Shown here in pieces: positions 1 to 64,000 of a stretch of DNA of 64,000 bases (within the stretch, counting starts at the first letter, position 1; each line of letters opens with the position of its first letter). This DNA is from Oscillospiraceae bacterium (lineage in GTDB: Bacteria > Bacillota > Clostridia > UMGS1883 > UMGS1540). The position numbers and the translations under genes were made by a program. The notes beneath the pieces are model-generated. The model saw only the letters and a list, made by a program, of their open reading frames with translations. It had not been told where the DNA came from and ran no database searches. The DNA is taken from the NCBI GenBank assembly GCA_015068765.1, contig SVJY01000005.1, positions 1,968-65,967 of the forward strand, given 5' to 3'.

Positions 1-349
1 CGTCGCTGGGATAATTCAGCATCAGTACAATCTTCTTAGCCCCCATGGCAATACCCCGGAGACAGATTGCAAACCGGTTTCGGCTGAGAATGGGGAAAAT
101 GACCCCCACCGTTTCTCCGCCCAGCTTCGCCTTCACGTCTGCCGCAATCGCCTCGACGGATGCATAATTCCCCTGCGAACGGGCAACCACGGACTCTGTA
201 ATCGCCACCACGTCTCTGTCACGCAGAGCAAAGCCCTCGCTCTCTGCCGCTTCTATTACACTGTTTACCACGATGCCGGCAATATCATCGCCTTCCCGGA
301 TAATCGGGCACCGTATACCTCTGGAAACCGTACCTGTTCTTCTTTCCAT
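1..349 (-). CDS. CofE-like (F420-0:gamma-glutamyl ligase family) protein, N-terminal 116 aa only; the gene runs off the left edge
   Basis: Not in the ORF track because it runs off the edge. Reverse translation from the ATG ending at 349 gives MERRTGTVSRGIRCPIIREGDDIAGIVVNSVIEAAESEGFALRDRDVVAITESVVARSQGNYASVEAI... A GGAGG RBS lies on the complement of 359-363. The family call is from recalled similarity only. Confidence 0.5.
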   Translation of the reverse strand, partial: MERRTGTVSRGIRCPIIREGDDIAGIVVNSVIEAAESEGFALRDRDVVAITESVVARSQGNYASVEAIAADVKAKLGGETVGVIFPILSRNRFAICLRGIAMGAKKIVLMLNYPSD

Positions 350-451
350 AACAAATTACCTCCAAGCTATTGACTTTTCGCTCTTATTATACTACAATTA
401 TACATATTAGTAAAGCAGATAATACTTACAACTGTAATAAGGAGTGCTTAT

Positions 452-1333
452 ATGAAAACAAAGCTTGATTATTACCGCATTTTTTATGAAACAGCAAAGT
501 TTTCTTCCTTTTCTCTGGCGGCACAGCATCTTTATATTTCCCAGTCTGCCATATCGCAATGCATCCATCAGCTTGAAACGGATTTACAAACCCGGCTTTT
601 CTCCCGTTCTCGGACAGGCATCGCCCTTACCAAAGAGGGTACGCTGTTATTTCAAAAGATTGAAACGGCCATGCAGGCGATTATGCAGGGCGAATCCCTG
701 CTGGAACGGCTTAGGCATCTGGAAAGCGGTGCACTGACCATCGCCGCCGGTGATACCATTACCACTCATTTCCTGCTTCCGTATCTGGAGCAGTTTCATA
801 AGACGTATCCGGGCATTCGCATTGAAATGGCAAATTCGTATTCTTCCCATATGCTCCAGCTTGTCAAGGACGGCAAGGCCGACCTGGCTTTTGTCAATCT
901 GCCTGCCTATGACGAGGAGCTTTGCATTGCCCCCTGTCTCCAGATTCATGATATTTTCGTCTGCGGTGCTGCTTTCCCTATAAAATCCAAGTATTCCTTA
1001 GAAGAAATCGCGGCACTGCCTCTGATTTTGCTTGAAAAAAATTCCTCGTCAAGACGGTTTCTGGATAAGGTTTTCGCAGAAAAGCATATCGCCCTCGTAC
1101 CGCAGATTGAAATTGCCGCTCATGAATTACTTCTTCAATTTGCGTCTATTCATCTGGGCGTTGCCTGCGTGGTGGAAGAATTTTCAAAGGAAGCCCTATC
1201 TACGGGCAAGGTAAAAAAGCTGCCGCTTACGCCCCAGCTACCGCCACGCAGTATTGGCTGTGCCTATCTTCGTGGCGGTACGCTGTCCCAGGCGGCACAG
1301 GCGTTTCTTAAACTGACCGGTCAGAACATATGA
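452..1333 (+). CDS. LysR-family transcriptional regulator
   Basis: 293-aa ORF. N-terminal wHTH (FSLAAQHLYISQSAISQCIHQLE) followed by a LysR substrate-binding-type C-terminus. A GGAG RBS lies just upstream. Confidence 0.9.
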   Translation: MKTKLDYYRIFYETAKFSSFSLAAQHLYISQSAISQCIHQLETDLQTRLFSRSRTGIALTKEGTLLFQKIETAMQAIMQGESLLERLRHLESGALTIAAGDTITTHFLLPYLEQFHKTYPGIRIEMANSYSSHMLQLVKDGKADLAFVNLPAYDEELCIAPCLQIHDIFVCGAAFPIKSKYSLEEIAALPLILLEKNSSSRRFLDKVFAEKHIALVPQIEIAAHELLLQFASIHLGVACVVEEFSKEALSTGKVKKLPLTPQLPPRSIGCAYLRGGTLSQAAQAFLKLTGQNI

Positions 1334-1338
1334 AAAAG

Positions 1339-1364
1339 AGGGCTGTGCGAACGCAACAGCCCCG
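1339..1364. terminator. Hairpin between convergent genes (GGGCTGT...ACAGCCC), candidate bidirectional terminator
   Basis: Inverted repeat GGGCTGT / ACAGCCC seen directly between the LysR stop (1333) and the ASRT-like stop (1381). Confidence 0.45.
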
Positions 1365-1380
1365 AATATCTTAAATCGCA

Positions 1381-1746
1381 TCACACCGCACAAAAGCCGG
1401 TGGAATAGTATCCCAGATTATGCCGTCTGTCCAAGCGACCGTAGCTGGCACATACGGGGATATCGCTTTCCAGCTCCAGAGAAAACTGACCCATAGGAAT
1501 GGAATACTTTTCTTCGCAGAACGGCAAGTCCGTGCGGAGGCAGAGAACACGTTCTGCCCCGACGGTGAGATGCAGTCCCTTCACCGGCGGCTTATCTTCA
1601 AAATACACATTGACCAGAATATGTGCGTCCTGTGTATTTTTATTGGTAATAATCAGTGCTTCGTGTCCGGGCAGGCTCGCATCGTCCCCGGTACCGGGAA
1701 AGTCGCCGTCTACAAACATATAGTTTCTGTAACCCAATTCAGCCAT
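1381..1746 (-). CDS. Sensory-rhodopsin-transducer-like (ASRT family) small beta-sandwich protein
   Basis: 121 aa. The pattern HEALIITNKNTQDAHILVNVYFEDKPPVKGLHLTVGAERV...IPVCASYGRLDRR parallels Anabaena ASRT (HETVCILNAG.EDAHVEITIYYSDKEPVGPYRLTVPARRT...VPIVVQHTRLDSR), recalled from memory. Confidence 0.7.
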   Translation of the reverse strand: MAELGYRNYMFVDGDFPGTGDDASLPGHEALIITNKNTQDAHILVNVYFEDKPPVKGLHLTVGAERVLCLRTDLPFCEEKYSIPMGQFSLELESDIPVCASYGRLDRRHNLGYYSTGFCAV

Positions 1747-1758
1747 GAGAAATCCTCC

Positions 1759-2922
1759 TTATAAATCCTTCATGAAATAATCAAACATCTTCGGTGACAG
1801 CGGCTCGCAACCGGTTTCCGTAATCACAAAGCCGGTTTCAATACGACCGCCGTGCAGCTGGGGATGACCGAAGAAGCTGACGTCGATATTGACAATTACG
1901 CCGGGCTCCAGAACAAAGTCACCGTTAGGCCCGAAGAAGGGAGCTTCCGCTTCCATAAGACCCATAGAATGTACAAAGGGACACACCAGGTAATCCATCA
2001 GACCGTGCTTTTCATAATATTTACGGCCGGGTACGTCAATTTCCTTACCGCTCATACCGGGCTTTAAGAGTTCGTGCGTCAGGCGGAAGGTTTCACGCAT
2101 ATGATTGAGTAAATCCTTCTGCTTCTGTGTGTATACACCATTGACAGGAATCGTATCCCCAAAAGTACCGGCATAGCCGTTGATTCTGGGTGCAATACCG
2201 ATCATAACCAGCTCGCCGTCTTCCATTTTCTTATTTGTAGCAGTGGGTACAACCGCCTTAGCACGGGCACCGGAGCCTACAATTGTTGCATAGGCGAAGC
2301 TGTTTGCACCGTTTGTACGGCAAACGGCTTCACCGGCGGCGGCAACGGCGTATTCATACGCACCAACCCCGATTGCCTCAACCATTTTGTCATAAGCAAC
2401 ATCACAAAGCTGGACGGACTTGGTAATCTGTTCAATCTCCCAGGGGGATTTGTATGCCCGCAGATTTTCATATTCTTCCGTAATGTCCTCCAGTGGGAAG
2501 CATTCGGAGAAGTCAAGGTATACCTGGTGCGGAATCGTGGTAGTACCTACCATACCCACCCGGTGCAATTCTGTTCCTTCCCGCTTCAGTTCTTCCTTCA
2601 GTTGGGCAAAGTTCATTATGGTTGCATTGGGATATTCCTCGTCGGGCACCATAAAGACCGGGAAGCATCTGACCTTGGTGATGGCAGAGTCCATCTTTGC
2701 AAAGGGCTCGGATTCCGGTCCGCCCAGAAGAATCGGCTCCCCGTTTACCGGAACAAGCACTGCCCCCTTCTCGAACTGACCGCACCAGCCTGTCAGATAC
2801 CAGCCATTCGCCACATTGAGCTCGTCAAAGTAAACGAGTGCCGCATCCAGTTTCTTTTCGACCAGAATCTTCCGGACTGCTTCCAACCGTTTTTGTGTTT
2901 CTGCACTGTTATAATACGCCAT
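1759..2922 (-). CDS. M24-family metallopeptidase (Xaa-Pro aminopeptidase/prolidase-like with creatinase-type N-domain)
   Basis: 387 aa. The length and pita-bread-fold C-terminal half fit the M24B architecture. Confidence 0.8.
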   Translation of the reverse strand: MAYYNSAETQKRLEAVRKILVEKKLDAALVYFDELNVANGWYLTGWCGQFEKGAVLVPVNGEPILLGGPESEPFAKMDSAITKVRCFPVFMVPDEEYPNATIMNFAQLKEELKREGTELHRVGMVGTTTIPHQVYLDFSECFPLEDITEEYENLRAYKSPWEIEQITKSVQLCDVAYDKMVEAIGVGAYEYAVAAAGEAVCRTNGANSFAYATIVGSGARAKAVVPTATNKKMEDGELVMIGIAPRINGYAGTFGDTIPVNGVYTQKQKDLLNHMRETFRLTHELLKPGMSGKEIDVPGRKYYEKHGLMDYLVCPFVHSMGLMEAEAPFFGPNGDFVLEPGVIVNIDVSFFGHPQLHGGRIETGFVITETGCEPLSPKMFDYFMKDL

Positions 2923-3067
2923 ACATAACCATTCCTTTCTTTTTTATAACATAGGCACAGCGGTGCCGCTATAATTTTATTATACGGATTTCACGAAAAA
3001 ACACAAGCAACAATCCGCCCTAAATGTTGCACTATCTTCCCAGTTAGAGAGAAGTTCACCAAAAGTA

Positions 3068-3097
3068 TTGACAGGGGTGCCTCAGGCGTGCTATAGT
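3068..3097 (+). promoter_or_regulatory. Candidate sigma-A promoter for the AraC/GHL6 pair
   Basis: TTGACA at 3068-3073, a 17-18 nt spacer, then CTATAGT at 3091-3097, about 30 nt upstream of the GTG start at 3127. Confidence 0.4.
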
Positions 3098-3126
3098 TAA
3101 AGAAAGCTGAAAAAAGGAGCACTGCC

Positions 3127-4002
3127 GTGCAAATCCGATACGATGTTGAAAAAATAAAATCTATCATCTCAGACTTTTCCAATATTACCGGCATCAGTAT
3201 GTCGCTTCTGGACACAGAATTTAATTGGATTGCCACATTCGCCCATAACAGCCCGGCTTTTTGTGAAAAGATACGTTCCCACAAAAAGGGGGACATTCTG
3301 TGCTATCAGTCCGATCTGGACATTCTGAAAAAGTGCCGGAAGGCGAAGGGTTTTGTTTCCCACACCTGCCATGCCGGTATTATCGATTCCGCCATGCCGC
3401 TTATGAAAAACGGTATTATCAGCGGTTACATCATTTTCGGCAGAATCCGTCCCGCGAAGGATGTGGATGAAATCTGCAAAAATATTGCGTGGCTGGGCGA
3501 GGACCCGGATGATCTCCGGGAAAGCTACATGAAAATATCCTATTACAATGCGGAACAGATTCTGAGTATGTCCCGGCTGGTATCGGAAATCCTGTTTGCC
3601 AATGCCATCGTCATTGAGCTGGACGAGCCGCTGAAAACGGCGGTCGCCTATATAGAAAACAATCTGGCAGAGGATTTGTCCCTGGAGCGGCTATGCAGTG
3701 TGTGCCATGCATCAAAAAATATGCTTTATAAATGCTTTCGGGACACCTTCGGCACAACCGTTAACAGGTACGTTACGGAAAAACGGCTGACTGCCGCCAC
3801 ACGCCGGATTGAAAATTCGGATACACCGATTTACAAAATCGCGGAGGATGTAGGGATCAATAATTATACATATTTTTGCAAACTGTTCCGAAAGCACACA
3901 TCGGTTTCCCCTTCGGAATACAGAAAGGATCTTCGCCGGGTTCAATGCGCTGATGCGGTAAGATTAAAACATATAAATACTGAGGAGAGTGGTATTCTAT
4001 GA
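3127..4002 (+). CDS. AraC-family transcriptional regulator with N-terminal PocR-type sensory domain
   Basis: 291 aa with a GTG start. The N-terminal half resembles a PocR ligand-binding domain. The C-terminal part has the AraC double HTH (LERLCSVCHASKNMLYKCFRDTFGTT...IAEDVGINNYTYFCKLFRKHTSVSPSEYR). It overlaps the next gene by 4 nt (ATGA). Confidence 0.85.
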   Translation: MQIRYDVEKIKSIISDFSNITGISMSLLDTEFNWIATFAHNSPAFCEKIRSHKKGDILCYQSDLDILKKCRKAKGFVSHTCHAGIIDSAMPLMKNGIISGYIIFGRIRPAKDVDEICKNIAWLGEDPDDLRESYMKISYYNAEQILSMSRLVSEILFANAIVIELDEPLKTAVAYIENNLAEDLSLERLCSVCHASKNMLYKCFRDTFGTTVNRYVTEKRLTAATRRIENSDTPIYKIAEDVGINNYTYFCKLFRKHTSVSPSEYRKDLRRVQCADAVRLKHINTEESGIL

Positions 4003-6080
4003 AAAACAAAAAATGGTATGAGACAAGCTATCGCCGTAATTTGATTGATATGCATATTCCGGACTGGGACCCTTCCTTTTTTGCCCAGCTTGACCCGGAG
4101 GAATACGTGCGGATGCTGAAAACCGCCAATGTGGACACCGCATATATTTACACAACCTCCTGCGTGGGGCTCTGTAACTTTCCCACCAAAATAGGAAAGA
4201 TGCACGAGGGGCTCCGGGGACGGGATATCATCCGGGAGATTACAGATGGTTGCCGCAGAGAGGGAATCCGCCCCGTTTTATACATAAATATGTGGTCTAA
4301 GTGGGCCTATGATACCTATCCCGACTGGCGTTGTGTTTCTCCGGAGGGAAAGGGTTCTCTTGAATATATGTGGGGCCAACCGGGTCGGTACGGCGTGCTT
4401 TGCCCCAATTCTCCATATAAAGACTATGTGCTGGGTCTTGTGCGTGAGCTGATGGATTCCTATGAAACGGACGGACTTTGGATTGATATGATCCTATGGC
4501 GTACCATGTGCACCTGTAAACACTGCCGCAAGCGGTTTGAAGAAGAAACAGGCTATCCCTTCCCGGATACAATTAACATGGGCGATCCGGCATTCATGTC
4601 CTACCTCCGCAAGCGTGAGGAATGGATTGGTGAGTTTACGGACAGCATCCGCTTTGCCGTATACGCCAAAAACCCCGATGCAGCAGTAATCTGCAATTCC
4701 TGTTATCATCCCAGCGTCGTTATGGGAATGGGCCTGGACTATGCAGATAAAACGGAATTTATCGCCGGCGACGCCAACCTTGGCATCGAACGTTCCTTTG
4801 AGGCAAAGCTTTTCAATAATGTTGCAAAAAATCATCCCTTTGAATTTTTGTGCTCGGTAATGGATCCGGCGCTGCACGAACATTCCATGCTGAAAACCGA
4901 GGAGCACCTTCTTCAGCTCATGACAAGCTGTCTTGCCCACAACGGACGAAACGGTTTTATTGACGCCATTGACCCTTCCGGCAAACTGAATCCCCAGGTC
5001 TACTCCCATATGCGGAAGGTGTATGATGAAACAGATAAATATATCCCCTATCTGGAAACAGAGGTTTCTTTCTGTGCGGATGTTGCCATTTATACGAACT
5101 TCTCCTGCTCCTATTCGCCGGAGGATGACGGCACCCCTCTCCGGGACACACTAAACACCCCGTCCTCCCACATGGTTGCGGCAAAAAGCATGGCCGAAAG
5201 ACTTGTGGAGCATAATATTCCTTATGATGTCATTACGCCTCTTTCCTTAGACAGATTGCATGACTTTTCTGCCATTCTTCTGCCGGAGGTCTGTGTTCTT
5301 TCCGATCAGGAAGTAGAGGCACTGCGTGCCTATGTAAAAGAAGGCGGCAATCTGTACGCCTCCGGCCGCTGTGCGGTATATGACGGCTTAGGCGGCAAAA
5401 CAGAAGCCGGCCGTCTTGCGGACGTGCTGGGTGTCCGGCTTTGCGGTCGTACCGACGAGGAACGCACCTTTATCCGCCCTGTAGAGGGAAGCGACCTTCT
5501 GCCCGGCTACACAGAGGAGCATCCCTTGTCCTGCAACAGCTGGCAGGCGATCGTGGAAGTAGACGAGGATGCAGAGGTTTTAGGACGGATGACCTTGCCC
5601 ATTGTGCATCCCAAGGATGTTACAAAGTTTGCCTCCGCCATTTCTGATCCCCCTGGAAAAATAACATCCCATCCCTCGATTGTTTCACACGGCTATGGAA
5701 AGGGACAGGTTTTCTATGTGGCAACGCTTCTTGAAAACTTTGGCGGACGTGACCACAGTGCCCTTTTTGCACGCATTGTCGGCAATCTGATAGGCGAAAC
5801 ACCGGCCTTCACTTCCGATGCACCCCACCCTGTGGAAATCACCGTGTACCGCCAGAAAGAAAGCGGCAGATACGTGATTAACCTGACAAATTCTTCCCTG
5901 CCGGTGCTTACCCTTGCGGACATCACCGTCCGGGTTCGGATTCCGGAGGAAATCAAGGCCTTCTATTCTGCCCCTGACCGGACAGAGATTCCCTACACAA
6001 GGGAAGGCGAATATGTTTCCTTCTTCCTGCCGCGGCTGAGAGTCTTTGAAATGATTGTTGCGGAACCGGAGCAAAAATAG
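3999..6080 (+). CDS. Putative cytoplasmic glycoside hydrolase, GHL6-like TIM barrel plus beta-galactosidase-trimerisation/GATase-like domain
   Basis: 693 aa with no signal peptide. The N-terminus NLIDMHIPDWDPSFF...DTAYIYTTSCVGLCNFPTK...LWIDM is typical of the hypothetical-glycosyl-hydrolase-6 family as I recall it. Translationally coupled to the AraC gene. Confidence 0.55.
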   Translation: MKNKKWYETSYRRNLIDMHIPDWDPSFFAQLDPEEYVRMLKTANVDTAYIYTTSCVGLCNFPTKIGKMHEGLRGRDIIREITDGCRREGIRPVLYINMWSKWAYDTYPDWRCVSPEGKGSLEYMWGQPGRYGVLCPNSPYKDYVLGLVRELMDSYETDGLWIDMILWRTMCTCKHCRKRFEEETGYPFPDTINMGDPAFMSYLRKREEWIGEFTDSIRFAVYAKNPDAAVICNSCYHPSVVMGMGLDYADKTEFIAGDANLGIERSFEAKLFNNVAKNHPFEFLCSVMDPALHEHSMLKTEEHLLQLMTSCLAHNGRNGFIDAIDPSGKLNPQVYSHMRKVYDETDKYIPYLETEVSFCADVAIYTNFSCSYSPEDDGTPLRDTLNTPSSHMVAAKSMAERLVEHNIPYDVITPLSLDRLHDFSAILLPEVCVLSDQEVEALRAYVKEGGNLYASGRCAVYDGLGGKTEAGRLADVLGVRLCGRTDEERTFIRPVEGSDLLPGYTEEHPLSCNSWQAIVEVDEDAEVLGRMTLPIVHPKDVTKFASAISDPPGKITSHPSIVSHGYGKGQVFYVATLLENFGGRDHSALFARIVGNLIGETPAFTSDAPHPVEITVYRQKESGRYVINLTNSSLPVLTLADITVRVRIPEEIKAFYSAPDRTEIPYTREGEYVSFFLPRLRVFEMIVAEPEQK

Positions 6081-6090
6081 CTACAAAATA

Positions 6091-6122
6091 GCGGGCTGTA
6101 AAAATCAGTTTTTACAGCCCGC
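6091..6122. terminator. Strong bidirectional rho-independent terminator
   Basis: GCGGGCTGTAAAAA-TCAG-TTTTTACAGCCCGC, a perfect 14-bp stem flanked by A/T runs, between convergent genes (stops at 6080 and 6127). Confidence 0.75.
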
Positions 6123-6126
6123 AAAA

Positions 6127-6447
6127 TTATCCCAAAAAGCGAAGGAGCACTTCCACAACAAAAACCGCACCGCAAGCCGAAGCCGCCACAAAGAGAAGGC
6201 TTCGTTCAAAGTAGGCAGCAACCAGTGCCGCAAGCAATCCGGCGGCGGCACTCCAGTGGCTTTCTGTGGCATAGAAAATGGCAGGAACGGTCATAACGCT
6301 TAGGACGGCATAGGGAATGTAGTGGAGAAAGGACAAGAGAAACCGATTCCGTATTTTTCGCTTGACCAGCACCAGTGGCACCATACGGACCAGATAGGTA
6401 ATACCGGCGGTTACGGCGAGATAAAGGAAAAAGTGTGCGTTATGCAT
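6127..6447 (-). CDS. azlD: AzlD-family branched-chain amino acid transport protein
   Basis: 106-aa hydrophobic protein overlapping the upstream AzlC gene by 8 nt, the classic azlCD arrangement. Confidence 0.75.
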   Translation of the reverse strand: MHNAHFFLYLAVTAGITYLVRMVPLVLVKRKIRNRFLLSFLHYIPYAVLSVMTVPAIFYATESHWSAAAGLLAALVAAYFERSLLFVAASACGAVFVVEVLLRFLG

Positions 6448-7159
6448 GGTCTACCTCCTCAATCTCCACAACCGGCCGCACTGCCGCCATAACGGCACTT
6501 GCCGCCACTGCACAGATGATAATGGAAAAACCACCGGGAATGTTCTGCAATACGGGAATATAATAGAAAAGACAGCTTAAAAAAATAGCCAGAAGGACGC
6601 AAAGTGCGGTGGGTTTACTCTTTTTGGCACTGGGGAGTACGATAGCCACAAACATGCCGTAAATGGCAACGCCCAGTGCGGAAACGAGTATGCCGGGCAA
6701 AATATCCCCTGCCGCTGCACCAAGCAGTGTGCCTACGCTCCAGCCCAGAAAGGGCGTGAGAATCAGCCCGTGCATATATCGCCGTTCTACAGCTTTTCCT
6801 TGTCCTGCCGCCACGGCGAACACCTCGTCCGTATTGACAAAGGCGATTAAAAACCGGTCACGCATACGTATGTCCGCCCCCAGCCGCTGGGAAAGGGACA
6901 GGGACATAAGTGCATACCGGGCATTGATAACCAGCTGCATCAGAGCAAGCTCTAAAAGGGAGCCGCCTGCCGCTATAATAGGGACAGCGGCAAACTGTCC
7001 GGCAGAGGTCACGTTTGCCATGGATAGGAAAAGTGCCTCCAGCGTGCCCAGTCCGCTTGCCACCGCAAAAATACCAAAGGCAAAGGATACGGAAATGTAC
7101 CCAAAACAAATGGGTAAGCCGTCCCGTATGCCCCGGATAAATTCTTCTTTTTTCTTCAT
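6440..7159 (-). CDS. azlC: AzlC-family branched-chain amino acid permease component
   Basis: Polytopic membrane protein (GIRDGLPICFGYISVSFAFG...). The track ORF extends to 7201. I place the start at the ATG ending at 7159 (MKKKEEF), which has a GGGAGG RBS 6 nt upstream. Confidence 0.85.
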   Translation of the reverse strand: MKKKEEFIRGIRDGLPICFGYISVSFAFGIFAVASGLGTLEALFLSMANVTSAGQFAAVPIIAAGGSLLELALMQLVINARYALMSLSLSQRLGADIRMRDRFLIAFVNTDEVFAVAAGQGKAVERRYMHGLILTPFLGWSVGTLLGAAAGDILPGILVSALGVAIYGMFVAIVLPSAKKSKPTALCVLLAIFLSCLFYYIPVLQNIPGGFSIIICAVAASAVMAAVRPVVEIEEVDHA

Positions 7160-7222
7160 GACGTTCCTCCCTTCCGTCTGCCCATAGAAAACAGACGGCA
7201 TGTATGCGTACCGTACCGCACT

Positions 7223-7873
7223 TTATTTTGCATCTGCACTGTCTATCCGGATTTTAGGCAAACTCCACCGATATTTCGTTGCCAACATACGTATTGCAAA
7301 TATGAGTAGCATGGATAAAAGGGAGGCTGTCTGTATTTTCTGTATTCTTAAAACGAAGTATACAATGCCTCCAAGAATCGCTGCTATTGCATAAATATGC
7401 TTTTTAAAGATATAGGGTGTTGTGTCGATCAGTACATCCCTGAAAATACCGCCGCCCACTCCGGTAATCATGCCTGAAAAGACAACGACAAACCCATTAC
7501 TTATAAAACCGTTTGAACAGGCGATTTCACAGCCAATGACAACAAAGGCTGCCAATCCGATTGCATCAAAAACGTTGTTGATGGTCTCAATTCTTTTCTT
7601 TAGTTCATTAAATTTCTTCCTGAAAATATACGCAACCACAAAGGTCAAAACCGCAACAACCATCGCCAACAGAAAAATTGTAAGGTTATTGAAAATCGCA
7701 GGTGTAGTTATCCCTAATACGATGTCCCTTACAATTCCGCCCGCAAAGGCTGTGACACATGCCAAAAAAACAACACCAAACACATCCAGGCCTGACTGAA
7801 TGGCCACCAATGCACCTGACAGGGCAAAGGCTATGGTTCCCATGATTTCCATTATCTTGATTATTTCTGCCAT
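7223..7873 (-). CDS. Trimeric intracellular cation channel (TRIC/UPF0126, YadS/YicG-like) membrane protein
   Basis: Two UPF0126 repeats (GGIVRDI..., GGGIFRDVL). The start is chosen at MAEII (7873) because of an AGGAAGAG RBS. The track ORF extends to 7894. Confidence 0.8.
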   Translation of the reverse strand: MAEIIKIMEIMGTIAFALSGALVAIQSGLDVFGVVFLACVTAFAGGIVRDIVLGITTPAIFNNLTIFLLAMVVAVLTFVVAYIFRKKFNELKKRIETINNVFDAIGLAAFVVIGCEIACSNGFISNGFVVVFSGMITGVGGGIFRDVLIDTTPYIFKKHIYAIAAILGGIVYFVLRIQKIQTASLLSMLLIFAIRMLATKYRWSLPKIRIDSADAK

Positions 7874-7999
7874 AAAACATCTCTTCCTAATCATAGATTA
7901 CCGGATGATACATTGTAGCCCAAACATCCGAAAACAATCCTTTTTGGCCCCCTCATACAAAACGAAATTCTTCGATCGTGTACGAGAAGTTTTTTCGCA

Positions 8000-8032
8000 A
8001 AAAAAGTCTGTTTGAAACAAACAGACTTTTTT
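8000..8032. terminator. Bidirectional rho-independent terminator downstream of gdhA
   Basis: AAAAAAGTCTGTTTG-AAA-CAAACAGACTTTTTT seen directly, 18 nt beyond the gdhA stop. Confidence 0.7.
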
Positions 8033-8049
8033 GTGAAAATAGTATTTGC

Positions 8050-9405
8050 TTACACGATACCCTGTGCCATCATCGCATTTGCAACCTTCTTAAAGCCTGC
8101 AATATTTGCACCGGCAACCAAATCATAGCCGAGACCGTATTCTTCTGCAGCTTCTACGGAAACCTTATGGATATTGATCATGATACCCTTCAGCTTCTCG
8201 TCAACCTCTTCTGCACTCCAGCCATACCGCATGGAGTTCTGTGCCATTTCCAGTGCAGAAACGGCTACGCCGCCGGCGTTGACTGCCTTAGACGGGCCAA
8301 CAACCAGACCCTTGCTTCTCAGGAGCACCATAGCCTCATTCGTGGTGGGCATATTGGCAACTTCAATATAGTATTTGGTTCCGTTGGCAATAATCTGTTC
8401 TGCTTCCGGGATACCAATTTCATTCTGTGTTGCACAAGGCATACAAATATCAACCTTAACGCCCCAGGGCTTCTGCTTTGCAAAGAATTCGCAGCCGAAT
8501 TTTTCTGCATAATCCTGTGCACGGTCACGACCGGAGGTACGCATTTCAAGGAGATAATCCCATTTTTCCTTCGTGCCAACACCGTCCGGATCGTAAACAT
8601 AGCCGTCGGGACCGGAAATCGTAACAACCTTACCGCCAAGCTCTGTTACCTTCTGGCAAACACCCCATGCAACATTACCGAAACCGGAAACTGCAACGGT
8701 TTTACCACTGAAGGAATCACCTTCGTGCTTGAGAACTTCGTTTGCATAGTAAGAAGCACCGAAGCCGGTAGCTTCCGGACGAATCAGGGAACCGCCGTAT
8801 TCCAGACCCTTACCGGTCAGAACACCGTTCTCCCAACAGCCTCGAATTCTCTTATATTGACCGTAGAGATACCCAATCTCTCTGCCGCCAACACCGATAT
8901 CGCCGGCAGGAACGTCCACGTCGGGACCGATATGTCTGTAAAGCTCGGTCATAAACGCCTGGCAGAAACGCATGATTTCTGCATCGCTCTTGCCTCTGGG
9001 GTCAAAGTCGGAACCACCCTTACCGCCGCCGATCGGGAGACCGGTTAAGCTGTTTTTAAAGGTTTGTTCAAAGCCCAGAAACTTGATGATACCGGAATAT
9101 ACGGACGGATGGAAACGCAGGCCGCCCTTGTAGGGACCGATTGCACTGTTAAACTGTACACGGAAGCCTCTGTTTGAATGTACCTTCCCATTGTCATCCA
9201 CCCAGGAAACACGGAACGTAATCATTCTTTCCGGTTCAACCAGACGCTCCATCAGACCACTTGCTTCATACTCCGGATGCATTTCTACTACGGGTTCAAT
9301 GGATTCAAAGACCTCCTCTACGGTCTGCAAAAACTCAGGCTCTCCTTTGTCTCTCAACTGAACCTGCTCAAAGACCCGCTTTAAGTACTCGTTCTTAATT
9401 GCCAT
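8050..9405 (-). CDS. gdhA: NADP-specific glutamate dehydrogenase
   Basis: Hexameric GDH hallmarks: GPYKGGLRFHPSV, the catalytic-lysine motif LPIGGGKGGSDFDP, and the GFGNVAWG Rossmann motif. The ATG at 9405 (MAIKNEY) sits 8 nt after GAAGGGG. The track start at 9414 is a GTG abutting the RBS. Confidence 0.95.
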   Translation of the reverse strand: MAIKNEYLKRVFEQVQLRDKGEPEFLQTVEEVFESIEPVVEMHPEYEASGLMERLVEPERMITFRVSWVDDNGKVHSNRGFRVQFNSAIGPYKGGLRFHPSVYSGIIKFLGFEQTFKNSLTGLPIGGGKGGSDFDPRGKSDAEIMRFCQAFMTELYRHIGPDVDVPAGDIGVGGREIGYLYGQYKRIRGCWENGVLTGKGLEYGGSLIRPEATGFGASYYANEVLKHEGDSFSGKTVAVSGFGNVAWGVCQKVTELGGKVVTISGPDGYVYDPDGVGTKEKWDYLLEMRTSGRDRAQDYAEKFGCEFFAKQKPWGVKVDICMPCATQNEIGIPEAEQIIANGTKYYIEVANMPTTNEAMVLLRSKGLVVGPSKAVNAGGVAVSALEMAQNSMRYGWSAEEVDEKLKGIMINIHKVSVEAAEEYGLGYDLVAGANIAGFKKVANAMMAQGIV

Positions 9406-9439
9406 ACCAAACACCCCTTCTATTTTTTTATAATATAGT

Positions 9440-9469
9440 ATTATAACATATTCCTGTACCCCTTGGCAA
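9440..9469 (-). promoter_or_regulatory. Candidate sigma-A promoter of gdhA
   Basis: On the minus strand: TTGCCA (complement of 9464-9469), an 18-nt spacer, then TATAAT (complement of 9440-9445). Confidence 0.4.
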
Positions 9470-9660
9470 TGCGTAAAAGAAAAAAATTTTTGTATTTTTT
9501 TAATTTTGTAAAAAATAAATAGAAAATCGAGTGATTTCGACGAATTTTTTAATTTTTTTCACTACACCCGAAGCGGATTGTATTCGTCGGCACGGTTTTC
9601 GTCCCTTCACCTTTTGACAAGACAGCACCGATTTTTTCCTGCGTCTGCCACAAAAAAATC

Positions 9661-9689
9661 TTGCTTTTTCGTGAAAGAGAGCGTATAAT
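9661..9689 (+). promoter_or_regulatory. Candidate sigma-A promoter of the PHP/ymdB pair
   Basis: TTGCTT (9661-9666), a 17-nt spacer, then TATAAT (9684-9689), about 30 nt upstream of the ATG at 9721. Confidence 0.45.
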
Positions 9690-9720
9690 AAAATAATAGT
9701 AAAGGAAGCAGTAAGAGAGG

Positions 9721-10566
9721 ATGCAGACTATGTTTATTGATTTACACACACATTCGGTAAAAAGTGACGGCGGTATGCAGCCGAGAGAAGTGGTGGACAC
9801 AGCGAAGAATGCCGGTCTTGCCGCCATTTCGCTGACCGACCACGATGTGATTGACGGCGTTCGGGAGGCAATGGCACGAGGGGCAGAGGTCGGTATGGAA
9901 GTAATTCCCGGTATTGAGCTTTCGGCAAAGTTCAAAACCGAAACCCATGTGCTTGGGTATTTTATCGATCTGGATAATCCCGGCTTTCTGGAAAAGCTGG
10001 AGGAAATTAAGCGTGTCCGTATGCAGCGGAACTACGATACGGCGGAAAATCTCCGGAAAATCGGTTTTCCGGTAACGGTGGAGGATGCGATGGAGCTTGC
10101 TCCCAACGGCATTGTCGGTCGTGCCCATTTTGCCAGAGTGATGGCAAACCGGGGCTACGTTTCCTCCGTCAAAGAAGCCTTCGATTTGTATCTTGCCAAC
10201 GGAAAGCCCGGCTATTCCACCCTGCAGCTCCTCACACCGCGGGATGCGGTAGAGCTCATCAAAAGTGCAGGCGGCATGGCATTTTTAGCCCATCTGCATC
10301 TGACCCGTCTGGAGGGGCAGGAGCTTTATGACTTTGTGGCAGAGCTAAAGGATGCCGGCATGGACGGCATTGAAGGCTATTACACCGAATATACCCCGGA
10401 AATGGAAGCGGAATATCAGGCTCTCGCCAAGAGGCTGGATTTACTGATTTCCGGCGGCACGGATTTCCACGGTGCCATGAAGCCGCATATTGCAATCGGT
10501 AAGGGACTCGGCAATCTTGCCATTCCTTACAGCATTCTGGAACAGATGAAGGAATGCAGAAAATAG
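9721..10566 (+). CDS. PHP-domain phosphoesterase (TrpH/YciV-like)
   Basis: 281 aa. The N-terminal DLHTHSVKSDG...ISLTDHD metal-binding motifs are characteristic of the PHP fold. Confidence 0.85.
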   Translation: MQTMFIDLHTHSVKSDGGMQPREVVDTAKNAGLAAISLTDHDVIDGVREAMARGAEVGMEVIPGIELSAKFKTETHVLGYFIDLDNPGFLEKLEEIKRVRMQRNYDTAENLRKIGFPVTVEDAMELAPNGIVGRAHFARVMANRGYVSSVKEAFDLYLANGKPGYSTLQLLTPRDAVELIKSAGGMAFLAHLHLTRLEGQELYDFVAELKDAGMDGIEGYYTEYTPEMEAEYQALAKRLDLLISGGTDFHGAMKPHIAIGKGLGNLAIPYSILEQMKECRK

Positions 10567-10576
10567 GGGAATTATT

Positions 10577-11341
10577 ATGAAAATACTTTTTTTCGGCGAT
10601 ATTGTAGGCCGTCCCGGACGGGAGGCGATACTCGAAAACCTGCATAACCTCCGGCTTCGGTATCAGGCAGACGTCTGCATTGCAAACTGCGAAAATGCCG
10701 CCGGCGGCTTCGGCATTACCCGGGAACATGCCGGGACGCTGCTTCGTGCCGGCGTGGATTTGTTTACCACCGGCAACCATGTCTGGTCTAAAAAGGAAGT
10801 AGTCGCCTTGATGGAGGATATGCCCATTTTGCGGCCCCACAACCTGCCGGGGCGTGACCCGGGCACAGGGGTGGGCTTTTTTACCACCGACAGAGGCGAA
10901 AAGCTTGCTGTTATCAACCTTGTGGGCAGGGTGTATATGGATATGCCTGCCTCCAGCCCCTTTGAAACGCTCGACAATATACTGAAAACGCTGGATACGC
11001 CTCATATCCTGGTGGACTTTCACGCCGAGGCAACCAGCGAAAAGAAAGCCCTTGGTTTTTATGCGGACGGTCGTGTCAGTGCTGTGCTGGGTACGCACAC
11101 CCATGTGCAGACGGCGGATGAGCAGATTCTGCCCGGCGGCACCGCATATATTTCGGATGTGGGCATGTGCGGTGCACTCCACTCCGTTCTGGGTGTGGAT
11201 GTGGAAATTGCGGTACAGCGTTTCACCTCTTCTGTACGGCGGAGCTATGCCGTGGCACACGGTGCCCATGAAGCGTCCGCTGTGTTAATTGAAACCAACG
11301 ACGCCGGAAGAGCCGTTAGAATTGAACGGATACAGGCTTGA
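10577..11341 (+). CDS. ymdB: YmdB-like (TIGR00282) metallophosphoesterase, 2',3'-cyclic-nucleotide phosphodiesterase family
   Basis: 254 aa. MKILFFGDIVGRPGR...ANCENAAGGFGIT...TTGNHVW is the typical YmdB signature. Confidence 0.9.
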   Translation: MKILFFGDIVGRPGREAILENLHNLRLRYQADVCIANCENAAGGFGITREHAGTLLRAGVDLFTTGNHVWSKKEVVALMEDMPILRPHNLPGRDPGTGVGFFTTDRGEKLAVINLVGRVYMDMPASSPFETLDNILKTLDTPHILVDFHAEATSEKKALGFYADGRVSAVLGTHTHVQTADEQILPGGTAYISDVGMCGALHSVLGVDVEIAVQRFTSSVRRSYAVAHGAHEASAVLIETNDAGRAVRIERIQA

Positions 11342-11371
11342 GATTGGGGATGTAAAAAATGTCCAGACCGC

Positions 11372-11442
11372 AAAACGATTTCGTAAAATATACCTTCGTT
11401 TTTCGATATCTGCCAGCGTGTCGTCTTTATCGACACGCTGAG
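11372..11442 (+). repeat. 71-bp direct repeat, copy 1 (contains a 10-bp-stem hairpin at 11414-11440)
   Basis: AAAACGATTTCGTAAAATATACCTTCGTTTTTCGATATCTGCCAGCGTGTCGTCTTTATCGACACGCTGAG is identical by eye to 11632-11702. Confidence 0.85.
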
Positions 11443-11467
11443 AAAACCCCGGGAGGGGTTTTCTCAG
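11438..11467 (+). terminator. Perfect 13-bp-stem hairpin abutting repeat copy 1
   Basis: CTGAGAAAACCCC-GGGA-GGGGTTTTCTCAG. No clean T-run follows the stem, so its terminator function is uncertain. Confidence 0.4.
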
Positions 11468-11550
11468 ACTGTCGAAAAACTTGCTCTACCGCAAGAATAT
11501 TTTTATAAACACTTTTTATTCAATTATAAATCTTAAGTATTTTAAATTTT

Positions 11551-11586
11551 AAAAACGGAGATTCATCGAGAATCCCCGTTTTTTCT
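11551..11586. terminator. Bidirectional terminator-like hairpin flanked by A5/T6 runs
   Basis: AAAAACGGAGATTC-ATCGA-GAATCCCCGTTTTTT, with one mismatch in the stem. Confidence 0.45.
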
Positions 11587-11631
11587 TGCTTTTTACGAAA
11601 TCGTTCTCTGGCGTACCATCGTACGCCGACG

Positions 11632-11702
11632 AAAACGATTTCGTAAAATATACCTTCGTTTTTCGATATCTGCCAGCGTGTCGTCTTTATCGACACGCTG
11701 AG
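11632..11702 (+). repeat. 71-bp direct repeat, copy 2; its 5' end is paired with an upstream inverted copy (nested hairpin 11591-11648)
   Basis: Identical to copy 1. TTTTACGAAATCGTT (11591-11605) is the perfect reverse complement of 11634-11648 and encloses GGCGTAC-CATC-GTACGCC (11610-11627). Confidence 0.85.
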
Positions 11703-11730
11703 GTTGCAAACGATACGTTTGCAACCTTTT
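11701..11730 (+). terminator. Rho-independent terminator abutting repeat copy 2
   Basis: AGGTTGCAAACG-ATA-CGTTTGCAACCT followed by TTTTAAATTT. It lies 10 nt from the stop of the convergent 1013-aa gene and may act in both directions. Confidence 0.6.
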
Positions 11731-11739
11731 AAATTTAAT

Positions 11740-14700
11740 TTACCGAATTTCCACTTTGGGCGCAGACAGTATGCCAAACGGACGAAGCCGATATTCTTCG
11801 CACCATGCCGCATCCTTTGTACGCCATGCCATTGGGTCGCAAAGCAGTTTTTCTTCCGCACGGTGCAGTGGGCCGCATGTATTTTCTCTTGTGCCTAAAA
11901 GCTCCGCTTCGATGCTATGCTTTCCTGCCGCCACTTTTCCGATGGGCACACGGTAAGGCGGATACGCAATGATGCCGCTTTCTTTTCCATCTACATAAAC
12001 GCGGACTGCCGCACCTTCAAAATGGGTACAACTTAGTGTGGCATCGCCTTCCTCCTGCACTGCAAACTCTGCTTTGTAACGGATGTTACCGCCATAATGC
12101 GCAAAGCCTTGATTGGTAAGGGAGGCAAAGCCTATCTTTTTCGCCATGGGCACGAGCGTGCGGTACGTACCGCATACGGTGACACCGAAATTGCCGAGGA
12201 GATACATCCATTCCAAAAGGTCGTGCTTATCCATAATGCGATGCACTTCTATGACTGTTTTTCCCTTTCCGAGAGTCGGCAACTGTACCTTGCGGATTTT
12301 CCTGTCCATATAATAGCCACAGTCTGCATTCTCCATTTTCTTGCCATCCACCCAAATTTCCGATTTTTCAATATGCTCCAGTGCAAGGCATACCCCCGTA
12401 ATTTCCGTTTCGCTCTCTATGGAGAAACGAAGCGTAATTTTGTGTGGCACCCACGTATCCTTTCGTGCATAGGGCTGTACATCTCTGTCGCTGATGACAT
12501 CCTGCCATCCGAAATGCGCACGTACCGCATCCGTGATACGGAGCATTTCCGTTTCTTCGTTCCATGCGCCGTCCTCTATGCGCCACTCCGCTTTGTCCAG
12601 TACCAAAACGTTTGGTTCCTCGGTGGCATAGGATACCTTTGGCGGAAACGAGAAGGTTTCTTTTACCGCTTTTTCTGCCGGACAGGCTGCTATCTCAGGT
12701 TGTTTTGTCCAGCGTATCAAAAGACTGTCCGTGGGATAGACTTCTTTTTCAAAGGTCGTCCACTCCCCTTGCGTGGTATAAGGCAGACTGTGTTTTTCTC
12801 CCGTAAGCGTATCATACAGCGTGGGTACAAAGTCACCACGGAAGCGGACGGTTATTTTTTCCGTCTGCAAACTTTTCTCTGTATCACACCCGTTTGCAAT
12901 AAACATCCACCAGCCATCTTCACATTTCCGAAGTGTCGTAAGATAGTTTTCCGCTTGCATACCTTCCGGGATATAGTGTTTCTTTTTATGTCTTATATCT
13001 ATCATCCGCACGCTTTCACATGCGGATAAAACAGCATCCTTCGTCAGCGGCACATGACAAGAAACCGAAAAATCGGCTTTTTCCGTGTTTCCTCCGGCAT
13101 AACGGGGCATATCGCCTGCCACAACGACGCGACCGCCCGCAGCAGTAAAGGCACGGAGAATTTCCGCTGTGCTTTCTCTGACCGTCTCACATCCGGCGAC
13201 CAATATCGTATCATACTGCATTTCCCCGAAAGCTTTGCCGTCCCATATTTCCGGCATAAGAGATTCCGAAAGATAATCGAAATCCAGTTGTCCGAACAAA
13301 AGCCAGTCGGCAATATTTTCAAAATTTTCGTCTGTGCGTTTCCGTCCTCGTGTGGCTTCATCATCCGGCCCGAAATATTGCCACATGGTTTCCACGGGAT
13401 GGATGACCGCAATCCGCACGTAAGGCTTGCCGGACATAAGCGCCGTATTCAGTCGTGCGAAATGGTCCTCCACAGCGGGAAACGCCGTGTGCCATGGAGA
13501 CTGATAGCCGATGGAAGCCGGGTAATCCCGTTTTCCTTCATCCTGCATGGTGTACATGGTCAGATGGGGTACACGATGCGTCACGCCCAGTGCCGCCTGC
13601 CAGTCCCCGTTTTTCCGATAAGAAAGGAAGTCCCTTCCCCACCATGAGCCGCCGTACAGTTCACTTAAAACGCCCTCTTTTCCATACTGATGAGTCACAG
13701 ACGCCGCCTGCTTTATGCTTGTATACTCCCGGGCATCAAACAGAATGTCTACACCGGGGATTCCCATACTGCGGTATTGCCGCATCAAATCCATACTAGA
13801 CCCACATTGGGACGAAAGCGGATATTCATTATGAAAATGTCCCGTTAAACGGAGATTATTTTCCACACACCATGCACCGAGCTTTCCGCTGAAATTCCGG
13901 GCAAACAGTTCTGCCAAAAGGTCATAAAAACGGTACCGTATCTGTTCGGAACGTGCATCTGTTCCTCTGTAGAACAGTGCGGGAAGTTCGGACAAAATAT
14001 CCTCGCCATACGCTTTTTTATATGCCTGTGGCAATACCGGTGACCAGTGCAGATTGTACGGGCACTCCGGTCCCACATCAAACCATCCCTGATGGGGGAT
14101 TGTGGTTTCATCCGTAAAAACAGTCGGTATAATGCCGCCAAACCAATCGCCCACCGTTTTTTTATATTTTTCATGTGTCAGCGCAATAAAAGTATCTACC
14201 GCTTCGGGGCAAAGGGAATCTACACTTCTTTCGTTATTCACCCACGGAATCTTTGGATTACACAACGTATATAAGTACACTTTTTTATGTTCTGCTTTTT
14301 CCCCATGGGTAATACACCGATACGAAAGTAGTCTGTTTTCCGCATCTAACTGTATATCGTATATACCAAGAAGATACGGTGCGCCTGTCCGGATTGCTTC
14401 CAATTCGGGCTTTGCTTCCTCCATTGCCTCATCCTTCATTGTCATAAAACGCGCGGCAAACTCAGGATTTTTCGTCACAGCGCCACCGGCATAGCCGGAC
14501 GGGCAACGATCCTCGTCATACACGCAGGCATACATGCCCTCTTTTTCTGCTTTCTCCACCGCCGTCTTTATATGACCCAAAAAAGCTTCGCCCATATATT
14601 CTTCCGTAAGTCCCAGTCTTGCGTGCATATAAAACCCGCCAAAGCCCATTTTTTTCAGCTCATCAATCTGTGTGCACAGTTCTGCATCTTTCAGCTCGCC

Positions 14701-14781
14701 GTTCCATGCCCAAAATGGCATGCTGCGGTATTTACCAGGGGGAGATAAAAATTCTTGTTCGTTAAAAATTTTTGCTTCCAT
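11740..14781 (-). CDS. Large cytoplasmic glycoside-hydrolase-like protein, family not assigned
   Basis: 1013 aa with no signal peptide and an AGGAGG RBS. The N-terminal motif YRSMPFWAWNGEL...MGFGGFYMHAR resembles the N-termini of large GH-like jelly-roll/TIM proteins such as GH106-type ones. I cannot confirm the family. Confidence 0.5.
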   Translation of the reverse strand: MEAKIFNEQEFLSPPGKYRSMPFWAWNGELKDAELCTQIDELKKMGFGGFYMHARLGLTEEYMGEAFLGHIKTAVEKAEKEGMYACVYDEDRCPSGYAGGAVTKNPEFAARFMTMKDEAMEEAKPELEAIRTGAPYLLGIYDIQLDAENRLLSYRCITHGEKAEHKKVYLYTLCNPKIPWVNNERSVDSLCPEAVDTFIALTHEKYKKTVGDWFGGIIPTVFTDETTIPHQGWFDVGPECPYNLHWSPVLPQAYKKAYGEDILSELPALFYRGTDARSEQIRYRFYDLLAELFARNFSGKLGAWCVENNLRLTGHFHNEYPLSSQCGSSMDLMRQYRSMGIPGVDILFDAREYTSIKQAASVTHQYGKEGVLSELYGGSWWGRDFLSYRKNGDWQAALGVTHRVPHLTMYTMQDEGKRDYPASIGYQSPWHTAFPAVEDHFARLNTALMSGKPYVRIAVIHPVETMWQYFGPDDEATRGRKRTDENFENIADWLLFGQLDFDYLSESLMPEIWDGKAFGEMQYDTILVAGCETVRESTAEILRAFTAAGGRVVVAGDMPRYAGGNTEKADFSVSCHVPLTKDAVLSACESVRMIDIRHKKKHYIPEGMQAENYLTTLRKCEDGWWMFIANGCDTEKSLQTEKITVRFRGDFVPTLYDTLTGEKHSLPYTTQGEWTTFEKEVYPTDSLLIRWTKQPEIAACPAEKAVKETFSFPPKVSYATEEPNVLVLDKAEWRIEDGAWNEETEMLRITDAVRAHFGWQDVISDRDVQPYARKDTWVPHKITLRFSIESETEITGVCLALEHIEKSEIWVDGKKMENADCGYYMDRKIRKVQLPTLGKGKTVIEVHRIMDKHDLLEWMYLLGNFGVTVCGTYRTLVPMAKKIGFASLTNQGFAHYGGNIRYKAEFAVQEEGDATLSCTHFEGAAVRVYVDGKESGIIAYPPYRVPIGKVAAGKHSIEAELLGTRENTCGPLHRAEEKLLCDPMAWRTKDAAWCEEYRLRPFGILSAPKVEIR

Positions 14782-14807
14782 TTGCGTTGCCTCCTTTAAA
14801 GAACCGC

Positions 14808-15827
14808 TTATAATGCATCTACAAAATAGGCATTGGTGCAGGCGTGTTTTCCTGCCTTATCTACCACCGTCAGACGAAAATAACGAACCCCTTCCGGCAC
14901 CTCAAATTCTGCCTTTCTGACAGGTACGCCGTTTTCGCTGTATGCGCGTCCCCTATGTCGAATGTCAAAGATACAAAATACGCTTTGCGCATCCGAGCAT
15001 TCTATATGCACCTTTCCGTCTTCATACCAAAGTGCTGTGATTTCTGGTCCCATAGACGTATAGAAATCGCCGTTTTCCAGTGCTTTTGTAATCGTTCGGT
15101 ACGAAAGATTTTCTGCTTTTATCATCGTGTAGGCTACACCTTGATCACATTTAGGGTCATCCGTCGGCCAGGCGTTATGATTATCGTCTCCGGCAACGCA
15201 GAAAATCCGTTTTCCGCCCCGAAGCATATCGTCATACACCCGCGGGTTATATTCCTCATACCCCAGTGCCGTGGAAGCGCCGTTGAACATTTCCATAGCG
15301 TGCATCCCCGTATATCCCATATATTGTTCGTAATTTTCCTGCGACCAGGTGGGATGGTTATAGGTTACGAAAAAGCCTCTTCCCCGTGCAATCTCTATCA
15401 TTTTGTTGACATTTTCGCAGGAATATTCTCTCTCAAAAGGACTGGAAGAAGCATCAACCTTGACCTTATCACGATTTTCCTTTGCATTGTCTATATACGC
15501 ATACTTTTCATGCCAGCAGGGTTGCTCATCCATGTCGGGTGACAATGCGATAAAGCATATGTGGCAAGTCTTTTCCCAAGCCGAGGGGTGATGATCGAAT
15601 TCATTGAATTCTGCTTCAAAACCTGTCAATGCCAAAAAATTTTCGTCCGTTAATTCGTGATGGGGAATCATAATATCATGGTCTGTGTAGGCAATAATGC
15701 TGTAGCCGAGCTTTTTATAGATTTCTTTTAGCTCTGCCGGTGTCTTTCTGCCGTCTGTCAGTATGGAATGACAATGGAGGTTTGCTTTATAAAATTGTCC
15801 GCCCGAAGGTAATAAATATTTTTTCAT
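14808..15827 (-). CDS. PHP-domain metallo-phosphoesterase (CehA/McbA-like)
   Basis: 339 aa. Carries ANLHCHSILTDG...IAYTDHD and later NHPTW and GDDNHN motifs. Confidence 0.8.
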   Translation of the reverse strand: MKKYLLPSGGQFYKANLHCHSILTDGRKTPAELKEIYKKLGYSIIAYTDHDIMIPHHELTDENFLALTGFEAEFNEFDHHPSAWEKTCHICFIALSPDMDEQPCWHEKYAYIDNAKENRDKVKVDASSSPFEREYSCENVNKMIEIARGRGFFVTYNHPTWSQENYEQYMGYTGMHAMEMFNGASTALGYEEYNPRVYDDMLRGGKRIFCVAGDDNHNAWPTDDPKCDQGVAYTMIKAENLSYRTITKALENGDFYTSMGPEITALWYEDGKVHIECSDAQSVFCIFDIRHRGRAYSENGVPVRKAEFEVPEGVRYFRLTVVDKAGKHACTNAYFVDAL

Positions 15828-15846
15828 ATAAATTCCTATCCCTGTC

Positions 15847-18036
15847 TTAGAACGCTATCATGACAGCAGACAGCGGTGCAACCGTAATCTGTTCACCCGG
15901 TAATATTTTTCGTGTTTCCTTTCCGTCCGGTGTTACAATCAGGGTGCATGCCTTATCATACGCAATACGGAAGCTCTTTTCTTCTTTCTGGAAGTTTACG
16001 AAAATCTGGGCACGCGTGCCGTCGGATGCTTCCCAGTTTGTATGCAGGATGGCAGGATATTCTATGATTGTATCATCTCTTCTGAGAAGCTCGTATACTT
16101 CCGCATCCAACACTTTGACGGGCTTTTGCATTCTACCCGAATAGAGATATGGCTTTCCAAAACTACGTCGCCAGTCATTCAGGTTTTTAACAAGTGTTAT
16201 AATCTCTTTCTGATCCGGCACGCCTTCTTCATCCATAATATGCCCCCATCCCCAGGAAATTTGTCCGTCATGGGTCAGTACAAGACTAATCATGTTCCCG
16301 CTTATGAAGCAGCTTGCTATGCGGAAAGCAAGATTGGAAGGGTTATCAAGGGTATTCAGTGCCCAATACGTACCGTCCTGATTTCCCGAAAAATTATTCA
16401 GATATTCGTGATATAAATATCCATAGGCAGGCACAACCTTGCCATAATAGAACTGCGAATTTGCACGGCTGTCGCTGAATTTCAAATATTCAATAAAAGG
16501 CTCTGCCGCCCCCTCTTCGCATCCCAGCATCATCTGACTGCCTTTTTCCCGGATTTCGCTTTGTAGACGTTTATAAAGCGCCACCATATCGTCTCGCATC
16601 CACTTACCGGGAACAGGGGCATGTCCGTGGGCATCCGAATAGCAAAGACACCCAAGTCCCCCTAAGTTCTGGTCAAAATACTGGGCATAATCACAGCCGA
16701 TGTCACAGATGTGCCCGATTTCCTCGGAAACAATATCCTTAATTTGCTCGTTATGGGTGCAGACATCTACGCTGTACCGAATCGAAGAGCCTATAATTTG
16801 GGACTGTTCAATCGTACCTGCGGCAGTACGGCAGGCAATATCTTCGATATGTAGTTCCTCATATTCCCTTGTTGCCCGCTCATTATAGGAGGGGTCCAGC
16901 GTAGACTCTTTCGTCCAGCCGATGCCACTTGCATAAACGCCAATCAAATTCCCCTTTGCGTGCAGATGGTCTACGTATTTTTTAAATTCCTCTTCTCCGC
17001 CGTAAGGAGGCCATACCTTCGGCGGTGCCCAGGGCGCCGTCCCCTCCCAGTGCATCAGAAGCGCCATCACCTTGCAGCCGAGCACTTCCGAAAGTGCATC
17101 CACATGTTTTGCACCGTTCATATACGGGAACATGCTGTTCGGCTCCATATCACCCGTATCTTTCGATCCACGCACAGGGTAAATGAGTACAACCGGTGAT
17201 TCTGCATACCACTCCGGTAAATCCTCATTATCCAAAAGCTTCTTTTCGGGAAGTTCTCCGCTTTCATCCAGCCAGCTTCTGTATATATCCGCCGCATCAT
17301 ACCAATCGCCGCAAAAAGCACCGACTACCATTTCATACTGCATAGAATAGACTTCCTCCTCCGTTCCCGGAAAAAGACGATATTCTATCCGAATGCCTTC
17401 CTCTACGCCGTGAGGCTCTATGGCTTTCAAATTTCCATGGGGATCATGCGCCGCTACATATAATCCTTTTTCATCCATTTCACTGTAGTATGCCATAAAC
17501 TGCATACTTACGGTGTTTGGATATACGCCTGTCCACGCATTTTTCGTCTGATATCCCGTTTCCCTGTACATTGTGCCTTTATATTTTTCACGAAGGGAAA
17601 GGTCTTCTATAAGCCCACCTTCTGTTCCGGGCCAGAAAATAACGTTATCCCCACCATTGCCTTTCAGCTGATAGGGAACAATAATGCTCGGGAAATCCAC
17701 CCATTCCACAGAAAGACCTGTTCCGTTTCGCCATTCCAGCGACCAGTAGGTTTTGGCATCCTCTTTCGGGAACCGTGCCGTTACCGTAACATCTAAATCA
17801 TATCCGCCGACTTTTTGAAAAGTCATAACGATACCCACAGCATGACTTACGACAGATAAAACGGAATCCGAAGAAGACAATCTGTGTTGCTTGCCTCCTT
17901 TTTCGATGAGACATATCGTAAAGAGCGGCATCTCCGCCACCCCTTCTGCTATCATTTCTTTTCCTTTATTTTTAAAGGAGAGTAATTGCCCATACTCACC
18001 AAGTTCCACGCTGTAAAATTGATTGCTAAATATCAT
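15847..18036 (-). CDS. Uncharacterised cytoplasmic protein, probable glycoside-hydrolase-like enzyme
   Basis: About 729-735 aa with no signal peptide. The track ORF starts at 18054. The internal ATG at 18036 (MIFSNQFY) follows a GGGAGAA RBS. Co-oriented and tightly spaced with the PHP gene and the 1013-aa gene. No family recognised by eye. Confidence 0.45.
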   Translation of the reverse strand: MIFSNQFYSVELGEYGQLLSFKNKGKEMIAEGVAEMPLFTICLIEKGGKQHRLSSSDSVLSVVSHAVGIVMTFQKVGGYDLDVTVTARFPKEDAKTYWSLEWRNGTGLSVEWVDFPSIIVPYQLKGNGGDNVIFWPGTEGGLIEDLSLREKYKGTMYRETGYQTKNAWTGVYPNTVSMQFMAYYSEMDEKGLYVAAHDPHGNLKAIEPHGVEEGIRIEYRLFPGTEEEVYSMQYEMVVGAFCGDWYDAADIYRSWLDESGELPEKKLLDNEDLPEWYAESPVVLIYPVRGSKDTGDMEPNSMFPYMNGAKHVDALSEVLGCKVMALLMHWEGTAPWAPPKVWPPYGGEEEFKKYVDHLHAKGNLIGVYASGIGWTKESTLDPSYNERATREYEELHIEDIACRTAAGTIEQSQIIGSSIRYSVDVCTHNEQIKDIVSEEIGHICDIGCDYAQYFDQNLGGLGCLCYSDAHGHAPVPGKWMRDDMVALYKRLQSEIREKGSQMMLGCEEGAAEPFIEYLKFSDSRANSQFYYGKVVPAYGYLYHEYLNNFSGNQDGTYWALNTLDNPSNLAFRIASCFISGNMISLVLTHDGQISWGWGHIMDEEGVPDQKEIITLVKNLNDWRRSFGKPYLYSGRMQKPVKVLDAEVYELLRRDDTIIEYPAILHTNWEASDGTRAQIFVNFQKEEKSFRIAYDKACTLIVTPDGKETRKILPGEQITVAPLSAVMIAF

Positions 18037-18120
18037 ATTCTTCTTTTCTCCCATACTATTTTGTTAGTATATCAAATTTAGAAGTTGTCGTTTTAGTTGA
18101 AACCTTTATATGTCGCACTG

Positions 18121-19077
18121 TCATAAATTTTTCCACAAAAGTGCAGCACCGATGATGCCCGCATCATTACCGAGCTTCGCTATTTGCACTTCAGTCTGTT
18201 TTTTTCCAAAACGGGCAAACGAATAATCTTTTATGTGTTTTCTTATCGGTTTGAGTATTTTCTCCCCAGCATTGCTAACTCCACCACCTATACAGATGAT
18301 TTCCGGCTGAAATATATTAATAATATTTACAATACCTTCGGACAGATAGCGGAGATAATTCTTTATTACAGATTTGGCTGCCTTGTCCGTTGCAATAAAT
18401 GCTGTTTTACCATCCACATTAGAAAGCTTCCCTTTTGCAATCTTCCACATTTCACTTTCGGGATTTTCTTTCATCGCCCTCTTCGTTTGCTTTATAAGTG
18501 CTGTTGCTGATGCATAGGCTTCAAAACATCCTTTTCTTCCGCAGGTGCATTTTTCTCCGTCAAGACATATAACCATGCATCCTATCTCCGCACCTTTTCC
18601 GTATGCTCCTGTAATAAGGTGTCCGTTTTCTATAATACCACTGCCTACTCCTGTACCGAGAGTTATCATTATCATACTTTCAGTACCCTTACCGCTTCCT
18701 GCAAGATATTCACCCCACGCAGCTGCATTGGCATCGTTTTCAATATACACCTTTTTCCCAAGCAATTTTTCCATACGGGCAACTATCGGAACATCATAAA
18801 AATCAAGATTGTTTGCAAATTCCAGTCTTCCGCTTTCTTTGTCTACTGCACCGGGACATCCTATTCCCACCGACACAATCTCGTTAAAATCAATTCCGGT
18901 CTCTCTTGCAGCATCAAAGGCACACTCAGCCATATCATTGAAAATTTCTTCATATGGACGAGGGGCATTTGTTTTTCTTGTACTTCTACCGTATATTACA
19001 CCTTCTTCGTCAACAACGGCAGCAGCTATATTTGTGCCCCCCAGATCTATCCCTAAATAATAATGTGATGGCTTCAT
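18121..19077 (-). CDS. ROK-family sugar kinase (glucokinase-like)
   Basis: 318 aa. Has LGIDLGGTNIAAAVVD (ATP-binding motif) and the ROK Zn-Cys motif CTCGRKGCFEAYAS. Confidence 0.85.
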   Translation of the reverse strand: MKPSHYYLGIDLGGTNIAAAVVDEEGVIYGRSTRKTNAPRPYEEIFNDMAECAFDAARETGIDFNEIVSVGIGCPGAVDKESGRLEFANNLDFYDVPIVARMEKLLGKKVYIENDANAAAWGEYLAGSGKGTESMIMITLGTGVGSGIIENGHLITGAYGKGAEIGCMVICLDGEKCTCGRKGCFEAYASATALIKQTKRAMKENPESEMWKIAKGKLSNVDGKTAFIATDKAAKSVIKNYLRYLSEGIVNIINIFQPEIICIGGGVSNAGEKILKPIRKHIKDYSFARFGKKQTEVQIAKLGNDAGIIGAALLWKNL

Positions 19078-19123
19078 AGTCTTTTCCTCTTAACACAATT
19101 TCAAGCTTATTCACATATTTTTC

Positions 19124-20872
19124 TTATAAGGATTTCCTTTTTGAAATAATATCAACAACAAAACAAGAACCCCAAGAAAAGTCACGAACACTATTAACCT
19201 TTATATCCTGCATATATGGTTGCATAGCCGGGCCTTTTCTGGATAAACGATTTGGTGACACCTTATCACGACTATCATAAAACTCATACACAACACCATC
19301 TGAAAGATACCATTTCTTTATCATTTCTACTGTTTTTTCCTTTATCTCAGCAGCTAATTCATTATATCCATACGCTTCAAGTCCCTGCGCTATTAAATAG
19401 TTAAAATTAAGCCACACTGTACCACGGAACATATCCATTGTCTTATAGGTTTTATCATCAGCGGAAACTGTCGGAATCATAAAGGGTGTTCCGAACTCAT
19501 TCGGGTTTTTAAGATGCTCAACCATATATTCCGCTTTTTCTGCATCACAAACACCTGCAAATAAAGTAAGAAATGAAGCTACGGATTTTACTTTTATAAA
19601 TGTTCCGTCTTTAAGTCTTTTGTCATAATAAAATTTATCTTCTTCATCCCACAAAAACGCATTTATCTTTGCTTTTAAATTTTCAAAGATGTCATTCCAT
19701 TCTTTTGCTTTATCTTCATATCCTATAATTTTTGCGAGCTTTGACAAACAACGTGCCTCGTTTGCCATAAATGCAGAAAAATCTATACTGTCTGCTCTTG
19801 ACTCACCATCAAATCTCGGTGTGTTATCCATTCCGGATTCTCCAGCTCTGCAATGAACATTCTCGGGGCCTTCTTCATTAATTATCCATTCGAGCAATCC
19901 ATTTTTGTTAAGGTCACGATTTTGCATATCCCATTTGAGATAGCCCTCTAACTTGTCAAATGCTTCAACAACAAATGAATCGTTTTTAAACTCCTTGTAA
20001 AGTTCGTACACTGCCCATGCCAAAAGAGGAGGCTGGGTTACCCCTTCCTGTATTCCCAATGGTGATATGGAGTGTGAAATATAACCATCTTCGTGTTGTC
20101 CGCAGAATAATGCCCTGATAGTATTCTCGCCCATTTCCTGAGAAATGTACTTCATTCCTACTGAATGATAAGCAGAATCCCACAGCCACATTTTTTTATG
20201 TGGATGTCTGTCAGGAGTTGTCCAATAAGTTTTAATTGGTTCTTCCGGAGAATATATCATAGACTTCATAACAGAGAAACATTTATAATAAAGTCTTTCT
20301 TCGTCTTCATCTTTAAATACAGGTCTTTCCAACTTTTCATAAAAAGCGATTCGTTCTTTAGCAATAGCATCTGTATCAATATTAACAGCTGACAATACAT
20401 TTTTATCTGCATTTTCTCCGTATGAGAATGCCATTTGTACTGTTTCACCATCTATTTTATCGTAATATGCAAACTTAAGTTCATCTCTTGTATAGATTTT
20501 AACTCCGTTTCTTTCTTCTACATTCATTTCTTCGTCAAAATCTATTCTCATACTTACCCTGTTTGTTGCTTTTACCACAACAGTATTTTCGGAAGCATAC
20601 ATCATGTTAAATACATGCTCATTTTCATCCATATCAACTGTATATGCCTTTATTAAATCGCTCGTTACAATATCATATAAGACGTTTTGTGTATCTTTAA
20701 GTTTAAATTTAATATAGGACCTTACAGGTGTTTTAAATTCCACACCAATACAATCACCAAGCAGATATCCTACCAAGCTGTTTGTAAAAGTATTTTCTCC
20801 ATTTAAGCCTGAATACGAAAAGCAGGCCCCTTGTCCCCATATATTTGGTAATTTAATTTCATTGTTTTTCAT
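19124..20872 (-). CDS. (alpha/alpha)6-barrel glycoside hydrolase, GH63/MGH1-like
   Basis: 582 aa, cytoplasmic. WLWDSAYHSVG, GESGMDNTPRFD and FRGTVWLNFNY resemble MGH1/GH63-type six-hairpin enzymes. This is the most AT-rich gene in the window. Confidence 0.55.
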   Translation of the reverse strand: MKNNEIKLPNIWGQGACFSYSGLNGENTFTNSLVGYLLGDCIGVEFKTPVRSYIKFKLKDTQNVLYDIVTSDLIKAYTVDMDENEHVFNMMYASENTVVVKATNRVSMRIDFDEEMNVEERNGVKIYTRDELKFAYYDKIDGETVQMAFSYGENADKNVLSAVNIDTDAIAKERIAFYEKLERPVFKDEDEERLYYKCFSVMKSMIYSPEEPIKTYWTTPDRHPHKKMWLWDSAYHSVGMKYISQEMGENTIRALFCGQHEDGYISHSISPLGIQEGVTQPPLLAWAVYELYKEFKNDSFVVEAFDKLEGYLKWDMQNRDLNKNGLLEWIINEEGPENVHCRAGESGMDNTPRFDGESRADSIDFSAFMANEARCLSKLAKIIGYEDKAKEWNDIFENLKAKINAFLWDEEDKFYYDKRLKDGTFIKVKSVASFLTLFAGVCDAEKAEYMVEHLKNPNEFGTPFMIPTVSADDKTYKTMDMFRGTVWLNFNYLIAQGLEAYGYNELAAEIKEKTVEMIKKWYLSDGVVYEFYDSRDKVSPNRLSRKGPAMQPYMQDIKVNSVRDFSWGSCFVVDIISKRKSL

Positions 20873-21098
20873 AATTACAACCTCTTTCTTATCTTAAAAT
20901 AATTTGGCTAAATCAAAAAATGAAAATTAGACTTTTCAAGTCTATGGTTGTATTATAAAGCATTTTACATACAAATCAAATGATTTTTTTTGATTATTTA
21001 AATGAAGTTTTTGTATGATATCTTGTAATTTTACTGCGATTATACCACGCGTTTATGTATAATTCCTCATTGACTTTTTATGATATATCCGTTATGCC

Positions 21099-21851
21099 GT
21101 GCTTTTAACATGTTATCAACGGAATAATAGCCCTTATGCAGAACTCTTTGCGGAAGTCGATGCATTAAAAGCAGAGCTTGACAAACGCCGACCTCTCACA
21201 CAAGGCGAACTGCAACGACTTCGTGATGAATTTTTAATCGAATATACCTATAACTCAAATGCCATTGAGGGCAACACCTTGACGCTTCAGGAAACAGCTT
21301 TGGTTCTGGAAGGCGTTACAGTTGATAAGAAACCACTGAAGGACCACCTTGAAGCAGTAGGACACCGTGACGCATTTCTGTTTGTAGAAGCTTTGGTAAA
21401 AAACAAGGTGCCTTTTTCCGAAAGCATCATAAAGCAAATTCACACTTTGCTTCTGATGGACCGACCGGAAGATCGCGGGGTGTATCGCCGTATTCCCGTG
21501 CGAATAATGGGCGCTTACCATGAGCCACCCGATCCGATTCTTGTGCCGGAACAAATGGAGAAGCTTGTCGCAGAGTTTTCAAATGATAAAAAACTACACC
21601 CCATAGAGCGTGCAGCACTGTTCCATTTGAAATTTGAAGGTATCCATCCGTTTGTGGATGGCAACGGTCGAACCGGGCGACTGATTCTGAACCTTATGCT
21701 GATGCAGGCAGGCTATCCACCAATCAATGTTAAGTATTCGGATAGAAAACGGTATTATGAAGCGTTTGATGACTATTACCGAAAAAACACCGTTAATAGT
21801 ATGCTAGAAATATTTTCTATTAACATCTTAAAAAGATTTCGTAGCATTTAG
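21099..21851 (+). CDS. Fic-family protein (class II type, with N-terminal inhibitory motif)
   Basis: Fic active-site motif HPFVDGNGRTGRLILN. An upstream SNAIEGN matches the (S/T)xxxE(G/N) auto-inhibition motif. The GTG start is uncertain and no good RBS was seen. Confidence 0.85.
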   Translation: MLLTCYQRNNSPYAELFAEVDALKAELDKRRPLTQGELQRLRDEFLIEYTYNSNAIEGNTLTLQETALVLEGVTVDKKPLKDHLEAVGHRDAFLFVEALVKNKVPFSESIIKQIHTLLLMDRPEDRGVYRRIPVRIMGAYHEPPDPILVPEQMEKLVAEFSNDKKLHPIERAALFHLKFEGIHPFVDGNGRTGRLILNLMLMQAGYPPINVKYSDRKRYYEAFDDYYRKNTVNSMLEIFSINILKRFRSI

Positions 21852-21862
21852 GAGAAATACAA

Positions 21863-22444
21863 ATGAAGAAACTTATATTAATATTAGGAAATGGTCTAAC
21901 AATGGATTTACTTTCTAATTTAGATACTGAAAAACCCAACATTGATTTAATTAATTTGTTTTCTAAAGGAGATACTGTTATATGGCCAGATGGTAACCAA
22001 GAAAGAGGTTTTTTGTCATATAAGCATTGCCCATCGCTGTGGAATTTAGGAGCACGCCCTAATATGGCAGATTTAAAGAAAGTGTATGCAGCAATTGATG
22101 AACAGACAGCACTCTCCGAGCTTGAAAACTTTGATGAAAAATGGGGTAATAAATATCCTAAGATAGCAATATCCTGGCGTGACAACTGGGCAAATTTATC
22201 GACATATTTTAAATATCCCCAAGAGGTTAGAACGCTAATTTACACTACGAATGCCATAGAAGGCTTTAATCGTCAGCTTCGTAAGGTTACCAAAAACAAA
22301 GGTGTATTTCCTACGGATGAGAGCCTTCTCAAGATGCTTTATCTTGCGATGATGGATATTACCAAGAAATGGACAGGCAAACGCTGTGAATGGGGACAAA
22401 TTCATTCACAGCTTGAACTTTTCTTTGCGGACAGATTATGCTGA
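21863..22444 (+). pseudogene. Chimeric ORF: about 68 aa of an unrelated AT-rich gene (GNG-motif N-terminus, DUF4917/SIR2-like?) fused in frame to the C-terminal ~125 aa of an IS256-family transposase
   Basis: From about aa 69 onward, ADLKKVYAAIDEQTALSELENFDEKWGNKYPKIAISWRDNWANLSTYFKYPQEVRTLIYTTNAIEGFNRQLRKVTKNKGVFPTDESLLKMLYLAMMDITKKW matches the conserved IS256/Mutator transposase C-terminus. The base composition changes at the junction. Confidence 0.7.
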
Positions 22445-22630
22445 TAGCATAAAATCCCAGGCAAATCAAGGGTAAAATTAACGCCCTCATAACGAGGGCG
22501 CCCTTGACATGTCTGAGCTTTTATGCTATATTGTGACTAAAGGATGAAATCCTAAAATATGGATTTCATCCCTCAAAAACACTTAGATTATATTATCATT
22601 TTGGAGTTTACACAAAATCGGGGAAATACC
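22067..22630 (+). mobile_element. 3' remnant of an IS256-family insertion sequence (transposase C-terminus plus putative right end)
   Basis: Transposase C-terminal coding sequence, about 180 bp of non-coding tail, and a terminal TTTACACAAAATC-like sequence near 22606-22620 reminiscent of IS256-type ends. No 5' part of the IS is present. An outward-facing promoter-like TTGACA-17-TATATT lies at 22504-22532. Confidence 0.6.
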
Positions 22631-22633
22631 CAA

Positions 22634-22663
22634 AGAAACCCGCCTTTTTCATGGCGGGTTTCT
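22634..22663. terminator. Hairpin AGAAACCCGCC-N8-GGCGGGTTTCT, candidate terminator
   Basis: Perfect 11-bp inverted repeat seen directly, located between the IS remnant and the 3' end of the LacI gene. Confidence 0.4.
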
Positions 22664-22855
22664 TTGCTATCTGAATTGATTTGTTCAACATAAACTACTT
22701 CTTCTCATATACTTTTTCGATAAAATTCGGCTACAATAAAGATAACTAAATTATAATCCTCTACTTTGGATTACAGTACATTCGGTCCATATCGTTCTAT
22801 TTTTCTATATGAAGATTTATCATGCACAGAGGCTTTCCACTGCCGCTTATACGCT

Positions 22856-23836
22856 CTATTTAAATTCAAAAAGCTTCACATCAATAATTTCATGAAATTT
22901 TTCTTTGGAACCATTCATTTTCTGATACAGAATCGAAGATGCCTTATCTGCCCAACCGCCATCTGTCATACCGACACTGATACTTACACCGGGACAGTAT
23001 AAATGTGCATTGATAGCATCAAAACCCACAACAGGTACCGTTGATACAATGGGATGTGATTTAAATCTTGAAATAATCTCAAAAGCAATCAAGTCAGAAA
23101 ATGCAATAATTGAATCGAACGGAATCTTATCCGTCAGAATTTTTTGCAACACCGATTCCACATAATTGGATTTGGGTTCCATTTCAATAAACATAGCTTC
23201 GGAAACATGTATCCCTTTTTCCTCGAATGCTTTTTGTATGCCTTGAAACCTGTTTCCGCTCGACTCAATATATTTGTATGCGCCGATATACAGCGGATTT
23301 TTACAGCCCTGCCCCGCAAGATACTCTCCCAGAATGTAGCCGGACTTAAAATCATCACCGCAAACATAATCCGTATCTATCTCCGAAAAAAATCTACCAA
23401 TCAGAACATACGGAATATGTAACCCATTTAAAAACTCTATATTTTTTGTACTGTGTTGCGATGGGCAAAGTAAAATCCCGTCAACACTCTTACTACATGC
23501 GGTTATAATGGCATCCCGTTCCGTCTCTTCGCTTTCATTTGTATTTAAAATCAGCACCGTATACTGCATAAGACGCATCTTGTCTTCAATCAGTTTAATC
23601 TGATATGCAATATGCGGATTGGAAATATCGGGTACAATTGCCGCAATTGTTTTTGACTTTCCCGAGCGTAGGGATGTTGCAGATGCGTTTGGAATATATC
23701 CTAATTTTTTCGCGGTTTTTAAAACTTTCTCTCTGGTTTCCTCCGATATGTCGTCTCTTCCGTTCATTACGTGAGAAACCGTTCCTATTGTTACGTTCAG
23801 CTCTTGAGCGATATCTTTTAATGTTACTTTTTTCAT
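22856..23836 (-). CDS. LacI/GalR-family transcriptional repressor
   Basis: 326 aa. N-terminal HTH (VTLKDIAQELNVTIGTVSHVMNGRDDISEETREKVLKTAKKLGYIPN) plus a periplasmic-binding-protein-like sugar-binding core. Confidence 0.9.
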   Translation of the reverse strand: MKKVTLKDIAQELNVTIGTVSHVMNGRDDISEETREKVLKTAKKLGYIPNASATSLRSGKSKTIAAIVPDISNPHIAYQIKLIEDKMRLMQYTVLILNTNESEETERDAIITACSKSVDGILLCPSQHSTKNIEFLNGLHIPYVLIGRFFSEIDTDYVCGDDFKSGYILGEYLAGQGCKNPLYIGAYKYIESSGNRFQGIQKAFEEKGIHVSEAMFIEMEPKSNYVESVLQKILTDKIPFDSIIAFSDLIAFEIISRFKSHPIVSTVPVVGFDAINAHLYCPGVSISVGMTDGGWADKASSILYQKMNGSKEKFHEIIDVKLFEFK

Positions 23837-23880
23837 TCCACTTACCTCTCTGTTTATTAAATTATAATGTATTTTTTACC

Positions 23881-23906
23881 AATTTGTCAATAACTATTGA
23901 CAAATT
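23881..23906. promoter_or_regulatory. 26-bp palindrome carrying two back-to-back TTGACA -35 boxes for divergent promoters (LacI gene and the MPE-GH2 operon)
   Basis: AATTTGTCAATA-AC-TATTGACAAATT. On the plus strand TTGACA is followed by 17 nt and then TACTAT. On the minus strand TTGACA is followed by 18 nt and then TATAAT, upstream of the LacI start. Confidence 0.55.
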
Positions 23907-23920
23907 CTTGATTTTATGCT

Positions 23921-23936
23921 ACTATAACGATATAGT
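23921..23936. promoter_or_regulatory. LacI-type operator candidate (16-bp palindrome centred on CG) overlapping the -10/+1 of the plus-strand promoter
   Basis: ACTATAA-CG-ATATAGT. The 18-mer TACTATAACGATATAGTG recurs in the same promoter context at 46483-46501 on the minus strand. A second palindrome, TGACAA-T-TTGTCA, lies at 23936-23948. Confidence 0.55.
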
Positions 23937-23965
23937 GACAATTTGTCAGAAAGGATGCACTTCAT

Positions 23966-24889
23966 ATGGGAAAGGATATTCTGTTCGGAATTTGTGCGGA
24001 TGCACACCAATCCATACAAAACGATATTTCAGGCAGGATTCGTGCTTTTGTAGAAGAAGCTTCAAAGCGAAAGGCAGATTTTATCATTCAGCTTGGTGAT
24101 TTTGTGTTGCCGGATGCCTCCGGTGAAAAAGCCCTCGCGGCGTGGAATAAATTCAGCGGCCCCCGTTATCATGTGCTTGGGAATCACGATACGGAAATGG
24201 GCGGCAAGGAAGCTGTAATGTCCTTTCAGGGACAGAAAGAAAAATATTACAGCTTTGATGCCGGGGATTATCATTTTATTGTTCTCGATACAAATTACTT
24301 TAAATACGGCGACGATTTTATAGATTATAAAGATCTCAATTATCGTGCTTCCGAATCCTTCAACTGTTACATTCCTCCTTTTCAGCTAAAATGGCTTGCC
24401 GAGGATTTGGATAAAACAGATAAACGTTGTTTTATTTTTACCCATGCTGCACTTTGCGTTGGTGACTGGGTGGTTTATAATTTACATGAATTTATGGACG
24501 TTTTATGGCTCGCCAACCAAAAAGCAGGCTTTAATAAGGTAACGATGTGTTTTTCAGGGCATGACCACGCCGATGCCTATCTTTTCAAAGGCGGTATCCA
24601 TTATGTTCTGGTAAACAGCTTAAGTCATAAATATATCGGCCCGAAATACACACAGCATTCTTCTCATGCGACGACGGTGGAAAAGGAATACGGAAAGCTG
24701 GATTATGTTGTACCGTATAAAGATCCTCTGTATGCATTTGTAAGGCTGAAGGAAAACGGACTGATTCAGATTATGGGAAAACAGTCGGAATATGTAGGGA
24801 ACAGTCCTATGGAATTACACTGGGAGCATTATGCTTCTCCCCAAATTTCGTATAGGGAGGTATGGATGAATGGCATTGGCGAATTATGA
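23966..24889 (+). CDS. Calcineurin-like metallophosphoesterase
   Basis: 307 aa. Motifs GICADAH, QLGDFV, GNHD and GHDH. Paralogous to the ORF at 52473-53555 (shared YYSFD.G..HF.VLD.NY). Confidence 0.85.
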   Translation: MGKDILFGICADAHQSIQNDISGRIRAFVEEASKRKADFIIQLGDFVLPDASGEKALAAWNKFSGPRYHVLGNHDTEMGGKEAVMSFQGQKEKYYSFDAGDYHFIVLDTNYFKYGDDFIDYKDLNYRASESFNCYIPPFQLKWLAEDLDKTDKRCFIFTHAALCVGDWVVYNLHEFMDVLWLANQKAGFNKVTMCFSGHDHADAYLFKGGIHYVLVNSLSHKYIGPKYTQHSSHATTVEKEYGKLDYVVPYKDPLYAFVRLKENGLIQIMGKQSEYVGNSPMELHWEHYASPQISYREVWMNGIGEL

Positions 24890-27095
24890 TATGATACTCC
24901 GCGACGGTTGGAAATTTCATCACGGAGAGCTTGACAGAGTCAGCGAAATGCCCATTAACTTATCCCATGCCACCAGTAAAGCCGGCGGTGCCCTGAAAGA
25001 ACTGGATATGTTCAAAGAAGAAACCGTATGGCAGTCTGTGCGCGTACCCCATGACTGGGCAACGGAGCTGCCTCTCGATAAAGAGGCATATGCCGCAGGC
25101 GGTTTTAAAGAAAGAGGAACGGGATGGTACTTTATTTCTTTTCGTTTGCCCGAAGATGAAATCGGCGATGCCAGCCTTATATTTGACGGCGTACTGGGAA
25201 AATGCGAAGTGTTTGTAAACGGTACTGTGGCAGGACGGAATTTCAGCGGCTATAACCGCTTCAGCTTTGATGTGGGCGATTATCTGCTGGAAAACGAGGA
25301 AAATTCCATCGCCGTTTATGTCGATGCAAGAAGATGGGAGGGCTGGTGGTATGAAGGTGCCGGTCTTTACAGAAATGTTTACTTACAATTTCGTGGCAAA
25401 TCCCATTTAGATATGGAAAAATGCTTTGTCAGAAGCGAAAAAAAGGACGGCCGATGGATGGTAGAAGCCGATTTAATCGGCATCGGCACGGATGAGACCA
25501 TGCAGTATCGCCTTTGTCTTACGGACAAAAAAGGAAACTGCATAGGAACGAAAACCGCTTCAGCAAAGGGAGAAACCATTGCCATGCCGGTGGAAAATCC
25601 GACGCTCTGGTCGCCGGAAACGCCGGAATTATATACCCTGACTTGTACCCTTGAAAAGGATGACGAAATCCTGGATACCTTTAAAGCAGGGGTGGGCTTT
25701 CGCCTAATAGAATGGAAAGCGGACGAGGGTATGTTTTTGAACGGAAAGCGGTATCCCGTAAAGGGAATCTGCTGTCATCAGGATCATGCAGGCGTAGGCG
25801 CGGCAGTACCGGATGCACTCATGGAATACCGCATTTCCATATTGAAATCGCTCGGCATCAACGCCTACCGCTGTGCCCATCACGCTCCGACAGAAACACT
25901 TTTAGAAATATGTGACCGTCAGGGAATGCTTGTGATGGTTGAAAACCGAAATTTTGCGGTATCAGAAGATGTGCTGCGCCAGCTTTCTTCTCTTGTTTAT
26001 GTTTCCAGAAACCATCCCAGCGTATTTTTATACAGTTTATTTAATGAAGAGCCATGGCAAAGAGAAGACCGCGGCAGGCGCATTGCCGAAAAAATGCGGG
26101 CGCACATTTTAAAGCTGGATGATACCCGTCCCATCACCGGTGCGCAAAACGGCGGGCTTCTGGAAAAATCCAATGCTTCGGACGCACTGGACGTCATCGG
26201 TGCAAACTATCATCTTGCCGAGTATGATTCTTCCCACGCACGCACGCCGAACAAGGTTATGATCGGAACAGAAAACTGCCCGACCTATGCTACAAGAGGT
26301 GTGCATGCCACCGACAAGGATAAACAAATTTTTGCAAACTACAGCGAGGACTGGGGGGACTTTTCGGAGTCGCTCACCGAAACGATGCACACGGCATTTT
26401 ATAAGCCATACGTGGCAGGCTGTTTTGCATGGAGCGGTTTTGATTACAGAGGGGAGCCGACGCCTTATGGCTGGCCAAGCGTGCTGTCCCATTGGGGCTT
26501 TACCGATTACTGCGGATTTCCAAAGGACCACGCCTATCTTCTTGCCTCATGGTACAGAGAAGAATTGTTTGTGCACCTCTTCCCCCATTGGAATCATACG
26601 CCGGGCGAGGTGGTGCGCGTATGCGCCTATACCAACGCCGAAAAGGCGGAGCTTTTTGTAAACGACTGCTCGCAGGGCGAAATTGCCGTAACCGACTGTC
26701 GTGCCGAATGGCGCGTGCCCTTTACACCGGGTACGATTCGGGTGTGCGCCGCCCGAAACGGACAGACCGCACGTGACGAAGTGAAAACGGCAGGCGCGCC
26801 TGCTTGTATCCGTATTTTGAATACAACACCGGACAAAGCGGATGCAGATGCGCACATTGTGAATGTGTGTATAACGGATGCGGACGGGACGGTAGTACCC
26901 GACTGCAATAAAACGGTATCCTTTGCCGTACCCGCCGGTACCCTTTTAGGGGTTGGCAACGGCGATCCGAACGGACACCTCAATGAAAAAGCAAACAGCA
27001 TCCCGCTTTTCAACGGCTTTGCGCAGCTTATCACCACCGCCGATGCCGTAACGGTAAGCACCGAAGGACTGCCGGACGCACATATCCGATTATAG
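24870..27095 (+). CDS. Glycoside hydrolase family 2 (beta-galactosidase/beta-mannosidase/glucuronidase-type)
   Basis: 741 aa, cytoplasmic. Sugar-binding jelly roll (WYFISF...LIFDGVLGKCEVFVNG), an Ig-like linker (LWSPETPELYTL), and a TIM barrel with RCAHHAP and the acid/base motif NHPSVFLYSLFNEEP. GGGAGG RBS 9 nt upstream. Overlaps the preceding gene by 20 nt. Confidence 0.9.
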   Translation: MALANYDMILRDGWKFHHGELDRVSEMPINLSHATSKAGGALKELDMFKEETVWQSVRVPHDWATELPLDKEAYAAGGFKERGTGWYFISFRLPEDEIGDASLIFDGVLGKCEVFVNGTVAGRNFSGYNRFSFDVGDYLLENEENSIAVYVDARRWEGWWYEGAGLYRNVYLQFRGKSHLDMEKCFVRSEKKDGRWMVEADLIGIGTDETMQYRLCLTDKKGNCIGTKTASAKGETIAMPVENPTLWSPETPELYTLTCTLEKDDEILDTFKAGVGFRLIEWKADEGMFLNGKRYPVKGICCHQDHAGVGAAVPDALMEYRISILKSLGINAYRCAHHAPTETLLEICDRQGMLVMVENRNFAVSEDVLRQLSSLVYVSRNHPSVFLYSLFNEEPWQREDRGRRIAEKMRAHILKLDDTRPITGAQNGGLLEKSNASDALDVIGANYHLAEYDSSHARTPNKVMIGTENCPTYATRGVHATDKDKQIFANYSEDWGDFSESLTETMHTAFYKPYVAGCFAWSGFDYRGEPTPYGWPSVLSHWGFTDYCGFPKDHAYLLASWYREELFVHLFPHWNHTPGEVVRVCAYTNAEKAELFVNDCSQGEIAVTDCRAEWRVPFTPGTIRVCAARNGQTARDEVKTAGAPACIRILNTTPDKADADAHIVNVCITDADGTVVPDCNKTVSFAVPAGTLLGVGNGDPNGHLNEKANSIPLFNGFAQLITTADAVTVSTEGLPDAHIRL

Positions 27096-27115
27096 GAAGG
27101 ACAGGATGTGAGTTT

Positions 27116-27844
27116 ATGAAAATTATTGCCGACACGCATACGCACACAATTATGTCCGGACACGCACATTCCACGCTGCTTGAAAACATTCGTGCGGCAA
27201 AAAGCCGCGACCTTTCGTTTTTATGCGTAACAGACCACACAGGCATCATGCCGTGTGCACCGGACAATACATATTTTTCCTGTATGCGCGCCACACTTCC
27301 CGATATATATGAGGGTGTATATTTGCTTCGCGGCTGTGAAGCAAATATACTGGACGAAACAGGACGGCTGGATGTGCCGGAAGGTGTACTGCAAAAGCTT
27401 GAATGGGTTATTGCTTCCATCCACGGTATTTTAACAAAGCCGATGGATGAGATACGGCACACACAGCTCTGGTGCCGGATTGCGGAAAATCCCCATGTGG
27501 ATGTTATCGGGCATTGCGGGGAGGAGGCTTTCCGCTTTGATTATGAGGAGGGCATCCGTGCTTTTGCGGCACATAAAAAAATTGTGGAAATCAATGCGTA
27601 TTCCTTCCGGAGCCGCCCCACAAGCCGCAAAAACTGTATGGAAATTGCGCGGCTTTGCCAAAAGCACGGCGTTCCGCTCGTTATATCCTCTGATGCACAT
27701 TTTGCAGGTGGTGTCGGCGACGTGCAGACTGCGATTGACCATCTTCAGGAGGCAGGCATTGAGGAGCGCAGCATATTAAATGTAAATACAAACCGTTTTG
27801 CACAATATGTAAGTGCAATGACAGGAAGAACTTTTAATGTATAA
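27116..27844 (+). CDS. PHP-family phosphatase (YcdX-like)
   Basis: 242 aa. MKIIADTHTHTIMSGHAHSTL...CVTDH parallels the N-terminus of E. coli YcdX. Confidence 0.85.
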   Translation: MKIIADTHTHTIMSGHAHSTLLENIRAAKSRDLSFLCVTDHTGIMPCAPDNTYFSCMRATLPDIYEGVYLLRGCEANILDETGRLDVPEGVLQKLEWVIASIHGILTKPMDEIRHTQLWCRIAENPHVDVIGHCGEEAFRFDYEEGIRAFAAHKKIVEINAYSFRSRPTSRKNCMEIARLCQKHGVPLVISSDAHFAGGVGDVQTAIDHLQEAGIEERSILNVNTNRFAQYVSAMTGRTFNV

Positions 27845-27849
27845 GGAGA

Positions 27850-29259
27850 ATGAATATGAAAAAAGAAAAACTGACCTTTGCCTTATTTTTCGGCAACCGC
27901 GGCTTCTTTCCGGGAGAACTGATTGCCGCGGCACGCGAAGATATGCAAAGGGTACTTACGGAAAACGGCTACGACTACATCGTCATGGATGAAGCCGCCA
28001 CACGCTACGGTGCTGTGGAAACCATTGCAGAAGGGAAATTATACCACGATTTTCTGGAAGCACACAAAGGGGAATTTGACGGCGTAATCCTTTCCCTCCC
28101 GAATTTCGGGGACGAAAACGGTGCCACGGTTGCACTTCGGGATGCCGGCGTTCCCATTTTGGTGCAGGCATATCCGGACGAAGCCGGAAAAATGGACTTC
28201 GCCCATCGGCGCGATTCGCTTTGCGGCAAAATTGCCATGTGCAACGTACTTCGCCAATGCGGTATCGCCTATACTTTGACGAAAGATGCTACCACTAACC
28301 CAAACAGCGAAGCCTTTAAAAAAGATCTTGCCTATTTTGCCGCTATATGCCGCGTTGTGCGAAGACTTAAGCATTTCAACATCGGTGCCATAGGCGCAAG
28401 AACAACTGCTTTTAAAACGGTACGTGTGGATGAAATTGCCATGCAGCGTGCCGGCATTAACATTGAAACCATTGATTTAAGTCTTGTTTTTGATTTAATG
28501 GACAATGCAGATGCCGACTTACTGGCAGAAAAGAAAAAATACTATGCATCCATTACAGATTTCGGCACATACCCGCCGGAAAAACTGGACAACATCGCAA
28601 GGCTCGGCGTTGCTTTGGATAAGCTGATTGCGGACTATAATCTACAGGCTGTCGGCGTTCGTTGCTGGGAGGAATTCCAAAAGCGGTATGCCATTGCCCC
28701 ATGCCTTGTACTGAGTGACCTTAACGAACGTGGCATTCCGGCGGCATGTGAACTGGATGTAAACAATGCGGTTATGATGTACGCCCTGCAGGAGGCATCC
28801 GGCGCACCCGTAATGCTTCTGGACGTAAACAATAACTACAAGGATGACCCGAGCAAAACCATTCTCTTCCATTGCGCGGCAATCCCCCGCTCCTTCTATG
28901 CTTCCGAAACAAAAATCGGCGAGCATCTTATGTTTAAAAAATCCTTTGGCGAGGGAAGCGGCGTCGGTATTGTAAACGGCGAAATTTGTACGGGCGAAGT
29001 AACGCTCGGCAGCTTTAAGACAGAGGACGGTGTGCTCCACGCCTTTGCGGCTGATGCAACCCTTACAGAGGATGCAATTGAAGACGCATTTTTCGGATGC
29101 GGTATTGTGGCAGAGGCAGAATGTATGCCGAATCTTCTGACACATATGCTTGAAAACGGCTACCGCCACCATGTGGCAATTGCAAAAGGACAATGGGCGA
29201 AGGCAGTCGGCGAAGCCATGGATAAATATCTCGGCTATGTAATAAAAGTAATTCAATAA
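27850..29259 (+). CDS. L-fucose/L-arabinose isomerase-family sugar isomerase (short ~470-aa form)
   Basis: 469 aa. The N-terminal FGNRGFFPGELI..., the later NFGDENG, and the overall length fit the FucI-like family (COG2407 type). Confidence 0.75.
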   Translation: MNMKKEKLTFALFFGNRGFFPGELIAAAREDMQRVLTENGYDYIVMDEAATRYGAVETIAEGKLYHDFLEAHKGEFDGVILSLPNFGDENGATVALRDAGVPILVQAYPDEAGKMDFAHRRDSLCGKIAMCNVLRQCGIAYTLTKDATTNPNSEAFKKDLAYFAAICRVVRRLKHFNIGAIGARTTAFKTVRVDEIAMQRAGINIETIDLSLVFDLMDNADADLLAEKKKYYASITDFGTYPPEKLDNIARLGVALDKLIADYNLQAVGVRCWEEFQKRYAIAPCLVLSDLNERGIPAACELDVNNAVMMYALQEASGAPVMLLDVNNNYKDDPSKTILFHCAAIPRSFYASETKIGEHLMFKKSFGEGSGVGIVNGEICTGEVTLGSFKTEDGVLHAFAADATLTEDAIEDAFFGCGIVAEAECMPNLLTHMLENGYRHHVAIAKGQWAKAVGEAMDKYLGYVIKVIQ

Positions 29260-29274
29260 TAGGAGGAAAAAGAA

Positions 29275-30159
29275 ATGAACAAGCTTGGCATTTTTATGAA
29301 CTTCTGGGAGAAAAACTGGGACGCAGACCACGCAAAATACATTAAAAAGGCGGCAGAAATCGGGTACGACATTCTTGAATTTCAGGCACAGCCCCTGCTT
29401 GAAATGTCGGACGAAAAGCTGAAATTCTTAAAAGCACTTGCGGATGAAGTCGGCATTGAGCTTACGTATAGCCTCGGTCTTGACCCGAATTACGATGTGT
29501 CTTCTCCGGACGAAGCCGTGCGCCTTGGTGGCGTGGATTACCTCCAGAGAATTATTCGCCAGATTCAAAAAATGGACGGCACACTTCTGTCCGGCGTAAG
29601 CTACGCAGGTTGGGGGACTCCAAACTATGTTTTAAATGATAAAAGACCGCTTCTTGAAAATAGCCTCAAAAGCATGCGCGAAATTATCAAAGTCGCCGAG
29701 GAATGCGGCGTTACATACTGCGTGGAGGCCGTAAACCGTTTTGAAGGTTGCCTCATCAACACAGCGCAGGAAGCCCTAGACTATGCGGCAGAAATCGACA
29801 GCCCGAATATCGGCGTACTGCTCGATACATACCATATGAACATCGAAGAAAATTCTATCGGCGATGCCATTCGCCTGGTCGGCAATAAGCTCACAAGCTT
29901 CCATACCGGCGAAAATAACCGTACCGCCCCCGGCAAAGGGCATCTTAACTGGGATGAAATTTTCGGGGCACTTTCCGATATCGGCTATAAAAACAGAATT
30001 GTTTGTGAGCCGTTTGTTATGCAGGGTGGTGAGGTTGGCAGAGATATCCATGTTTTCCGTGACCTTATCGACAATCCTTCGGAAGCCAGAATTGACGAAG
30101 AAGCCAAATATATTTTAAACTTCGAAAAGGAAATGCTGAAAAAGTGGAATTTGGCATAA
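29275..30159 (+). CDS. Ketose 3-epimerase-like protein (D-psicose/D-tagatose 3-epimerase family, xylose-isomerase-like TIM barrel)
   Basis: 294 aa. LGIFMNFWEKNWDADHAKYIKKAAEIGYDILEF closely parallels the DPEase/DTEase N-terminus (GIYYAYWEQEWEADYKYYIEKVAKLGFDILEI, recalled). Also has CVEAVNRFE and LLDTYHMNIEE metal ligands. Confidence 0.8.
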   Translation: MNKLGIFMNFWEKNWDADHAKYIKKAAEIGYDILEFQAQPLLEMSDEKLKFLKALADEVGIELTYSLGLDPNYDVSSPDEAVRLGGVDYLQRIIRQIQKMDGTLLSGVSYAGWGTPNYVLNDKRPLLENSLKSMREIIKVAEECGVTYCVEAVNRFEGCLINTAQEALDYAAEIDSPNIGVLLDTYHMNIEENSIGDAIRLVGNKLTSFHTGENNRTAPGKGHLNWDEIFGALSDIGYKNRIVCEPFVMQGGEVGRDIHVFRDLIDNPSEARIDEEAKYILNFEKEMLKKWNLA

Positions 30160-30194
30160 CCCTTTTCTACCCTCGTTAAAAAGGAGAGGTTTTT

Positions 30195-31679
30195 ATGCAA
30201 GCTGAATTATATATAAATAAAAATTTTGTTATCGGCGATATTGACAACCGCATTTACGGTTCTTTTATCGAGCAATTCGGCAGAGCCGTATACGGCGGCA
30301 TCTACGAGCCAGACCATGAAACAGCGGACGAAATGGGCTTTCGGCAGGATGTTCTGGAAAAGGTGCGCAAGCTGCACGTACCCATTGTGCGGTATCCGGG
30401 TGGGAATATTCTGTCCGCCTATAACTGGGAGGACGGAACAGGCGACAAGGCCAAAAGACCGCAAAAGCTGGACCTTGCATGGAACACCATTGAACCGAAC
30501 ACGGTGGGAATTGATGAATTTCAGGCATGGGCAAAAAAGGCAGGCACAACCGTTATGATGTCTGTAAATCTCGGCACACGTGGTGTGGAAGAAGCAAGAA
30601 ATTGTCTTGAATACTGCAACGGGGATACGCCCACGTATTATGCCGATATGCGCCGTAAAAACGGTTTTGAAGCACCCTTTGATTTTAAATTATGGTGTCT
30701 CGGAAACGAGATGGGCGGCACGGCGCAAATGTGCCGGAAAACGCCGGAGGAATACGGCCGCCTTGCGGCAGAAACAGGAAAGGTTATGAAGCGGCTTGAT
30801 CCTTCCATCGAGCTTATCGCCTGCGGCAGTTCTCATCGCAACATGCCAAGATTCGGCGAATGGGAGCTTGTGGTTTTGTCGCACACCTACAGCATTGTTG
30901 ATTATCTTTCCATTCATCAGTATTATGACGCAGGCGCCAATGCATTACCTGACCTTTTGGCAAAAACGGTGGATATGGATGATTATATCAAATCGGTTTC
31001 TGCCATGTGTGATACAATTAAGGCGATAAAAAAATCAGATAAAACCATGTACCTTTCCTTTGACGAATGGAATGTATTTCCGAAGGACTTAAGCCAAAAC
31101 GGTGACGGAAAACGGGAATGCGGTTCCCCCCGTTTTGAAGGTACATATACTTTCGGAGATGCGCTGATGGTGGGCTGTATGATGATAACATTGCAGAAAA
31201 ACAGCGACAGGGTAAAAATAGCCTGTCTTGCACAGCTTGTTAATGCCATTGCACCCATTATGACAAATCCGGGCGGTAAGGCGTGGCTGCAGACCATTTA
31301 TTACCCGTTTCTCTATGCATCCTTGTATGGCAGAGGTACTGCCTTGCGGACAGAAATCAAGTGTGATGCATATTCTACGGAAAAGCATCAAAATGTGCCT
31401 TATTTGGAAAGTGCTGTCATTCATAATGCGGAAAATCATGAGCTTATTTTGTTTGCAGTCAACCGCTGTATGACCGATGGGATGGAGCTTATACCCCTTT
31501 TTGAAAATTTCGGAGACTCTACGCTGATAGAACATATTGAATTATATGCAGAAAATCCGGAAGAAAAAAACACCGCCGAAAAGGAATCTGTCAGGGCGCA
31601 AAATGTTCCCATCGGTGAAAAAATCATTCTGAAAAAACATTCGTGGAACATGCTGCGTTTTTCGTATACAGAATGTTGA
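30195..31679 (+). CDS. abfA: GH51 alpha-L-arabinofuranosidase
   Basis: 494 aa, cytoplasmic. IYGSFIEQFGRAVYGGIYEP, VRYPGGNILSAYNWEDG, the acid/base motif WCLGNEMGG and the nucleophile motif LSFDEWNV. Confidence 0.9.
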   Translation: MQAELYINKNFVIGDIDNRIYGSFIEQFGRAVYGGIYEPDHETADEMGFRQDVLEKVRKLHVPIVRYPGGNILSAYNWEDGTGDKAKRPQKLDLAWNTIEPNTVGIDEFQAWAKKAGTTVMMSVNLGTRGVEEARNCLEYCNGDTPTYYADMRRKNGFEAPFDFKLWCLGNEMGGTAQMCRKTPEEYGRLAAETGKVMKRLDPSIELIACGSSHRNMPRFGEWELVVLSHTYSIVDYLSIHQYYDAGANALPDLLAKTVDMDDYIKSVSAMCDTIKAIKKSDKTMYLSFDEWNVFPKDLSQNGDGKRECGSPRFEGTYTFGDALMVGCMMITLQKNSDRVKIACLAQLVNAIAPIMTNPGGKAWLQTIYYPFLYASLYGRGTALRTEIKCDAYSTEKHQNVPYLESAVIHNAENHELILFAVNRCMTDGMELIPLFENFGDSTLIEHIELYAENPEEKNTAEKESVRAQNVPIGEKIILKKHSWNMLRFSYTEC

Positions 31680-31698
31680 CTTTAGAAAGGAAGACAAA

Positions 31699-32331
31699 AT
31701 GAAATCAAGACGAATCAATCATCTCTTGTTTGACTATGCCCGAACCATTGTGGAGCATCCCTTGGACGGCGCAGGTAAGCAAATTTTACGGAACACCGGT
31801 CTTACAGATGAAACAGATATTGAATTTTTTCAAAAGGCTGCCTTTTCCGTTGACAAGTACCTGAATCATCTGGATGAAGGCATTATGGAAAGAGATACTT
31901 ATAAACGCCTTCTGAAGGAAGAACTGCCGCTACACTTACACGGGTATGTCGAAGAAGCAGTCGATTATCATATGTGTGTCCTTCCGGCACTTCCCGGCAT
32001 GCTTGAACTTTTGAAAACGCTGAAAGAGGACGGCTTTAAGCTGTACCTTGTTTCCAACTTAGACCTTTATCATGCAAGACAAATGCACGAAATCGAAGCG
32101 GCTCCCTTTATGGACGATATGATTTTTTCTGCAGATATTGGTATACGGAAGCCTTATCCCGGCTTTTTTGATGCTGCCTGCAGGCAGTTTGGCGTTTCGC
32201 CTTCGGAGTGCCTTTTTATAGACGATCTGGAGGAAAACGTACAGGGTGCACGGGATTTTGGTATAAAAAGCTATGTTTTCCACGGCGATCCACAGGAACT
32301 CGAACGCTTCATTTATTCGGAAGCGATATAA
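31699..32331 (+). CDS. HAD-superfamily hydrolase with atypical motif I
   Basis: 210 aa. Motif I reads LLFDYARTIV (D-x-A instead of D-x-D). Motif IV is FIDDLEENV. Confidence 0.75.
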   Translation: MKSRRINHLLFDYARTIVEHPLDGAGKQILRNTGLTDETDIEFFQKAAFSVDKYLNHLDEGIMERDTYKRLLKEELPLHLHGYVEEAVDYHMCVLPALPGMLELLKTLKEDGFKLYLVSNLDLYHARQMHEIEAAPFMDDMIFSADIGIRKPYPGFFDAACRQFGVSPSECLFIDDLEENVQGARDFGIKSYVFHGDPQELERFIYSEAI

Positions 32332-32373
32332 ACTGCGATACGCATTTCAGTACAAATAAAGGAGAAGATTTTT

Positions 32374-35307
32374 ATGAAAAAAGGACTCACCCTGCTGCTC
32401 ACAATTGTATTGCTCTTTACAATGTCAGCGGTAAACACCACCGCCGTATCGTTCACCGATACGGAAGGAACAAAATGCGAAACCGCCGTCGGTGTTTTGG
32501 CGGCACTCGGCATTGTAGAAGGTAAATCGGAAGGCGTCTACGAGCCGAACAGCTTGCTCACAAGAGCAGAAATGGCTACAATTATTCTCCGTGCCATGGA
32601 TATGGACGGCGTTACTTTTGGCTGGAACATCTTTACGGACGTTCCCGCAAGTCACTGGGCGTATGCCAATATTGCAGCGGCGTATCAGCTGGGCATTATA
32701 AACGGCACAAGTGCCACTACCTTCGAACCGGATAAAAGCGTTACATACGAGCAGGCTGTAAAAATGGTTGTGGCTGCACTCGGTTACACTGTACAGGCAG
32801 ACGTTTTGGGTGGCTACCCCTCCGGATATCTTTCCAAGGCGGCACAGCTTGACCTTTTAAGAGGTGTAACACAAGGCGGCGAAATGACACGTGGCAATAT
32901 GGCAATTCTGCTCTATAACGCACTGGATACAGAACTATTTTTGCAGTACACCTTCGGCGAAGGTGCCTATGATTTTGAAAGCACCGAAACGAAAACCCTG
33001 CTTTCCTACTACCTGAAGGTAGAAAAGTGGATCGGCGAAATCACCGCCACCCCCATGGCACAGTTTGGGACCGCTTTGGAAGGCCGCAAGCTTTTGGGCG
33101 ATGAGGTTAAAGTGGGTGCCCAGATTATGAAAAAGGGCGAGACAAATGCACAGGATATGCTCGGCATCCGCAGTGACATCTATGCAAAGCGTGAGGATGG
33201 AAGCGAAATTCCTGTCATCTTGGCAATCGTACCCCGTGCAAGTGTAGAAATCATGGATGTCAGAGCACAGGATATTCAGTCCAAAACCGACACAGCAGAA
33301 TTTGTATATCTGGATGCGGCAGGTAAAGAGCAAGAGGTCAGTATTGCCGGTGCGACCTTTATCTACAACGGCCGCCAAGAAACCATGACAAACAACCTGA
33401 TCGTGCCTGAAATCGGAACGGTACGTCTTGTGGCTGAAGGGGGAAACGTGGACCTTGTTATGGTTTGGGAATATGAAAACCATATTGTGGAAAATGTTCT
33501 CTCCACAGAGAATAAGGTTTATTTTGCGGGAAGCGGTACGCCGTCTACGATCATTGATCTTAGTGACAACACCCTTCCCACTGTGATGACCGATGCGAAC
33601 GGAAATGGCGTTACCCTCGACAGCCTTATGCAATGGGATGTGCTTTCGATTGCCGAGAGCCTGCCGTCTAACACAAGCCGCGTTCGCCGCATTTATCGTT
33701 CCAATTCGCAGATTACCGGTGAAATCACCGAAATTATCAGCGGCACAGACGAGGTTGTCATCGGCGAAGATGTCTATTCCGTTGCGGCACCCCTAACGAT
33801 CAGTGACGTAAAGCTTGGGCAGAATGCAGCATATTACCTTGACTTTACAGGTGCTATCGCGGCAATGGATACAAGCTATGATACAAGCCGCATTTACGGA
33901 TGGCTCCAGAATGCAGAAAAGACAAAGGGCTTAAATGGTAAGCCGCAGCTGAAAATCTATACCCAAACCGGCGAATGGAAGGTATTCGATCTTGAGGAAA
34001 CCGTTCGCTTTAACGGACAGGGACGCGACAGTGCTTCCCTTCTGGATGCGACACGTGCAGAGGCGAATATCTGGGGGGATGACGTTGCACCTTCTTTTGT
34101 CGCAATAAACGGGACGGTTGTGCCACAGCTTATTTCCTATAAGACAAACGAGGCAGGTCTGATTACGGAAATTGAAACGGCAGTGAATAAGACCTCTCTT
34201 CTTAAAAAAGATGAAGAAAAATTCGGAGACGAATTCAGCATGGACATCTACCAAAATGATGTAAAACAGGTCCGTGCCTTCAACGGTGAAAAAGAAGGCT
34301 ATATGGATGATGCTTCCTATGTAGACGGTGGTCTGCAGTACCTGGACGGCGTGCTATTTAGTCGTGTGTATGCGAACAAAAACACCATTCTCTTTAAAAT
34401 CCCCAAAGACCCTGCCGTTGAAAGAGGATATAGTGTAGGAGCCGCGAACGTGCAGGGGCTGGCGATGATGGAATATCGCTCTTGGGGCTGTCTCTCCTAC
34501 TATGATATTGATGACAGCAATTTCTGCAAGGTTATGGTTATGCGTAATGACCTTATGTATGGAGATTCCGAAGAGGATACAACGGTGATAACCGCCTATC
34601 CTACCGCCTCTGTACCGGCTGCCATCATTACGAAAATCAGCACCGTTTTAAGCGAGGATGGCGAACCCATGCAAGTACTTAAGCTGGTGAACTGGAGTGG
34701 ACAGGAAATCAACGCTATCCTTACAGATTCTTTAGAGTATTGCTTGTATAAGGCTGCAAATGCAAATTTAACGGAAGACCTTGCTTGGTATACGGAAAAA
34801 GACGAAGACGGAACGAAAATACGCGGTGACTATAAGTATATTACAAATAAACATCAATACCGTAAAGAACTCTTCATGGATCCGGCGGATCTGACTGTCG
34901 GTGATGTCATCCAGTATTCGGTTGACAGTGAAAACAAGCTGACCATGGTATCGGTTGCGCACCGTGCAAACTATTCCGGCAATGTGGAATTTTCCGTAAG
35001 CTCGGGTGAAATTCTGTTACAGGGCACACGTGATAATTTCTATCGTGGCGGCAATTTCTCACTTTGCGGTACCGTAATCAAGGTTCTGAAATCGGGTATT
35101 TTGGTATCGACAAACATTGGCGATATCTTTGGTGACGATTCCCAGTTGGATGCCACCCGTATGCTGCCCACAATCGGTAATTTCTTTATCTGGAACAGTG
35201 AAAAACAGGCCCTGACCCAGTGTACAGCTACAGACTTCCTTCCGGAAGACTATATCTGGGCTTTCTGGGACACATCCGACCAGGAAATGGTTATTGCTTA
35301 CCGCTAA
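32374..35307 (+). CDS. Secreted cell-wall-anchored protein: signal peptide, N-terminal triple SLH domain and ~750-aa body of unknown function (paralog S1)
   Basis: 977 aa. Signal peptide MKKGLTLLLTIVLLFTMSAVNTTA. SLH repeats (FTDTEG...TRAEMATIILRAM; FTDVPASHWAYANIAAAYQLGIINGTS...TYEQAVKMVVAAL; ...TRGNMAILLYNAL). Paralog of 54798-57554. Confidence 0.85.
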   Translation: MKKGLTLLLTIVLLFTMSAVNTTAVSFTDTEGTKCETAVGVLAALGIVEGKSEGVYEPNSLLTRAEMATIILRAMDMDGVTFGWNIFTDVPASHWAYANIAAAYQLGIINGTSATTFEPDKSVTYEQAVKMVVAALGYTVQADVLGGYPSGYLSKAAQLDLLRGVTQGGEMTRGNMAILLYNALDTELFLQYTFGEGAYDFESTETKTLLSYYLKVEKWIGEITATPMAQFGTALEGRKLLGDEVKVGAQIMKKGETNAQDMLGIRSDIYAKREDGSEIPVILAIVPRASVEIMDVRAQDIQSKTDTAEFVYLDAAGKEQEVSIAGATFIYNGRQETMTNNLIVPEIGTVRLVAEGGNVDLVMVWEYENHIVENVLSTENKVYFAGSGTPSTIIDLSDNTLPTVMTDANGNGVTLDSLMQWDVLSIAESLPSNTSRVRRIYRSNSQITGEITEIISGTDEVVIGEDVYSVAAPLTISDVKLGQNAAYYLDFTGAIAAMDTSYDTSRIYGWLQNAEKTKGLNGKPQLKIYTQTGEWKVFDLEETVRFNGQGRDSASLLDATRAEANIWGDDVAPSFVAINGTVVPQLISYKTNEAGLITEIETAVNKTSLLKKDEEKFGDEFSMDIYQNDVKQVRAFNGEKEGYMDDASYVDGGLQYLDGVLFSRVYANKNTILFKIPKDPAVERGYSVGAANVQGLAMMEYRSWGCLSYYDIDDSNFCKVMVMRNDLMYGDSEEDTTVITAYPTASVPAAIITKISTVLSEDGEPMQVLKLVNWSGQEINAILTDSLEYCLYKAANANLTEDLAWYTEKDEDGTKIRGDYKYITNKHQYRKELFMDPADLTVGDVIQYSVDSENKLTMVSVAHRANYSGNVEFSVSSGEILLQGTRDNFYRGGNFSLCGTVIKVLKSGILVSTNIGDIFGDDSQLDATRMLPTIGNFFIWNSEKQALTQCTATDFLPEDYIWAFWDTSDQEMVIAYR

Positions 35308-35359
35308 TTCCATTGTAAAGAAGCAGACACAACATTCGGTGAATATTTGAGCGTACACG

Positions 35360-35396
35360 CTCGCCAGCTTGCTGACAAAGCCGGCAAGCTGGCGAG
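35360..35396 (+). terminator. Terminator hairpin after the S1 gene
   Basis: CTCGCCAGCTTGC-N11-GCAAGCTGGCGAG, a 13-bp perfect stem, 53 nt after the stop at 35307. Confidence 0.55.
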
Positions 35397-35421
35397 ATAC
35401 TGAGAAACGACATAAAAAGCA

Positions 35422-35460
35422 GATGCTGTAGCATAATGAGATTCATTTTGCTACAGCATC
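35422..35460 (-). terminator. Terminator hairpin after the GH20 gene
   Basis: GATGCTGTAGC-N17-GCTACAGCATC. On the minus strand it is followed by a T-rich run (complement of the AAAAAGC run at 35414-35420). Confidence 0.5.
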
Positions 35461-35480
35461 TTGACGTTAATACTTCATAA

Positions 35481-37280
35481 TTATAGGATTTCGCTGGGCG
35501 TTATGCAGTTCTCATAAAAACGAATCAGTGCCGCTTCTTTGAAAGGAAGAACATCTTCCTCCAGCATTTCGATTTTTGCACGTTTGCCCGAAAGATAGTC
35601 CCGGATGACTTCTATTGCATATTCCATTCGATAAACGGTACTTCCGAATCGCGCTACCATAACTTCATACCCAAAGGGTTTATACACCGCTTTCCACTGC
35701 TTTTCAAAAAGACGGTGTAGCTTCCCCACATTTTCAATCACACGAGGCAACAATGTCCCGGCAGCATCCTCAAGATATTTCCTATTATTTTGTAAATACT
35801 TTTCACGCAGAGAAAATCGTAATTCTGCTTTATCTTTCAGAATTTCCAATACGGTAATATAGTACAAATACATTTCTTTATTTTCGTCGTTTTTCTCATG
35901 GGCGGCATATGCCATAGAAAGCGCCGTTTCGATGTCCGGCAGATAATGTGCATCCTCTTCGCCAAGTTCCGGCAACGCATAAAATGCATCGCCGTACAAA
36001 AGCGCATTCAGAAATGTGCGGTGCGGCCTGTCGGTAGGCATACCGTGAGCTTTGGAGAGCTTCAGCAGAAAATCTAAATCCACGCCTGTAAGAGACATTG
36101 CCGTATCATAAATTTCCGCCATGGAACAATCTATACCGCGATAGTTAAGTTCCGAATACAGCGCCAAAAGCGGCACCGCCAGAAAATGATTGGTTTCACA
36201 GCCGTTATCTGCCCACATGGTGGCAAACACTGTCGAAATGTTATTTTTAATTGCCGCGCGAAGGGAAGGAATGGCATTTGCAAATGCCATTTCCGTACGG
36301 GGTACGAAGCCAAACCAAGTCCACAGTCCACCTGCAAAAACTGTTTTTTCCGTAACCCGTTTATGATTTGCCAGCATCCGGTCAAAAAAGTCCTCATCTG
36401 TGCTGTAATAATCCCAGTACACAATTTCCAGTTCCTCCGGCACCAGTTCCTTCGGTACACATGTTTCTGTATCACGATAGGAGTGGGTTTTGGAGGCAAA
36501 ATTATAGAACATATCACTCCAGACCATGGGTTTGTAGGCATACTTTTTGCAGATAGAAACTGTTTTTGCAAGATGCTCTGCAAAAATCGCAAAACGGTCA
36601 TGAAACCCGTTTTCACGCAGGTATTTACCAAGCCCCATATCATGTGCCTCATCCATGCCGATGTGAATACGGTTAGAACGGAAACATCGGCGCATTACCT
36701 TGATACATGCTTCAATAAAGGTATATGTTGCATCACTTCCGATTTTCAAAACACTTGCCGTATCCCGTATGTCACCCGTAATACCGTCATACTTCAGATA
36801 CTGCGCCATGTGACCGAGCGTCTGAATACAAGGAATCACCTCTATGCCGAGTGCATATGCATAATCGTCAATTTCACGAAGTTCCGCTTCGGAATATCTG
36901 CCCCGGAGATACCCGAAGTAGGGATATTCTTTTAGTTCATATGTATCCTCCGTATACAGCATCAGCATATTCATACCGAGTGCCGCCATATACGTCAGAT
37001 ACTTCTTCACCGCTTCCACCTGCATAACGCCATTTCTTGAAACGTCTAACATAACGCCACAGGTTTCAAAAGACGGTTTTTGGCGGATTTCAAAGGCTGT
37101 TTTCCCCTTTCGGATTTCGGAAGCCAGCAAAAAGCATCCCCGGGCAAATGTACTTTCATCCTTTGCACCAATCACGGCATTTTTTCCGTCATAGGATACA
37201 TATACGCCGTCAAATTCTGTTCTTTCAATTTTTCCGTCAAAGGAAAAGTGCAATAATGAAAAAATATTTTTCTGTGTCAT
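35481..37280 (-). CDS. GH20 beta-N-acetylhexosaminidase (GcnA-like, cytoplasmic)
   Basis: 599 aa with no signal peptide. CGVMLDVSRNG..., LMLYTEDTYE, IPCIQTLGHM and the catalytic D-E pair in RIHIGMDEAHDMG. Confidence 0.85.
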   Translation of the reverse strand: MTQKNIFSLLHFSFDGKIERTEFDGVYVSYDGKNAVIGAKDESTFARGCFLLASEIRKGKTAFEIRQKPSFETCGVMLDVSRNGVMQVEAVKKYLTYMAALGMNMLMLYTEDTYELKEYPYFGYLRGRYSEAELREIDDYAYALGIEVIPCIQTLGHMAQYLKYDGITGDIRDTASVLKIGSDATYTFIEACIKVMRRCFRSNRIHIGMDEAHDMGLGKYLRENGFHDRFAIFAEHLAKTVSICKKYAYKPMVWSDMFYNFASKTHSYRDTETCVPKELVPEELEIVYWDYYSTDEDFFDRMLANHKRVTEKTVFAGGLWTWFGFVPRTEMAFANAIPSLRAAIKNNISTVFATMWADNGCETNHFLAVPLLALYSELNYRGIDCSMAEIYDTAMSLTGVDLDFLLKLSKAHGMPTDRPHRTFLNALLYGDAFYALPELGEEDAHYLPDIETALSMAYAAHEKNDENKEMYLYYITVLEILKDKAELRFSLREKYLQNNRKYLEDAAGTLLPRVIENVGKLHRLFEKQWKAVYKPFGYEVMVARFGSTVYRMEYAIEVIRDYLSGKRAKIEMLEEDVLPFKEAALIRFYENCITPSEIL

Positions 37281-37339
37281 ACTAAATTCTCCTGCTTTTA
37301 TTTGATTCTGTTTACATCTGTTTTCTTTTCTATTGTATT

Positions 37340-37395
37340 ACAAAAACAAGGCTGTCACGAAATGCGGCTTTTACTGCATTGTTTTGTGACAACCT
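37340..37395 (-). terminator. Rho-independent terminator after surface protein P1
   Basis: Minus strand reads AGGTTGTCACAAAA-N19-TTTCGTGACAGCCT followed by TGTTTTTGT. It starts 20 nt after the P1 stop. Confidence 0.55.
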
Positions 37396-37414
37396 GTAAA
37401 CATCATATTAAGGT

Positions 37415-40400
37415 CTATTCTCTGCGAAGCACATAAGCTACAGAGCATGGTTCCATAGCATTCCATTCCATTCCCACCATGTAAACATTCCCTTCTACCG
37501 GTCTTTCTTCATTCTCCATAATAATTGAAAGCAACTCTTTCACGCCGTTTTGTTCCGTATATACTGCTATAAATGCACGACCGTTATTTGATGCACTATA
37601 TAACGTATACGCCGTAGTCGGTATCGTGTGCCAGCGGACGTTATCGGAATAAAGTCCGGTCGTTTTCTCTGTCGAAATCTTGCAATATACCACTTCGCCC
37701 GGTAGCACGGTTACGGTTATTACATTATTTGAAAAACTTACACGAGTAGGATTCGTGCCTGCCAACGCCGTAACTGCATCACCGTTGACGGAAGCCGTAA
37801 ATGTTTCCGCCTCCGCGGCTCCGTTTGCAAAAAGATAATGTGTACAATCTGTTTCTTTCTGCGTTGCGTACCAGAATGTGTCAGATTGCCACACTCCATC
37901 CGAAAAAGCAAGATTAAAAACAGCTCCCTGTTCCTCTTTAGTCAGATGGGCGACATCAAACGATACATCTGGTTTTCCTGTATTCCAAGCGAGAATACGG
38001 TCCATCAAAACCGCCGCTTCCGCACGCGTTGTATTGGCAAGTGGTTCGATGGTTCCGTCCGCATTTCCGCGTACGATGTTACTGCGTACCAACGCTGCAA
38101 CATTCGCCACAACGTAATCTGCCACTAACTCGTCATCGGAGAAATTACGCAGATATGTTTCTGGCTCACCTTCTTCCAGTGCACGAACAAGACGCATACC
38201 GCGTGCACAAATCACCATTAAGTCCCGCCGGGAAATTTCCTCGGCAGGGAAGAAGTTCGTACCGTCTGTTCCTTTCAGAATACCAAGTGCCTTACCGATT
38301 GCGATTTCTTTTGCATAATACGCATTCGGGTCTACATCGGCAAACAGCTCCGTAGCATTGCTTGTAAGCCCCAGCGTGCGAATAAGGAACATGGCAAAAT
38401 CGCCTCTTGTTATTTTTTCATTAGGTGCATAGGATGCCGCCGTTTTACCAACTACAATCCCTTTGTTTTCCAAACGTCGAATCTGTTCTGCCGCCCAAGG
38501 GTAACTTTGCAGGTCTCTGAATTTTGTTGTATACAAATCCGAAAAATCAAGTGCTGTGCTCGATGTAATTTCATACACAAGTGCCGCATTGGGGGCAAGC
38601 GTTACGTCCAGTATTTCCCCATTGCCGCTTACCGAACCGCTTCCGCCGTATTTCAGAACGCCTGTATAACCGTTTATACGAACAGTACCGCCGTCGCTGA
38701 CAAGGGGAATGGAAACCGCCTGTTGCGTGTTCTTGCGATTTACAACAATCACGTTAATTTTGTTATTCTTAATATAGGACGTCCATAGGACATCACTGCC
38801 CCAAAAGCTGTTAAATATAGGATATTTCCGGCGTAGGAAGACGTCATAGGACTCCTCCATCTCTGCCTTTGCAAATTCCACAAGTCCCGGCCATAGCGGA
38901 GATGCATTTAAATCAAGTACATTGCCTTCTGCATCGGTATAGGCATCATAGAAGCAATAAAAACCGTTTCCGGTACTGCCTGCCATCAGGGATTCATACC
39001 ACATATTTCTTTCATCCATAATACTGGGGAAATACGTGCCTTCTAAATATGCCTGATTCAGGCACAGTGCCGGTTTATGATAATGAGAGCCCTGTGCCGC
39101 ACGCATGGAATACGTACCGACTTTCTGCAAATTATCCGGTGTGCCCGGATAGGGATCAATCAGAATCATATCCGTATATTTACCGTACCGCTCGTAATCG
39201 CTTACTGAATTTTGCGTCATCGTGACGGGGTGCTTTTTATCAATATCACGAATCAGCTTATAGGTGTCATAGAATAAATCCCAAGCATTCGGAAAATGCA
39301 GGGAAGGCTCATCCATAACAATCCAGCCTAAAAGGGCAGGATGGTCACACAGCTCCGAAACAACACGCTTTGTATTTTCATAATTGTCCGGATGTCCTGC
39401 AGGCTTCATGTCACCATACATACGGGCAAGCACCATAATCCCCTGTGCCTGTGCCGCATCCAGAAACGCTTCCAGCGGTGCCGTACTCTGCACAGTGTTT
39501 ACGCCGATTTCTTTCATGTACACAAGCTCACTTGCACGCACATGGTATGCAAATGTCGGATAAAATGGCTCGCCGTCCTTGCGTAAGGTTCCGTCCTCTG
39601 CCAGCATTGTAGGTCTTGCATACCGGGAAATCTTATCGGTTTCACTCCCGACCTTATTGCCGTCAGCATCGTAAATGGTGGCTGTCAGCTTATAGTCCTT
39701 GCCCTCTGTCGCCATCAGTCCCGGATCAAAATTCCATGTGGTTACGCCCTCCGAAATCTGACCGGAGCCGGATGCCAGAAGAGTCTCCGCCTCATCCCGA
39801 AGCGCAAAATCGACATAACCGCATGCAAGCTCCGGATGCTTTACTAAATCCGCTTCCGCAGTCGCAATACCCGTTTCCATATCCGAATAGTAAAATACTT
39901 CATCGGTACGAAGTGCAACCGGCCGATCCGGTGCCAGTTCTATCTGATAGAAGGAAACATCATCAAAATATGCCGTTCCGGGCGCAAAAATACGAACATA
40001 AAACATTACGAACGCCACACCTTTACAGGGCGGCTCGTAGTTTGCACAAAACTGCACCCATTCGCCGCTTGTGTATCCCGACTTATGTACCGAATAGCCG
40101 CCTAAGGGGTTCCCTTCTGCATCATAGCTTTCAAACTTACAGCCAACCGTATCAACCTCACCCTTATACCAAAAGTTTGCCTGAAATACGGCACCCTCTT
40201 CAAAAGTCGAACTGATGATTTGCTGTTTGCACCAAGGCAAATTGGTCTCTGTTGTCGTAATTTTCAGAGACCGACTTTCTGTATGGGCAACATCCGTTGT
40301 CACAGAAATATTTGTATTACCATTCCAGCTTTTACCATAAGGCGACCAATCGGAAGCAACGGGCAAAATACCTTCTTCAAAGCTATTGTTATCCAGCAAT

Positions 40401-41047
40401 TCCTCGGCAAAATCCGGCATTTCGACAAACGAAGACGTCTCATCATCTTCCTCCGGAAGCTCACCTTCCCCCATAACCGAAACCATATCCCAGAGGATTG
40501 CGCCGGAAGTGCCGGCGATACGTACCATCAGGGTTGTTTTCGCTGTCCCCGTCGGCGCCGTGAACACCTTGGATACAACTGTCCATGTATTCACCGTCAC
40601 ATCAGAAAATGGTGCACTGATTGCTTTTATCTGGGTACCGTTTACATCGTAGAAGGTTAATTTAATAGACCCTGCGGAATCCTTTTTCAGAATTTTCAGG
40701 GCGCCGCTGAAAGTATACTCGTTTCCGGGTGTTAAGGGGTGTAAGGTCTGCGAAAGCCATGCCGCTGCCGTCTCTGTTTTGTAGCGTGCGGCTTTCGTTC
40801 CGTCATATACGTCCGTATCTTCCCGGAAAAACTCTACGCCCATGGTGCCGCCCTTCGCATCCCAACTGTTCGGAAAACCGATACTGCCCCATTCTTCAAA
40901 GCTTCCGTTTTTCACGAAATTATGTACGTCGGACTGCAACACAGTCGTTTCTGCGCTGACCACAGGGCATGAAAGGGACGTTACGAAAAGCAGTACGCAC
41001 AGTATCCGTACATATACGCAATTTATTTTTTTAACTGTAGTACACAT
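37415..41047 (-). CDS. Giant modular surface protein P1: signal peptide, 2 CBM4_9-like modules, Ig-like linker, unassigned TIM-barrel-like (clan GH-A-like) domain, beta-sandwich, triple SLH, ~190-aa C-terminal tail
   Basis: 1210 aa. Signal peptide ends ...CPVVSA. CBM-like modules at aa ~40-195 and ~215-370 (NGSFEEW..., NNSFEEG...). Central domain at aa ~478-745 (nt ~38813-39616) with HPALLGWIVMDEPS, ILIDPYPGTPD and LNQAYLEGTYFP. SLH triplet at aa ~843-1021 (nt ~37985-38521). Confidence 0.8.
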   Translation of the reverse strand: MCTTVKKINCVYVRILCVLLFVTSLSCPVVSAETTVLQSDVHNFVKNGSFEEWGSIGFPNSWDAKGGTMGVEFFREDTDVYDGTKAARYKTETAAAWLSQTLHPLTPGNEYTFSGALKILKKDSAGSIKLTFYDVNGTQIKAISAPFSDVTVNTWTVVSKVFTAPTGTAKTTLMVRIAGTSGAILWDMVSVMGEGELPEEDDETSSFVEMPDFAEELLDNNSFEEGILPVASDWSPYGKSWNGNTNISVTTDVAHTESRSLKITTTETNLPWCKQQIISSTFEEGAVFQANFWYKGEVDTVGCKFESYDAEGNPLGGYSVHKSGYTSGEWVQFCANYEPPCKGVAFVMFYVRIFAPGTAYFDDVSFYQIELAPDRPVALRTDEVFYYSDMETGIATAEADLVKHPELACGYVDFALRDEAETLLASGSGQISEGVTTWNFDPGLMATEGKDYKLTATIYDADGNKVGSETDKISRYARPTMLAEDGTLRKDGEPFYPTFAYHVRASELVYMKEIGVNTVQSTAPLEAFLDAAQAQGIMVLARMYGDMKPAGHPDNYENTKRVVSELCDHPALLGWIVMDEPSLHFPNAWDLFYDTYKLIRDIDKKHPVTMTQNSVSDYERYGKYTDMILIDPYPGTPDNLQKVGTYSMRAAQGSHYHKPALCLNQAYLEGTYFPSIMDERNMWYESLMAGSTGNGFYCFYDAYTDAEGNVLDLNASPLWPGLVEFAKAEMEESYDVFLRRKYPIFNSFWGSDVLWTSYIKNNKINVIVVNRKNTQQAVSIPLVSDGGTVRINGYTGVLKYGGSGSVSGNGEILDVTLAPNAALVYEITSSTALDFSDLYTTKFRDLQSYPWAAEQIRRLENKGIVVGKTAASYAPNEKITRGDFAMFLIRTLGLTSNATELFADVDPNAYYAKEIAIGKALGILKGTDGTNFFPAEEISRRDLMVICARGMRLVRALEEGEPETYLRNFSDDELVADYVVANVAALVRSNIVRGNADGTIEPLANTTRAEAAVLMDRILAWNTGKPDVSFDVAHLTKEEQGAVFNLAFSDGVWQSDTFWYATQKETDCTHYLFANGAAEAETFTASVNGDAVTALAGTNPTRVSFSNNVITVTVLPGEVVYCKISTEKTTGLYSDNVRWHTIPTTAYTLYSASNNGRAFIAVYTEQNGVKELLSIIMENEERPVEGNVYMVGMEWNAMEPCSVAYVLRRE

Positions 41048-41067
41048 CTACGCTTCCTTTCTCAACC

Positions 41068-41111
41068 CTAAAAACCAGGGACTGTTTAAATTTGACTTTT
41101 TAAACAGTCCC
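41068..41111 (-). terminator. Rho-independent terminator between P2 and P1
   Basis: Minus strand reads GGGACTGTTTAAA-N8-TTTAAACAGTCCC followed by TGGTTTTTAG. It lies only ~20 nt upstream of the P1 start (RBS AAAGGAAG). Confidence 0.6.
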
Positions 41112-41119
41112 ACGCTTTC

Positions 41120-44100
41120 TTACTTACTCCAATTGAGAATACGATCCATAACAACTGCCGCTTCGGCACGGGTCGTATTTCCACGAGGGTTGACAGTGCC
41201 ATCTGCATTGCCTTTTACAATGTTGCCGCGTACCATCGCCGCAACATCTGCCGTGGCATAATCGGCAATCAGCTGATTATCCGAAAAGCTTTGCAGATAT
41301 GTGGCAGCATCGCCTTCCTCCAGTGCACGAACAAGACGCATGCCGCGTGCACAAATTACCATCAGATCCTGACGGGAAATTTCCGCTTCGGGATTGTAGT
41401 TTACACCGTCTGTTCCTTTCAGAATGCCGAGTGCTTTACCGATTGCAATTTCCTTCGCATAATACGCATTCGGGTCAACGTCGGCAAACAGCTCTGTCGC
41501 ATCGCTTGTAAGACCCAGCGTGCGAATTAAGAACATGGCGAAATCACCTCTTGTAATCTTCTTCTCCGGTGCATAGGACGCCGCCGTCATATCGTTGACA
41601 ATGCCTTTATTCTCAAGACGTCTGATTTGTTCTGCCGCCCATGGATAATCCTGTAAATCTCTGTATTTCGTTGCGTAGAGACCGGAGAAATCCGTTGCCG
41701 TATTGGGCGTGATTTCATATACAAGTGCCGCATTGGGGGCAAGGGTCAGGTCTAAGGTGCTTCCGGCAGAGGCAACTGTGCCGCTCCCGCCGTATTTCAC
41801 ATTTGCAGTAAAGCCGGTAATGCTGACTGTGCCGCCGTCACTCACAAGGGGAATGGACACGCTATCCTCCACATTATTGGGATTTATAACAATAATGCTG
41901 ACCTTGCCGTCTTTTACATATGCCGTCCAGATTGGTACATCTGTTTTCCAGAAGCTGCTGAAAATCGGATACTTTTGTTTTAAGAACAGGTCATACGATT
42001 CCTGCATTTCTGCATTCTTAAATTCCACCATACCCGGCCAGATGTCCGATTCGTTCAAATCGATTACATTGCCGTTTTCATCCTTTGTAGCATCATAGAA
42101 TGCATAAAAGCCGTTTGAAGTGGAACCGGCCATCAGAGCCTGATACCAGAGGTTTCGTACATCCATAAGTGTCGGGAAATACGTGCCTTCCAGATATGTC
42201 TGATTCAGAACCATGTTTCCCTTATGATAATGGGAAGCCTGTGCGGCTCTTCTTGCATAATTCCCGACCTTCTGCAGTTTGTCAGGTGACCCCGGATACG
42301 GGTCCAGTGCAACAATGTCCACATATTTGCCGAATTCCTCATAATAATCGGGTGCACACTGAATCATAAAGACCGGGTGCAGCGGATCAATATCACGCAC
42401 CAGCTTGTAGGTATCATAGAAAAGATCCCAGTGGTTCGGGAATTTCAAGGACGGTTCATCCATAACTGCCCATGCAAGCAGTGCCGGATGATTCCAAAGC
42501 TCTGAAATAACACGTTTAGAGTTTTCGTAGTTATCCGGGTGCCCCGCAGGCTTCATGTCCGGATATATGCGGGCAACAACCTTAATGCCGTGTTTTTCCG
42601 CTTCGTCCAGGTATTCCTTGAGCGGTGCTACGCTCTGGGTGGTATTCACGCCGATTTCCGCCATAAAGCCGAGCTCTGTGGCACGTACATGCCATGCGAA
42701 TACGGGATAAAACGGCTCGCCGTCTATCACAAACTGCCCGTCCGGCGTCATCATTTCCGGCCGTTTGTATCGGCAAATTCGTTGTGTTTCCGTACCGACC
42801 ATATTTCCCGCCGCATCATAGATCGTGGCGGTAATAGTGTAATCCTGTCCCTCTTCCGTCATCTGCCTCGGATCAAACTTCCATGTAGCCGCCCCGTCTG
42901 CCAGAGGTGCAGAACCGGAAGACAGTACGACACCGCTCGGGTCCTGCATCTGAAAGTCCACACGGCCACCTTCTTTGAGTGCAGGGAATTTCTTCGTGTC
43001 TGCCGCACCCGTTGCAATGCCTTCCGTCATATCCGTATAGAAGAATACCTCGTTTGTGGAAAGATGAACCGGGCGTACCGGTGCTTCTTCAATCATATAG
43101 AAAGAAACATCGTCAAAGTACGCTTCGCCGGGTGCAAAAATACGAACGTAGAACATGACCTTTGCACATTCCGAAGGCGGGGAGAAGGTTTTAACAAACC
43201 GTTTCCATTCGCCGCCTGTGTATCCGTCCATGTGTCCCGATGCACCGCCCATATAGTTGCCGTCTGCATCGTACCATTCAAATTTACAGCCAACCGTTGC
43301 CACTTCGCCCTTAAACCAGTAGCTTGCCTGGTATACGGCATTCGGATCGAAATTTTCTCCTGCCACAAGCTGTTTTGTCCAGGGCAGGTTTTCAAGCGTT
43401 GTAGTAATACGCAGGGCACGGCTTCCGTCTCTTCCCGCCCCCTCAACTACAGATGCAAATCGATTATCCACCCAGGTTTTCGGGTCTCTGTCATCAAACG
43501 GCGACCAGTTTGTCACCGCGGGTAAATTTCCTTCTTCAAATCCACCGTTTGTGAGAAGCTCCCGTGAAAATGCAGGCATTTCCACAAATGCAGCCTCCGC
43601 TTCCGGCTCCGGCAGTTCCCCTTCGCCCATAACGGAAATTTTATCCCATAAAACGGTCGCAATCTCCGTATCTGTTTCGCCCGGCGTAACCGAAGGTAAA
43701 CGCACCTGAACGACTGTCTGCGTCGTATTCTCCGGTACTGTGAAGGTCGTGTAGACCTCTGTCCACTTATTAACCTCCGCATCCGGGAAGGCCTTGTTGA
43801 TTTTCTTTAGCTCTATTTTATCTACATCGTAGTGAATGATTACAATAGAACCGCCGGCATTCTTCGTCAAAGGCTTCAGCATACCGCTGAAGGCATATGT
43901 ATTGCCCACCGTCAGCGGATACACGGTTTGCGAAAGCCACACGCTCCCTTCGGCCTTTTTAAACTTCAGTGCCCTGGTACCGTCAGCTGTGTCGCTTTCC
44001 TCCATGAAGATTTCCTTGTTCATCTCGCCGCCTTTTGCGGCCCATTCGCTGGGCAGACCAATGCCGCCCCATGCTTCAAAGCTACCGTTTTTGACAAATT

Positions 44101-44734
44101 CGAGACCGGTGGCCTGCAGCTGTGCCACTTGTTCCTTTTCTTCCGCTTCCGGATCATAATCGGAAACCTCGCCCGTGAGCGAAACGTCATCCCAGTAGAT
44201 TTCTTCGTCCGTACCGCCGGAAACACGCAGAAGGAAGGATGCCCACACTGTATCCTCCGGCACCGTGAAGCTGTATTTTACCTCGCTCCATTTCCCCAGC
44301 GGTGTGTCGGCAAAGTTTGCAGCAGCACGGGAGAGTGCCTGGCCGTTTTCGTCCATAAAGTCAACAGTAATTCTGCCACCCTGTCCGCTTCTTTTTACCG
44401 GCAGAAGGAAGGCACGGAACGTATACATTTTTCCGCCAACCAATCTGTCCAGACGTTGGGAAAGATAGGCACTGCTTTCGTTCGTCTTAAGCCCTGCCGC
44501 CTTCTCTCCGCCGTGGGCATTTTCCGTTTCCATAATTAAGTTTTTGCCGAAGGTGCCGCCCTTAAAGCCCCAATGGGCGGGTGGCGCGCCAAGAGACCAG
44601 TTTTCAAAATCGCCGTTTTTCAGATGTTCCCCAGCTTCAGCACTTACCGACATTCCTATCAGTATACTGCTCATCATAAGTGTGCACAAAAGGAACGCCA
44701 GGATGCGGGTGAGTCTTTTTGTCATAGCTACCAT
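41120..44734 (-). CDS. Giant modular surface protein P2: signal peptide, 3 CBM4_9-like modules, unassigned TIM-barrel-like domain, C-terminal triple SLH
   Basis: 1204 aa, paralog of P1 with an extra N-terminal CBM-like module (NGDFENW..., NGSFEAW..., NGGFEEG...). Central motifs HPALLAWAVMDEPS, VALDPYPGSPD and LNQTYLEGTYFP. The SLH triplet is the last 181 aa (nt 41123-41665). GGGGGA RBS. 13-nt gap to the upstream gene. Confidence 0.8.
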   Translation of the reverse strand: MVAMTKRLTRILAFLLCTLMMSSILIGMSVSAEAGEHLKNGDFENWSLGAPPAHWGFKGGTFGKNLIMETENAHGGEKAAGLKTNESSAYLSQRLDRLVGGKMYTFRAFLLPVKRSGQGGRITVDFMDENGQALSRAAANFADTPLGKWSEVKYSFTVPEDTVWASFLLRVSGGTDEEIYWDDVSLTGEVSDYDPEAEEKEQVAQLQATGLEFVKNGSFEAWGGIGLPSEWAAKGGEMNKEIFMEESDTADGTRALKFKKAEGSVWLSQTVYPLTVGNTYAFSGMLKPLTKNAGGSIVIIHYDVDKIELKKINKAFPDAEVNKWTEVYTTFTVPENTTQTVVQVRLPSVTPGETDTEIATVLWDKISVMGEGELPEPEAEAAFVEMPAFSRELLTNGGFEEGNLPAVTNWSPFDDRDPKTWVDNRFASVVEGAGRDGSRALRITTTLENLPWTKQLVAGENFDPNAVYQASYWFKGEVATVGCKFEWYDADGNYMGGASGHMDGYTGGEWKRFVKTFSPPSECAKVMFYVRIFAPGEAYFDDVSFYMIEEAPVRPVHLSTNEVFFYTDMTEGIATGAADTKKFPALKEGGRVDFQMQDPSGVVLSSGSAPLADGAATWKFDPRQMTEEGQDYTITATIYDAAGNMVGTETQRICRYKRPEMMTPDGQFVIDGEPFYPVFAWHVRATELGFMAEIGVNTTQSVAPLKEYLDEAEKHGIKVVARIYPDMKPAGHPDNYENSKRVISELWNHPALLAWAVMDEPSLKFPNHWDLFYDTYKLVRDIDPLHPVFMIQCAPDYYEEFGKYVDIVALDPYPGSPDKLQKVGNYARRAAQASHYHKGNMVLNQTYLEGTYFPTLMDVRNLWYQALMAGSTSNGFYAFYDATKDENGNVIDLNESDIWPGMVEFKNAEMQESYDLFLKQKYPIFSSFWKTDVPIWTAYVKDGKVSIIVINPNNVEDSVSIPLVSDGGTVSITGFTANVKYGGSGTVASAGSTLDLTLAPNAALVYEITPNTATDFSGLYATKYRDLQDYPWAAEQIRRLENKGIVNDMTAASYAPEKKITRGDFAMFLIRTLGLTSDATELFADVDPNAYYAKEIAIGKALGILKGTDGVNYNPEAEISRQDLMVICARGMRLVRALEEGDAATYLQSFSDNQLIADYATADVAAMVRGNIVKGNADGTVNPRGNTTRAEAAVVMDRILNWSK

Positions 44735-44747
44735 ACGGTTTCCCCCT

Positions 44748-46337
44748 TTACTTTACGGGAATAATGAATTTTTCTGTCACGTTCATGTCCGCAATGTTGT
44801 CAAACAGGAGTGCAGTGACCGTAATATCGCCTTCTGATTTGGAAGGTACATTTACCGTAAGTTCATACTCCTGCGGCAGAATGCAAAGCGGAGAAGGTGT
44901 AAAACTTGCACTTTCTGCAAAGGTAACTGCTCCGGCAGGTGCTGCGGAAATAATGTCAACATCCTTCAAGCTCTTTACCGTGCCTTTCTTTGCATAGACC
45001 GCCAGAAAAACATCCATCGTTTCCGTGCATAGTGTCTTCGGTACGTAGTGTACAACCACTTTACCTTCTTCACCGGCCGTAAGTGCTTCTACCTGTGTGC
45101 CGGCAGCATTATAAAGCTTCACTTCCGTATAATCTTCTTCTAAAATAACATTGTCATAGCAGAATTCTGCAAATGTTGTCCCGTCTGCAAGCTTACCGTT
45201 GCCGTCACCCTGCAGGTATAATACGACATTTAATGTGTCGTCATCCGCCGTTGCAGGTGTTGTGAAGTATACTGTGTAGTCCGTCCATGTACCTGGAGTT
45301 GCATCCGCAAGCTTCATTTCTGTCTTATTATAGTAAGATTTTGTACCATCCTTTGTACTTGTTACACTTCTGTCGCCAAAGTCGCTGAAGGTAGGCGCAT
45401 ATCTGAAACCGCTCTGGCTGTACTCAACCGATGTTTTTCTTTCCGCAGTTTCTCCTAACGGCGTGTAATATTCTATGAAAGTCACACAAGGTCTTGCATA
45501 TCCTGCGGTTACGGAAGTCGTCCGAAATTTAAAAGAAAGTCTATACTGCGTGGAAGGCTTCAGTCCCACAAGGGTCTGCTGTGCGGCCGGCATACGTTTT
45601 ACGGATACATCATTGGGAACAAGACGAACAAATGCATTCCCGTTTTCAACGGCAACTTCCTCAAGTGCGCCGTTGTCGTTGGTTCCCCAAGTCCAGCCTG
45701 CCGGTGCCGTCGCAAGAGACTCGGCATCATAGCCTTCAAAATCATAGTTTGCCACCTTGTTAGTATTGAAGCTCATATTTGCAATTTCCATTGCAGAACC
45801 GGCGCGAACGTTCAGCTTTATGGCTACGTGGCTTGCAGTTTTATAAATACCCTTTTCCTCTAACTCTGCCACATCCTTCGTAAAGTAATCCGGTATGGCA
45901 ATCGTCGTTGCATAAGTTTGCCAGTTCCCTGTTCCCTCTGCGCAGGAAATGGTTACGTATCCTTTAGAATTAACATATGAGCTGATATCCACTGCTTTTC
46001 CACCATTTTCCTCACTGTTTACATGATACACATACAAACGAATAGAACGAACTGCACCCGTTGCTTTATACCGGAAAGAGAGTGAATACGTTTCTCCTGC
46101 TTCCAAGTTGCCTGCAATCGGCGTATTAAAAGCGGTATCTTGCACTATTTTCATATAGCTGCCATCAAATCCCTGGGGCGGTGCATAGCCTTCGCTGTCA
46201 GGCGTCACTTCTATAATCGCTGTGCCGTCTGCCAAATCCGAAGGACTGATGACCTCTTCCGCCGCGGCACCCATACCAAGACTTGCAAACATGCAGATGC
46301 AAAGCAATAAGCCTACTGTTTTCCTAAATCCTTTCAT
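44748..46337 (-). CDS. Secreted protein made only of CBM-like jelly-roll modules plus a C-terminal Ig-like domain, with no anchor; first gene of the P2/P1 operon
   Basis: 529 aa. Signal peptide MKGFRKTVGLLLCICMFASLGMGAAA. Two modules have the N.DFEG...W pattern. AGGAGG RBS. Confidence 0.7.
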   Translation of the reverse strand: MKGFRKTVGLLLCICMFASLGMGAAAEEVISPSDLADGTAIIEVTPDSEGYAPPQGFDGSYMKIVQDTAFNTPIAGNLEAGETYSLSFRYKATGAVRSIRLYVYHVNSEENGGKAVDISSYVNSKGYVTISCAEGTGNWQTYATTIAIPDYFTKDVAELEEKGIYKTASHVAIKLNVRAGSAMEIANMSFNTNKVANYDFEGYDAESLATAPAGWTWGTNDNGALEEVAVENGNAFVRLVPNDVSVKRMPAAQQTLVGLKPSTQYRLSFKFRTTSVTAGYARPCVTFIEYYTPLGETAERKTSVEYSQSGFRYAPTFSDFGDRSVTSTKDGTKSYYNKTEMKLADATPGTWTDYTVYFTTPATADDDTLNVVLYLQGDGNGKLADGTTFAEFCYDNVILEEDYTEVKLYNAAGTQVEALTAGEEGKVVVHYVPKTLCTETMDVFLAVYAKKGTVKSLKDVDIISAAPAGAVTFAESASFTPSPLCILPQEYELTVNVPSKSEGDITVTALLFDNIADMNVTEKFIIPVK

Positions 46338-46484
46338 ACTAAAAACCTCCTAAAAAATTTTATTCACCAAATTTATTTCCGTTCATTTTCCGTTCCTTTG
46401 CCGCATTAATTCTTTCGACTCCTTCCGTAACAACCGAACGTATCATTCCCTTATACCATCACACACAACTCCCAACCATTATTC

Positions 46485-46524
46485 ACTATATCGTTATAGT
46501 AACACAAAATATCCCGTTTGTCAA
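46485..46524 (-). promoter_or_regulatory. Sigma-A promoter with LacI-type operator for the 529-aa/P2/P1 operon
   Basis: Minus strand reads TTGACA (complement of 46519-46524), a 17-nt spacer, then TACTAT (complement of 46496-46501). The operator ACTATAACGATATAGT is the complement of 46485-46500. The 18-mer TACTATAACGATATAGTG is identical to the promoter at 23920-23937. Confidence 0.6.
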
Positions 46525-46648
46525 GAGGAAATAGAAAATTTATAACATTTACCTATAATACCACGTTTTATCTGTTGAAAACAAACAAACGCCGGACATC
46601 TTCTTAAAAACGGAAATACCTATACAATAAAGAAACCTCGAATCCGCC

Positions 46649-46921
46649 TCACCGCATAAACAGGAAAAATAGACTTCTTGAAATACGGTCAAGCCTGTAA
46701 ACAAGAACTTTAGAAATCTTGCCTTGTTCAATTTTCCGCATCATATTTTGAAAACCATCACGATTTACAATACCACCTGAAAAACCGTCGTCAACGAAAG
46801 TAAGTATTTTTTCGCCTCGTTCAGCAGGCTTTATCATTGCCCTGCAATATTCGAGCTGTGTTTCGCAGGAAATGCTGTTTTCACGCTCTATGGATTTTCT
46901 TGCATAAAGTGCTATAGCCAT
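46649..46921 (-). pseudogene. Truncated serine recombinase (resolvase-domain N-terminus only)
   Basis: 90 aa. MAIALYARKSIERENSISCETQLEYC...FVDDGFSGG...RDGFQNMM...VLVYRLDRISRS is the catalytic resolvase domain. The ORF then ends after 7 unrelated residues. Large serine recombinases are 450-700 aa. Confidence 0.75.
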
Positions 46922-46973
46922 ACCATACCTCCTTTTGCAGCGGAGAAGGTTTCCCCTCTCTGCTGTGGCTACG

Positions 46974-47210
46974 TTATTTTACTTTATGCGTAAATATCCT
47001 GTAGAGCTCCTCCACAATTTTTTCCTCCAATTCTCTCCTTTCTTCCGCATTAAACATAGGAACACTGTGCTTAATGACCTTTTTATTCAAATCTTCATAT
47101 TTCGAGACTCCTGCTATGTGTGTGTCAGCAATATTGTGTGCCATGGCAATGTACCCCCTTGCTTCTATATCTGTAAAAACATATTTTTTGTTTCGCCCCC
47201 CTTTATTCAA
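46974..47210 (-). CDS. Small hypothetical protein upstream of the recombinase remnant (mobile-element associated?)
   Basis: 78-aa ORF immediately upstream of and co-oriented with the recombinase fragment. No motif recognised. Confidence 0.35.
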   Translation of the reverse strand: MNKGGRNKKYVFTDIEARGYIAMAHNIADTHIAGVSKYEDLNKKVIKHSVPMFNAEERRELEEKIVEELYRIFTHKVK

Positions 47211-47254
47211 TATTTCATATCGAATGTCAAATATTTCCGCAAATGCACTGCCAC

Positions 47255-47297
47255 ATAAAAAAAACTGAAGGCGTAAGTCAACCTTCTGACTTACGCC
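47255..47297 (-). terminator. Strong rho-independent terminator (minus strand)
   Basis: Minus strand reads GGCGTAAGTCA-GAAGGT-TGACTTACGCC followed by TTCAGTTTTTTTT. It probably ends the long minus-strand sugar operon. Confidence 0.65.
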
Positions 47298-47527
47298 TTA
47301 ACCCGATTCATTCGGCATATACCTGTGGTATATCATGGATATAATATATAATTGAAATTGTTAACTTTTCCAAAAGCCATCGTATTCGCCAGAGAGCAAA
47401 GCTTATTGCAAAGGAAGAATTTAAAGTGTTCGGTAAAACCGCCCGTGCAGAACGAAAGAAATGCTATAACGGCGAAATCACCCTCGAACAGTTCCAAACC
47501 CAGCTGCTTTGATTTTTTCAGTTCCTC

Positions 47528-48361
47528 TTAGTCTTCCAGGAACTTGCTGAGATAATCATAGTTTTGTTTTGCGCTTACAGCATTGGAAACAGGCGGACGA
47601 TCAAATTCTATACAAAGCGGTCCGCTATAGTTTACAGATTCCAAGATTCTGAATATTTCAGGGAAATCAATTGTCCCGTCTCCAAGTGCATGGAAGCAGG
47701 TCATAACCGGGACGTTAGAATCAACCCAACCGGAATCAGTGACATCGTCACCCATTTTAAAATCTTTAAGATGCGTGAAATTTATTCTATCTGCGTACTG
47801 TCTTATCATTTCCACCGGGTTTCCGCCTGCCGCACAGATGTGTGCAGTATCGGGCGCAAAGTAGATAAGATCTCTGTCCGAATTCTGCATAACATAATGA
47901 ATATCTTCTTCAAACATAAAATACGTATATACATGAGGATGTGCATCTGTGGCAAGACCAAATGTTTTCGCAATTTTAGCAAATCTTACCATATTCTTAA
48001 GGTTATATTCGTGTTCCTTCTCCCCCATTACTTGGGGACGGTCATATGTTCCTTGCAAGGTAACTCTGTCCACGCCCATCTCCGCTGCAAACTGCAGCTC
48101 CCTTTCAAGGTTATTGAACAATTCTTCATCCTCACGTCCCGGTGCCGGAATATGGAAATAAAAGCTTTCTGCTTTCAGTCCGTATTTATCAAGCATAGCT
48201 TTATATTCTTTCGCATTAAGGTCATATGCATACATTGCACCTTTTACGCTCTCAAAGCTTTTGTATCCAATTTCCGTAATTTCCTTAGCCGCAAGTTCTG
48301 CTTGTTCCTTTGTCTCGGTCCCCCAGGGCCATATTGCATATGCCATTTGTGTTTTTTTCAT
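47528..48361 (-). CDS. Sugar phosphate isomerase/epimerase (xylose-isomerase-like TIM barrel)
   Basis: 277 aa. The pattern of conserved E/D/H metal ligands (ESF..., DAHPH, FAPDTAHI, THLKDF, IEFD) fits the AP_endonuc_2/XI-like TIM fold. Confidence 0.8.
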   Translation of the reverse strand: MKKTQMAYAIWPWGTETKEQAELAAKEITEIGYKSFESVKGAMYAYDLNAKEYKAMLDKYGLKAESFYFHIPAPGREDEELFNNLERELQFAAEMGVDRVTLQGTYDRPQVMGEKEHEYNLKNMVRFAKIAKTFGLATDAHPHVYTYFMFEEDIHYVMQNSDRDLIYFAPDTAHICAAGGNPVEMIRQYADRINFTHLKDFKMGDDVTDSGWVDSNVPVMTCFHALGDGTIDFPEIFRILESVNYSGPLCIEFDRPPVSNAVSAKQNYDYLSKFLED

Positions 48362-48485
48362 GTTATTACACCTCTCTATATTTTTTGTAATCTTATTATA
48401 TTGATTTTCTATTAGAAATTCAAGGCCATATCTTCTTTAAAAAACCGCAAAAATTCACATTAATCGTTTGGTTTCAGTTTTATAT

Positions 48486-49430
48486 TTATGCTTCCACTTC
48501 CGAAATCGTCGGCATAGCATTGATAGCACCGCGTCTTCCGATGCAGACGCCTGCTACCTTTGCTGCAAAATGAGCGAAACTTTTTACTTCTTCCAAAGAA
48601 AGTGCCGCCGGCTTTTTGCCGCTTTGAGAAAGGCAATATAAAAATCCGCCCATAAAGGCATCCCCGGCACCCGTTGTATCTACGGGTTTACCGCCTTCTG
48701 CCGACACATGCACATGTCCTTCTTTTGTGAAGACATAGCCGCCTTCGCCGCCGCAGGTTACAAGGGCAACTTTTATGCCCTGTTCCACCAGTGCTTTTCC
48801 GGCTTCTTTCACGCCTGCAAAATCTGTCAGGAGCGCCGTTTCCTCATCGGAAATCTTGACGACATCCGCATAAGGAAGCAGGCTACGCATTTCCTGTTTT
48901 GCCGTTTCTTCGTCCTTCCAGAGAGAAGCACGGTAATTCGGGTCATAGGAAACGATTACGTCTTCTTTTTTGGCAAATTCCAGTGCCGCAAGGCTTGCGC
49001 TTTTCACAGGCTCATCCGTAAGAGAAAGAGAACCGATATGGAAAATACGGCTTTCACGGATTCTTTCATAATCCACTTCTTCTTTTGTAAGAAGGGTATC
49101 TGCCCCCGGCTTCCTTGCAAAGGAAAAGCTTCGTTCGCCGTCTTTTAGTGCCACGAAGGCAAGGGTGGTAAACCCCTCTTCCGTTTCGATAAGCCCACGG
49201 GTATCAATGCCGCAGTTTTCTACTGTTTCCCGAAGGAATGTGCCATGCATATCCTTTCCCACTTTGCCGATAAACGCGGCACTTCCACCGAGATGTGCCA
49301 CGGCAGAAAGTACGTTTGCCGGCGCACCGCCGGGATTTTGTTCAAATAGACGTGCGCCGTTTTCGCTTGTGCCACTTTCGGTAAAATCAATTAAAATTTC
49401 ACCGAGGGCCGTCACATCAAACTTTTTCAT
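48486..49430 (-). CDS. PfkB-family carbohydrate kinase (fructokinase-like)
   Basis: 314 aa. ALGEILIDFT...GGAPANV at the N-terminus and the C-terminal DTTGAGDAF anion-hole motif. Confidence 0.85.
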   Translation of the reverse strand: MKKFDVTALGEILIDFTESGTSENGARLFEQNPGGAPANVLSAVAHLGGSAAFIGKVGKDMHGTFLRETVENCGIDTRGLIETEEGFTTLAFVALKDGERSFSFARKPGADTLLTKEEVDYERIRESRIFHIGSLSLTDEPVKSASLAALEFAKKEDVIVSYDPNYRASLWKDEETAKQEMRSLLPYADVVKISDEETALLTDFAGVKEAGKALVEQGIKVALVTCGGEGGYVFTKEGHVHVSAEGGKPVDTTGAGDAFMGGFLYCLSQSGKKPAALSLEEVKSFAHFAAKVAGVCIGRRGAINAMPTISEVEA

Positions 49431-49439
49431 GTTGCCACC

Positions 49440-50018
<579 letters not shown>

Positions 50019-52457
50019 CTATACTTCCAGTATTTTCAATTCATGTTTTACAAATGCAAGCTTTATTTTCTGATTTTGTTTTACAAATGATATGACTGCT
50101 TCGGTATCCGTATCCCGGCTATTATATACTGTCAGTTCAAACTTATCTCCTTTTTTCCGTACAGACGACAGAAGAATATCCTGATTGTCTATGAAAATGC
50201 CACTTTCCTGTTTTTCGCCGTCACCGGACGGGAAGAACGACAGCGCACGCGGTTTTTCATTAAATACCTGTGCAGCACAGGAAGGATTTTCTTCCGCTGT
50301 GAGGCGGAACGAAAATTCTCTTTTTCCTGTGTCGATGCGATCTATAAACCTGTCACGAGGGGCATATTCCCTTTTCCATCTTACCTCGCCATCTGCATCC
50401 AATGTGCCGATGGGATGTGCAGAATATACGGGTGTTCTTAAGAGAGAAAGCTTCATGCAGTTTTCCGTAAAGCTTCCTCCATAAGTGCCTTCGTTCAGGA
50501 CATATACATTTCCTCCCTCACCTTTTATGCCGCACCATTTATGAAACACAGATTCGCGTTCTTCTTTATCGAGAATCTCCGCACCAAACGCCGTTTCGCC
50601 CCAGGGTACACCTTTCACAGAGGTGTCAAGACGGTATTTTATCATTTTATTCGGCGCAGTTGAAAATATTTTTATGTTTATGTCGATTGTCTTGCCGTTT
50701 TTAGGTAATGTATATTGTACCATTGCCACAGATTTCCCAAAGACGAAAAACGCCTGCACTATCGTTCGGACAGCACCATCTTCCACAATACGAACATTCG
50801 GCATCGTCTCATCCGGATAACCTAAAAATGCGTTTACTTCGGCATCTGTCATTAACGCAAATCGACCTTCAAGGTCAGTAAACCCGTCTACATTCATTGC
50901 CCACGGATCCTCGTCGTCCCGATAAACCTCAAGTACGCCGCTTTCTTTTATATACGTCTTTCCACTTACCTCGAAAAGATCGATAAGACCGGTTTTTTTA
51001 CTGATACGCGCCGTCATTTTTTCATTTTTGATTTCAATGCAGTCTCCTGCACCTTGTTCGCAATGGATTACCGTACTCGAAAAACGATTTATCTCGTTTT
51101 CGTCTGCCTTTATCGTTTCAAGCTTACAGTTAAATCGCGTAACCTTGGACGGTTCGAGCTTGCCGCGGAAACACACTTTCTTTGTCCAGTCCATATTAAA
51201 CGAGCTTTCCGGCTTTTCATTTTGCGTAGGAAGCCTGTTCCCATTTGCATCATATACCGTACCAACTGTAATTTCATCATCCTTACGGTTTTGGCTTTGC
51301 AAAATAAAATCGACCTCGAATTCTCCCTCAATGGCAAAGGGATGCGGATTAAACACCATAATCGGAATTGTACCATCTTCCGCTTTCACCTCACCGTCGC
51401 AGAGTCGCATAAAGGCTTTATTATAAAGTTTGTCCGTAATTTCTTCCGCATAACTGAGAGTATGGAGCGCATCTTCTTCTGCGGACTTGATTGCCGTTCC
51501 AGGGAGAATATCATGAAACTGACAAAACGCAAGCGCCTTTTTCGCTTTTTGTAATTCCTGTACGTCAAAGTCAAAATCCTGATTCATCTGTACATAGCTT
51601 ATAATCTTTTCCGTTTCAGCAATTTTATTTTCCACGCGTCTGTTTGCCTGTTTAATACGCACCATAGTCGTATAACATCCAACAGCAAACGGAATCAGCG
51701 GTTTATTGCAGACCGCAAGATTAGCCTTGTCCGTTTCCTCTATATATGCATCACCTGACGAATGTATAATCTGTACATCTGACTCTTTTATAAATGCATC
51801 GATATTTTCCAGATCAATTTTAGAAGGGCCACCGCCGTGATTGCCAATTCCCCAAAGACAGAGTCCTGTATCTGTGTCTACCGAAAGAGCACCCTGTACC
51901 TTTTCCAATGCTTTTCCTCTTGGCGATGCATACGCTCTGTATGCACCATGTGTCAATATTTTGCTTCCATCGTATCCTTCCCAAAGGAAATCAATCCCAG
52001 GGTTAAGCCATGCAGGTCTGCCGATTATGTATCCTTCATATCCGGTTTTCTTAAGAATCTGCACAAGCCCTCTCGAGTGTCCGAAAGAGTCAACATTAAA
52101 TGCTGTTTTTGTCTCCACTCCGAATTTTTCCTTAAAATAAGTCTGTCCTATCCGTATTTGCGAAAGAAGACTTTCTCCGGAAGGCATTATACAGTCAGAC
52201 TGCAAATACCAACCACCTACAATGACCCATTTTTTCTTTTGGATAAGCTTCTTAATCCGTTCAAACAGTTTCGGCTCGTACTCTTCAATCCATTCATACA
52301 AAAGTGCTTCGTTGTGATTAAATACAAATCCATCATATTTTTCACAAAAATCTGCCGCCACCCGAAAAGTAGAAATTGCTTCTGCGGCACCTGCATTCCA
52401 TCGCCAGAGCCATGCAGGGTCAAGATGTGCATTACATAGTAAATGAAGTTTTTTCAT
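50019..52457 (-). CDS. GH38 alpha-mannosidase (short cytoplasmic form)
   Basis: 812 aa. CNAHLDPAWLWRW, VGGWYLQSDCIMPSGESLLSQIRIG and FNVDSFGHSRGLVQILKKTGY (nucleophile Asp region) are typical of the GH38 N-domain. Confidence 0.85.
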   Translation of the reverse strand: MKKLHLLCNAHLDPAWLWRWNAGAAEAISTFRVAADFCEKYDGFVFNHNEALLYEWIEEYEPKLFERIKKLIQKKKWVIVGGWYLQSDCIMPSGESLLSQIRIGQTYFKEKFGVETKTAFNVDSFGHSRGLVQILKKTGYEGYIIGRPAWLNPGIDFLWEGYDGSKILTHGAYRAYASPRGKALEKVQGALSVDTDTGLCLWGIGNHGGGPSKIDLENIDAFIKESDVQIIHSSGDAYIEETDKANLAVCNKPLIPFAVGCYTTMVRIKQANRRVENKIAETEKIISYVQMNQDFDFDVQELQKAKKALAFCQFHDILPGTAIKSAEEDALHTLSYAEEITDKLYNKAFMRLCDGEVKAEDGTIPIMVFNPHPFAIEGEFEVDFILQSQNRKDDEITVGTVYDANGNRLPTQNEKPESSFNMDWTKKVCFRGKLEPSKVTRFNCKLETIKADENEINRFSSTVIHCEQGAGDCIEIKNEKMTARISKKTGLIDLFEVSGKTYIKESGVLEVYRDDEDPWAMNVDGFTDLEGRFALMTDAEVNAFLGYPDETMPNVRIVEDGAVRTIVQAFFVFGKSVAMVQYTLPKNGKTIDINIKIFSTAPNKMIKYRLDTSVKGVPWGETAFGAEILDKEERESVFHKWCGIKGEGGNVYVLNEGTYGGSFTENCMKLSLLRTPVYSAHPIGTLDADGEVRWKREYAPRDRFIDRIDTGKREFSFRLTAEENPSCAAQVFNEKPRALSFFPSGDGEKQESGIFIDNQDILLSSVRKKGDKFELTVYNSRDTDTEAVISFVKQNQKIKLAFVKHELKILEV

Positions 52458-52472
52458 AACCTGTCTCTCCTA

Positions 52473-53555
52473 TTATTTAAATGAAAGAAAACGACTCTGA
52501 ATCTCTGAAGTTACCACAATTCCTTTTTGGAAAAACCCACTGTCGGGATCATTGAGTCCAAGTGCGTCCGGCGTCTTTCCGACAAAGTCAGCACTGCAGC
52601 CCTTTATGTCGGCACCTGCATCCGTTATCGTTACAATTGCATAAAGCGGGTTGTCATACGGAATAACGTGACGGATATCCGGGAATTTCTCATCAATTTC
52701 CGCACTGTATTTCCCTAATTCTGCATAACCGGTTCCTACCCACATACAGGAAATACTGTTCAGATTCAGAAAATATGTGCCGTCTACATAGTCTAGTGTA
52801 TCACGATGCTCATGCCCATTAATAGCAAGCGGCACACCATTCGGAGCTTTTTTGAGAATTTCACGTAATTCGTCAGCATTTTTAATGGAAGCGTATCCTT
52901 CCGTTAAACGCTGATGAGAAAATAACACGGCAGGAAACTTTGTTTCTGCCAAATCTTTTTCAAGCCAGGCAAGCTGTGCATCGGGCAGATACGGAATACA
53001 TTTAGGGAAATCAAAATAGTTTCCGTTTTCATAAGAAACATACTTCCCGTCCACTTTTCCGTAGTTTGCATCCAAAACCACAAAATGTACACCGCCATGG
53101 TCAAAAGAATAATAGGCGCTTTCTCTATTCCAGTAAGATAAAATTTGTTTTTTGGAACAAACATCACATTCGTGGTTGCCGATTGTATGATAAGTGGGCT
53201 TTTCAAAATCCTCATACATTTTCAAAATTTTTTCTTTATCTACCTGTGCAATACCGTTTAGCGCACTTTGCACATTTGCCGGAATGTTTTCCGGTTTACA
53301 AATACATTTTCTGTCTGCATCGGGGTATACATAATCCCCAAGGTGTACGGCAAAGTCAACATTTTCCTTTTTGCAGACTTCTATAAATTCAGCCATGCGC
53401 GCTTCGCCGTCATGCATGATATCAATATGTAAATCTGCAAATATACCAAATTTTACGTTCAAACTCTTTTCCTCCAATCGTTCATTTATAAGTTTTGCCA
53501 CATCCTTTTGACCAGAAACTGAAAACCCGGATATCTTTTCCGTAAGCAGAATCAT
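52473..53555 (-). CDS. Calcineurin-like metallophosphoesterase (paralog of 23966-24889)
   Basis: 360 aa. GIFADLH, HLGDYV, GNHE and NGHEH motifs. 15-nt gap to the GH38 gene. Confidence 0.8.
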   Translation of the reverse strand: MILLTEKISGFSVSGQKDVAKLINERLEEKSLNVKFGIFADLHIDIMHDGEARMAEFIEVCKKENVDFAVHLGDYVYPDADRKCICKPENIPANVQSALNGIAQVDKEKILKMYEDFEKPTYHTIGNHECDVCSKKQILSYWNRESAYYSFDHGGVHFVVLDANYGKVDGKYVSYENGNYFDFPKCIPYLPDAQLAWLEKDLAETKFPAVLFSHQRLTEGYASIKNADELREILKKAPNGVPLAINGHEHRDTLDYVDGTYFLNLNSISCMWVGTGYAELGKYSAEIDEKFPDIRHVIPYDNPLYAIVTITDAGADIKGCSADFVGKTPDALGLNDPDSGFFQKGIVVTSEIQSRFLSFK

Positions 53556-53560
53556 TTTTA

Positions 53561-53610
53561 CCGCAACAAAAGTCCGGCAGACAACACTTCATCCCGTTAT
53601 CAGCCGGACT
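53561..53610 (-). terminator. Weak terminator-like hairpin after the DegT gene
   Basis: AGTCCGGC-N24-GCCGGACT followed on the minus strand by TTTGTTG. The long loop lowers confidence. Confidence 0.3.
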
Positions 53611-53625
53611 TTAAAAATCAATTAC

Positions 53626-54783
53626 TTAACCTCTGATTTCACGGATAAGGTTCTCCACTTCTACATCACTCATGTCGGGATGCAACCCGGTATATACGGT
53701 TCTTTCGAGGAGATCAAGCGTTTTCGGACACATATCCGGTTTATAATCGGGTATGATGTCACGGTTTGCTTCCATCTTAAACGGATCCATTAAAGGATGA
53801 ATTGAACCGCGTTTTTCCATAATGGCCGTCCAGTTTGTATAAATATGTTTACCCGTATCAATCGGAATCGTGTTTCCAAAGGAAACTCTATCCGAAAAGG
53901 CTTTAGCTTCCTCTTTCGTATCAAAACGCATCGCTAATGTTATGCCTAAATCACCGTCCGGATCATTGGACGGAATGAAGGTACGCACATCTTTACATGC
54001 ATCAATGACTCTCTTCTTAATACGACGTAAATCCGTAAGAATACCGTCTAATCTTGAAATCTGCACGCGGAGCACCGCAGAATTCAGTTCATTTGTTCTG
54101 TACTCAACACCGGCAAACATGGGTTCAGAGAAAGATTCCATCTGGTTGCCGAAAAATGCCACCGCACTTGCATCATGATAAATCAAAGCACGCTGGAAGA
54201 GAACATCTTCGTTTGTTAGAAATGCACCACCCTCACCGCAGCTGATTACCTTCATCTGATTAAAGCTGTATGCACCTGCATCGCCGATGGTCCCCAGTCT
54301 GCGACCTTTATAAGAACCACCGTCTGCCTGACAGGCATCCTCCACGATTTTCAGGTTATATTTCTTTGCCAGGGCACAAAGCGCATCCATATTGCAAGGA
54401 AAGCCCTGAATATGTACCGGCATAATTGCCTTTGTGTACGGCGTAATCTTCTTTTCCGTATCTACAGGGTCGAGCGTAAGTGTTTCATCACATTCCGCAA
54501 TTACAGGGATTGCCCCTACTGCCACTACTGCCAACGCCGTGGCAATATACGTATATGCCGGAACGATAACTTGGTCGCCAGGGCCAATCCCCAGTGCCGC
54601 AAGTGCTGAAATCAGCGCTGCCTTACCGCTTGTCATTAAAATTGCATGCTTTGCACCAACTTTTTCTTTGAGTTCTGTTTCAGCTTTTTCTGTTTCCTTT
54701 AAGCCATTATTTACCTTAAAAAAAGTTTTTGCATCAATTACGCGTGCTACCGCATCTTTTTCTTCCTGTCCGAGTCTATACAT
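53626..54783 (-). CDS. DegT/DnrJ/EryC1/StrS-family PLP-dependent sugar aminotransferase
   Basis: 385 aa. TSGKAALISAL, DQVIVPAYTYIAT and the PLP-lysine context YSFNQMKVISCGEGGA. Confidence 0.85.
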   Translation of the reverse strand: MYRLGQEEKDAVARVIDAKTFFKVNNGLKETEKAETELKEKVGAKHAILMTSGKAALISALAALGIGPGDQVIVPAYTYIATALAVVAVGAIPVIAECDETLTLDPVDTEKKITPYTKAIMPVHIQGFPCNMDALCALAKKYNLKIVEDACQADGGSYKGRRLGTIGDAGAYSFNQMKVISCGEGGAFLTNEDVLFQRALIYHDASAVAFFGNQMESFSEPMFAGVEYRTNELNSAVLRVQISRLDGILTDLRRIKKRVIDACKDVRTFIPSNDPDGDLGITLAMRFDTKEEAKAFSDRVSFGNTIPIDTGKHIYTNWTAIMEKRGSIHPLMDPFKMEANRDIIPDYKPDMCPKTLDLLERTVYTGLHPDMSDVEVENLIREIRG

Positions 54784-54797
54784 TTTTTGTCCTCCTT

Positions 54798-57554
54798 TTA
54801 TCTATAAACAATTGTCATGAGCGGCGTATAGGTTCTTGCCATAAATAATATTTTATCCCCAATCTCCACGTCTTCCTTGGAGATGGCCTCCACGCTGTTC
54901 TTTTGTTTATCAAACAAATATATCAGATTTGTATAATACATAGTGGATTTTACGCTTATATCCGATGCCTTATCCAGCTGTGCATCATACAGATTTACAT
55001 TTGCCATGAATCCGTATTTTGTGAAATCACAGACTTCGCCGTAGGACATAAGTCTATCACTGTAATTTTTAAGAACTGTGGTGGGCTTTATGGTCCCAAG
55101 CAGGGAGTCTTTTTCGTAATTTGCCGGATAATGACCCCGGAACAGAACACAGAGCTGCACTGCCCAATTATTGGAATCCACGACATAGTATATCACGTCG
55201 CCCGGTTCTATATCCTGTATGCCTATCCTTGCCGGTCTTACGCCGCCTACACAAACCGGATCCTTACTACGATCTGTAGCTGCTTCACCGAACAGAACCT
55301 CAAAATCGTTGTCAGCCGTTACTGTCAGGCTACCGCCGCCCTCCGGCCGGAGAACAAGTTTCGATATGCTCCCCCCTGTGCTTTCATCCAGAGCGGTGGA
55401 TACACTTTCCACAAGAGCCAGTTTTGTCCCCGATATCATATACTCGGTGACGTCTCTTTCGTCCCTTCTGTCCCAGACTAGTACGGAAACCACCTCATCC
55501 TCTCCAATATCATAAAGTGCGATATCGTCATAGATTTCGGTGCCGTCCGTTCCGTGTTTCATCGAATCCCAGCTTTTTGTGTAGTAATCCTTTTCTTCAC
55601 CGGAACCCGGCAGAACAAAGATAACCGTTTCACTCCGGACGAGCCAGTTTCTTCCGAAGGCTTTCATATTGCCACCGATGAAGATTGTGTACTCATCCGT
55701 TCCGTTGTCCAGCTTGTAGCCCGGCTTAATGTATGCATCAAGGCTGAAATCCTCTACTCTGTTTGGACTATTAAAATTATGTCTATAGTCTGTTGCTGTT
55801 TCAACAGAAGAAATCTTTTCGCCGTTTTTCTCATATTTGATGAGCTGCTCGAGGATTACGCCACCGCTTTTCAGCGGACTTGTATCTGCCAGAATTTCTG
55901 CCGCATCCCCATCATGTCCGTTTAGCGTCACCTTATCCATACAGTCCAGTACTTCAACCTTACCCTCATGGGTGAAAAGCCGAAGTTGCGGACGGGAATC
56001 AAGTCCCTTTGTCATGGCGGCATTCAAAAGCCAAGCATAATATGCCGTCGCGGCAGTATCGGTATTCACCGCCGCAACATGACCGAACATGTCAAGGGAA
56101 AATGCCGCCTCTGTTCCAAGTCGAGGCATCTCAAAATCGGGTATCTCTATCAGGCTTTTTGCCACAGGATACTCTGTTTCTCCTATCGTGACAGAATCCA
56201 CAGAAATTTCCGAAAGCGTTCCCGTTACAATGTTGCTTGTTAAAACTACTTTTCTATATTTTCCGTTTGCACTTTCTGCCAAGGAAAGTACATCCCATTC
56301 CTTGCATGCGCTTATATCTGCCGCCGTTCCGTCAGAAAGTGTAAACACAGTGGGAATCGTATTATTGAATGAAATACTTCTCTCCGGCGTGCGGTTTTCA
56401 AGCACGGCAACCGTCATCCTAGAACTTGCAACCCGTTCAACAACGTAGTTTTCATAGCTTTCCACGATAACATATTCTACGCTTCCGCCTTTAGAAATCA
56501 GCTTCACGCTTCCCGTTTCCGGCTGAAGCGCCGCCGCAGAGGGCGTCCGGGGCTCGCCGTTTACAATCACCTGTGCGCCTTGGATGGAGATTCTCTCTGT
56601 TTTCGCATCGCGCTCAAAGCAGAACGTGTTGCCGGTTGTCTCCGCTAAAATTTCGTGGCTATGCACCGTTTCGACCGTGGACTTAGAAGTTAAAGCCAGC
56701 ATGGAAAGGCTACCGTCCGCCTCTTCCTTTACGTAAGCCACAATATGTTCACCGAGTCTTTTGTCTGCATCTGTCGCACCGATGGCTATCGTTTGCCCGC
56801 TTAGCACAACCTCATCCGTGCGAAGGCTTCTTCCCGGTGCGGCAATTTCCTGTGCATAGGTTGCCGTAACCACGCCTTCCATAAGCTTTATGTGCAGATA
56901 ATATGAAAGCGGCGTACGAAGTGCGTCCTCTTCAAATGTATAAGAATCATCACCGTAGCTTGTAGGCTTCAGCATTTCCGTATCCAGTGCATTGTAGAGA
57001 AGCATCGACATATCACCGCGGCATAATTCTCCGCCGCCGATTTCGTCCACGCCATTTAAAATTCCCAGCTGCACGGCACAGCTTACGTAGCCTGCCGGAT
57101 AACCGCCTGCAGCTTCCGCCTTTACGGTATATCCAAGAAGATTTATGACCATTTTGATGGCTTGCTCTCCCGTCACCGGTGCATCCGGCATAAACTCCGT
57201 TTCACTTACGCCATGTATAATGCCGAGACTATACGCTGTCGTAACATAGTAGTACGCCCAATGCTCGTACGGGACATCCGCAAAGCAGTCCCGTTCCTCC
57301 GCCCAGTCCTCGATTCCCATCATGCGGACGATCATTGCAACCATCTCCGCACGGGTAACATTTCCGGGTGCGTCAAATTCTCCGTTTTCCCGTCCTTCTA
57401 CGATACCAAGATTATAAAGCACCGAAACGGCCTTTTCATATTTTGTGCCTGCAACATCCTCAACGGTTGCTGCAAAGGGAGAAATACTGCTGACGGTGGT
57501 GCAGAAAAGCACCACTGCCAAAAGTATGCTCCAAAAAATCTTGTTTATTCTCAT
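54798..57554 (-). CDS. Secreted cell-wall-anchored protein S2: signal peptide, N-terminal triple SLH and ~750-aa unknown body (paralog of S1)
   Basis: The track ORF runs to 57713, overlapping P3. I start it at MRINKIFWSILLAVVLFCTTV (ATG ending at 57554), which gives a proper signal peptide with a GGGGA RBS. SLH repeats follow. The body aligns with S1 (LLYNALDTE..., LSYYL..., C-terminal ...VYR). Confidence 0.8.
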   Translation of the reverse strand: MRINKIFWSILLAVVLFCTTVSSISPFAATVEDVAGTKYEKAVSVLYNLGIVEGRENGEFDAPGNVTRAEMVAMIVRMMGIEDWAEERDCFADVPYEHWAYYYVTTAYSLGIIHGVSETEFMPDAPVTGEQAIKMVINLLGYTVKAEAAGGYPAGYVSCAVQLGILNGVDEIGGGELCRGDMSMLLYNALDTEMLKPTSYGDDSYTFEEDALRTPLSYYLHIKLMEGVVTATYAQEIAAPGRSLRTDEVVLSGQTIAIGATDADKRLGEHIVAYVKEEADGSLSMLALTSKSTVETVHSHEILAETTGNTFCFERDAKTERISIQGAQVIVNGEPRTPSAAALQPETGSVKLISKGGSVEYVIVESYENYVVERVASSRMTVAVLENRTPERSISFNNTIPTVFTLSDGTAADISACKEWDVLSLAESANGKYRKVVLTSNIVTGTLSEISVDSVTIGETEYPVAKSLIEIPDFEMPRLGTEAAFSLDMFGHVAAVNTDTAATAYYAWLLNAAMTKGLDSRPQLRLFTHEGKVEVLDCMDKVTLNGHDGDAAEILADTSPLKSGGVILEQLIKYEKNGEKISSVETATDYRHNFNSPNRVEDFSLDAYIKPGYKLDNGTDEYTIFIGGNMKAFGRNWLVRSETVIFVLPGSGEEKDYYTKSWDSMKHGTDGTEIYDDIALYDIGEDEVVSVLVWDRRDERDVTEYMISGTKLALVESVSTALDESTGGSISKLVLRPEGGGSLTVTADNDFEVLFGEAATDRSKDPVCVGGVRPARIGIQDIEPGDVIYYVVDSNNWAVQLCVLFRGHYPANYEKDSLLGTIKPTTVLKNYSDRLMSYGEVCDFTKYGFMANVNLYDAQLDKASDISVKSTMYYTNLIYLFDKQKNSVEAISKEDVEIGDKILFMARTYTPLMTIVYR

Positions 57555-57660
57555 TGCTTCAGTCCCCATTTTAAAGATAATATAGTACGTACTTTTTCCG
57601 TGTTTACCTTTTTTCTTTTCCCTTCGCTTTTTATACCGGCCTGCCGTCCTATGAAAAGGC

Positions 57661-60336
57661 TCATTCCGCCTTCCACGCAAGGATTCTGTCCATAATGACA
57701 GCCGCTTCCGCACGTGTCGTATTCCCGAGCGGCCCGATTGTGCCGTCGGTATACCCGGTTACAATTTCGGCCTTCACCATTGCCGCAACGTCCTCCCGGG
57801 CATACTCTGCAATTTTATCTTTATCTGAAAATGTCGGTTCTTCTCCTTCGGCAAGCTCTTTTACAAGACGCATACCGCGGGCACAGATAACCATCAAATC
57901 CTGCCGGGAAATTTCTGCCTCGGGATTATAATTTACGCCGTCCGTTCCCTTTAAAATGCCAAGGGCTTTTCCGATGGCAATTTCCTTTGCAAATTCGTGA
58001 TTTTCCGCTACATCCCCGAAAAGCTCGGTGCTGTCCGAAGTCAGTCCCAACGTGCGGACCAAGAAACCTGCAAATTCGGCACGGGTGATTTTATCAGCAG
58101 GTGCAAAAATGCCCTCTTCCTTTTCGTTCACAATTCCCTCTTTATAGAGGCTTTCTATTGCTTCCTGTGCCCAATCATATTCGTCAATGTCTGTAAAATG
58201 GGCGTTCATACCTTCGGAATGGTCAGGATTTTCATTCACGGCTTTAAAGTATTCCCAGAATGCATCCTTGGAAAGCGAGGCAAAATCCGCTTTTTGTGTC
58301 GGCACCACTTCTACAACGGATACGCCGTGCTTCGGCACCGTAACCTCCAGCATATTGGAGCTCTTCCGGAAGTCTTCCCCGTCATAGCCGTTTATATATG
58401 ACGCCTGGTAGCGGTCAATCGTTATGCTATCGTCAAAGCTTGTCAGCGGAATCTGGAAGGTTTTCTCTTCCTCTGTGCTCTGATTCATCACAATCATATA
58501 AAGCTTATTATCCTTTATGTAGCCGTGATACATCACGTCCTCGCCTACATAATGGGAAAAGCCGGGGTATTCCTTTATGGCAAAATGGCGGAACACATCG
58601 TCCCGTTCTTTTGCCGCAAAGCTTGTAATACCTTCATAGATATCGGTTTCTGTAACATCGGCAAGTCGTACTGCTTTTCCGTCTATCCGCATAGCATCAT
58701 CCCAGGCATAATATCCATGAGACGTAGCACCTGCCATATAGGCCTGATATATCATATGACGCTCTGCATCCGCATCCGGAAAATAATCAATGTGATGAAA
58801 GGCATGCAAAAGCTCAAATGTAGGTTTTATACCATTTGCTGCATCTACTGCAATTCGTGTTGTATCATATACGTGCGTCGTATCCATCTTTACGCCTGTC
58901 AGTCCCTTTGTTGCAGGAAGGTATGGGTCGTTTGCCACATAGTCACAAACCTTTTGGGTATCTTTTAAGAACTTATCTGTGAGTTCTACAATATACACAG
59001 GATGATTATCATCAATATCACGGATAAGCTTATACGCTTCTTTCAATTCAGGAAGGGGATCCGGCAGATTGAAATACGGTTCATCCGAAACCGCCCAACC
59101 AAATACGCGCGGATCGTCCTTATACTTTGTAACCATTTCAATGGTTTTTTCACGCATTTCGGGATGTGCTGCTGATTTTGGATGTTCGTACAAAACCATC
59201 AAAACCTTCATGCCGTTGTTGCCTGCCTTCTCAAGCTGTGACTCACCGCCCTGAATAACAGAAATCCCTGCCTTTTTGAGTTCCGTATAATCCTTTTCAC
59301 TGTATGGATGATAGACACCTACAACCTGAAAAGGTTCTTCTCCGGGCACTTGATACACGCCGTCTTCTCTGACATACTTTGGTCTTGGATACTTATAGAT
59401 CGTATCCTCTTTTGTATATATTTCTTTTCCTTCCTTATCCTTAAGTACCACCCTGAGTATGTACTCTTTTTTGAGTTCTGTAAGAAGTGTTGTATCATAC
59501 TCAAATACAGCTTCTCCGTTAGAATTCAAAACAGCTTCGTTTTGTTGCAATACATTATTCCCGTCCAAAAGCGAAAACGCCACGCTGCCACCTATAGCTT
59601 CCGGATAATACTCTGTCAGCGCCTTTACATCTACTGTCCCCTTTTCCGCATCCGGATAATAGAAATATTGGTCAGGACTGATTGAAAGCGCTTCCGGCAT
59701 CTGCACCATACGTATAGAGGCATCATCATAATAGCACACAGCACCGTTCTCATGCATAAGCCTTAAATAAATGGAAAGACTTTTCGCATTGATAGGAGCC
59801 TTGAAATTATAAAGTGCCTCCTGCCACTTTCCGTTTGTAGTGTTAATGACAAAGGTATTGACCTGCCATGCTATAGAAAGTCCCGGTGTAGCCTCTGGAT
59901 AGAATTCCAGCTTCACCGTCATAAAACCGCCTTCCACATCCTTACGAACCATGGTTCGGAGCTGATAAATCGCACCGGGTTTTGTTTCAAAGCTCTGTGA
60001 TATAAATGGATTTGCAGCAGGAGCCGCACCTGCCACGAGCTTTAGGGAATGTCCGTCATAGGCTTCCCTACCGGTAACGATGGATGCACCTACGCCGTTT
60101 TCGCCGTCATAAGCACGAGAGCTCCAGCCTACAGGCTTTCCGGATGCATCTATTTCTTCGAGGTTGCCGTTTTTCAGCAAATCTTCCGTTCCTTCTACAG
60201 CCGGAAGCCGCACATCCGTACTGCCCATTGGAATTTCGGCAGTTACCTCTTGTGCTTTATTTTCTGCTATACCCGGGACGCTGAAAACAGTAATCATCAT
60301 GCATGTGCAAATTAAAATTGAGAGTATTTTTTTCAT
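57661..60336 (-). CDS. Modular surface protein P3: signal peptide, 1 CBM4_9-like module, Ig-like linker, unassigned TIM-barrel-like domain (subtype 2), C-terminal triple SLH
   Basis: About 891 aa from MKKILSILICTCMM (the track start is 9 codons upstream at 60363). Central motifs DDPRVFGWAVSDEPYF, YVANDPYLPAT, KPTFELLHAF and AGATSHGYYAW. The SLH triplet is the last 178 aa (nt 57664-58197). Confidence 0.8.
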   Translation of the reverse strand: MKKILSILICTCMMITVFSVPGIAENKAQEVTAEIPMGSTDVRLPAVEGTEDLLKNGNLEEIDASGKPVGWSSRAYDGENGVGASIVTGREAYDGHSLKLVAGAAPAANPFISQSFETKPGAIYQLRTMVRKDVEGGFMTVKLEFYPEATPGLSIAWQVNTFVINTTNGKWQEALYNFKAPINAKSLSIYLRLMHENGAVCYYDDASIRMVQMPEALSISPDQYFYYPDAEKGTVDVKALTEYYPEAIGGSVAFSLLDGNNVLQQNEAVLNSNGEAVFEYDTTLLTELKKEYILRVVLKDKEGKEIYTKEDTIYKYPRPKYVREDGVYQVPGEEPFQVVGVYHPYSEKDYTELKKAGISVIQGGESQLEKAGNNGMKVLMVLYEHPKSAAHPEMREKTIEMVTKYKDDPRVFGWAVSDEPYFNLPDPLPELKEAYKLIRDIDDNHPVYIVELTDKFLKDTQKVCDYVANDPYLPATKGLTGVKMDTTHVYDTTRIAVDAANGIKPTFELLHAFHHIDYFPDADAERHMIYQAYMAGATSHGYYAWDDAMRIDGKAVRLADVTETDIYEGITSFAAKERDDVFRHFAIKEYPGFSHYVGEDVMYHGYIKDNKLYMIVMNQSTEEEKTFQIPLTSFDDSITIDRYQASYINGYDGEDFRKSSNMLEVTVPKHGVSVVEVVPTQKADFASLSKDAFWEYFKAVNENPDHSEGMNAHFTDIDEYDWAQEAIESLYKEGIVNEKEEGIFAPADKITRAEFAGFLVRTLGLTSDSTELFGDVAENHEFAKEIAIGKALGILKGTDGVNYNPEAEISRQDLMVICARGMRLVKELAEGEEPTFSDKDKIAEYAREDVAAMVKAEIVTGYTDGTIGPLGNTTRAEAAVIMDRILAWKAE

Positions 60337-60378
60337 ATATGCATTCCTTTCAAAGTGTTCCATATATTTATCGTTAAT

Positions 60379-63300
60379 TTAGGGGAAAGATATCGCTTTC
60401 GTCTGCGGGCATATACTGCTGATATCGTCCCATACAAACGCTTTATAAACGTATTCTCCTCCATCTGCGGGCTTGGCAAGTGCCGCTGATGCACGAAGCG
60501 GTGTTTCGCCCACTTCAGTTGGATTATCCTTCTTTTCTTCCAATGAATTTATGATGGCAACCATTTCAGCTGTATCCGTACCCGTTTCTATTTCATCGAG
60601 ATAAAAATTATTTTCTCCATATACTCTGTACCGCGCCAGAATAACAGTTAGTGTACGGTATTTATTTTCTGCACTGTAATCCGTCCCAAACGCTACGAGG
60701 TCAGCCTTCACTTCGTCGTCTGTTTCAGAAACCGTAAGCTTATCTTCTGCAATCCCGAAAGATATATTATCGATTTTCACGATATCGTCACCACTGGCAC
60801 AGCCAAAGAAAAACGAGTTATTGCTTGCATCAAGAGGATTTGTATAATACATGGAATAGTCTCTGCGCCATACGCTACCCGTAGACCCGATGGTTTTGCC
60901 CGGTGCCCATACAATCGGGGGTGCACTTGCACCAATGTATGCATATGTACTATACCTGTTTCCTACATAATCAAACTGTAAAACACCGCGACGGCCGCGA
61001 AGCTCAGGAGCGTTATTTATAGACAGATTATAGTAGATTTCTCTCGGTGTATCCTGAAATTTTTTTGCATGAATGCTTAAGTAATGATTCCCATCCGGCT
61101 CCATCATAACAGAGGCAATCTCTTCTTCGCCCCAGTTAAACGAGTTACCTTTGTAATACCATGCGCCTGCCGGCTTATAATCTCCTGCAAAGCCTTCAAG
61201 GTCACCATTTCTAACATAATCTGTTGTTACATATGCCGCAAAGTCATCTATCGCCACTTCCCCTACACCGGAAAAGGTGACACGGACGATAAAGTTCGCT
61301 TCCGCTGCATTCGTATAGCACAGCATCATTTTTCGCCATCCCATGGGCGTTCCATCACCATATGCCGTTTTTACGAACCAATCTGTGGACGCAAGAACGG
61401 TACTGCCGTTGGCAGATACCAGCTCCAGCTTAACGCCCGATCCGGTCGTGAGGCCGGTCAGGTTCATAAATGCGGTAATATCCAGCTTTCCTGCCGGGAG
61501 GGTTACGGGTTTTGATATCGTCACTGTGTCAGTAGAACGGCTACCGGAAAGCACCAGTGCCCCCGCACTACCGCCATGGGTTTTTGCCGGATCGGTTTCC
61601 TTTGAAAAAGAAGCCGTACCGCTTTTGGAAACCGCATAGCCATCCGGCTTGCCACCGGCAAAGATTTCCATTCCCGAATTCTCAACAAAATTCTCTTCGT
61701 CCTCCCCGGAGCATTTCATCTCGTTCACGGCTTTAAAATAGTTCCAGAATTTTTCTTTTGAAAGTATACTGAAATCTACCGTCTCCGCAGGGGTAATCTC
61801 CAAAAGGGCAACGCCGTGCTTCGGCACCGTGACCGTCACAGAACTCGTTGTTCCTGTAAAGTTTTCACCCTCTTTTCCGGAAACGTATGCCGCCTTGTAA
61901 CCTTTGAGAGATATACTGCCATCAAAGCTTGTAAGCGGAACGGTAATTTCTTTCTCCTCTGCCGTACTCTGATTCATAACAATCAAATACAGTTTACCGT
62001 CCTTTATATAACTGTGATACATTACATCCGCACCTACATAATGGGAAAAGCCGGGATATTCCTTCGTGACAAAATGGCGGAATACATCTTCCTGCTCTTT
62101 TTCCGCAAAAGCTCTGATACCTTCATAGATATTTGTTTCTGTAACATCGGGAAGCCTGATACTTATTCCGTCTACCTTCATGGCATCATCCCATGCATAA
62201 TATCCATGAGACGTAGCCCCTGCCATATAAGCCTGGTAAATCATGTGTCTTTCCGCATCCGCATCGGGCAGATAATCAATATGTTTGAAGGCGTGCAAAA
62301 GCTCGAGTGTTGGTTTTATTTCTTCTGCCGCCGCCATTGTAATACGCGTTGTGTCATACACATGGGATGTATTCATCTTAACGCCTTTCATCCCTTCCGT
62401 TGCAGGCAAGTAAGGGTCATTGGCAACATAATCACAAACCTTTTTTGTATCCTTCAAAAACTTGGATGTGCATTCCACAATATACACAGGATGATTATCA
62501 TCAATATCACGAATCAGTTTATAAGCCTCTTTTAGCTCCGGAAGCGGATCCGGCAAACTGAAATACGGCTCATCTGCAACCGCCCATCCGAAAACGCGTG
62601 GGTCATCCTTATATTTTGTAACCAATTCAATGGTTTTTGCACGCAAATCCGGATGTACGGCGGACTTAGATGGTTCATACAGCACCATAAGCACCTTCAT
62701 GCCCTTCTCGGCGGCACGGCTCAGCATCCCTTCGTTTCCTTGCAGTACGGTAATGCCGGCATTCTTAAGTTCTGCATAATCCTTTTCGTCATAAGGATGA
62801 TAGGCGGCTACTGCATGAAAGGGAGCTTCTTTGGGAGCTTGAAATACACCATCTTCTCTGATATACTTCGGGCGGGCATACTTATAGATCGTGTCTTCTT
62901 TTGTGTATAGTGCCTTTCCGTCTTTGTCTTTAAGCACCGCCCGAAGTATATACTCTTTTTTCAGTTCTGTAAGAAGTGTTGTGTCATATTCAAATGTAGC
63001 TTCACCGTTTTGATCCAATATACTTTCTCTTTGTTCCAGCACTTTATCTTCGGCCATCAGCGAAAACACTACACTTCCGCCTATAGCCTCCGGATAATAC
63101 TCCGTCAACGCTTTAACAGAAGCAGTTCCCTTCTCCGCCTCCGGATAATAGAAATATTGGTCGGGGCTGATTGAAAGCTCTTCAGCCGGCTGTACCATAC
63201 AGATGGAAGCGTTATCATAATAGCAAACTTCGCCATCCTCATTTAGGAGCCGAAAATAAACAGAAACACTTTTGGCATTTGTGGGTGCCTTGAAATTATA

Positions 63301-63810
63301 GAGCATTTCCTGCCACTTTCCGCTTGTAGTGGTAACGTTAAACGTATAGACCTGCCATGCCATGGATAAGCCCGGTAAAGCCTCGGGATAAAACTCCAGT
63401 TTCACCGTCATGCCGCTTCGTCCCGAATCCTTTCGAATCATGGTACGAAGCTGATAAACAGCGCCGGGGTTTGTCTCAAAGGTCTGTGAGATATACGGAT
63501 TTGCCGCAGGAGAGGCACCGCCCACAAGTTTTAGGGAATTTCCTTCGTAGGCTTTCTCGTCACTAATGATAAATGCACCTGATCCGTCCGTTCTTCCAAA
63601 AGCACTGCATCCCCATTTTTCAGGTCTTCCTGCTGCATCCAAATCTTCAAGATCTCCGTTTTTCAGGAGTTCTTCCGTTCCTTCCACCGCAGGAAGCTTA
63701 ATACTAGTGATGCCTAATGGAATCTCTTCCTTGCTTTCTGCCCTGCCGGGCATGATGAAAACAGGAACCAACATACATATGCAAATTAAAATTGAGAGCG
63801 TTCTTTTCAT
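60379..63810 (-). CDS. Modular secreted protein P4: same CBM plus subtype-2 TIM-barrel-like core as P3, but the SLH triplet is replaced by ~480 aa of additional CBM-like/beta-sandwich modules
   Basis: About 1143 aa from MKRTLSILICICML (the track start is at 63837). The core is highly similar to P3 at both aa and nt level. The C-terminal half has NG.LE.F-type jelly-roll patterns and ends ...YVYKAFVWDDISSICPQTKAISFP. Confidence 0.8.
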   Translation of the reverse strand: MKRTLSILICICMLVPVFIMPGRAESKEEIPLGITSIKLPAVEGTEELLKNGDLEDLDAAGRPEKWGCSAFGRTDGSGAFIISDEKAYEGNSLKLVGGASPAANPYISQTFETNPGAVYQLRTMIRKDSGRSGMTVKLEFYPEALPGLSMAWQVYTFNVTTTSGKWQEMLYNFKAPTNAKSVSVYFRLLNEDGEVCYYDNASICMVQPAEELSISPDQYFYYPEAEKGTASVKALTEYYPEAIGGSVVFSLMAEDKVLEQRESILDQNGEATFEYDTTLLTELKKEYILRAVLKDKDGKALYTKEDTIYKYARPKYIREDGVFQAPKEAPFHAVAAYHPYDEKDYAELKNAGITVLQGNEGMLSRAAEKGMKVLMVLYEPSKSAVHPDLRAKTIELVTKYKDDPRVFGWAVADEPYFSLPDPLPELKEAYKLIRDIDDNHPVYIVECTSKFLKDTKKVCDYVANDPYLPATEGMKGVKMNTSHVYDTTRITMAAAEEIKPTLELLHAFKHIDYLPDADAERHMIYQAYMAGATSHGYYAWDDAMKVDGISIRLPDVTETNIYEGIRAFAEKEQEDVFRHFVTKEYPGFSHYVGADVMYHSYIKDGKLYLIVMNQSTAEEKEITVPLTSFDGSISLKGYKAAYVSGKEGENFTGTTSSVTVTVPKHGVALLEITPAETVDFSILSKEKFWNYFKAVNEMKCSGEDEENFVENSGMEIFAGGKPDGYAVSKSGTASFSKETDPAKTHGGSAGALVLSGSRSTDTVTISKPVTLPAGKLDITAFMNLTGLTTGSGVKLELVSANGSTVLASTDWFVKTAYGDGTPMGWRKMMLCYTNAAEANFIVRVTFSGVGEVAIDDFAAYVTTDYVRNGDLEGFAGDYKPAGAWYYKGNSFNWGEEEIASVMMEPDGNHYLSIHAKKFQDTPREIYYNLSINNAPELRGRRGVLQFDYVGNRYSTYAYIGASAPPIVWAPGKTIGSTGSVWRRDYSMYYTNPLDASNNSFFFGCASGDDIVKIDNISFGIAEDKLTVSETDDEVKADLVAFGTDYSAENKYRTLTVILARYRVYGENNFYLDEIETGTDTAEMVAIINSLEEKKDNPTEVGETPLRASAALAKPADGGEYVYKAFVWDDISSICPQTKAISFP

Positions 63811-63870
63811 ATAAGCATTCCTTTTAAAGTATTTCATATAAAGTGCGCTTTGAAAATTATGCCCTCACTT

Positions 63871-64000
63871 TTAAGAAAGTGTTTCAGATGTAATCTGCGG
63901 GCTTAAGCTATTAATATAATCCCATGCAAATGCCTTGTATACATATTTCCCGTCATCTGCAGGCTTATCCAGGCTGGCAGTGGCACGAAGGGGTGTTTCA
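63871..64000 (-). CDS. C-terminal end of a further paralog (P5, P4-type tail); the gene runs off the right edge
   Basis: Reverse translation gives ...ETPLRATASLDKPADDGKYVYKAFAWDYINSLSPQITSETLS*, which aligns with the P4 C-terminus (ETPLRASAALAKPADGGEYVYKAFVWDDISSICPQ). Confidence 0.6.
   Translation of the reverse strand, partial: ETPLRATASLDKPADDGKYVYKAFAWDYINSLSPQITSETLS

Follow-up and report, generated by a model that had tools for sequence, protein, structure and literature searches.

S1, encoded at positions 32374-35307 of the window (the whole stretch of DNA analysed, 64 kb), is the seed of an unnamed family of surface proteins, here called the S-body family, in which an SLH anchor is joined to a body made of a chain of β-barrels. 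The family is very large and fast-diverging, and its body is without a Pfam model, a solved structure or a functional name. We infer, with about even confidence, that S1, a surface protein of the S-layer type without catalytic activity, has been recruited to partner glycosidases anchored on the wall. Some members of the family lie beside wall-anchored sugar-cutting enzymes or are fused to them, and thus S1 probably helps such enzymes at the cell surface.

S1, S2 and the N-terminal anchor

The S1 gene (32374-35307, forward strand) is an ATG-to-stop open reading frame (ORF) for 977 aa plus the stop codon. It starts 42 nt past the gene for a HAD phosphatase, and direct reading of the sequence gave a ribosome-binding site, AGGAG, at 32360-32364 (forward strand), 9 nt before the ATG. 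The gene for the paralogue S2 (54798-57554, reverse strand; 918 aa from MRINKIF) is located between the genes for P3 and a DegT-type aminotransferase; the mechanical ORF extends to 57713 and thereby into the 3' end of the gene upstream. S1 and S2 were 32% identical (BLASTP, E 5e-126) and collinear from end to end. Both contained the shared segments LLYNALDTE and LSYYL and the C-terminal VIAYR / TIVYR, and thus their description as collinear paralogues in the first-pass annotation was borne out. Public MAGs hold a protein identical to S1 (P0001), of which the sole name is 'S-layer homology domain-containing protein [Ruminococcaceae bacterium]'; S2 is identical to P0083.

According to the same annotation, both proteins begin with a signal peptide, which is followed by three SLH repeats and then a long body; this architecture was confirmed, with a body of about 790 aa that is all-β. 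In S1, a Sec signal peptide (MKKGLTLLLTIVLLFTMSAVNTTA) was assigned to about residues 1-24 (32374-32445) with a putative cleavage site, three SLH repeats to residues 26-185 (32449-32928; predicted cell-wall anchor; Pfam, PDB sequence and Foldseek searches), and the body, which has no known family, to residues 186-977 (32929-35304; AlphaFold2), all on the forward strand. The signal-peptide pattern …SAASF[A/T]DT is kept across the S homologues, and no lipobox cysteine was seen when the S1 signal peptide was read. In the S1 model, residues 2-19 form a helix and the pLDDT is low at residues 17-25.

The SLH part was detected by Pfam in both S1 (E 6.5e-24) and S2 (E 8.8e-18), and a PDB sequence search matched S1 to the SLH of Sap (7e-12). 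With Foldseek, the S1 SLH was superposed on the SLH trimers of Sap and SpaA over about 165 residues (TM-score on target, 0.70-0.80; probability, 1.00), so that S1 has three tandem SLH repeats with the pseudo-trimeric three-prong fold. Alignments were performed for 80 S proteins with MAFFT in the fast mode, and a set of 62 homologues was used for the SLH residues; in the latter, the S1 motif LTRAE (residues 62-66) was nearly invariant at T63, R64, A65 and E66, and R173 was invariant. The SLH anchor was the best-conserved region (mean pairwise identity, 58% vs 34% and 28% for the body). The ligand of SLH trimers is the pyruvylated secondary cell-wall polymer, a fact established in the case of Sap and SpaA; among the genes of the window, none for a csaB-type pyruvyltransferase was seen. 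S1 is a real SLH-carrying protein with a Sec signal peptide, and by analogy with Sap and SpaA its N-terminal SLH trimer would attach it to the Gram-positive cell wall.

Fold and conservation of the S body

The AlphaFold2 models of S1 (pLDDT 86.0) and of its body alone (pLDDT 84.4) predicted about 11 small β-barrels arranged in a chain, with a pTM of only 0.58-0.59. The predicted barrels have 50-110 residues each, and the models contain no large domain able to form a cleft. Foldseek searches covered PDB and BFVD for the full-length model and PDB for the body-only one; with both models, the sole matches of the body were tandem barrels of the OB, cold-shock and EF-P types. These matches are real for single small barrels and silent on function. 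'Global' fold matches to EMC1, DDB1, arylsulfate sulfotransferase and pre-ribosome propeller proteins were discarded as noise (TM ≤ 0.11). A diderm OmpM-type protein (SLH with an outer-membrane β-barrel) was also considered; no porin fold was matched, and this reading was rejected because the OmpM structures in the library (8bym and 8bys) were matched through the SLH alone.

Sequence searches gave a similar result. There was no Pfam or NCBIfam match to the body of S1 or S2; Pfam at E ≤ 0.1 returned sub-threshold noise alone (Amidase_6 and Toprim_3), the NCBIfam match of the S proteins was confined to the SLH part of one model, and the PDB searches (phmmer and the 62-sequence profile) found SLH alone, with the other matches insignificant (E ≥ 0.085). 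No glycoside hydrolase (GH), lyase, CBM, cohesin or known S-layer assembly domain was matched in the body by sequence or by fold. Accordingly, the earlier statement that the body has no recognizable catalytic or binding motif held, since no family could be assigned to it; a clear match to a GH/PL family or to a generic S-layer domain, which would have spoken against that annotation, was searched for with a negative result.

Conserved polar residues of the body were few (N332, D422, E453, D490, Q585, D711, D844, R864 and D959) and were scattered along the sequence over different proposed barrel segments. In the wider family N332 was the sole invariant body residue, and no conserved cluster of Glu, His, Lys or Arg was seen. 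The body is acidic (pI 4.4-4.6) and has few Cys. A weak internal repeat was detected in S1 between residues 801-866 and 921-977 (hhalign probability, 85%); since this was a single segment pair at such a probability, the body did not arise by recent tandem repetition. The S1 body appears to be non-catalytic, and it is unlikely that S1 itself cuts glycans. In the predicted structure, an acidic chain of about 790 residues, with about 11 OB/SH3-like β-barrels, would project from the anchor.

The S1 operon and its putative control

S1 is the eighth of eight same-strand genes that are separated by short gaps (23966-35307). The seven genes upstream of S1 in this operon (23966-32331, forward strand; Pfam) encode, in this order, a metallophosphoesterase, a GH2 protein, a PHP protein, a fucose-isomerase-like protein, a xylose-isomerase-like TIM barrel, a GH51-type arabinofuranosidase and the HAD phosphatase. 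A gene for a LacI-family regulator (22856-23836, reverse strand; Pfam LacI and Peripla_BP_1) is divergent from the operon. Two candidate operators were assigned, namely a 12+12 palindrome at 23881-23906, which spans the divergent -35 boxes, and TGACAATTTGTCA at 23936-23948, downstream of the forward-strand promoter; a single match to the operator pattern is unexceptional alone, as at least one match turned up in 23 of 100 shuffles. Downstream of S1, a hairpin with a perfect 13-bp stem (35360-35396, forward strand) may be the transcript end, its terminator role being a putative one because no T-run follows it. Another hairpin (35421-35461; 19-nt arms) lies between the convergent S1 and GH20 genes and is followed by a T-run on the minus strand. 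In another genomic locus (L090), the gene order was the same as in the S1 operon, the S protein was 71% identical, and an aldose epimerase gene was found after the S gene. The short gaps, the divergent LacI gene, the palindromes, the hairpins and the gene order of L090 are all consistent with the placement of S1 as the last gene of a LacI operon, as had been proposed, and the LacI-family protein presumably controls the operon. S1 would then be produced along with LacI-regulated sugar-catabolic enzymes, beside the P1 and P2 genes. The GH2, GH20, GH38, GH51 and GH63-like neighbours point to N-glycan, mannan, arabinan/arabinogalactan and hexosamine-containing glycans as candidate substrates.

P proteins and their linkage to S genes

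The genes for P1 and P2 (37415-44734, reverse strand), which have CBM4/22 modules, a clan GH-A barrel and SLH, are convergent with S1 at a distance of 2 kb. Those for P3 and P4 (57661-63837, reverse strand) directly precede S2 on that strand, with a gap of 106 nt between the P3 stop and the S2 start (57554), and S2 would be produced from one transcription unit with P3/P4. The profile of the P family matched CBM22/CBM4 (3e-15), GH158 (1.3e-12), GH2 (4e-11) and GH5 (6e-7); the DEP motif and a second Glu were invariant, and the P glycosidases have no Pfam catalytic model of their own. As judged from these matches, the P proteins are CBM4/22-bearing hydrolases of clan GH-A, predicted to be wall-anchored through SLH. 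No dockerin was found in P1-P4 with Pfam. The anchors of P1-P3 had been regarded as C-terminal and thus opposite in polarity to those of the S proteins; this polarity was confirmed, with two refinements. P2 and P3 end in SLH, in P1 about 200 residues come after the SLH (residues 842-1003 of 1210), and the fourth P paralogue (60379-63837) gave no SLH match.

In other genomes, P was by far the commonest neighbour family of S genes (49 genes in 24 loci). All of the non-redundant S2-like genes (9/9) directly adjoin P on the same strand, and in several loci the gap is merely 5-35 nt. Among the S1-like genes, P was present within about 10 kb in 8/22 and absent in 14/22; for the distant family members, a P gene was found within about 10 kb in 0/42. 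The distant members adjoin CAZymes of other kinds, secreted or with an SLH anchor (GH10, GH30, GH88, a heparinase-like lyase), or are in housekeeping contexts. Some S copies lie between the genes for alanyl-tRNA synthetase and GyrB, and some are stand-alone with upstream regions of 567-736 nt or are located after a UDP-GlcNAc 2-epimerase gene.

Fusions of P and S were also found. P0153 aligned with P3 over 895 aa at 27% identity (E 3e-83), and its S body is at residues 964-1659; in P0141, the P part was matched by the P profile (hhalign probability, 100%) and the S body is at residues 1081-1815. P0141 was intact in two independent samples, and more P-like genes follow it. Judging from length and body position, the top 150 contained at least 11 distinct clusters of candidate P–S fusions, of which these two were verified. 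The co-occurrence of S-type and P-type genes that the first-pass annotation had called for does exist elsewhere, with P as the dominant neighbour, all S2-like genes adjacent to it, and natural fusions. The idea of a dedicated P partner survived in part: it is supported by the S2-like genes and the fusions, but the family as a whole is not P-specific. The S–P linkage is therefore real yet clade-dependent.

Size and spread of the S-body family

S1 has the full-length match after the SLH that characterizes the family. A profile made from the body only retrieved 7,920 clusters (50% identity) at E ≤ 1e-3 and 6,216 at E ≤ 1e-30; S2 (P0083) matched it with E 4.8e-202 over profile positions 2-735. The family ranges over uncultured Clostridia of gut, rumen and digesters, and single genomes contained at least 7-8 matching S loci, some of which were partial matches. 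Some relatives carry added Golvesin_C, F5/8-type C, CBM4_9 or CHB_HEX_C modules; such CBM-type modules were seen as add-ons in relatives only, and the S1 body gave no Pfam CBM or CBM fold match. We infer that the family consists of S-layer-type surface proteins that were multiplied in this lineage, some copies being recruited to glycan-utilization modules. No description of the S-body family or of SLH-anchored GH158-like enzymes was found in the literature searched.

Interpretation and alternative explanations

In the reading we prefer, an S protein would most likely serve the clan GH-A hydrolases, which are anchored through SLH at the wall surface, as a structural or binding partner, and may space or hold the enzymes or keep the polymeric substrate beside them. 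Several observations are against such a partnership. S1 is outside any P operon, the nearest P gene being 2 kb off on the opposite strand; 14/22 S1-like and 42/42 distant genes lack a P gene in the flanking DNA available, and some copies are in housekeeping contexts; the P proteins bear their own SLH anchors, and thus need no scaffold to reach the wall; and the S body has no recognizable CBM or cohesin fold. It is a tentative and rather doubtful extension that the S body organizes a surface assembly free of cohesin and dockerin, in which it would bind specifically to the P hydrolases (in other lineages, to other SLH-anchored CAZymes) and arrange them, with captured glycan, in the S-layer. That the same assembly occurs in thousands of species of uncultured gut and rumen Clostridia, with the P–S fusions as its covalent version, is likewise possible at best.

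Plain S-layer lattice proteins (variant subunits of the paracrystalline layer) would also combine a signal peptide and an N-terminal SLH trimer with about 750 aa of all-β body, which is the classical Firmicute architecture, and the proximity of P could then reflect a clustering of envelope genes without any specific relation. SbsB and Sap are matched by the profile in their SLH, the body has an acidic pI (4.4-4.6) and few Cys, the anchor of this huge and fast-diverging family is more conserved than the body, and the stand-alone copies in housekeeping contexts (upstream 567-736 nt) or after the UDP-GlcNAc 2-epimerase gene fit as well. We nevertheless consider this explanation unlikely. S1 is the eighth gene in a catabolic operon that is probably inducible, to judge from its context, which is atypical for the most abundant protein of a cell, and at least 7-8 matching loci, some partial, were counted in single genomes. 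The adjacency to P of 9/9 S2-like genes, with several very short gaps, also speaks against it, and the recurrent P–S fusions and CBM add-ons are not expected from chance clustering. Furthermore, Sap and SbsB were both in the searched library, and the body has no fold likeness to the assembly domain of either.

It is quite improbable that the S body forms the catalytic module of a new CAZyme family (hydrolase, lyase or esterase) acting with the P enzymes, since it has no sequence or fold likeness to any enzyme, is predicted to be a string of 50-110-residue β-barrels with no cleft-sized domain, keeps N332 alone invariant family-wide without a conserved Glu/His/Lys/Arg cluster, and evolves faster than its anchor. 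What favours such a module is the appended Golvesin_C, F5/8-type C and CBM4_9 modules of relatives (appended CBMs are a classic pointer to unknown catalytic modules), the location of S genes in GH-packed loci, and the resemblance of the GH fusion to multi-catalytic enzymes. An adhesin for plant particles, host mucus or other microbes, acting independently of the neighbouring enzymes, would account for a surface-exposed stalk of repetitive β-domains on a wall anchor and for the discoidin-type add-ons in relatives, and SLH proteins of Caldicellulosiruptor have been implicated in attachment to cellulose, pectin or xylan (PMC7142884); but the tight operon linkage, the P fusions and the co-transcription with cytoplasmic sugar-catabolic enzymes are left unexplained, and we regard an adhesin of this kind as very improbable. 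It shares some ground with the partner explanation in the version with substrate capture.

Surface proteins with SLH anchors that support glycan degradation are already known, but the S body itself has no functional name and no Pfam model. In one clade the S body is invariably paired with wall-anchored glycosidases, and in other metagenomes it is fused to them. If the pairing represents a physical complex or a capture device, surface enzymes would be organized without cellulosomes or Sus-like systems, and this would apply to a large group of uncultured Gram-positive degraders of fibre and glycans. Since confident models and natural fusion proteins are in hand, the S family is a well-defined target for structural, glycan-array and interaction work.

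Comparison with known systems

Sap and EA1 of Bacillus anthracis, SbsB of Geobacillus and SpaA of Paenibacillus alvei are Firmicute S-layer proteins with N-terminal SLH. S1 is like them in the signal peptide, the three N-terminal SLH with a TRAE-type motif, and the rapidly diverging, acidic, all-β body of 600-800 aa, and the profile matches the SLH of Sap, SbsB and SpaA. Unlike in Sap and SbsB, the S1 body shows no likeness to Ig-like or β-sandwich assembly domains by sequence profile or fold. In contrast to Sap, EA1 and SbsB, the S family has many copies per genome, which are operonic with glycan genes, inducible to judge from their context and sometimes fused to a hydrolase; S1 thus departs from the one or few strongly expressed stand-alone genes that usually mark S-layer lattice proteins.

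Cellulosomal anchoring scaffoldins, e.g. SdbA and OlpB of Acetivibrio thermocellus, consist of SLH and cohesin modules. S1 resembles SdbA and OlpB as a wall-anchored, apparently non-catalytic protein of multiple β-domains that is encoded near secreted glycosidases and could organize enzymes. However, S1 and S2 have no cohesin and P1-P4 no dockerin, the SLH of S1 is N-terminal whereas that of the scaffoldins is C-terminal, and the P enzymes are self-anchored by SLH; cohesin structures were not among the fold matches of S1. The surface glycan-binding proteins SusE and SusF, from polysaccharide utilization loci of Bacteroidota, are non-catalytic, as S1 appears to be, and similar to S1 in being surface proteins of multiple β-domains with poor sequence conservation, which are encoded inside a glycan locus next to surface glycosidases, the SusE/SusF loci being substrate-induced; they are unrelated to S1 in sequence and fold, and are outer-membrane lipoproteins, whereas S1 has SLH for the Gram-positive wall.

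A conserved body of chained β-barrels, a dedicated gene pairing and fusions were not described in the literature searched. In Caldicellulosiruptor (e.g. Csac_0678 and Csac_2722), SLH-anchored enzymes occur together with SLH proteins that have been linked to polysaccharide attachment, with several per genome (PMC7142884). Pfam revealed no homology of the S1 body, as S1 has no Pfam domain outside the SLH. The S-layer-associated proteins of Caldicellulosiruptor, with other SLH-anchored glycosidase systems, appear to be the nearest functional analogue of S1, as SLH proteins that work beside SLH-anchored glycosidases.

S1, S2 and the S body

S1 (32374-35307, + strand) is an intact ORF of 977 aa, preceded by an AGGAG ribosome-binding site, with 42 nt between the end of the HAD gene and its start. 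For its SLH-anchored paralogue S2 (54798-57554, - strand), the start was chosen inside a longer mechanical ORF, which reaches 57713 and so overlaps the upstream gene. The two proteins were aligned over their full length (32% identity, E 5e-126), and LLYNALDTE, LSYYL and a C-terminal (A/V)YR, quoted as common motifs in the first-pass annotation, were present in the alignment. SLH was the sole Pfam match (S1, E 6.5e-24; S2, E 8.8e-18); the Pfam search of the bodies (the part C-terminal to SLH; residues 186-977 in S1) gave nothing above noise, and matches in NCBIfam and PDB sequence searches were confined to the SLH part. The first-pass description of the two proteins (ORF, full-length alignment, SLH, unassignable body) was accurate.

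The structure of S1 was predicted with AlphaFold2 with 62 homologues (full length, mean pLDDT 86.0, pTM 0.58; body alone, mean pLDDT 84.4). In the model, residues 26-185 form helices that can be superposed on the Sap and SpaA SLH trimers (TM-score on target 0.70-0.80); all SLH features open to testing were found, and the anchor marks S1 as a genuine SLH protein. The model of residues 186-977 is all-β, with about 11 short barrel-sized segments. When the body was searched by fold against 350,542 PDB chains and the BFVD viral set, credible matches were limited to tandem barrels of the OB/cold-shock/EF-P/SSB type (probability up to 1.0, TM-score on target only 0.25-0.39), and no glycoside hydrolase, lyase, CBM, cohesin, porin or S-layer assembly fold was found. 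Long 'global' alignments to propeller complexes (TM ≤ 0.11) were discarded as noise. A GH/PL or S-layer domain match, for which a check had been proposed, was returned by neither sequence nor fold search, and the earlier remark that the body has no known motif or family was borne out by the Pfam, NCBIfam, PDB sequence and fold searches. Internal repeats are nearly erased (top pair, 801-866 versus 921-977, at 85% probability). Mean pairwise identity is far higher in the SLH anchor (58%) than in the body (residues 186-560, 34%; residues 561-977, 28%). Body positions kept in homologues are mainly Gly, Tyr and hydrophobic; conserved polar residues are few and scattered along the sequence over different proposed barrel segments, and N332 is the only one still invariant once distant members are added. 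This conservation pattern suggests that the body is non-catalytic.

With a word-indexed search, about 100 full-length S1 homologues were found, all from uncultured Ruminococcaceae/Clostridia and named only 'SLH domain-containing protein'. In an exhaustive search with a profile of the body alone (SLH removed; clusters at 50% identity), 7,920 clusters matched at E ≤ 1e-3, and 6,216 did so at the stricter E ≤ 1e-30; the majority are 850-1,050 aa long and have the body beginning near residue 190. Species-representative genomes gave 281 matching loci, every one from a gut, rumen or digester MAG, with at least 7-8 (some partial matches) within single MAGs. By these counts, the S body forms a very large family that has no name and is not peculiar to the window. 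Members carry Sec signal peptides and few cysteines, and their bodies have a pI of about 4.5; add-on modules in other members are Golvesin_C (3 of 8 tested), F5/8-type C, CBM4_9 and CHB_HEX_C. In some genomes two S-family genes occur in tandem or share a short contig (L050 342-3149 and 3454-6075; L017 18-1214 and 5527-8430), which shows that the family has been duplicated locally.

P proteins

The glycosidase-like genes P1-P4 (37415-41047, 41120-44734, 57661-60363 and 60379-63837, all - strand) form one family (mutual identity 27-71%), and no Pfam model covers their catalytic core. A profile built from 31 sequences matched CBM22/CBM4 modules (E 3e-15), GH158 (E 1.3e-12), GH2 β-glucuronidase barrels (E 4e-11) and GH5 (E 6e-7). 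Judged by profile, the core is a barrel of clan GH-A, nearest to GH158, GH2 and GH5, with CBM4/CBM22-type modules N-terminal to it; a D-E-P motif (E428, P3 numbering) and a second Glu (E586) are invariant. SLH was found by Pfam at or near the C-terminus of P1-P3 but not in P4. Because of the profile matches, the invariant residues and SLH, the P proteins are predicted to be wall-anchored clan GH-A glycoside hydrolases with CBM4/22-type modules, and their core may represent a glycoside hydrolase family for which no model exists. Across its first ~710 residues, P4 shares 71% identity with P3, and its C-terminal ~450 residues had neither a family nor an SLH match. A secreted protein of ~520-550 aa (ORF family F9 and relatives), with CBM4_9 in most copies and without SLH, adjoins P arrays at several loci (44748-46337, - strand, in the window; L005 19539-21122; L009 16823-18430), and looks like a third conserved component of the P/S module.

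Linkage of S and P

ORFs were called and clustered in 94 sequences (93 fetched loci and the window), which held 80 S-family genes. The proposed check of S-type and P-type co-occurrence gave P as by far the commonest neighbour family (49 genes in 24 loci). Near-identical copies were removed before counting by clade. A dedicated S-P partnership, as put forward in the first-pass annotation, was supported in part: it was backed for the S2-like clade (885-923 aa), in which P directly adjoins S on the same strand in 9/9 cases, at gaps of only 5-35 nt in several loci, and for the fusions described below, but it did not extend across the family: P lay within about 10 kb in 8/22 S1-like cases (967-1,034 aa; 3 adjacent) and in 0/42 of the distant clade. 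Distant members often adjoin other secreted or SLH-anchored proteins (for example GH10+CBM4_9+CBM9, GH30, GH88, a heparinase-like lyase with a discoidin domain, SLH giants). Some S1-like copies stand in a housekeeping context (either with alanyl-tRNA synthetase/GyrB on the two sides and upstream regions of about 570 nt, or after UDP-GlcNAc 2-epimerase), and others have glycan neighbours of another kind (GH42-like/DUF4832, MalK, or a CBM4_9 protein). At L007 (1226-9718), one S1-like homologue comes after a 2,830-aa protein without Pfam match and a dockerin-containing protein, a hint that this MAG may link the family to cellulosome-type components.

Among the 150 best clusters, 11 (1,659-1,815 aa) have the S body C-terminal. 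By length and body position, at least this many distinct clusters at 50% identity fit a P–S fusion that joins a complete P-type hydrolase, SLH repeats and the S body; the architecture was verified in two. In P0153, an S body comes after a complete P enzyme, which is 27% identical to P3 across 895 aa (E 3e-83). In P0141, residues 30-884 aligned to the P profile (hhalign probability 100%), followed by SLH repeats and the S body (1081-1815); the same unbroken ORF occurs in two independent samples (L094 8001-13448; L095 8001-13448), with more P-like and CBM4_9 genes 3' of it. Judged from sequence, the fusions and add-on modules are independent evidence that S bodies would act with P enzymes and glycans.

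The S1 operon and the remaining window

S1 is the last of eight same-strand genes, after metallophosphoesterase, GH2, PHP, fucose-isomerase-like, xylose-isomerase-like TIM barrel, GH51-type arabinofuranosidase and HAD phosphatase genes. The entire operon recurs gene for gene in another MAG, where the S protein is 71% identical and is followed by an aldose epimerase gene. A LacI-family regulator gene is divergent from the block, and the control region has two consensus promoters. A perfect 12+12 palindrome (23881-23906; AATTTGTCAATA/TATTGACAAATT) spans the -35 boxes of the divergent promoters, and a second, TGACAATTTGTCA (23936-23948), lies directly downstream of the + strand promoter; both contain the half-site TTGTCA/TGACAA, and the motif has no other occurrence in the window. 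The two are plausible LacI operators, and we infer LacI control of the block. Two hairpins lie between S1 and the convergent GH20 gene.

The remaining window is rich in glycan genes (GHL6/GH42-like, GH106-like, DUF6259, GH63-like, GH20, GH38, sugar kinases, isomerases), and the window as a whole has more than 10 glycoside hydrolase genes plus sugar kinases/isomerases; neither a sugar transporter of the ABC, PTS or MFS type nor a solute-binding protein was found among the scanned ORFs. On the 3' side of S2 and on its strand (52473-54783, -), a 14-nt gap leads to a DegT/DnrJ/EryC1-type aminotransferase gene; a metallophosphoesterase gene comes next, and a GH38 α-mannosidase gene after that. A transaminase of amino-sugar type is an unusual companion for surface-protein and catabolic genes. 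A 90-aa, apparently truncated ORF (46649-46921, -), by inspection like the N-terminal catalytic part of a serine recombinase, sits in a 1.2-kb stretch that has no other gene and separates the P array from the sugar-metabolism genes after it. A Fic/DOC-family gene and a Mutator-family transposase fragment covering only the last ~100 profile positions lie a short way upstream of the LacI gene (21099-22444, +). With the recombinase remnant, these suggest past rearrangement around the glycan modules.

Discussion

We regard S1 as an accessory surface protein that is anchored by SLH and whose body belongs to an undescribed family. The S1 family would consist of S-layer-type, wall-anchored, non-catalytic β-barrel-chain proteins, of which paralogues in the lineage of S1 may have been recruited into glycan-utilisation modules as structural or binding partners of SLH-anchored glycosidases, where they would position the enzymes or hold substrate at the surface of the wall. 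To this combined reading we give about an even chance, and the partner role is what we infer for S function. The S2-P link is direct, since S2 and P share an operon; the S1-P link is indirect, through co-regulation with sugar catabolism and the P1/P2 pair 2 kb off on the opposite strand.

The architecture, family size and stand-alone copies would suit an ordinary S-layer lattice protein that has no particular connection to P, but operon position, copy number, invariant pairing and the fusions make this rather unlikely. The lattice and partner readings are not exclusive; an enzyme-accommodating lattice-type subunit would satisfy both. That the body is a new catalytic module, at which the CBM add-ons in relatives might hint, is improbable in view of its fold, its conservation pattern and its lack of similarity to any enzyme, and slightly more improbable again is that S1 is an independent adhesin. 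Of most note are the great size of the uncharacterised family, the strictness with which S2 is paired with P, and the naturally occurring P–S fusions, which make the partner hypothesis directly testable.

The literature searched held no description of the S body family or its pairing with P. S1 belongs to none of the CAZyme, CBM and scaffoldin families and is not demonstrably a Sap/SbsB-type S-layer protein, because the assembly domain is unrelated. It may be likened to SusE/F-type surface glycan-binding proteins by analogy only. In function, its nearest analogues are S-layer-associated proteins from Caldicellulosiruptor, which are implicated in polysaccharide attachment alongside SLH-anchored glycosidases (PMC7142884).

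Follow-up and report, generated by a model that had tools for sequence, protein, structure and literature searches.

Two large neighbouring genes in a stretch of 64,000 nucleotides from an Oscillospiraceae bacterium (GCA_015068765.1 SVJY01000005.1:1968-65967; the window) raise the question of which enzyme they encode and how it would cleave its substrate. A sequence-only reading of this DNA had described tandem paralogues with a TIM-barrel-like core of unplaced family, CBM-like modules and a triple SLH anchor. Both open reading frames were found exactly where that reading had put them, P1 at 37415-41047 (1210 aa) and P2 at 41120-44734 (1204 aa), and are 63% identical over 1000 aa; these and all other features given here lie on the minus strand. 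The pair stands, but the count of copies had to be corrected, as the window holds four paralogues. The third (57661-60363, 900 aa) has its core at aa 322-689 (58297-59400), the motif VSDEPY and three SLH repeats. The fourth (60379-63837, 1152 aa) carries CBM4_9, a core at aa 317-684 (61786-62889) and the motif VADEPY, and is without SLH. Core similarity of these two to the P1/P2 family is E = 7e-117 and E = 4e-115, respectively; a GH38 α-mannosidase is encoded in the same operon as these two paralogues, with a GH63-like gene close by.

P1 and P2 are built from similar modules. By eye, both N-termini resemble Sec signal peptides ending in ..VSA before E (P1 aa 1-32, 40952-41047, ending ..VVSA). 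Two carbohydrate-binding modules follow in P1, a CBM4_9 module at aa ~43-190 (40478-40921; Pfam PF02018, E = 8e-15, two stretches) and a CBM4_9-like module at aa ~215-367 (39947-40405), both with approximate boundaries. P2 has three CBM4_9 modules (aa ~37-185, 212-375 and 392-545; 43100-44626; Pfam E = 7e-23, three stretches). PF02018 scores 55.8 bits in P1 and 82 bits in P2 against a gathering cut-off of 25.9. An Ig-like domain precedes the barrel in both proteins; that of P1 (aa ~372-470, 39638-39934) is a weak assignment with sub-threshold matches to Invasin_D3 and FxLYD. The barrel spans aa 473-745 in P1 (38813-39631) and aa 653-926 in P2 (41957-42778), and a β-sandwich, which packs on the barrel in the AF2 model of P1, comes next (P1 aa 746-831, 38555-38812; P2 aa 927-1012, 41699-41956). 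Three PF00395 repeats above the Pfam threshold form the SLH anchor of each protein (P1 aa ~840-1022, 37982-38530, E = 3e-24; P2 41126-41677, E = 7e-22; three stretches each). The claimed number of binding modules and the triple anchor were thus recovered by Pfam. P1 ends in a tail of 187 aa (aa 1024-1210, 37418-37978) that has no match in Pfam or the PDB. This tail is as real as had been claimed, but it is not as unusual, since a homologous segment is also C-terminal in a few relatives of the family (P0022, P0036 and one ORF of locus L001), which makes it a rare module and not an anomaly. Based on this architecture, we read P1 and P2 as CBM-bearing polysaccharide hydrolases that are probably secreted and tethered to the cell wall through SLH.

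The terminator that had been claimed about 20 nt ahead of the P1 ribosome-binding site has a counterpart in a terminator-like hairpin with a 13-bp stem, an 8-nt loop and a U-run between P2 and P1 (41068-41111). The hairpin itself occupies 41111-41078, is followed by UGGUUUUU and lies 17 nt upstream of the ribosome-binding site AAAGGAAG (41053-41060). Its folding energy is -23.9 kcal/mol (z = -4.9 against shuffles), and from it we infer only that P1 expression might be graded through read-through. On the other side of P2, the gene for a secreted 529-aa CBM4_9 protein (44748-46337) is separated from the downstream P2 start by 13 nt, in which the ribosome-binding site AGGGGGA lies; a similar gene holds the same position in loci L005 and L018. 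A GH20 (GH20C-type) β-N-acetylhexosaminidase without signal peptide is encoded 134 nt downstream of P1 (35481-37280), and co-transcription is uncertain because the gap between the two genes holds a hairpin and then a T-run.

The fold of the barrel can be placed, and its family cannot be matched to an established one. AF2 modelled the core at a pLDDT of 94.8 and the isolated barrel at 94.2, and eight β/α units form the (β/α)8 fold of clan GH-A. The top 50 Foldseek matches of the barrel all belong to clan GH-A (TMq 0.56-0.69, 12-19% identity) and include GH2 β-glucuronidases, GH158, GH157 and GH42. The family profile matches GH158 (2.5e-13), GH2 (6e-10) and GH42 (9e-8). On these sequence and model comparisons, the nearest relatives of the predicted catalytic module are GH2 β-glucuronidases, GH158, GH157 and GH42. 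The barrels of P1 and P2 have no Pfam, NCBIfam or PDB family match above threshold, in agreement with the earlier description of a GH-A-like barrel in an unplaced family. That description would have become ordinary if the barrel had confidently matched a known family and shared its catalytic residues, and the Pfam, NCBIfam and Foldseek searches returned no such match.

Several other families were considered and set aside. GH148, represented by EngU, is a clan GH-A family that resembles GH42 weakly; the CBM4 that accompanies it is inserted inside the barrel in EngU, and the catalytic motifs of EngU are INNEN and VTEYN (PMC5725463). The P1 barrel is contiguous, with MDEP and no nucleophile, so that GH148 is set apart by the EngU description, not by alignment. 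GH123 and related β-N-acetylgalactosaminidase groups differ in domain order, and their model PF13320 (DUF4091/GH123_cat) has no match here even at E≤10; GH185 and GH163 (DUF4838) have no Pfam match in P1/P2. Homology to GH20 was likewise rejected, as PF00728 has no match and hhalign against the GH20 of the window gives a probability of 0.3%; any GH20 similarity would thus be convergent.

The putative catalytic module is, by sequence, a large family descended from clan GH-A in which no characterised member was found. At E≤1e-30 it comprises 452 clusters (50% identity), with thousands at weaker thresholds, and public records give its members no other names than "SLH domain protein" or "hypothetical". 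The closest relatives found are ~50% identical in the core, and many members are stand-alone secreted barrels of ~400 aa. Copy number is high in uncultured gut Clostridia/Oscillospiraceae, with four copies in 27 kb of the window, while a single genome from goat rectum has at least five. The family becomes visible only by exhaustive profile search: the P1 core retrieved a single relative in a word-indexed protein search and, as sole query, nothing in a scan of genome collections, and an exact look-up of P2 in a contig index was empty as well. Search patterns were derived from a 7-sequence alignment, as a 21-sequence alignment was too diverse. SLH proteins of ~975 aa were also seen, whose PDB matches are confined to the SLH part. 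Judged against Pfam, NCBIfam and the PDB, the module is a tangible candidate for founding a CAZy family of its own.

How such a barrel would act depends on its catalytic residues. In clan GH-A, the residue just before the acid/base is an Asn, which touches the C2 substituent of the sugar in subsite -1. All motifs quoted earlier are present, in P1 as HPALLGWIVMDEPS, DPYPGTPD and LNQAYLEGTYFP and in P2 as HPALLAWAVMDEPS, DPYPGSPD and LNQTYLEGTYFP. The VMDEPS stretch had been taken for the NEP acid/base strand with D for N, and it aligns accordingly with the N-E-P of GH2 and GH158. Glu580 of P1 follows strand 572-579; in alignments with GH2 and GH158 it pairs with their acid/base Glu, and Asp579 pairs with their Asn (Asp579-Glu580 codons at the β4 end, 39308-39313; Asp759-Glu760 of P2 at 42455-42460). 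Conservation was assessed in 250 sequences from several phyla (133 close and 117 distant relatives). The β4 Asp is present in all of them (133/133 and 117/117; 250/250), in place of the clan's Asn, and the β4 Glu in 248/250 (133/133 close, 115/117 distant). At the end of β7, P659...N664-Q665 of P1 is anchored in the GH42 alignment to P302...E307-Q308 of 3TTS ('LMEQ'), so that residue 664 aligns with the GH42 nucleophile Glu (Asn664-Gln665 codons, 39053-39058; strand β7 = residues 660-665 by DSSP of the AF2 model). Residue 664 is Asn and 665 is Gln in both P1 and P2, and column 664 is occupied by L, N, V, I, C, G or A, with an acidic residue in no more than 3/133. The nucleophile Glu had earlier been called ambiguous; a sharper statement is now possible, as the GH42-homologous position is Asn in P1/P2 and non-acidic nearly family-wide. 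Judged by alignment, there are two changes in the predicted active site: the β4 Asn-Glu is an invariant Asp-Glu, and the β7 nucleophile Glu is lost. Glu580 is probably the acid/base, and strand positions and alignments suggest where D579, E580, N664 and Y633 would lie relative to a pocket. The apparent loss of one usual catalytic residue suggests an unusual mode of action.

A missing canonical nucleophile in proteins so rich in binding modules might also mean that the barrel is catalytically dead and serves as a surface glycan-binding or scaffolding domain. This is very improbable, as D626, D631, Y633 and the Asp-Glu pair (its Glu with the exceptions given above) are invariant over the 250 sequences and several phyla, one substitution pattern is found family-wide instead of scattered losses, and the stand-alone secreted barrels are many. 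As for a replacement nucleophile, D626 and D631 are invariant acids, but the classical motifs of GH42 and GH2 contain them too (DVVSWDNY, VDV..NRY), and so they are not obvious replacements; no compensating conserved acid absent from classical GH42/GH2 was found across the 250 relatives.

[quoted passage not shown] As the best explanation of the residue pattern, one that we hold tentatively and to which we give a nearly even chance, P1 and P2 would be retaining hydrolases that use the substrate 2-acetamido group as nucleophile and cut a β-HexNAc-containing polymer at the cell surface, presumably in an endo-acting mode. Glu580 would act as general acid/base, and Asp579 would orient and polarise the 2-acetamido group. 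Attack of this group on C1 would give an oxazolinium intermediate, which Tyr633 may help to hold. The substrate would be an extracellular β-GlcNAc- or β-GalNAc-containing polymer, whose fragments might be taken up and then shortened by the cytoplasmic GH20 encoded alongside. Two other columns count against this proposal: position 665 is Glu in 10/133 relatives, and position 612 at the β5 end is Glu/Asp in 110/133, with Gln in P1 and P2.

The β-HexNAc proposal also has to be weighed against an ordinary GH-A-type hydrolase of other specificity (β-glucan, galactan, mannan or uronide) that uses another protein carboxylate in place of the canonical β7 Glu. Asp631 (β6) might then be the nucleophile, or the enzyme might be inverting, with Glu580 as acid and Asp631 or Asp626 as base. 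CBM4_9 is best known for binding β-glucan and xylan, not HexNAc polymers, and typically accompanies glucanases and xylanases; by structure and by profile, the closest enzymes are β-glucanases and β-glucuronidases, which act on β-glucans and uronides; and D603 is an invariant acid alongside D626 and D631. GH42 and GH2, however, have equivalents of D626 and D631 and yet use the β7 Glu, and both the change of Asn to an invariant Asp and the recurrent GH20 partner would be left unexplained. We regard an ordinary hydrolase as rather unlikely.

In favour of a HexNAc substrate, family members in the window, L001/L015, L002, L005/L018, L006 and L007 have a GH20 gene no more than 10 kb away, and these cytoplasmic β-hexosaminidases fall into three unrelated subfamilies. 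The GH20 types of L015 and L018 align with that of the window over short segments only (25%/185 aa; 57%/28 aa), phmmer E-values among the three types are 1e-6 to 1e-10, and all three are without signal peptide and have the G-x-D-E motif. This link was seen in the P1/P2-like clade only; the third and fourth paralogues have the GH38 operon and distant family members have unrelated neighbourhoods, which counts against a HexNAc substrate.

A second form of substrate participation would rely on the 2-hydroxyl group. GH99 endo-α-mannosidases have been proposed to act through a 1,2-anhydro-sugar intermediate, and in a similar way Asp579 might be the base on O2 in the cleavage of a 1,2-trans glycan, e.g. 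α-mannan. An Asp at the O2-binding Asn site of GH-A and the absent enzymic nucleophile would suit such a route, as would the GH38 and GH63-like genes beside the third and fourth paralogues and a weak GH99 Pfam match in one family member (E = 0.007). That match is sub-threshold and found in 1/21 sequences, the GH20 neighbours of P1/P2-like members suggest HexNAc instead, and to our knowledge the 1,2-anhydro route has been proposed for GH99 alone. This route is improbable.

Leaving the substrate aside, it is possible, though still short of probable, that the barrel represents a new GH family in which a GH-A barrel has no β7 nucleophile, the C2-contacting Asn has become Asp and catalysis proceeds via the C2 substituent of the substrate. 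Participation would come from an acetamido group through an oxazolinium or, with lower likelihood, from a hydroxyl group through a 1,2-anhydro sugar. No substrate-assisted family of GH-A descent turned up in literature searches, and, if the signature is read correctly, a GH-A enzyme would have shifted from an enzymic nucleophile to substrate participation, the first GH-A-derived lineage that we know of to do so. Two glycosidase classes normally kept apart would become linked, and uncultured gut Clostridia would have a widespread surface enzyme system acting on a HexNAc-containing polymer. Glycan analysis or transglycosylation could possibly gain endo-acting, HexNAc-cleaving enzymes from this source. 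Hundreds of clusters, uninformative names and many copies point to substantial gut glycan-degrading capacity that is invisible to annotation.

Comparison with known systems places the family near several groups and inside none of them. In structure, the barrel comes closest to GH2 β-glucuronidases/β-galacturonidases (PDB 6u7j, 4jkk, 3hn3; Foldseek E = 1e-12, TMq 0.63-0.66). VMDEPS of β4 aligns with VANEPA, D..DPY of β6 aligns with VDV..NRY, and both groups share the order of jelly-roll, Ig-like domain and barrel. Identity, however, is 14-19%, Asp-Glu replaces the GH2 Asn-Glu, the β7 nucleophile Glu is missing here and the C-terminal β-sandwich is extra. The Pfam domains GH2_N and Glyco_hydro_2 have no match in P1 or P2, nor has the GH2 TIM-barrel model PF02836 (GH2_C), which never passes the threshold and matches 6/21 relatives only at E≥2.9e-4; the NCBIfam β-glucuronidase model gives 14-18 bits against a cut-off of 544. 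Alignment by hhalign with the GH2 of the window supports the β4 pairing of D to N and E to E and is unreliable around β7.

GH158 endo-β-1,3-glucanases (PDB 9oro, 6pal) are the top sequence-profile match (E = 2.5e-13) and have a similar barrel and C-terminal β-domain. Identity is ~15%, GH158 has N-E (GNESEL) whereas the P1/P2 family has MDEPS, and the profile alignment covers only positions 32-167, β1-β6. GH42 β-galactosidases (PDB 3tts) align over β6-β8 (D..DxY, P....xQ, R..YQA), and some distant family members have faint PF02449 matches. P1 scores 13.8 bits with PF02449 against a cut-off of 21, Asn, Leu or a small residue stands where 'MEQ' has its nucleophile Glu, and the GH42M and GH42C domains are absent (GH42M without Pfam match in P1/P2). 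GH20 and GH123 are comparable by functional analogy only. They are absent among the top 50 Foldseek matches, and the β-sandwich, C-terminal in P1/P2, is N-terminal in GH123, before the barrel. They nonetheless share an adjacent Asp-Glu where a barrel strand ends, the lack of an enzymic nucleophile and a conserved Tyr, and for GH123-like enzymes the D-E motif and substrate-assisted catalysis are documented (PMC11087588).

P1 and P2, the neighbouring SLH/CBM4_9 proteins, are encoded on the minus strand at 37415-41047 (1210 aa) and 41120-44734 (1204 aa), where the sequence-only reading had placed them, and share 63% identity across 1000 residues. By Pfam, both proteins carry three SLH repeats, and CBM_4_9 stretches number two in P1 and three in P2, in agreement with the module counts and triple SLH anchor of that reading. 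The motifs it quoted are all found in the two proteins, and their N-termini, judged by eye, read as the signal peptides it had described, ending ..VSA. The full P2 sequence is identical to P0002 of a 50%-cluster representative library; its additional N-terminal module is another copy of the first carbohydrate-binding module. The unusual tail of P1 extends 187 aa beyond the SLH triplet and is a genuine additional module; it has no match in Pfam or the PDB, and its homologues are found at the C-termini of a few other family members (an ORF of locus L001, P0022 and P0036).

Between the CBM_4_9 and SLH modules of P1 and P2, Pfam gives no match above threshold and NCBIfam gives only matches far below threshold (β-glucuronidase, for one, scores 14-18 bits where the cut-off is 544), which bears out the earlier failure to place this region in a known family. 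AlphaFold2, using a 21-sequence alignment, models the core (P1 aa 473-831) as an eight-stranded β/α barrel (aa 473-745) followed by a β-sandwich (pLDDT 94.8, pTM 0.93). Foldseek of this model against the PDB returns only generic barrel-plus-sandwich glycosidases at 10-15% identity. For the barrel modelled alone (pLDDT 94.2), the top 50 matches are all from clan GH-A (GH2 β-glucuronidases/β-galacturonidases, GH158, GH157 and GH5; TMq 0.56-0.69, identity 12-19%), none of them a GH20, GH18, GH84 or GH123 structure, and the predicted fold thus supports the GH-A-like barrel proposed from the motif order. In sequence comparison, the core alone weakly matches GH2 β-glucuronidases (E = 2.5e-4) and GH158 (E = 1.7e-3) in the PDB, with VMDEPS falling on the N-E-P acid/base strand in both, and GH42 in Pfam below threshold (E = 0.036). 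The family profile, built on proteins sharing the core, matches GH158 at 2.5e-13 (β1-β6 only), GH2 at 6e-10 and GH42 at 9e-8. At clan level the core is therefore related to the GH-A families, and at family level it belongs to none of those compared; the modelled barrel probably works like, and descends from, this clan. Membership tests ruled out GH2, GH42, GH158, GH148, GH20 and GH123. The core is unclassified with respect to Pfam (2025), NCBIfam (2026), the PDB (2026) and the searchable literature, which covers CAZy families as far as they have a Pfam or PDB representative (GH111, for example, has none).

The core family is large. Searching 1.84 billion cluster representatives exhaustively with its profile recovers 6709 proteins at E≤1e-3, of which 3421 reach E≤1e-10 and 452 reach E≤1e-30. 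The best matches are mostly proteins of 800-1800 aa with the core in a central position, and the genomes that yield close relatives are those of uncultured Clostridia and Oscillospiraceae from animal guts. A second branch consists of stand-alone proteins of ~400 aa from Hydrogenedentota, Armatimonadota, Victivallales and others. Public names, where given, are "S-layer homology domain-containing protein" or "hypothetical protein", with "beta-galactosidase" for a few distant members. Within the window, the family HMM detects four members as against the two reported earlier. The further paralogues, P3/P4, are encoded on the minus strand at 57661-60363 (900 aa, three SLH, VSDEPY motif; E = 7e-117) and 60379-63837 (1152 aa, one CBM4_9 and no SLH, VADEPY motif; E = 4e-115), and adjacent pairs of family members are the rule among related loci.

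Residue conservation was counted over 133 close-set cores and 117 distant-set proteins (P1 numbering). At the end of β4, D579 is invariant (133/133 and 117/117) and E580 nearly so (133/133 and 115/117); in alignments to GH2 and GH158, D579 takes the place of the Asn and E580 that of the acid/base Glu in N-E-P, so that the proposed replacement of N by D in an NEP-like strand holds throughout both sets. D626 at the start of β6 (133/133 and 114/117) is followed, after the strand, by D631 (131/133 and 113/117) and Y633 (133/133 and 115/117). In a GH42 alignment anchored on both sides, P659...N664-Q665 corresponds to P302...E307-Q308 of 3TTS, in which the Glu of the 'LMEQ' motif is the GH42 nucleophile. 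Residues 660-665 lie in strand β7 by DSSP. P1, P2 and their nearest relatives have Asn in column 664; other members have L, V, I, C, G or A there, and just 3 of the 133 close-set sequences have an acidic residue. Gln665 is kept in 102/133 close and 114/117 distant sequences. The nucleophile Glu, previously called ambiguous, is thus more than that: the position homologous to the GH42 nucleophile is non-acidic across the family. These counts and alignments give a signature common to the whole family, with the pair Asp-Glu on β4, Asp-x-Tyr on β6 and, on β7, Gln preceded by a non-acidic residue. The barrel could be a non-catalytic domain, and next to the near-complete retention of the β4 pair we regard this as very improbable, even with β7 in this state. 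A hydrolase of classical or inverting type that relies on a different carboxylate is rather unlikely. Position 612, at the end of β5, is Glu or Asp in 110/133 close-set sequences; P1 and P2 have Gln there, and the distant branch has a hydrophobic residue. D626 and D631 are not obvious substitute nucleophiles, because GH42 (DVVSWDNY) and GH2 (VDV..NRY) carry counterparts of both yet still use the β7 Glu. With Glu at position 612 and Leu-His at positions 664-665, P3/P4 belong to a subclade distinct from that of P1/P2.

The P2-P1 gap contains the terminator-like element noted before the P1 ribosome-binding site: a 13-bp hairpin (41111-41078; -23.9 kcal/mol, z = -4.9 against shuffles) followed by UGGUUUUU, 17 nt 5' of AAAGGAAG. 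It is a credible candidate for an intrinsic terminator or stabiliser and may give the graded expression proposed earlier. Upstream lies a gene for a secreted CBM4_9 protein (44748-46337, minus, 529 aa), separated from the P2 start, 13 nt downstream, by an AGGGGGA ribosome-binding site. Such CBM4_9-only proteins of ~520 aa, directly upstream of family members, occur in at least two loci besides the window (L005 3059-4555, L018 8324-9877) and may be glycan-capturing partners. A cytoplasmic GH20 gene lies 134 nt downstream of P1. The spacer (37281-37414, minus) holds a nested hairpin, GTCAC..AATGC..GCATT..GTGAC, followed by TTGTTTTTG, and co-transcription of P1 and GH20 is uncertain for this reason; the hairpin was unflagged by the minus-strand scan as its T-run begins 4 nt past the stem. 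Members of the P1/P2 clade adjoin GH20 genes in other genomes as well, and one recurring order is GH20, a CBM protein of ~520 aa and two family members. The neighbouring GH20s belong to three subfamilies (599, 479 and 702 aa), all without a signal peptide and with G-x-D-E; the two other types match the window GH20 over short segments only (25% over 185 aa, 57% over 28 aa), with phmmer E-values among the three of 1e-6 to 1e-10. Because three subfamilies are involved and their place in the gene order varies among loci, functional coupling accounts for the association better than inherited synteny does.

The operon headed by P3/P4 further encodes a ~975-aa SLH protein, a GH38 α-mannosidase, a DegT aminotransferase and a metallophosphoesterase, and it contains sugar isomerase and kinase genes. 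Among distant stand-alone members the neighbourhoods vary; one (L022, the P0165 contig) combines a ~400-aa member with α-L-fucosidase, GHL6, GH36, two heparinase II/III-like genes and a GH123-type gene, and has the look of a locus for host glycans or glycosaminoglycans. The window as a whole forms a dense glycan-utilisation island.

Apart from N-terminal SLH repeats, two ~975-aa proteins of the window (32374-35307, plus; 54798-57713, minus) have no recognisable domain; they are paralogues, 32% identical across about 980 aa. An orthologue at L018 193-3123 lies upstream of a GH20/CBM/family-member cluster, and at L012 9026-14161 one 1712-aa ORF joins the family core to a domain of this type; this co-location and fusion suggest a functional partnership with the family. 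Putative, poorly annotated glycosidases lie at 3999-6080, 11740-14781, 14808-15827 and 15847-18054, among them one with GHL6 and GH42M, a 1013-aa protein with only a sub-threshold GH106 match, a 339-aa ORF without a Pfam match and a protein with DUF6259. The segment 18001-24000, with ROK kinase, GH63-like, Fic, 193-aa ORF and LacI genes, has a GC content of 0.36-0.375 against about 0.45-0.51 in the rest of the window and may have been acquired separately.

What is established is that the protein is secreted, tethered by SLH repeats and provided with several CBMs, that its barrel is of GH-A type with an invariant Asp-Glu and no β7 carboxylate, and that cytoplasmic GH20 partners recur. The position of Asp579 is the one that, in clan GH-A, touches the -1 sugar at its C2 substituent. 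Glu580 would be the general acid/base, and Asp579 would polarise a 2-acetamido group that serves as the nucleophile, with assistance from Tyr633. Configuration would be retained through an oxazolinium intermediate, as in GH18, GH20, GH84 and GH123; a β-HexNAc-containing polymer would be cut at the cell surface and the imported fragments finished by GH20. Taken as a whole and judged from sequence, this reading is tentative, with a little under an even chance of being right. The D-E motif and its roles have been recorded for GH123-like enzymes (PMC11087588). The β-glucan/xylan association usual for CBM4_9 counts against the HexNAc reading, as does the confinement of the GH20 link to one clade. 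GH99-like participation of a 2-hydroxyl is improbable. The finding itself is real: a large family of glycosidase-like proteins that has escaped annotation, is present in four copies here and has its catalytic apparatus altered. Two of the catalytic features that define clan GH-A, an Asn before the acid/base and a β7 nucleophile, are absent from this family; its novelty is that of a new family and a mechanistic variant within a known fold.

What the first reader, a model, noticed from the sequence alone, without database searches (positions are those of the whole stretch)
57661..64000. Second tandem array (P3, P4, P5) with a diverged core subtype and anchor swapping: SLH triplet versus extra CBM-like modules
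P3 and P4 share a near-identical N-terminal CBM plus core, and long stretches are conserved at nucleotide level (for example 58990-59150 versus 62470-62640). Their core motifs differ systematically from P1/P2:
- WAV(S/A)DEPYF instead of VMDEPS
- NDPYLPAT instead of DPYPG
- KPT(F/L)ELLHAF instead of LNQ.YLEG

The subtype-2 motif places a Glu where subtype 1 has Cys/Val.

P3 ends in a triple SLH. P4, and P5 judging from its 42 visible C-terminal residues, instead carry ~480 aa of additional jelly-roll modules and no anchor. This is module shuffling within one locus, giving wall-bound and released versions of the same core.
Basis: seen in the sequence. Interest (0 to 1): 0.75.

Follow-up and report, generated by a model that had tools for sequence, protein, structure and literature searches.

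The report
Duplication-born fusion of surface glycosidase genes
Two neighbouring genes for secreted sugar-cutting enzymes in an uncultured gut bacterium are old duplicates, and one of them lost its cell-wall anchor and gained a copy of the sugar-binding helper protein encoded just upstream, most simply through one tandem duplication; this is a tidy but not extraordinary example of how such enzymes get rebuilt.

Summary
The sequence facts mostly hold. P3 (900 aa) and P4 (1152 aa) are minus-strand paralogues, 71% identical over about 710 aa. P3 then ends in three SLH repeats, and P4 ends in about 445 aa of all-beta modules with no recognised anchor. "Near-identical" is overstated: DNA identity is 75% overall and 85.6% in the cited stretch.

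The three-enzyme array is wrong. P5 is a 466-aa stand-alone secreted protein (MBE7024773.1) with no catalytic core. Its mature part matches the P4 C-terminal extension end to end at 58% identity.

The P5-end/spacer/P4-start DNA is homologous to the P4-end/spacer/P3-start DNA. Synonymous divergence is equal in the accessory and enzyme parts. The simplest origin is therefore one tandem duplication running from just after the P5 signal peptide to just before the SLH region, with P4 as the junction chimera.

The order P5-P4-P3 recurs at 94.5% DNA identity in an independent assembly, so it is not an artefact.

The core has no Pfam family and is annotated as hypothetical. It is nevertheless a large family (532 clusters at E<=1e-30), remotely related to clan GH-A, with an invariant Asp-Glu pair and no conserved strand-7 nucleophile.

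Anchored plus unanchored tandem pairs are the rule in related loci. Substrate and localisation remain inferences.

The parts
63871..64000 (-). P5, last 42 codons plus stop (stop codon 63871-63873). The full protein is a 466-aa stand-alone secreted accessory protein made of a signal peptide, module A, module B and a tail. It has no enzyme core.
   Evidence: The translation is identical to the C-terminus of P0172 = MBE7024773.1 from the 68.5-kb source contig. The orthologue in L001 lies at 4241-5647 and is 468 aa.
63838..63870 (-). P5-P4 spacer. It is homologous to the P4-P3 spacer, which forms part of the duplicated unit.
   Evidence: One search aligns P5-end/spacer/P4-start with P4-end/spacer/P3-start. 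No terminator-like site falls in the spacer.
60379..63837 (-). P4, the chimeric gene. It combines a P3-like signal peptide, CBM and core with a copy of mature P5. The likely true start is the ATG at 63810, giving the 1143 aa that NCBI annotates.
63205..63690 (-). P4 N-terminal CBM_4_9-like jelly-roll (aa 50-211).
   Evidence: The Pfam CBM_4_9 score is 24.5 bits, just under the 25.9-bit cut-off. Homologues P0005, P0019 and P0030 pass the cut-off at the same position.
61759..63204 (-). P4 core (aa 212-693): Ig-like domain, (beta/alpha)8 barrel and C-terminal beta-sandwich. The Asp-Glu pair lies at 62569-62574.
   Evidence: It is 74% identical to the P3 core. Coordinates were checked.
61690..61749 (-). 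Fusion junction in P4: ...FWNYFKAVNE | MKCSGEDEEN..., with the break between 61720 and 61719. Upstream of the break P4 matches P3. Downstream it matches mature P5.
61240..61692 (-). P4 accessory module A (aa 716-866), a CBM-like jelly-roll.
   Evidence: It is homologous to P5 aa 33-183. The model's best fold matches are tandem CBM22 (4xup) and CBM61. The equivalent module of the L016 618-aa homologue passes Pfam CBM_4_9 at 35.8 bits.
60745..61236 (-). P4 accessory module B (aa 868-1031), all-beta, modelled with low confidence.
60385..60741 (-). P4 C-terminal 'tail' beta-sandwich (aa 1033-1151), ending ...YVYKAFVWDDISSICP.... Its function is unknown.
   Evidence: The same end motif closes 33 of 64 SLH-less relatives that have C-terminal extensions.
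60364..60378 (-). P4-P3 spacer of 15 nt.
57661..60363 (-). P3, the SLH-anchored paralogue that keeps the ancestral architecture. The likely true start is the ATG at 60336.
59716..60201 (-). P3 N-terminal CBM-like jelly-roll (aa 55-216).
   Evidence: It is homologous to the P4 N-terminal module. It has no Pfam hit of its own.
58270..59715 (-). P3 core (aa 217-698): Ig-like domain at 59392-59715, (beta/alpha)8 barrel at 58576-59328, and beta-sandwich at 58300-58563.
   Evidence: The AlphaFold2 model has pLDDT 91.2 and pTM 0.90. Fold matches are to GH66, GH5, GH13 and GH2 three-domain enzymes. Profile matches are to GH158, GH2 and GH5.
59080..59085 (-). Asp427-Glu428 of P3, at the end of strand 4. 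The pair is invariant in the family.
   Evidence: It is present in 161 of 161 sequences. It aligns with the Asn-Glu acid/base motif of GH158, GH2 and GH5.
58798..58827 (-). Strand-7 motif KPTFELLHAF of P3. Glu517 and His520 are peculiar to the P3/P4 lineage.
   Evidence: Position 517 is mostly S/A/T/V/C. Position 520 is Gln in 120 of 161, Glu in 10 and His in 3. The sister sequence P0017 reads TFQLLQ.
57670..58206 (-). P3 triple SLH module (aa 720-898).
   Evidence: Pfam SLH finds 3 stretches at E=1.4e-33. The PDB S-layer protein Sap SLH domain matches at E=6.5e-10.
54798..57569 (-). X971, a 923-aa protein with an N-terminal SLH pair. It is the conserved last structural gene of the cassette.

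Best explanation
SETTING
P5, P4, P3 and X971 are consecutive, probably co-transcribed genes on the minus strand. They form a cell-surface glycan-degrading cassette in an uncultured Oscillospiraceae bacterium.

ANCESTRAL UNIT
The ancestral unit was two genes.
- A secreted, non-catalytic accessory protein with two CBM-like jelly-rolls and a C-terminal beta-sandwich. This is P5.
- An SLH-anchored enzyme: signal peptide, CBM, Ig-like domain, TIM barrel, beta-sandwich, SLH x3. This is P3.

THE EVENT
One old tandem duplication copied a segment of about 3.5 kb. The segment ran from just after the P5 signal peptide to just after the enzyme core, before the SLH region. The result was three genes:
- P5, left intact.
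- P4, a chimera at the duplication junction: a complete enzyme N-terminus and core fused in frame to mature accessory protein.
- P3, core plus SLH, left intact.

FUNCTIONAL INFERENCE
- P3 is held on the cell wall by its SLH triplet.
- P4 carries the same catalytic machinery, tethered to glycan-binding modules instead of a wall anchor.
- P5 acts as a free or surface-associated glycan binder.
- The core is a retaining-type glycosidase descended from clan GH-A, and Glu428 is its acid/base.
- The neighbouring invariant Asp, together with the absence of a conserved strand-7 carboxylate, suggests a non-classical nucleophile arrangement. One possibility is neighbouring-group participation on a 2-acetamido or 2-amino sugar.

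SHOWN VERSUS INFERRED
Shown: the homologies, the breakpoints, the synteny, the phylogeny, the fold and the motif conservation.
Inferred: the single-step origin, co-transcription, localisation, enzymatic activity and substrate.
For: Identity of P5
- The window fragment equals the C-terminus of a 466-aa protein.
- The L001 orthologue is 468 aa, has its own signal peptide, and has an AraC regulator gene upstream.

Origin of P4
- P4 aa ~712-1152 aligns end to end with mature P5 at 58% identity.
- A continuous 3322-nt alignment at 71.5% links [P4 C-term, spacer, P3 N-term and core] to [P5, spacer, P4 N-term and core].
- The stop/spacer/start regions align with each other.
- Homology stops exactly at the two predicted breakpoints: the P5 signal peptide, and the SLH region after FKAVNE.
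- Four-fold-site identity is the same in the accessory pair (0.46), the CBM pair (0.46) and the core pair (0.45) in L001. In the window it is 0.49-0.53. The baseline for anciently diverged paralogues is 0.26-0.34.
- The NJ tree gives (P3,P4) bootstrap 100, with SLH-bearing P0017 as sister at 99 and further SLH-bearing outgroups.
- The P4-type architecture is confined to this lineage among about 170 family members. Core-SLH is the dominant architecture.

Reality of the arrangement
- It is collinear at 94.5% with an independent MAG.

The cassette
- The order accessory, enzymes, ~900-aa SLH protein recurs in L016, L017 and L020.
- L003 shows an unfused order: accessory, enzyme, accessory, enzyme.
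- The spacers are 15-91 nt and contain no terminator-like site.

The core
- The model has pLDDT 91.
- Profile hits are GH158 3e-13, GH2 2.6e-10 and GH5 2.6e-8, with the family D-E-P aligned on N-E-(P/S).
- hhalign against the window's own GH2 gives 89% probability, against 0.1% for the window's GH20.
- Asp-Glu is present in 161 of 161 sequences.

The accessory modules
- The fold resembles tandem CBM22 and CBM61.
- There is transitive CBM_4_9 membership through the L016 618-aa homologue.
Against: - A two-step route gives the same end state and cannot be excluded. That route is duplication of the whole gene pair followed by an in-frame deletion.
- Synonymous sites are far diverged (dS about 1.0-1.6). 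'Equal age' is therefore consistent with the data but only weakly resolved.
- The P4 C-terminal model is of modest quality (pLDDT 65, four sequences). Module B is poorly defined.
- There is no expression, localisation or activity data.
- The family may already belong to a numbered CAZy family. These tools cannot check that.
- No model coordinates were available, so the side-chain geometry of residues 517, 519 and 520 is unknown.
- The window holds no csaB-type pyruvyltransferase gene to support SLH-mediated wall binding. Only 64 kb was seen.
Confidence: 0.7

Rival explanations
1. P3, P4 and P5 form a three-member tandem array of one enzyme core. Generic domain shuffling exchanged anchors among them, giving a wall-bound form (SLH) and released forms (extra CBM-like modules).
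For: P3 and P4 do share the core and differ at the C-terminus. The P5 tail does resemble the P4 tail.
Against: P5 is 466 aa and has no core. The 'extra modules' are a copy of P5 itself, with the spacer and gene start co-duplicated. That points to one segmental duplication, not independent shuffling. Release of P4 and P5 has not been tested.
Confidence: 0.1
2. Two-step origin. The whole accessory-enzyme pair was duplicated first, giving acc-enz-acc-enz as seen in L003. A later in-frame deletion then removed the SLH region of the first enzyme, the spacer, and the signal peptide of the second accessory gene.
For: L003 shows that such an unfused four-gene arrangement exists in a distant relative. 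The end product would be identical to what is observed.
Against: It needs two events with exactly placed, in-frame breakpoints, where a single tandem duplication gives all three genes at once. No intermediate was found in the close relatives (L001, L016).
Confidence: 0.2
3. P4 and P5 are not released. Their conserved C-terminal tail beta-sandwich is an unrecognised attachment or docking module, for example binding the X971-type SLH protein or the anchored paralogue. On this view the swap is one anchor for another.
For: The tail motif closes 33 of 64 SLH-less relatives that have C-terminal extensions, i.e. in the place SLH occupies in other members. An X971-like SLH protein follows the enzyme genes in at least six loci. 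Ten of 13 adjacent pairs in other loci combine an SLH partner with a non-SLH partner, often with overlapping stop and start codons. That pattern is what one expects for subunits made together.
Against: There is no sequence or fold match to cohesin, dockerin or any known anchor. The tail could equally be an Ig-like spacer or another CBM. Co-occurrence is not evidence of interaction.
Confidence: 0.2
4. The duplicated or fused genes are an assembly or frameshift artefact. On this view collapsed or duplicated contigs, or a sequencing error, joined two ORFs.
For: The source is a metagenome-assembled genome. Tandem paralogues are a known assembly hazard.
Against: P3 and P4 are only 75% identical at DNA level, and the longest exact shared run is 35 nt. 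That is far too diverged to be collapsed or mis-joined. The whole 6.3-kb arrangement recurs at 94.5% identity with a single gap in an independent MAG. A P4-type ORF of 1143-1157 aa occurs in three assemblies.
Confidence: 0.02
5. Recent gene conversion or recombination moved an SLH cassette between the two arrays, from P2 to P3. This would explain a 43-aa block that is identical in both proteins.
For: The block AKEIAIGKALGILKGTDGVNYNPEAEISRQDLMVICARGMRLV is identical in P2 and P3, although the cores are only about 30% identical.
Against: Within that block, nt identity is 81% and third-codon identity only 53%. SLH regions are 54-67% identical among most subfamilies compared, including sequences from other genomes. 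The block therefore reflects purifying selection on wall binding, not recent exchange.
Confidence: 0.03

Closest known systems
Clan GH-A glycoside hydrolases, most closely GH158 (PDB 9oro), then GH2 beta-glucuronidases (1bhg, 6xxw) and GH5 (T. maritima Cel5A, 3amc)
   Same: The barrel is (beta/alpha)8. Profile-level sequence homology covers strands 2-6, at E=3e-13, 2.6e-10 and 2.6e-8. The family Glu428 aligns with the strand-4 acid/base Glu. A conserved Tyr follows strand 6. As in GH2, an Ig-like domain precedes the barrel (hhalign 89%).
   Different: P3 and P4 reach no Pfam or NCBIfam family threshold. The Asn of the N-E-P motif is an invariant Asp. No carboxylate is conserved at or after the end of strand 7, where position 520 is mostly Gln and is His in P3/P4.
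GH66 dextranases (5axg, 8iub, 3vmn), the top Foldseek matches
   Same: They share the three-domain layout: N-terminal Ig-like domain, catalytic barrel, C-terminal beta-sandwich.
   Different: TM-scores are only about 0.4 and identity about 10%. There is no sequence-level signal. GH66 uses an Asp nucleophile on strand 4 and acts on alpha-glucans, whereas the sequence homology here points to GH-A.
SLH-anchored multimodular glycanases of Firmicutes, of the type CBM22/CBM4_9 + catalytic domain + SLH x3 (for example Paenibacillus barcinonensis Xyn10C, whose tandem CBM22 structure is 4xup)
   Same: The domain order is signal peptide, CBM_4_9/CBM22-like jelly-rolls, TIM-barrel catalytic domain, SLH triplet. 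The P4 extension best matches tandem CBM22.
   Different: The catalytic domain is not GH10 or any Pfam-defined family. Here the CBM tandem also exists as a separate gene (P5) and was fused on by duplication.
DE-motif, substrate-assisted hexosaminidases (GH20, GH123 and related beta-N-acetylgalactosaminidases; PMC11087588)
   Same: There is an N-terminal beta-sandwich and a TIM barrel. An adjacent Asp-Glu pair follows strand 4, and a conserved Tyr lies further along. No enzyme nucleophile is evident. A GH20 gene sits next to the first array.
   Different: This is a resemblance in possible mechanism only. There is no Pfam GH20 or DUF4091 hit. hhalign probability against the window's GH20 is 0.1%. 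The detectable homology is to GH-A.
Non-catalytic surface glycan-binding proteins encoded beside glycosidases in polysaccharide utilisation loci (for example B. thetaiotaomicron SGBP-B, 7kwb)
   Same: P5-type proteins are secreted, made only of CBM-like or Ig-like beta modules, and encoded directly upstream of the enzymes under an AraC-type regulator. 7kwb appears among the fold matches.
   Different: The host is Gram-positive. P5 is not a lipoprotein and there is no SusC/D pair. Binding has not been shown.
Chimeric genes created at the junction of a tandem segmental duplication (general mechanism, established knowledge)
   Same: The breakpoints lie inside two adjacent genes. Both parental genes stay intact on either side of a new in-frame chimera.
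   Different: There is nothing unusual in the mechanism itself. The interest is that it converts an anchored enzyme into a CBM-tethered one.

Membership tests
SLH domain (Pfam PF00395) | Three tandem SLH repeats scoring above the Pfam gathering threshold | tested here: met
   P3 scores 115.1 bits against a 20.8-bit cut-off, with 3 stretches. It also matches the B. anthracis Sap SLH structure at E=6.5e-10.
SLH domain (Pfam PF00395) | Presence of SLH repeats in P4 and P5 | tested here: not met
   Pfam finds no SLH in P4 or in P0172 = P5. A local SLH profile also finds none.
SLH-mediated wall anchoring | Binding to pyruvylated secondary cell-wall polymer, with csaB present in the genome | not testable with these tools
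   Only 64 kb of the genome was seen. No pyruvyltransferase appeared among the window proteins that were scanned.
Clan GH-A | (beta/alpha)8 catalytic barrel | tested here: met
   The AlphaFold2 model has pLDDT 91.2 with eight strand/helix pairs. Foldseek hits are TIM-barrel glycosidases.
Clan GH-A | Acid/base Glu at the end of strand 4, within an Asn-Glu(-Pro) motif | tested here: inconclusive
   The Glu is invariant and aligns with the GH158, GH2 and GH5 acid/base. The preceding Asn, however, is replaced by an invariant Asp.
Clan GH-A | Nucleophile Glu at the end of strand 7 | tested here: not met
   P3/P4 read TFELLH and TLELLH. Across the family, position 520 is Gln in 120 of 161, Glu in 10 and His in 3, and positions 517, 519 and 523 are not conserved carboxylates. 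The register relative to GH2 is uncertain.
GH158 / GH2 / GH5 as families | A score above the family model threshold across the catalytic domain | tested here: not met
   P3 and P4 have no Pfam GH family hit. NCBIfam gives only sub-threshold beta-glucuronidase hits, and only for P1/P2. The PDB alignments are partial, covering strands 2-6.
GH20 / GH123 (DE-motif hexosaminidases) | Sequence membership (Glyco_hydro_20, DUF4091/GH123 models) | tested here: not met
   There are no Pfam hits. hhalign against the window's GH20 gives 0.1% probability.
GH20 / GH123 (DE-motif hexosaminidases) | Substrate-assisted catalysis: thiazoline inhibition, and retention without an enzyme nucleophile | not testable with these tools
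   This needs enzymology. Only the adjacent Asp-Glu pair and the missing nucleophile are seen.
CBM_4_9 (Pfam PF02018) | N-terminal module of P3/P4 above the threshold | tested here: inconclusive
   P4 scores 24.5 bits against 25.9, and P3 has no hit. Homologues P0005, P0019 and P0030 pass at the equivalent position.
CBM_4_9 (Pfam PF02018) | Modules A and B of the P4 extension and of P5 | tested here: inconclusive
   There is no direct Pfam hit. The P5 homologue in L016 (618 aa; 27% identity, E=4e-26) passes CBM_4_9 in module A at 35.8 bits. The fold match to tandem CBM22 and CBM61 rests on a pLDDT-65 model.
Sortase, dockerin or cohesin anchoring | LPXTG-type sorting signal, or dockerin/cohesin domains, in P4/P5 | tested here: not met
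   A regular-expression search finds no sorting motif in P3 or P4. Pfam finds no hit in the P4 extension or in P5 at E<=1 and E<=0.1 respectively.
Numbered CAZy GH family | A match to a CAZy/dbCAN family model | not testable with these tools
   No CAZy or dbCAN library is on hand. Every public name seen is 'hypothetical protein' or 'S-layer homology domain-containing protein'.

The most novel reading that the evidence does not exclude
The cassette could be a previously undescribed Gram-positive surface glycan-degrading system of uncultured Oscillospiraceae/Clostridia. It would have two unusual parts. First, its catalytic family would be a GH-A-derived glycosidase family that has dropped the strand-7 nucleophile and works through the invariant Asp-Glu pair, by neighbouring-group catalysis on amino or acetamido sugars. 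Second, its SLH-less paralogues and accessory proteins would dock onto the anchored partner, or onto the X971-type SLH protein, through the conserved C-terminal tail module. That would be a cohesin/dockerin-like assembly built from unrelated parts. P4 would then act as a natural 'Rosetta stone' fusion, showing that enzyme and accessory protein work together.
Probability: 0.12. Interest if true: 0.75.

Novelty: new variant of a known kind. Interest (0 to 1): 0.42.

Why it matters
- The locus is a clean natural example of how one tandem duplication with breakpoints in two adjacent genes can re-tool a surface enzyme. An SLH-anchored glycosidase becomes a CBM-tethered one, and both parent genes stay intact.
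- The fusion ties an unannotated accessory protein family (P5-type) functionally to an unannotated enzyme family.
- That enzyme family is large: 532 clusters at 50% identity with E<=1e-30. It is expanded to many copies per genome in uncultured gut Clostridia. Every member whose public name was looked up is labelled 'hypothetical protein' or only 'S-layer homology domain-containing protein'.
- Its catalytic signature is odd for a GH-A relative: an invariant Asp-Glu pair and no conserved nucleophile. This makes it a reasonable target for discovering a new glycosidase activity.
- None of this overturns current understanding. Modular rearrangement of Firmicute CAZymes is well known.

Tried and rejected
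- **Word-indexed homologue search.** It suggested the core was extremely rare, with 4-7 hits. The exhaustive profile search showed this was a sensitivity artefact, returning 6967 hits at E<=1e-3.
- **Exact look-up of P3 and P4 in the contig index.** It found nothing. The source was identified through cluster membership instead.
- **Locus search with the 13-sequence alignment.** The 7-sequence alignment worked.
- **Gene conversion between the P2 and P3 SLH regions.** Rejected, because third-codon identity in the 43-aa identical block is 53%.
- **Assembly artefact.** Rejected.
- **X529 as a P5 homologue.** The similarity is only marginal (E about 0.002-0.2). X529 is analogous in position, but homology is not demonstrated.
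- **Relationship of the core to the window's GH20, GH38, GHL6, GH51 and DUF6259 proteins.** None was detected by hhalign.
- **Pfam on the separate P4 extension modules and on the P1 post-SLH extension.** There were no meaningful hits.
- **PDB sequence search with X971.** Only the SLH region matched.
- **Literature searches for a GH-A family with a D-E-P motif or substrate-assisted mechanism.** No matching family turned up. GH185/GH163 (DUF4838) and the GH123-related groups are different families.
- **Locating the nucleophile by aligning strand 7 to GH2.** The register is unreliable.
- **Promoter and terminator scan.** Counts are at chance level and therefore uninformative, except that no terminator-like site falls in the spacers.

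Full report
**1. What is at the coordinates**

All the genes concerned lie on the minus strand.
- P3 = 57661..60363, 900 aa.
- P4 = 60379..63837, 1152 aa.
- The window ends inside the next gene upstream, P5. Only 42 codons and the stop (63871-63873) are visible.
- The likely true starts are the second ATGs, each 8-9 nt after AAAGGAA. These are 60336 (MKKILSIL...) for P3 and 63810 (MKRTLSIL...) for P4. NCBI annotates P4 as 1143 aa.
- Both proteins begin with Sec-type signal peptides.

**2. Checking the observation**

What holds:
- P3 and P4 are 71% identical over P3 1-711 / P4 1-706. Similarity ends right after the shared ...FKAVNE.
- The three motif contrasts with P1/P2 are exactly as described, including Glu in P3/P4 opposite Cys (P1) and Val (P2).
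- P3 carries three SLH repeats (Pfam E=1.4e-33; Sap SLH structure E=6.5e-10).
- P4 has no SLH, no LPXTG-type motif, and no Pfam hit in its last ~445 aa.

What is overstated:
- 'Near-identical' does not hold. Gene-wide DNA identity is 75.5%.
- The cited stretch is 85.6% identical over 160 nt, and the longest exact shared run is 35 nt.
- Third-codon identity is 0.5-0.65.

These are old paralogues held similar by protein-level selection.

**3. P5 is not a third enzyme**

- Cluster look-up places the window in a 68.5-kb contig of a Ruminococcaceae/Oscillospiraceae MAG. The locus tags are E7408_01790 (P3), _01795 (P4) and _01800 (P5). All three are annotated 'hypothetical protein'.
- P5 (MBE7024773.1, P0172) is 466 aa. 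Its C-terminus is identical to the window fragment.
- It consists of a signal peptide plus three beta modules, and it has no N-terminal CBM and no core.
- Its mature part aligns end to end with P4 aa ~712-1152 at 58% identity.
- Stand-alone homologues of 468, 483 and 605 aa exist elsewhere.
- A closely related independent MAG contig (L001) has the order AraC regulator, 468-aa P5, 1157-aa P4, 901-aa P3.

**4. How P4 arose**

- Window 57683-64000 is collinear with L001 at 94.5% identity with one gap. The arrangement is therefore real.
- The same comparison gives a continuous 3322-nt, 71.5% alignment. It links [P4 extension, spacer, P3 N-terminus and core] to [P5, spacer, P4 N-terminus and core].
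- Inside the window, P4-end/spacer/P3-start aligns with P5-end/spacer/P4-start, apart from an extra 17 nt in the P5-P4 spacer.
- The repeated unit is therefore 'mature accessory protein, spacer, enzyme N-terminus and core'.

A single tandem duplication explains this. One breakpoint lies just after the P5 signal peptide, and the other lies just after the enzyme core, before SLH. It predicts exactly what is seen: an intact P5, a junction chimera (core fused in frame to mature accessory, which is P4), and an intact core-SLH gene (P3).

Supporting evidence:
- Identity at four-fold degenerate sites is the same in the accessory pair (0.46), the CBM pair (0.46) and the core pair (0.45) in L001.
- In the window it is 0.49-0.53. 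The baseline for anciently diverged paralogues is 0.26-0.34, and 0.25 is expected from base composition.
- A neighbour-joining tree of cores puts P3 and P4 together (bootstrap 100). SLH-bearing P0017 is their sister (99), and further SLH-bearing sequences lie outside. SLH is therefore ancestral and P4 is derived.
- The P4-type architecture is confined to this lineage among about 170 family members. Two unrelated members (P0019, P0030) have acquired similar modules.

A two-step route, with pair duplication followed by deletion, cannot be excluded. L003 shows an unfused accessory-enzyme-accessory-enzyme order in a distant relative.

**5. The core**

- Neither P3 nor P4 matches any Pfam or NCBIfam catalytic family.
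- The word-indexed search found only a handful of relatives. The exhaustive profile search found 532 clusters at 50% identity with E<=1e-30 and 3493 with E<=1e-10.
- Every name seen is 'hypothetical' or 'S-layer homology domain-containing protein', and all come from metagenomes or MAGs.
- The AlphaFold2 model (pLDDT 91.2, pTM 0.90) shows an Ig-like domain, a (beta/alpha)8 barrel and a C-terminal beta-sandwich.
- Foldseek finds three-domain glycosidases (GH66, GH5, GH13, GH2) at low TM-scores.
- A family profile hits GH158 (3e-13), GH2 beta-glucuronidases (2.6e-10) and GH5 (2.6e-8). The family's D-E-P aligns on their N-E-(P/S) acid/base motif.
- hhalign relates the family to the window's own GH2 (89%), but not to its GH20, GH38, GHL6, GH51 or DUF6259 proteins.

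Conservation across 161 sequences:

| Position (P3 numbering) | Conservation |
|---|---|
| Asp427-Glu428 | 161 of 161 |
| Tyr481 | 160 |
| Asp479 | 156 |
| 517 | mostly S/A/T/V/C; Glu is not among the six commonest residues |
| 519 | Leu or Asn |
| 520 | Gln 120, Glu 10, His 3 |
| 523 | mixed |

No carboxylate is conserved in or after strand 7. The sister sequence P0017 reads TFQLLQ.

I infer a retaining-type glycosidase of GH-A descent with Glu428 as acid/base. The invariant Asp, together with the missing nucleophile, recalls the DE-motif, substrate-assisted enzymes (GH20, GH123 and relatives; PMC11087588). That is a resemblance in possible mechanism only. Membership was tested and not met. 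The substrate is unknown.

**6. The accessory modules**

- The P4-extension model is of modest quality (pLDDT 65).
- Its best fold matches are the tandem CBM22 of Paenibacillus Xyn10C and CBM61.
- A P5 homologue in L016 (27% identity, E=4e-26) passes Pfam CBM_4_9 in module A.
- The last ~120 aa form a separate beta-sandwich ending ...YVYKAFVWD...P. The same end motif closes 33 of 64 SLH-less relatives that have C-terminal extensions. Its role is unknown.

**7. Wider context**

- In 15 related loci, core genes almost always sit in tandem.
- In 10 of 13 other adjacent pairs, one partner has SLH and the other does not. The partners are 28-39% identical, and the gaps run from -26 to +29 nt.
- P3/P4 is a young pair (74% identical) that recreates this anchored plus unanchored pattern.
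- The order AraC regulator, P5-type accessory protein(s), enzymes, ~900-aa SLH protein recurs in L016, L017 and L020.
- The window's X971 is 55% identical to the L016 protein and 32% identical to X977, which lies beside the first array.
- The spacers from P5 to X971 are 15-91 nt and contain no terminator-like site. Co-transcription is therefore likely but not shown.

**8. Verdict**

- The 'anchor swap' is better described as a duplication-born fusion of an SLH-type enzyme with a copy of its neighbouring accessory gene.
- Wall-bound versus released localisation remains an inference. The conserved tail leaves open that P4 and P5 are retained at the surface.
- The kind of thing, modular surface glycosidases of Firmicutes, is well known. 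The unclassified GH-A-like core with an Asp-Glu signature and the tidy origin of the chimera give it moderate interest.

Noticed in passing
window 54798-57569 (-) and 32374-35307 (+): X971 (923 aa) and X977 (977 aa) are paralogues, 32% identical over their full length. Each has an N-terminal SLH pair followed by about 750 aa with no Pfam or PDB match. One sits beside each enzyme array. A 55%-identical orthologue directly follows the enzymes in L016, and similar ~900-aa SLH proteins follow the enzymes in L010, L011 (after a 1.7-kb gap), L017 and L020.
   Followed up: partly
window 44748-46337 (-): X529 is a stand-alone secreted 529-aa CBM_4_9 protein directly upstream of P2. It occupies the same position that P5 holds upstream of P4. 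Its sequence similarity to the P5 family is only marginal.
   Followed up: partly
loci L002, L004, L005, L006, L008, L010, L011, L017, L020: Adjacent core genes are typically one SLH-bearing and one SLH-less paralogue, 28-39% identical. Their stop and start codons are overlapping or nearly abutting (-26 to +29 nt). This suggests co-translated partners.
   Followed up: partly
window 57976-58104 (P3) and 41327-41455 (P2): A 43-aa block of the SLH region is identical in P2 and P3, although their cores are about 30% identical. Third-codon identity in the block is only 53%. The block therefore reflects strong purifying selection, not gene conversion.
   Followed up: yes
window 47528-54783 (-): Downstream of X971 on the same strand lie a DegT-type aminotransferase, a metallophosphoesterase, a cytoplasmic GH38 alpha-mannosidase, a cupin resembling D-lyxose isomerase, a PfkB kinase and a xylose-isomerase-like TIM-barrel protein. 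Together they look like a catabolic route for an unusual sugar, possibly an amino or mannose-type sugar.
   Followed up: no
window 35481-37280 (-): A GH20 hexosaminidase with the GH20C C-terminal domain lies directly downstream of P1. This is suggestive, given the Asp-Glu signature of the core family, but it proves nothing.
   Followed up: no
window 18000-24000: This stretch has low GC (0.36-0.375, against about 0.47 elsewhere). It holds a GH63/MGH1-like hydrolase, a Fic-domain protein and a LacI regulator. It may have been acquired horizontally.
   Followed up: no
window 37415-37985 (-), P1 aa 1021-1210: P1 carries a ~190-aa extension after its SLH triplet. The extension has no Pfam match. 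P0018 in L016 has a similar post-SLH extension.
   Followed up: no
protein P0014 (2145 aa, ENA metagenome): One family member carries two complete cores in tandem within a single polypeptide.
   Followed up: no
window 54798-57713 (-): The mechanical ORF for X971 starts at a GTG at 57713 and overlaps the end of P3 by 53 nt. The signal-peptide-like sequence begins at MRINKIFW..., downstream of the ATG at 57569. The overlap is therefore almost certainly an ORF-calling artefact.
   Followed up: yes
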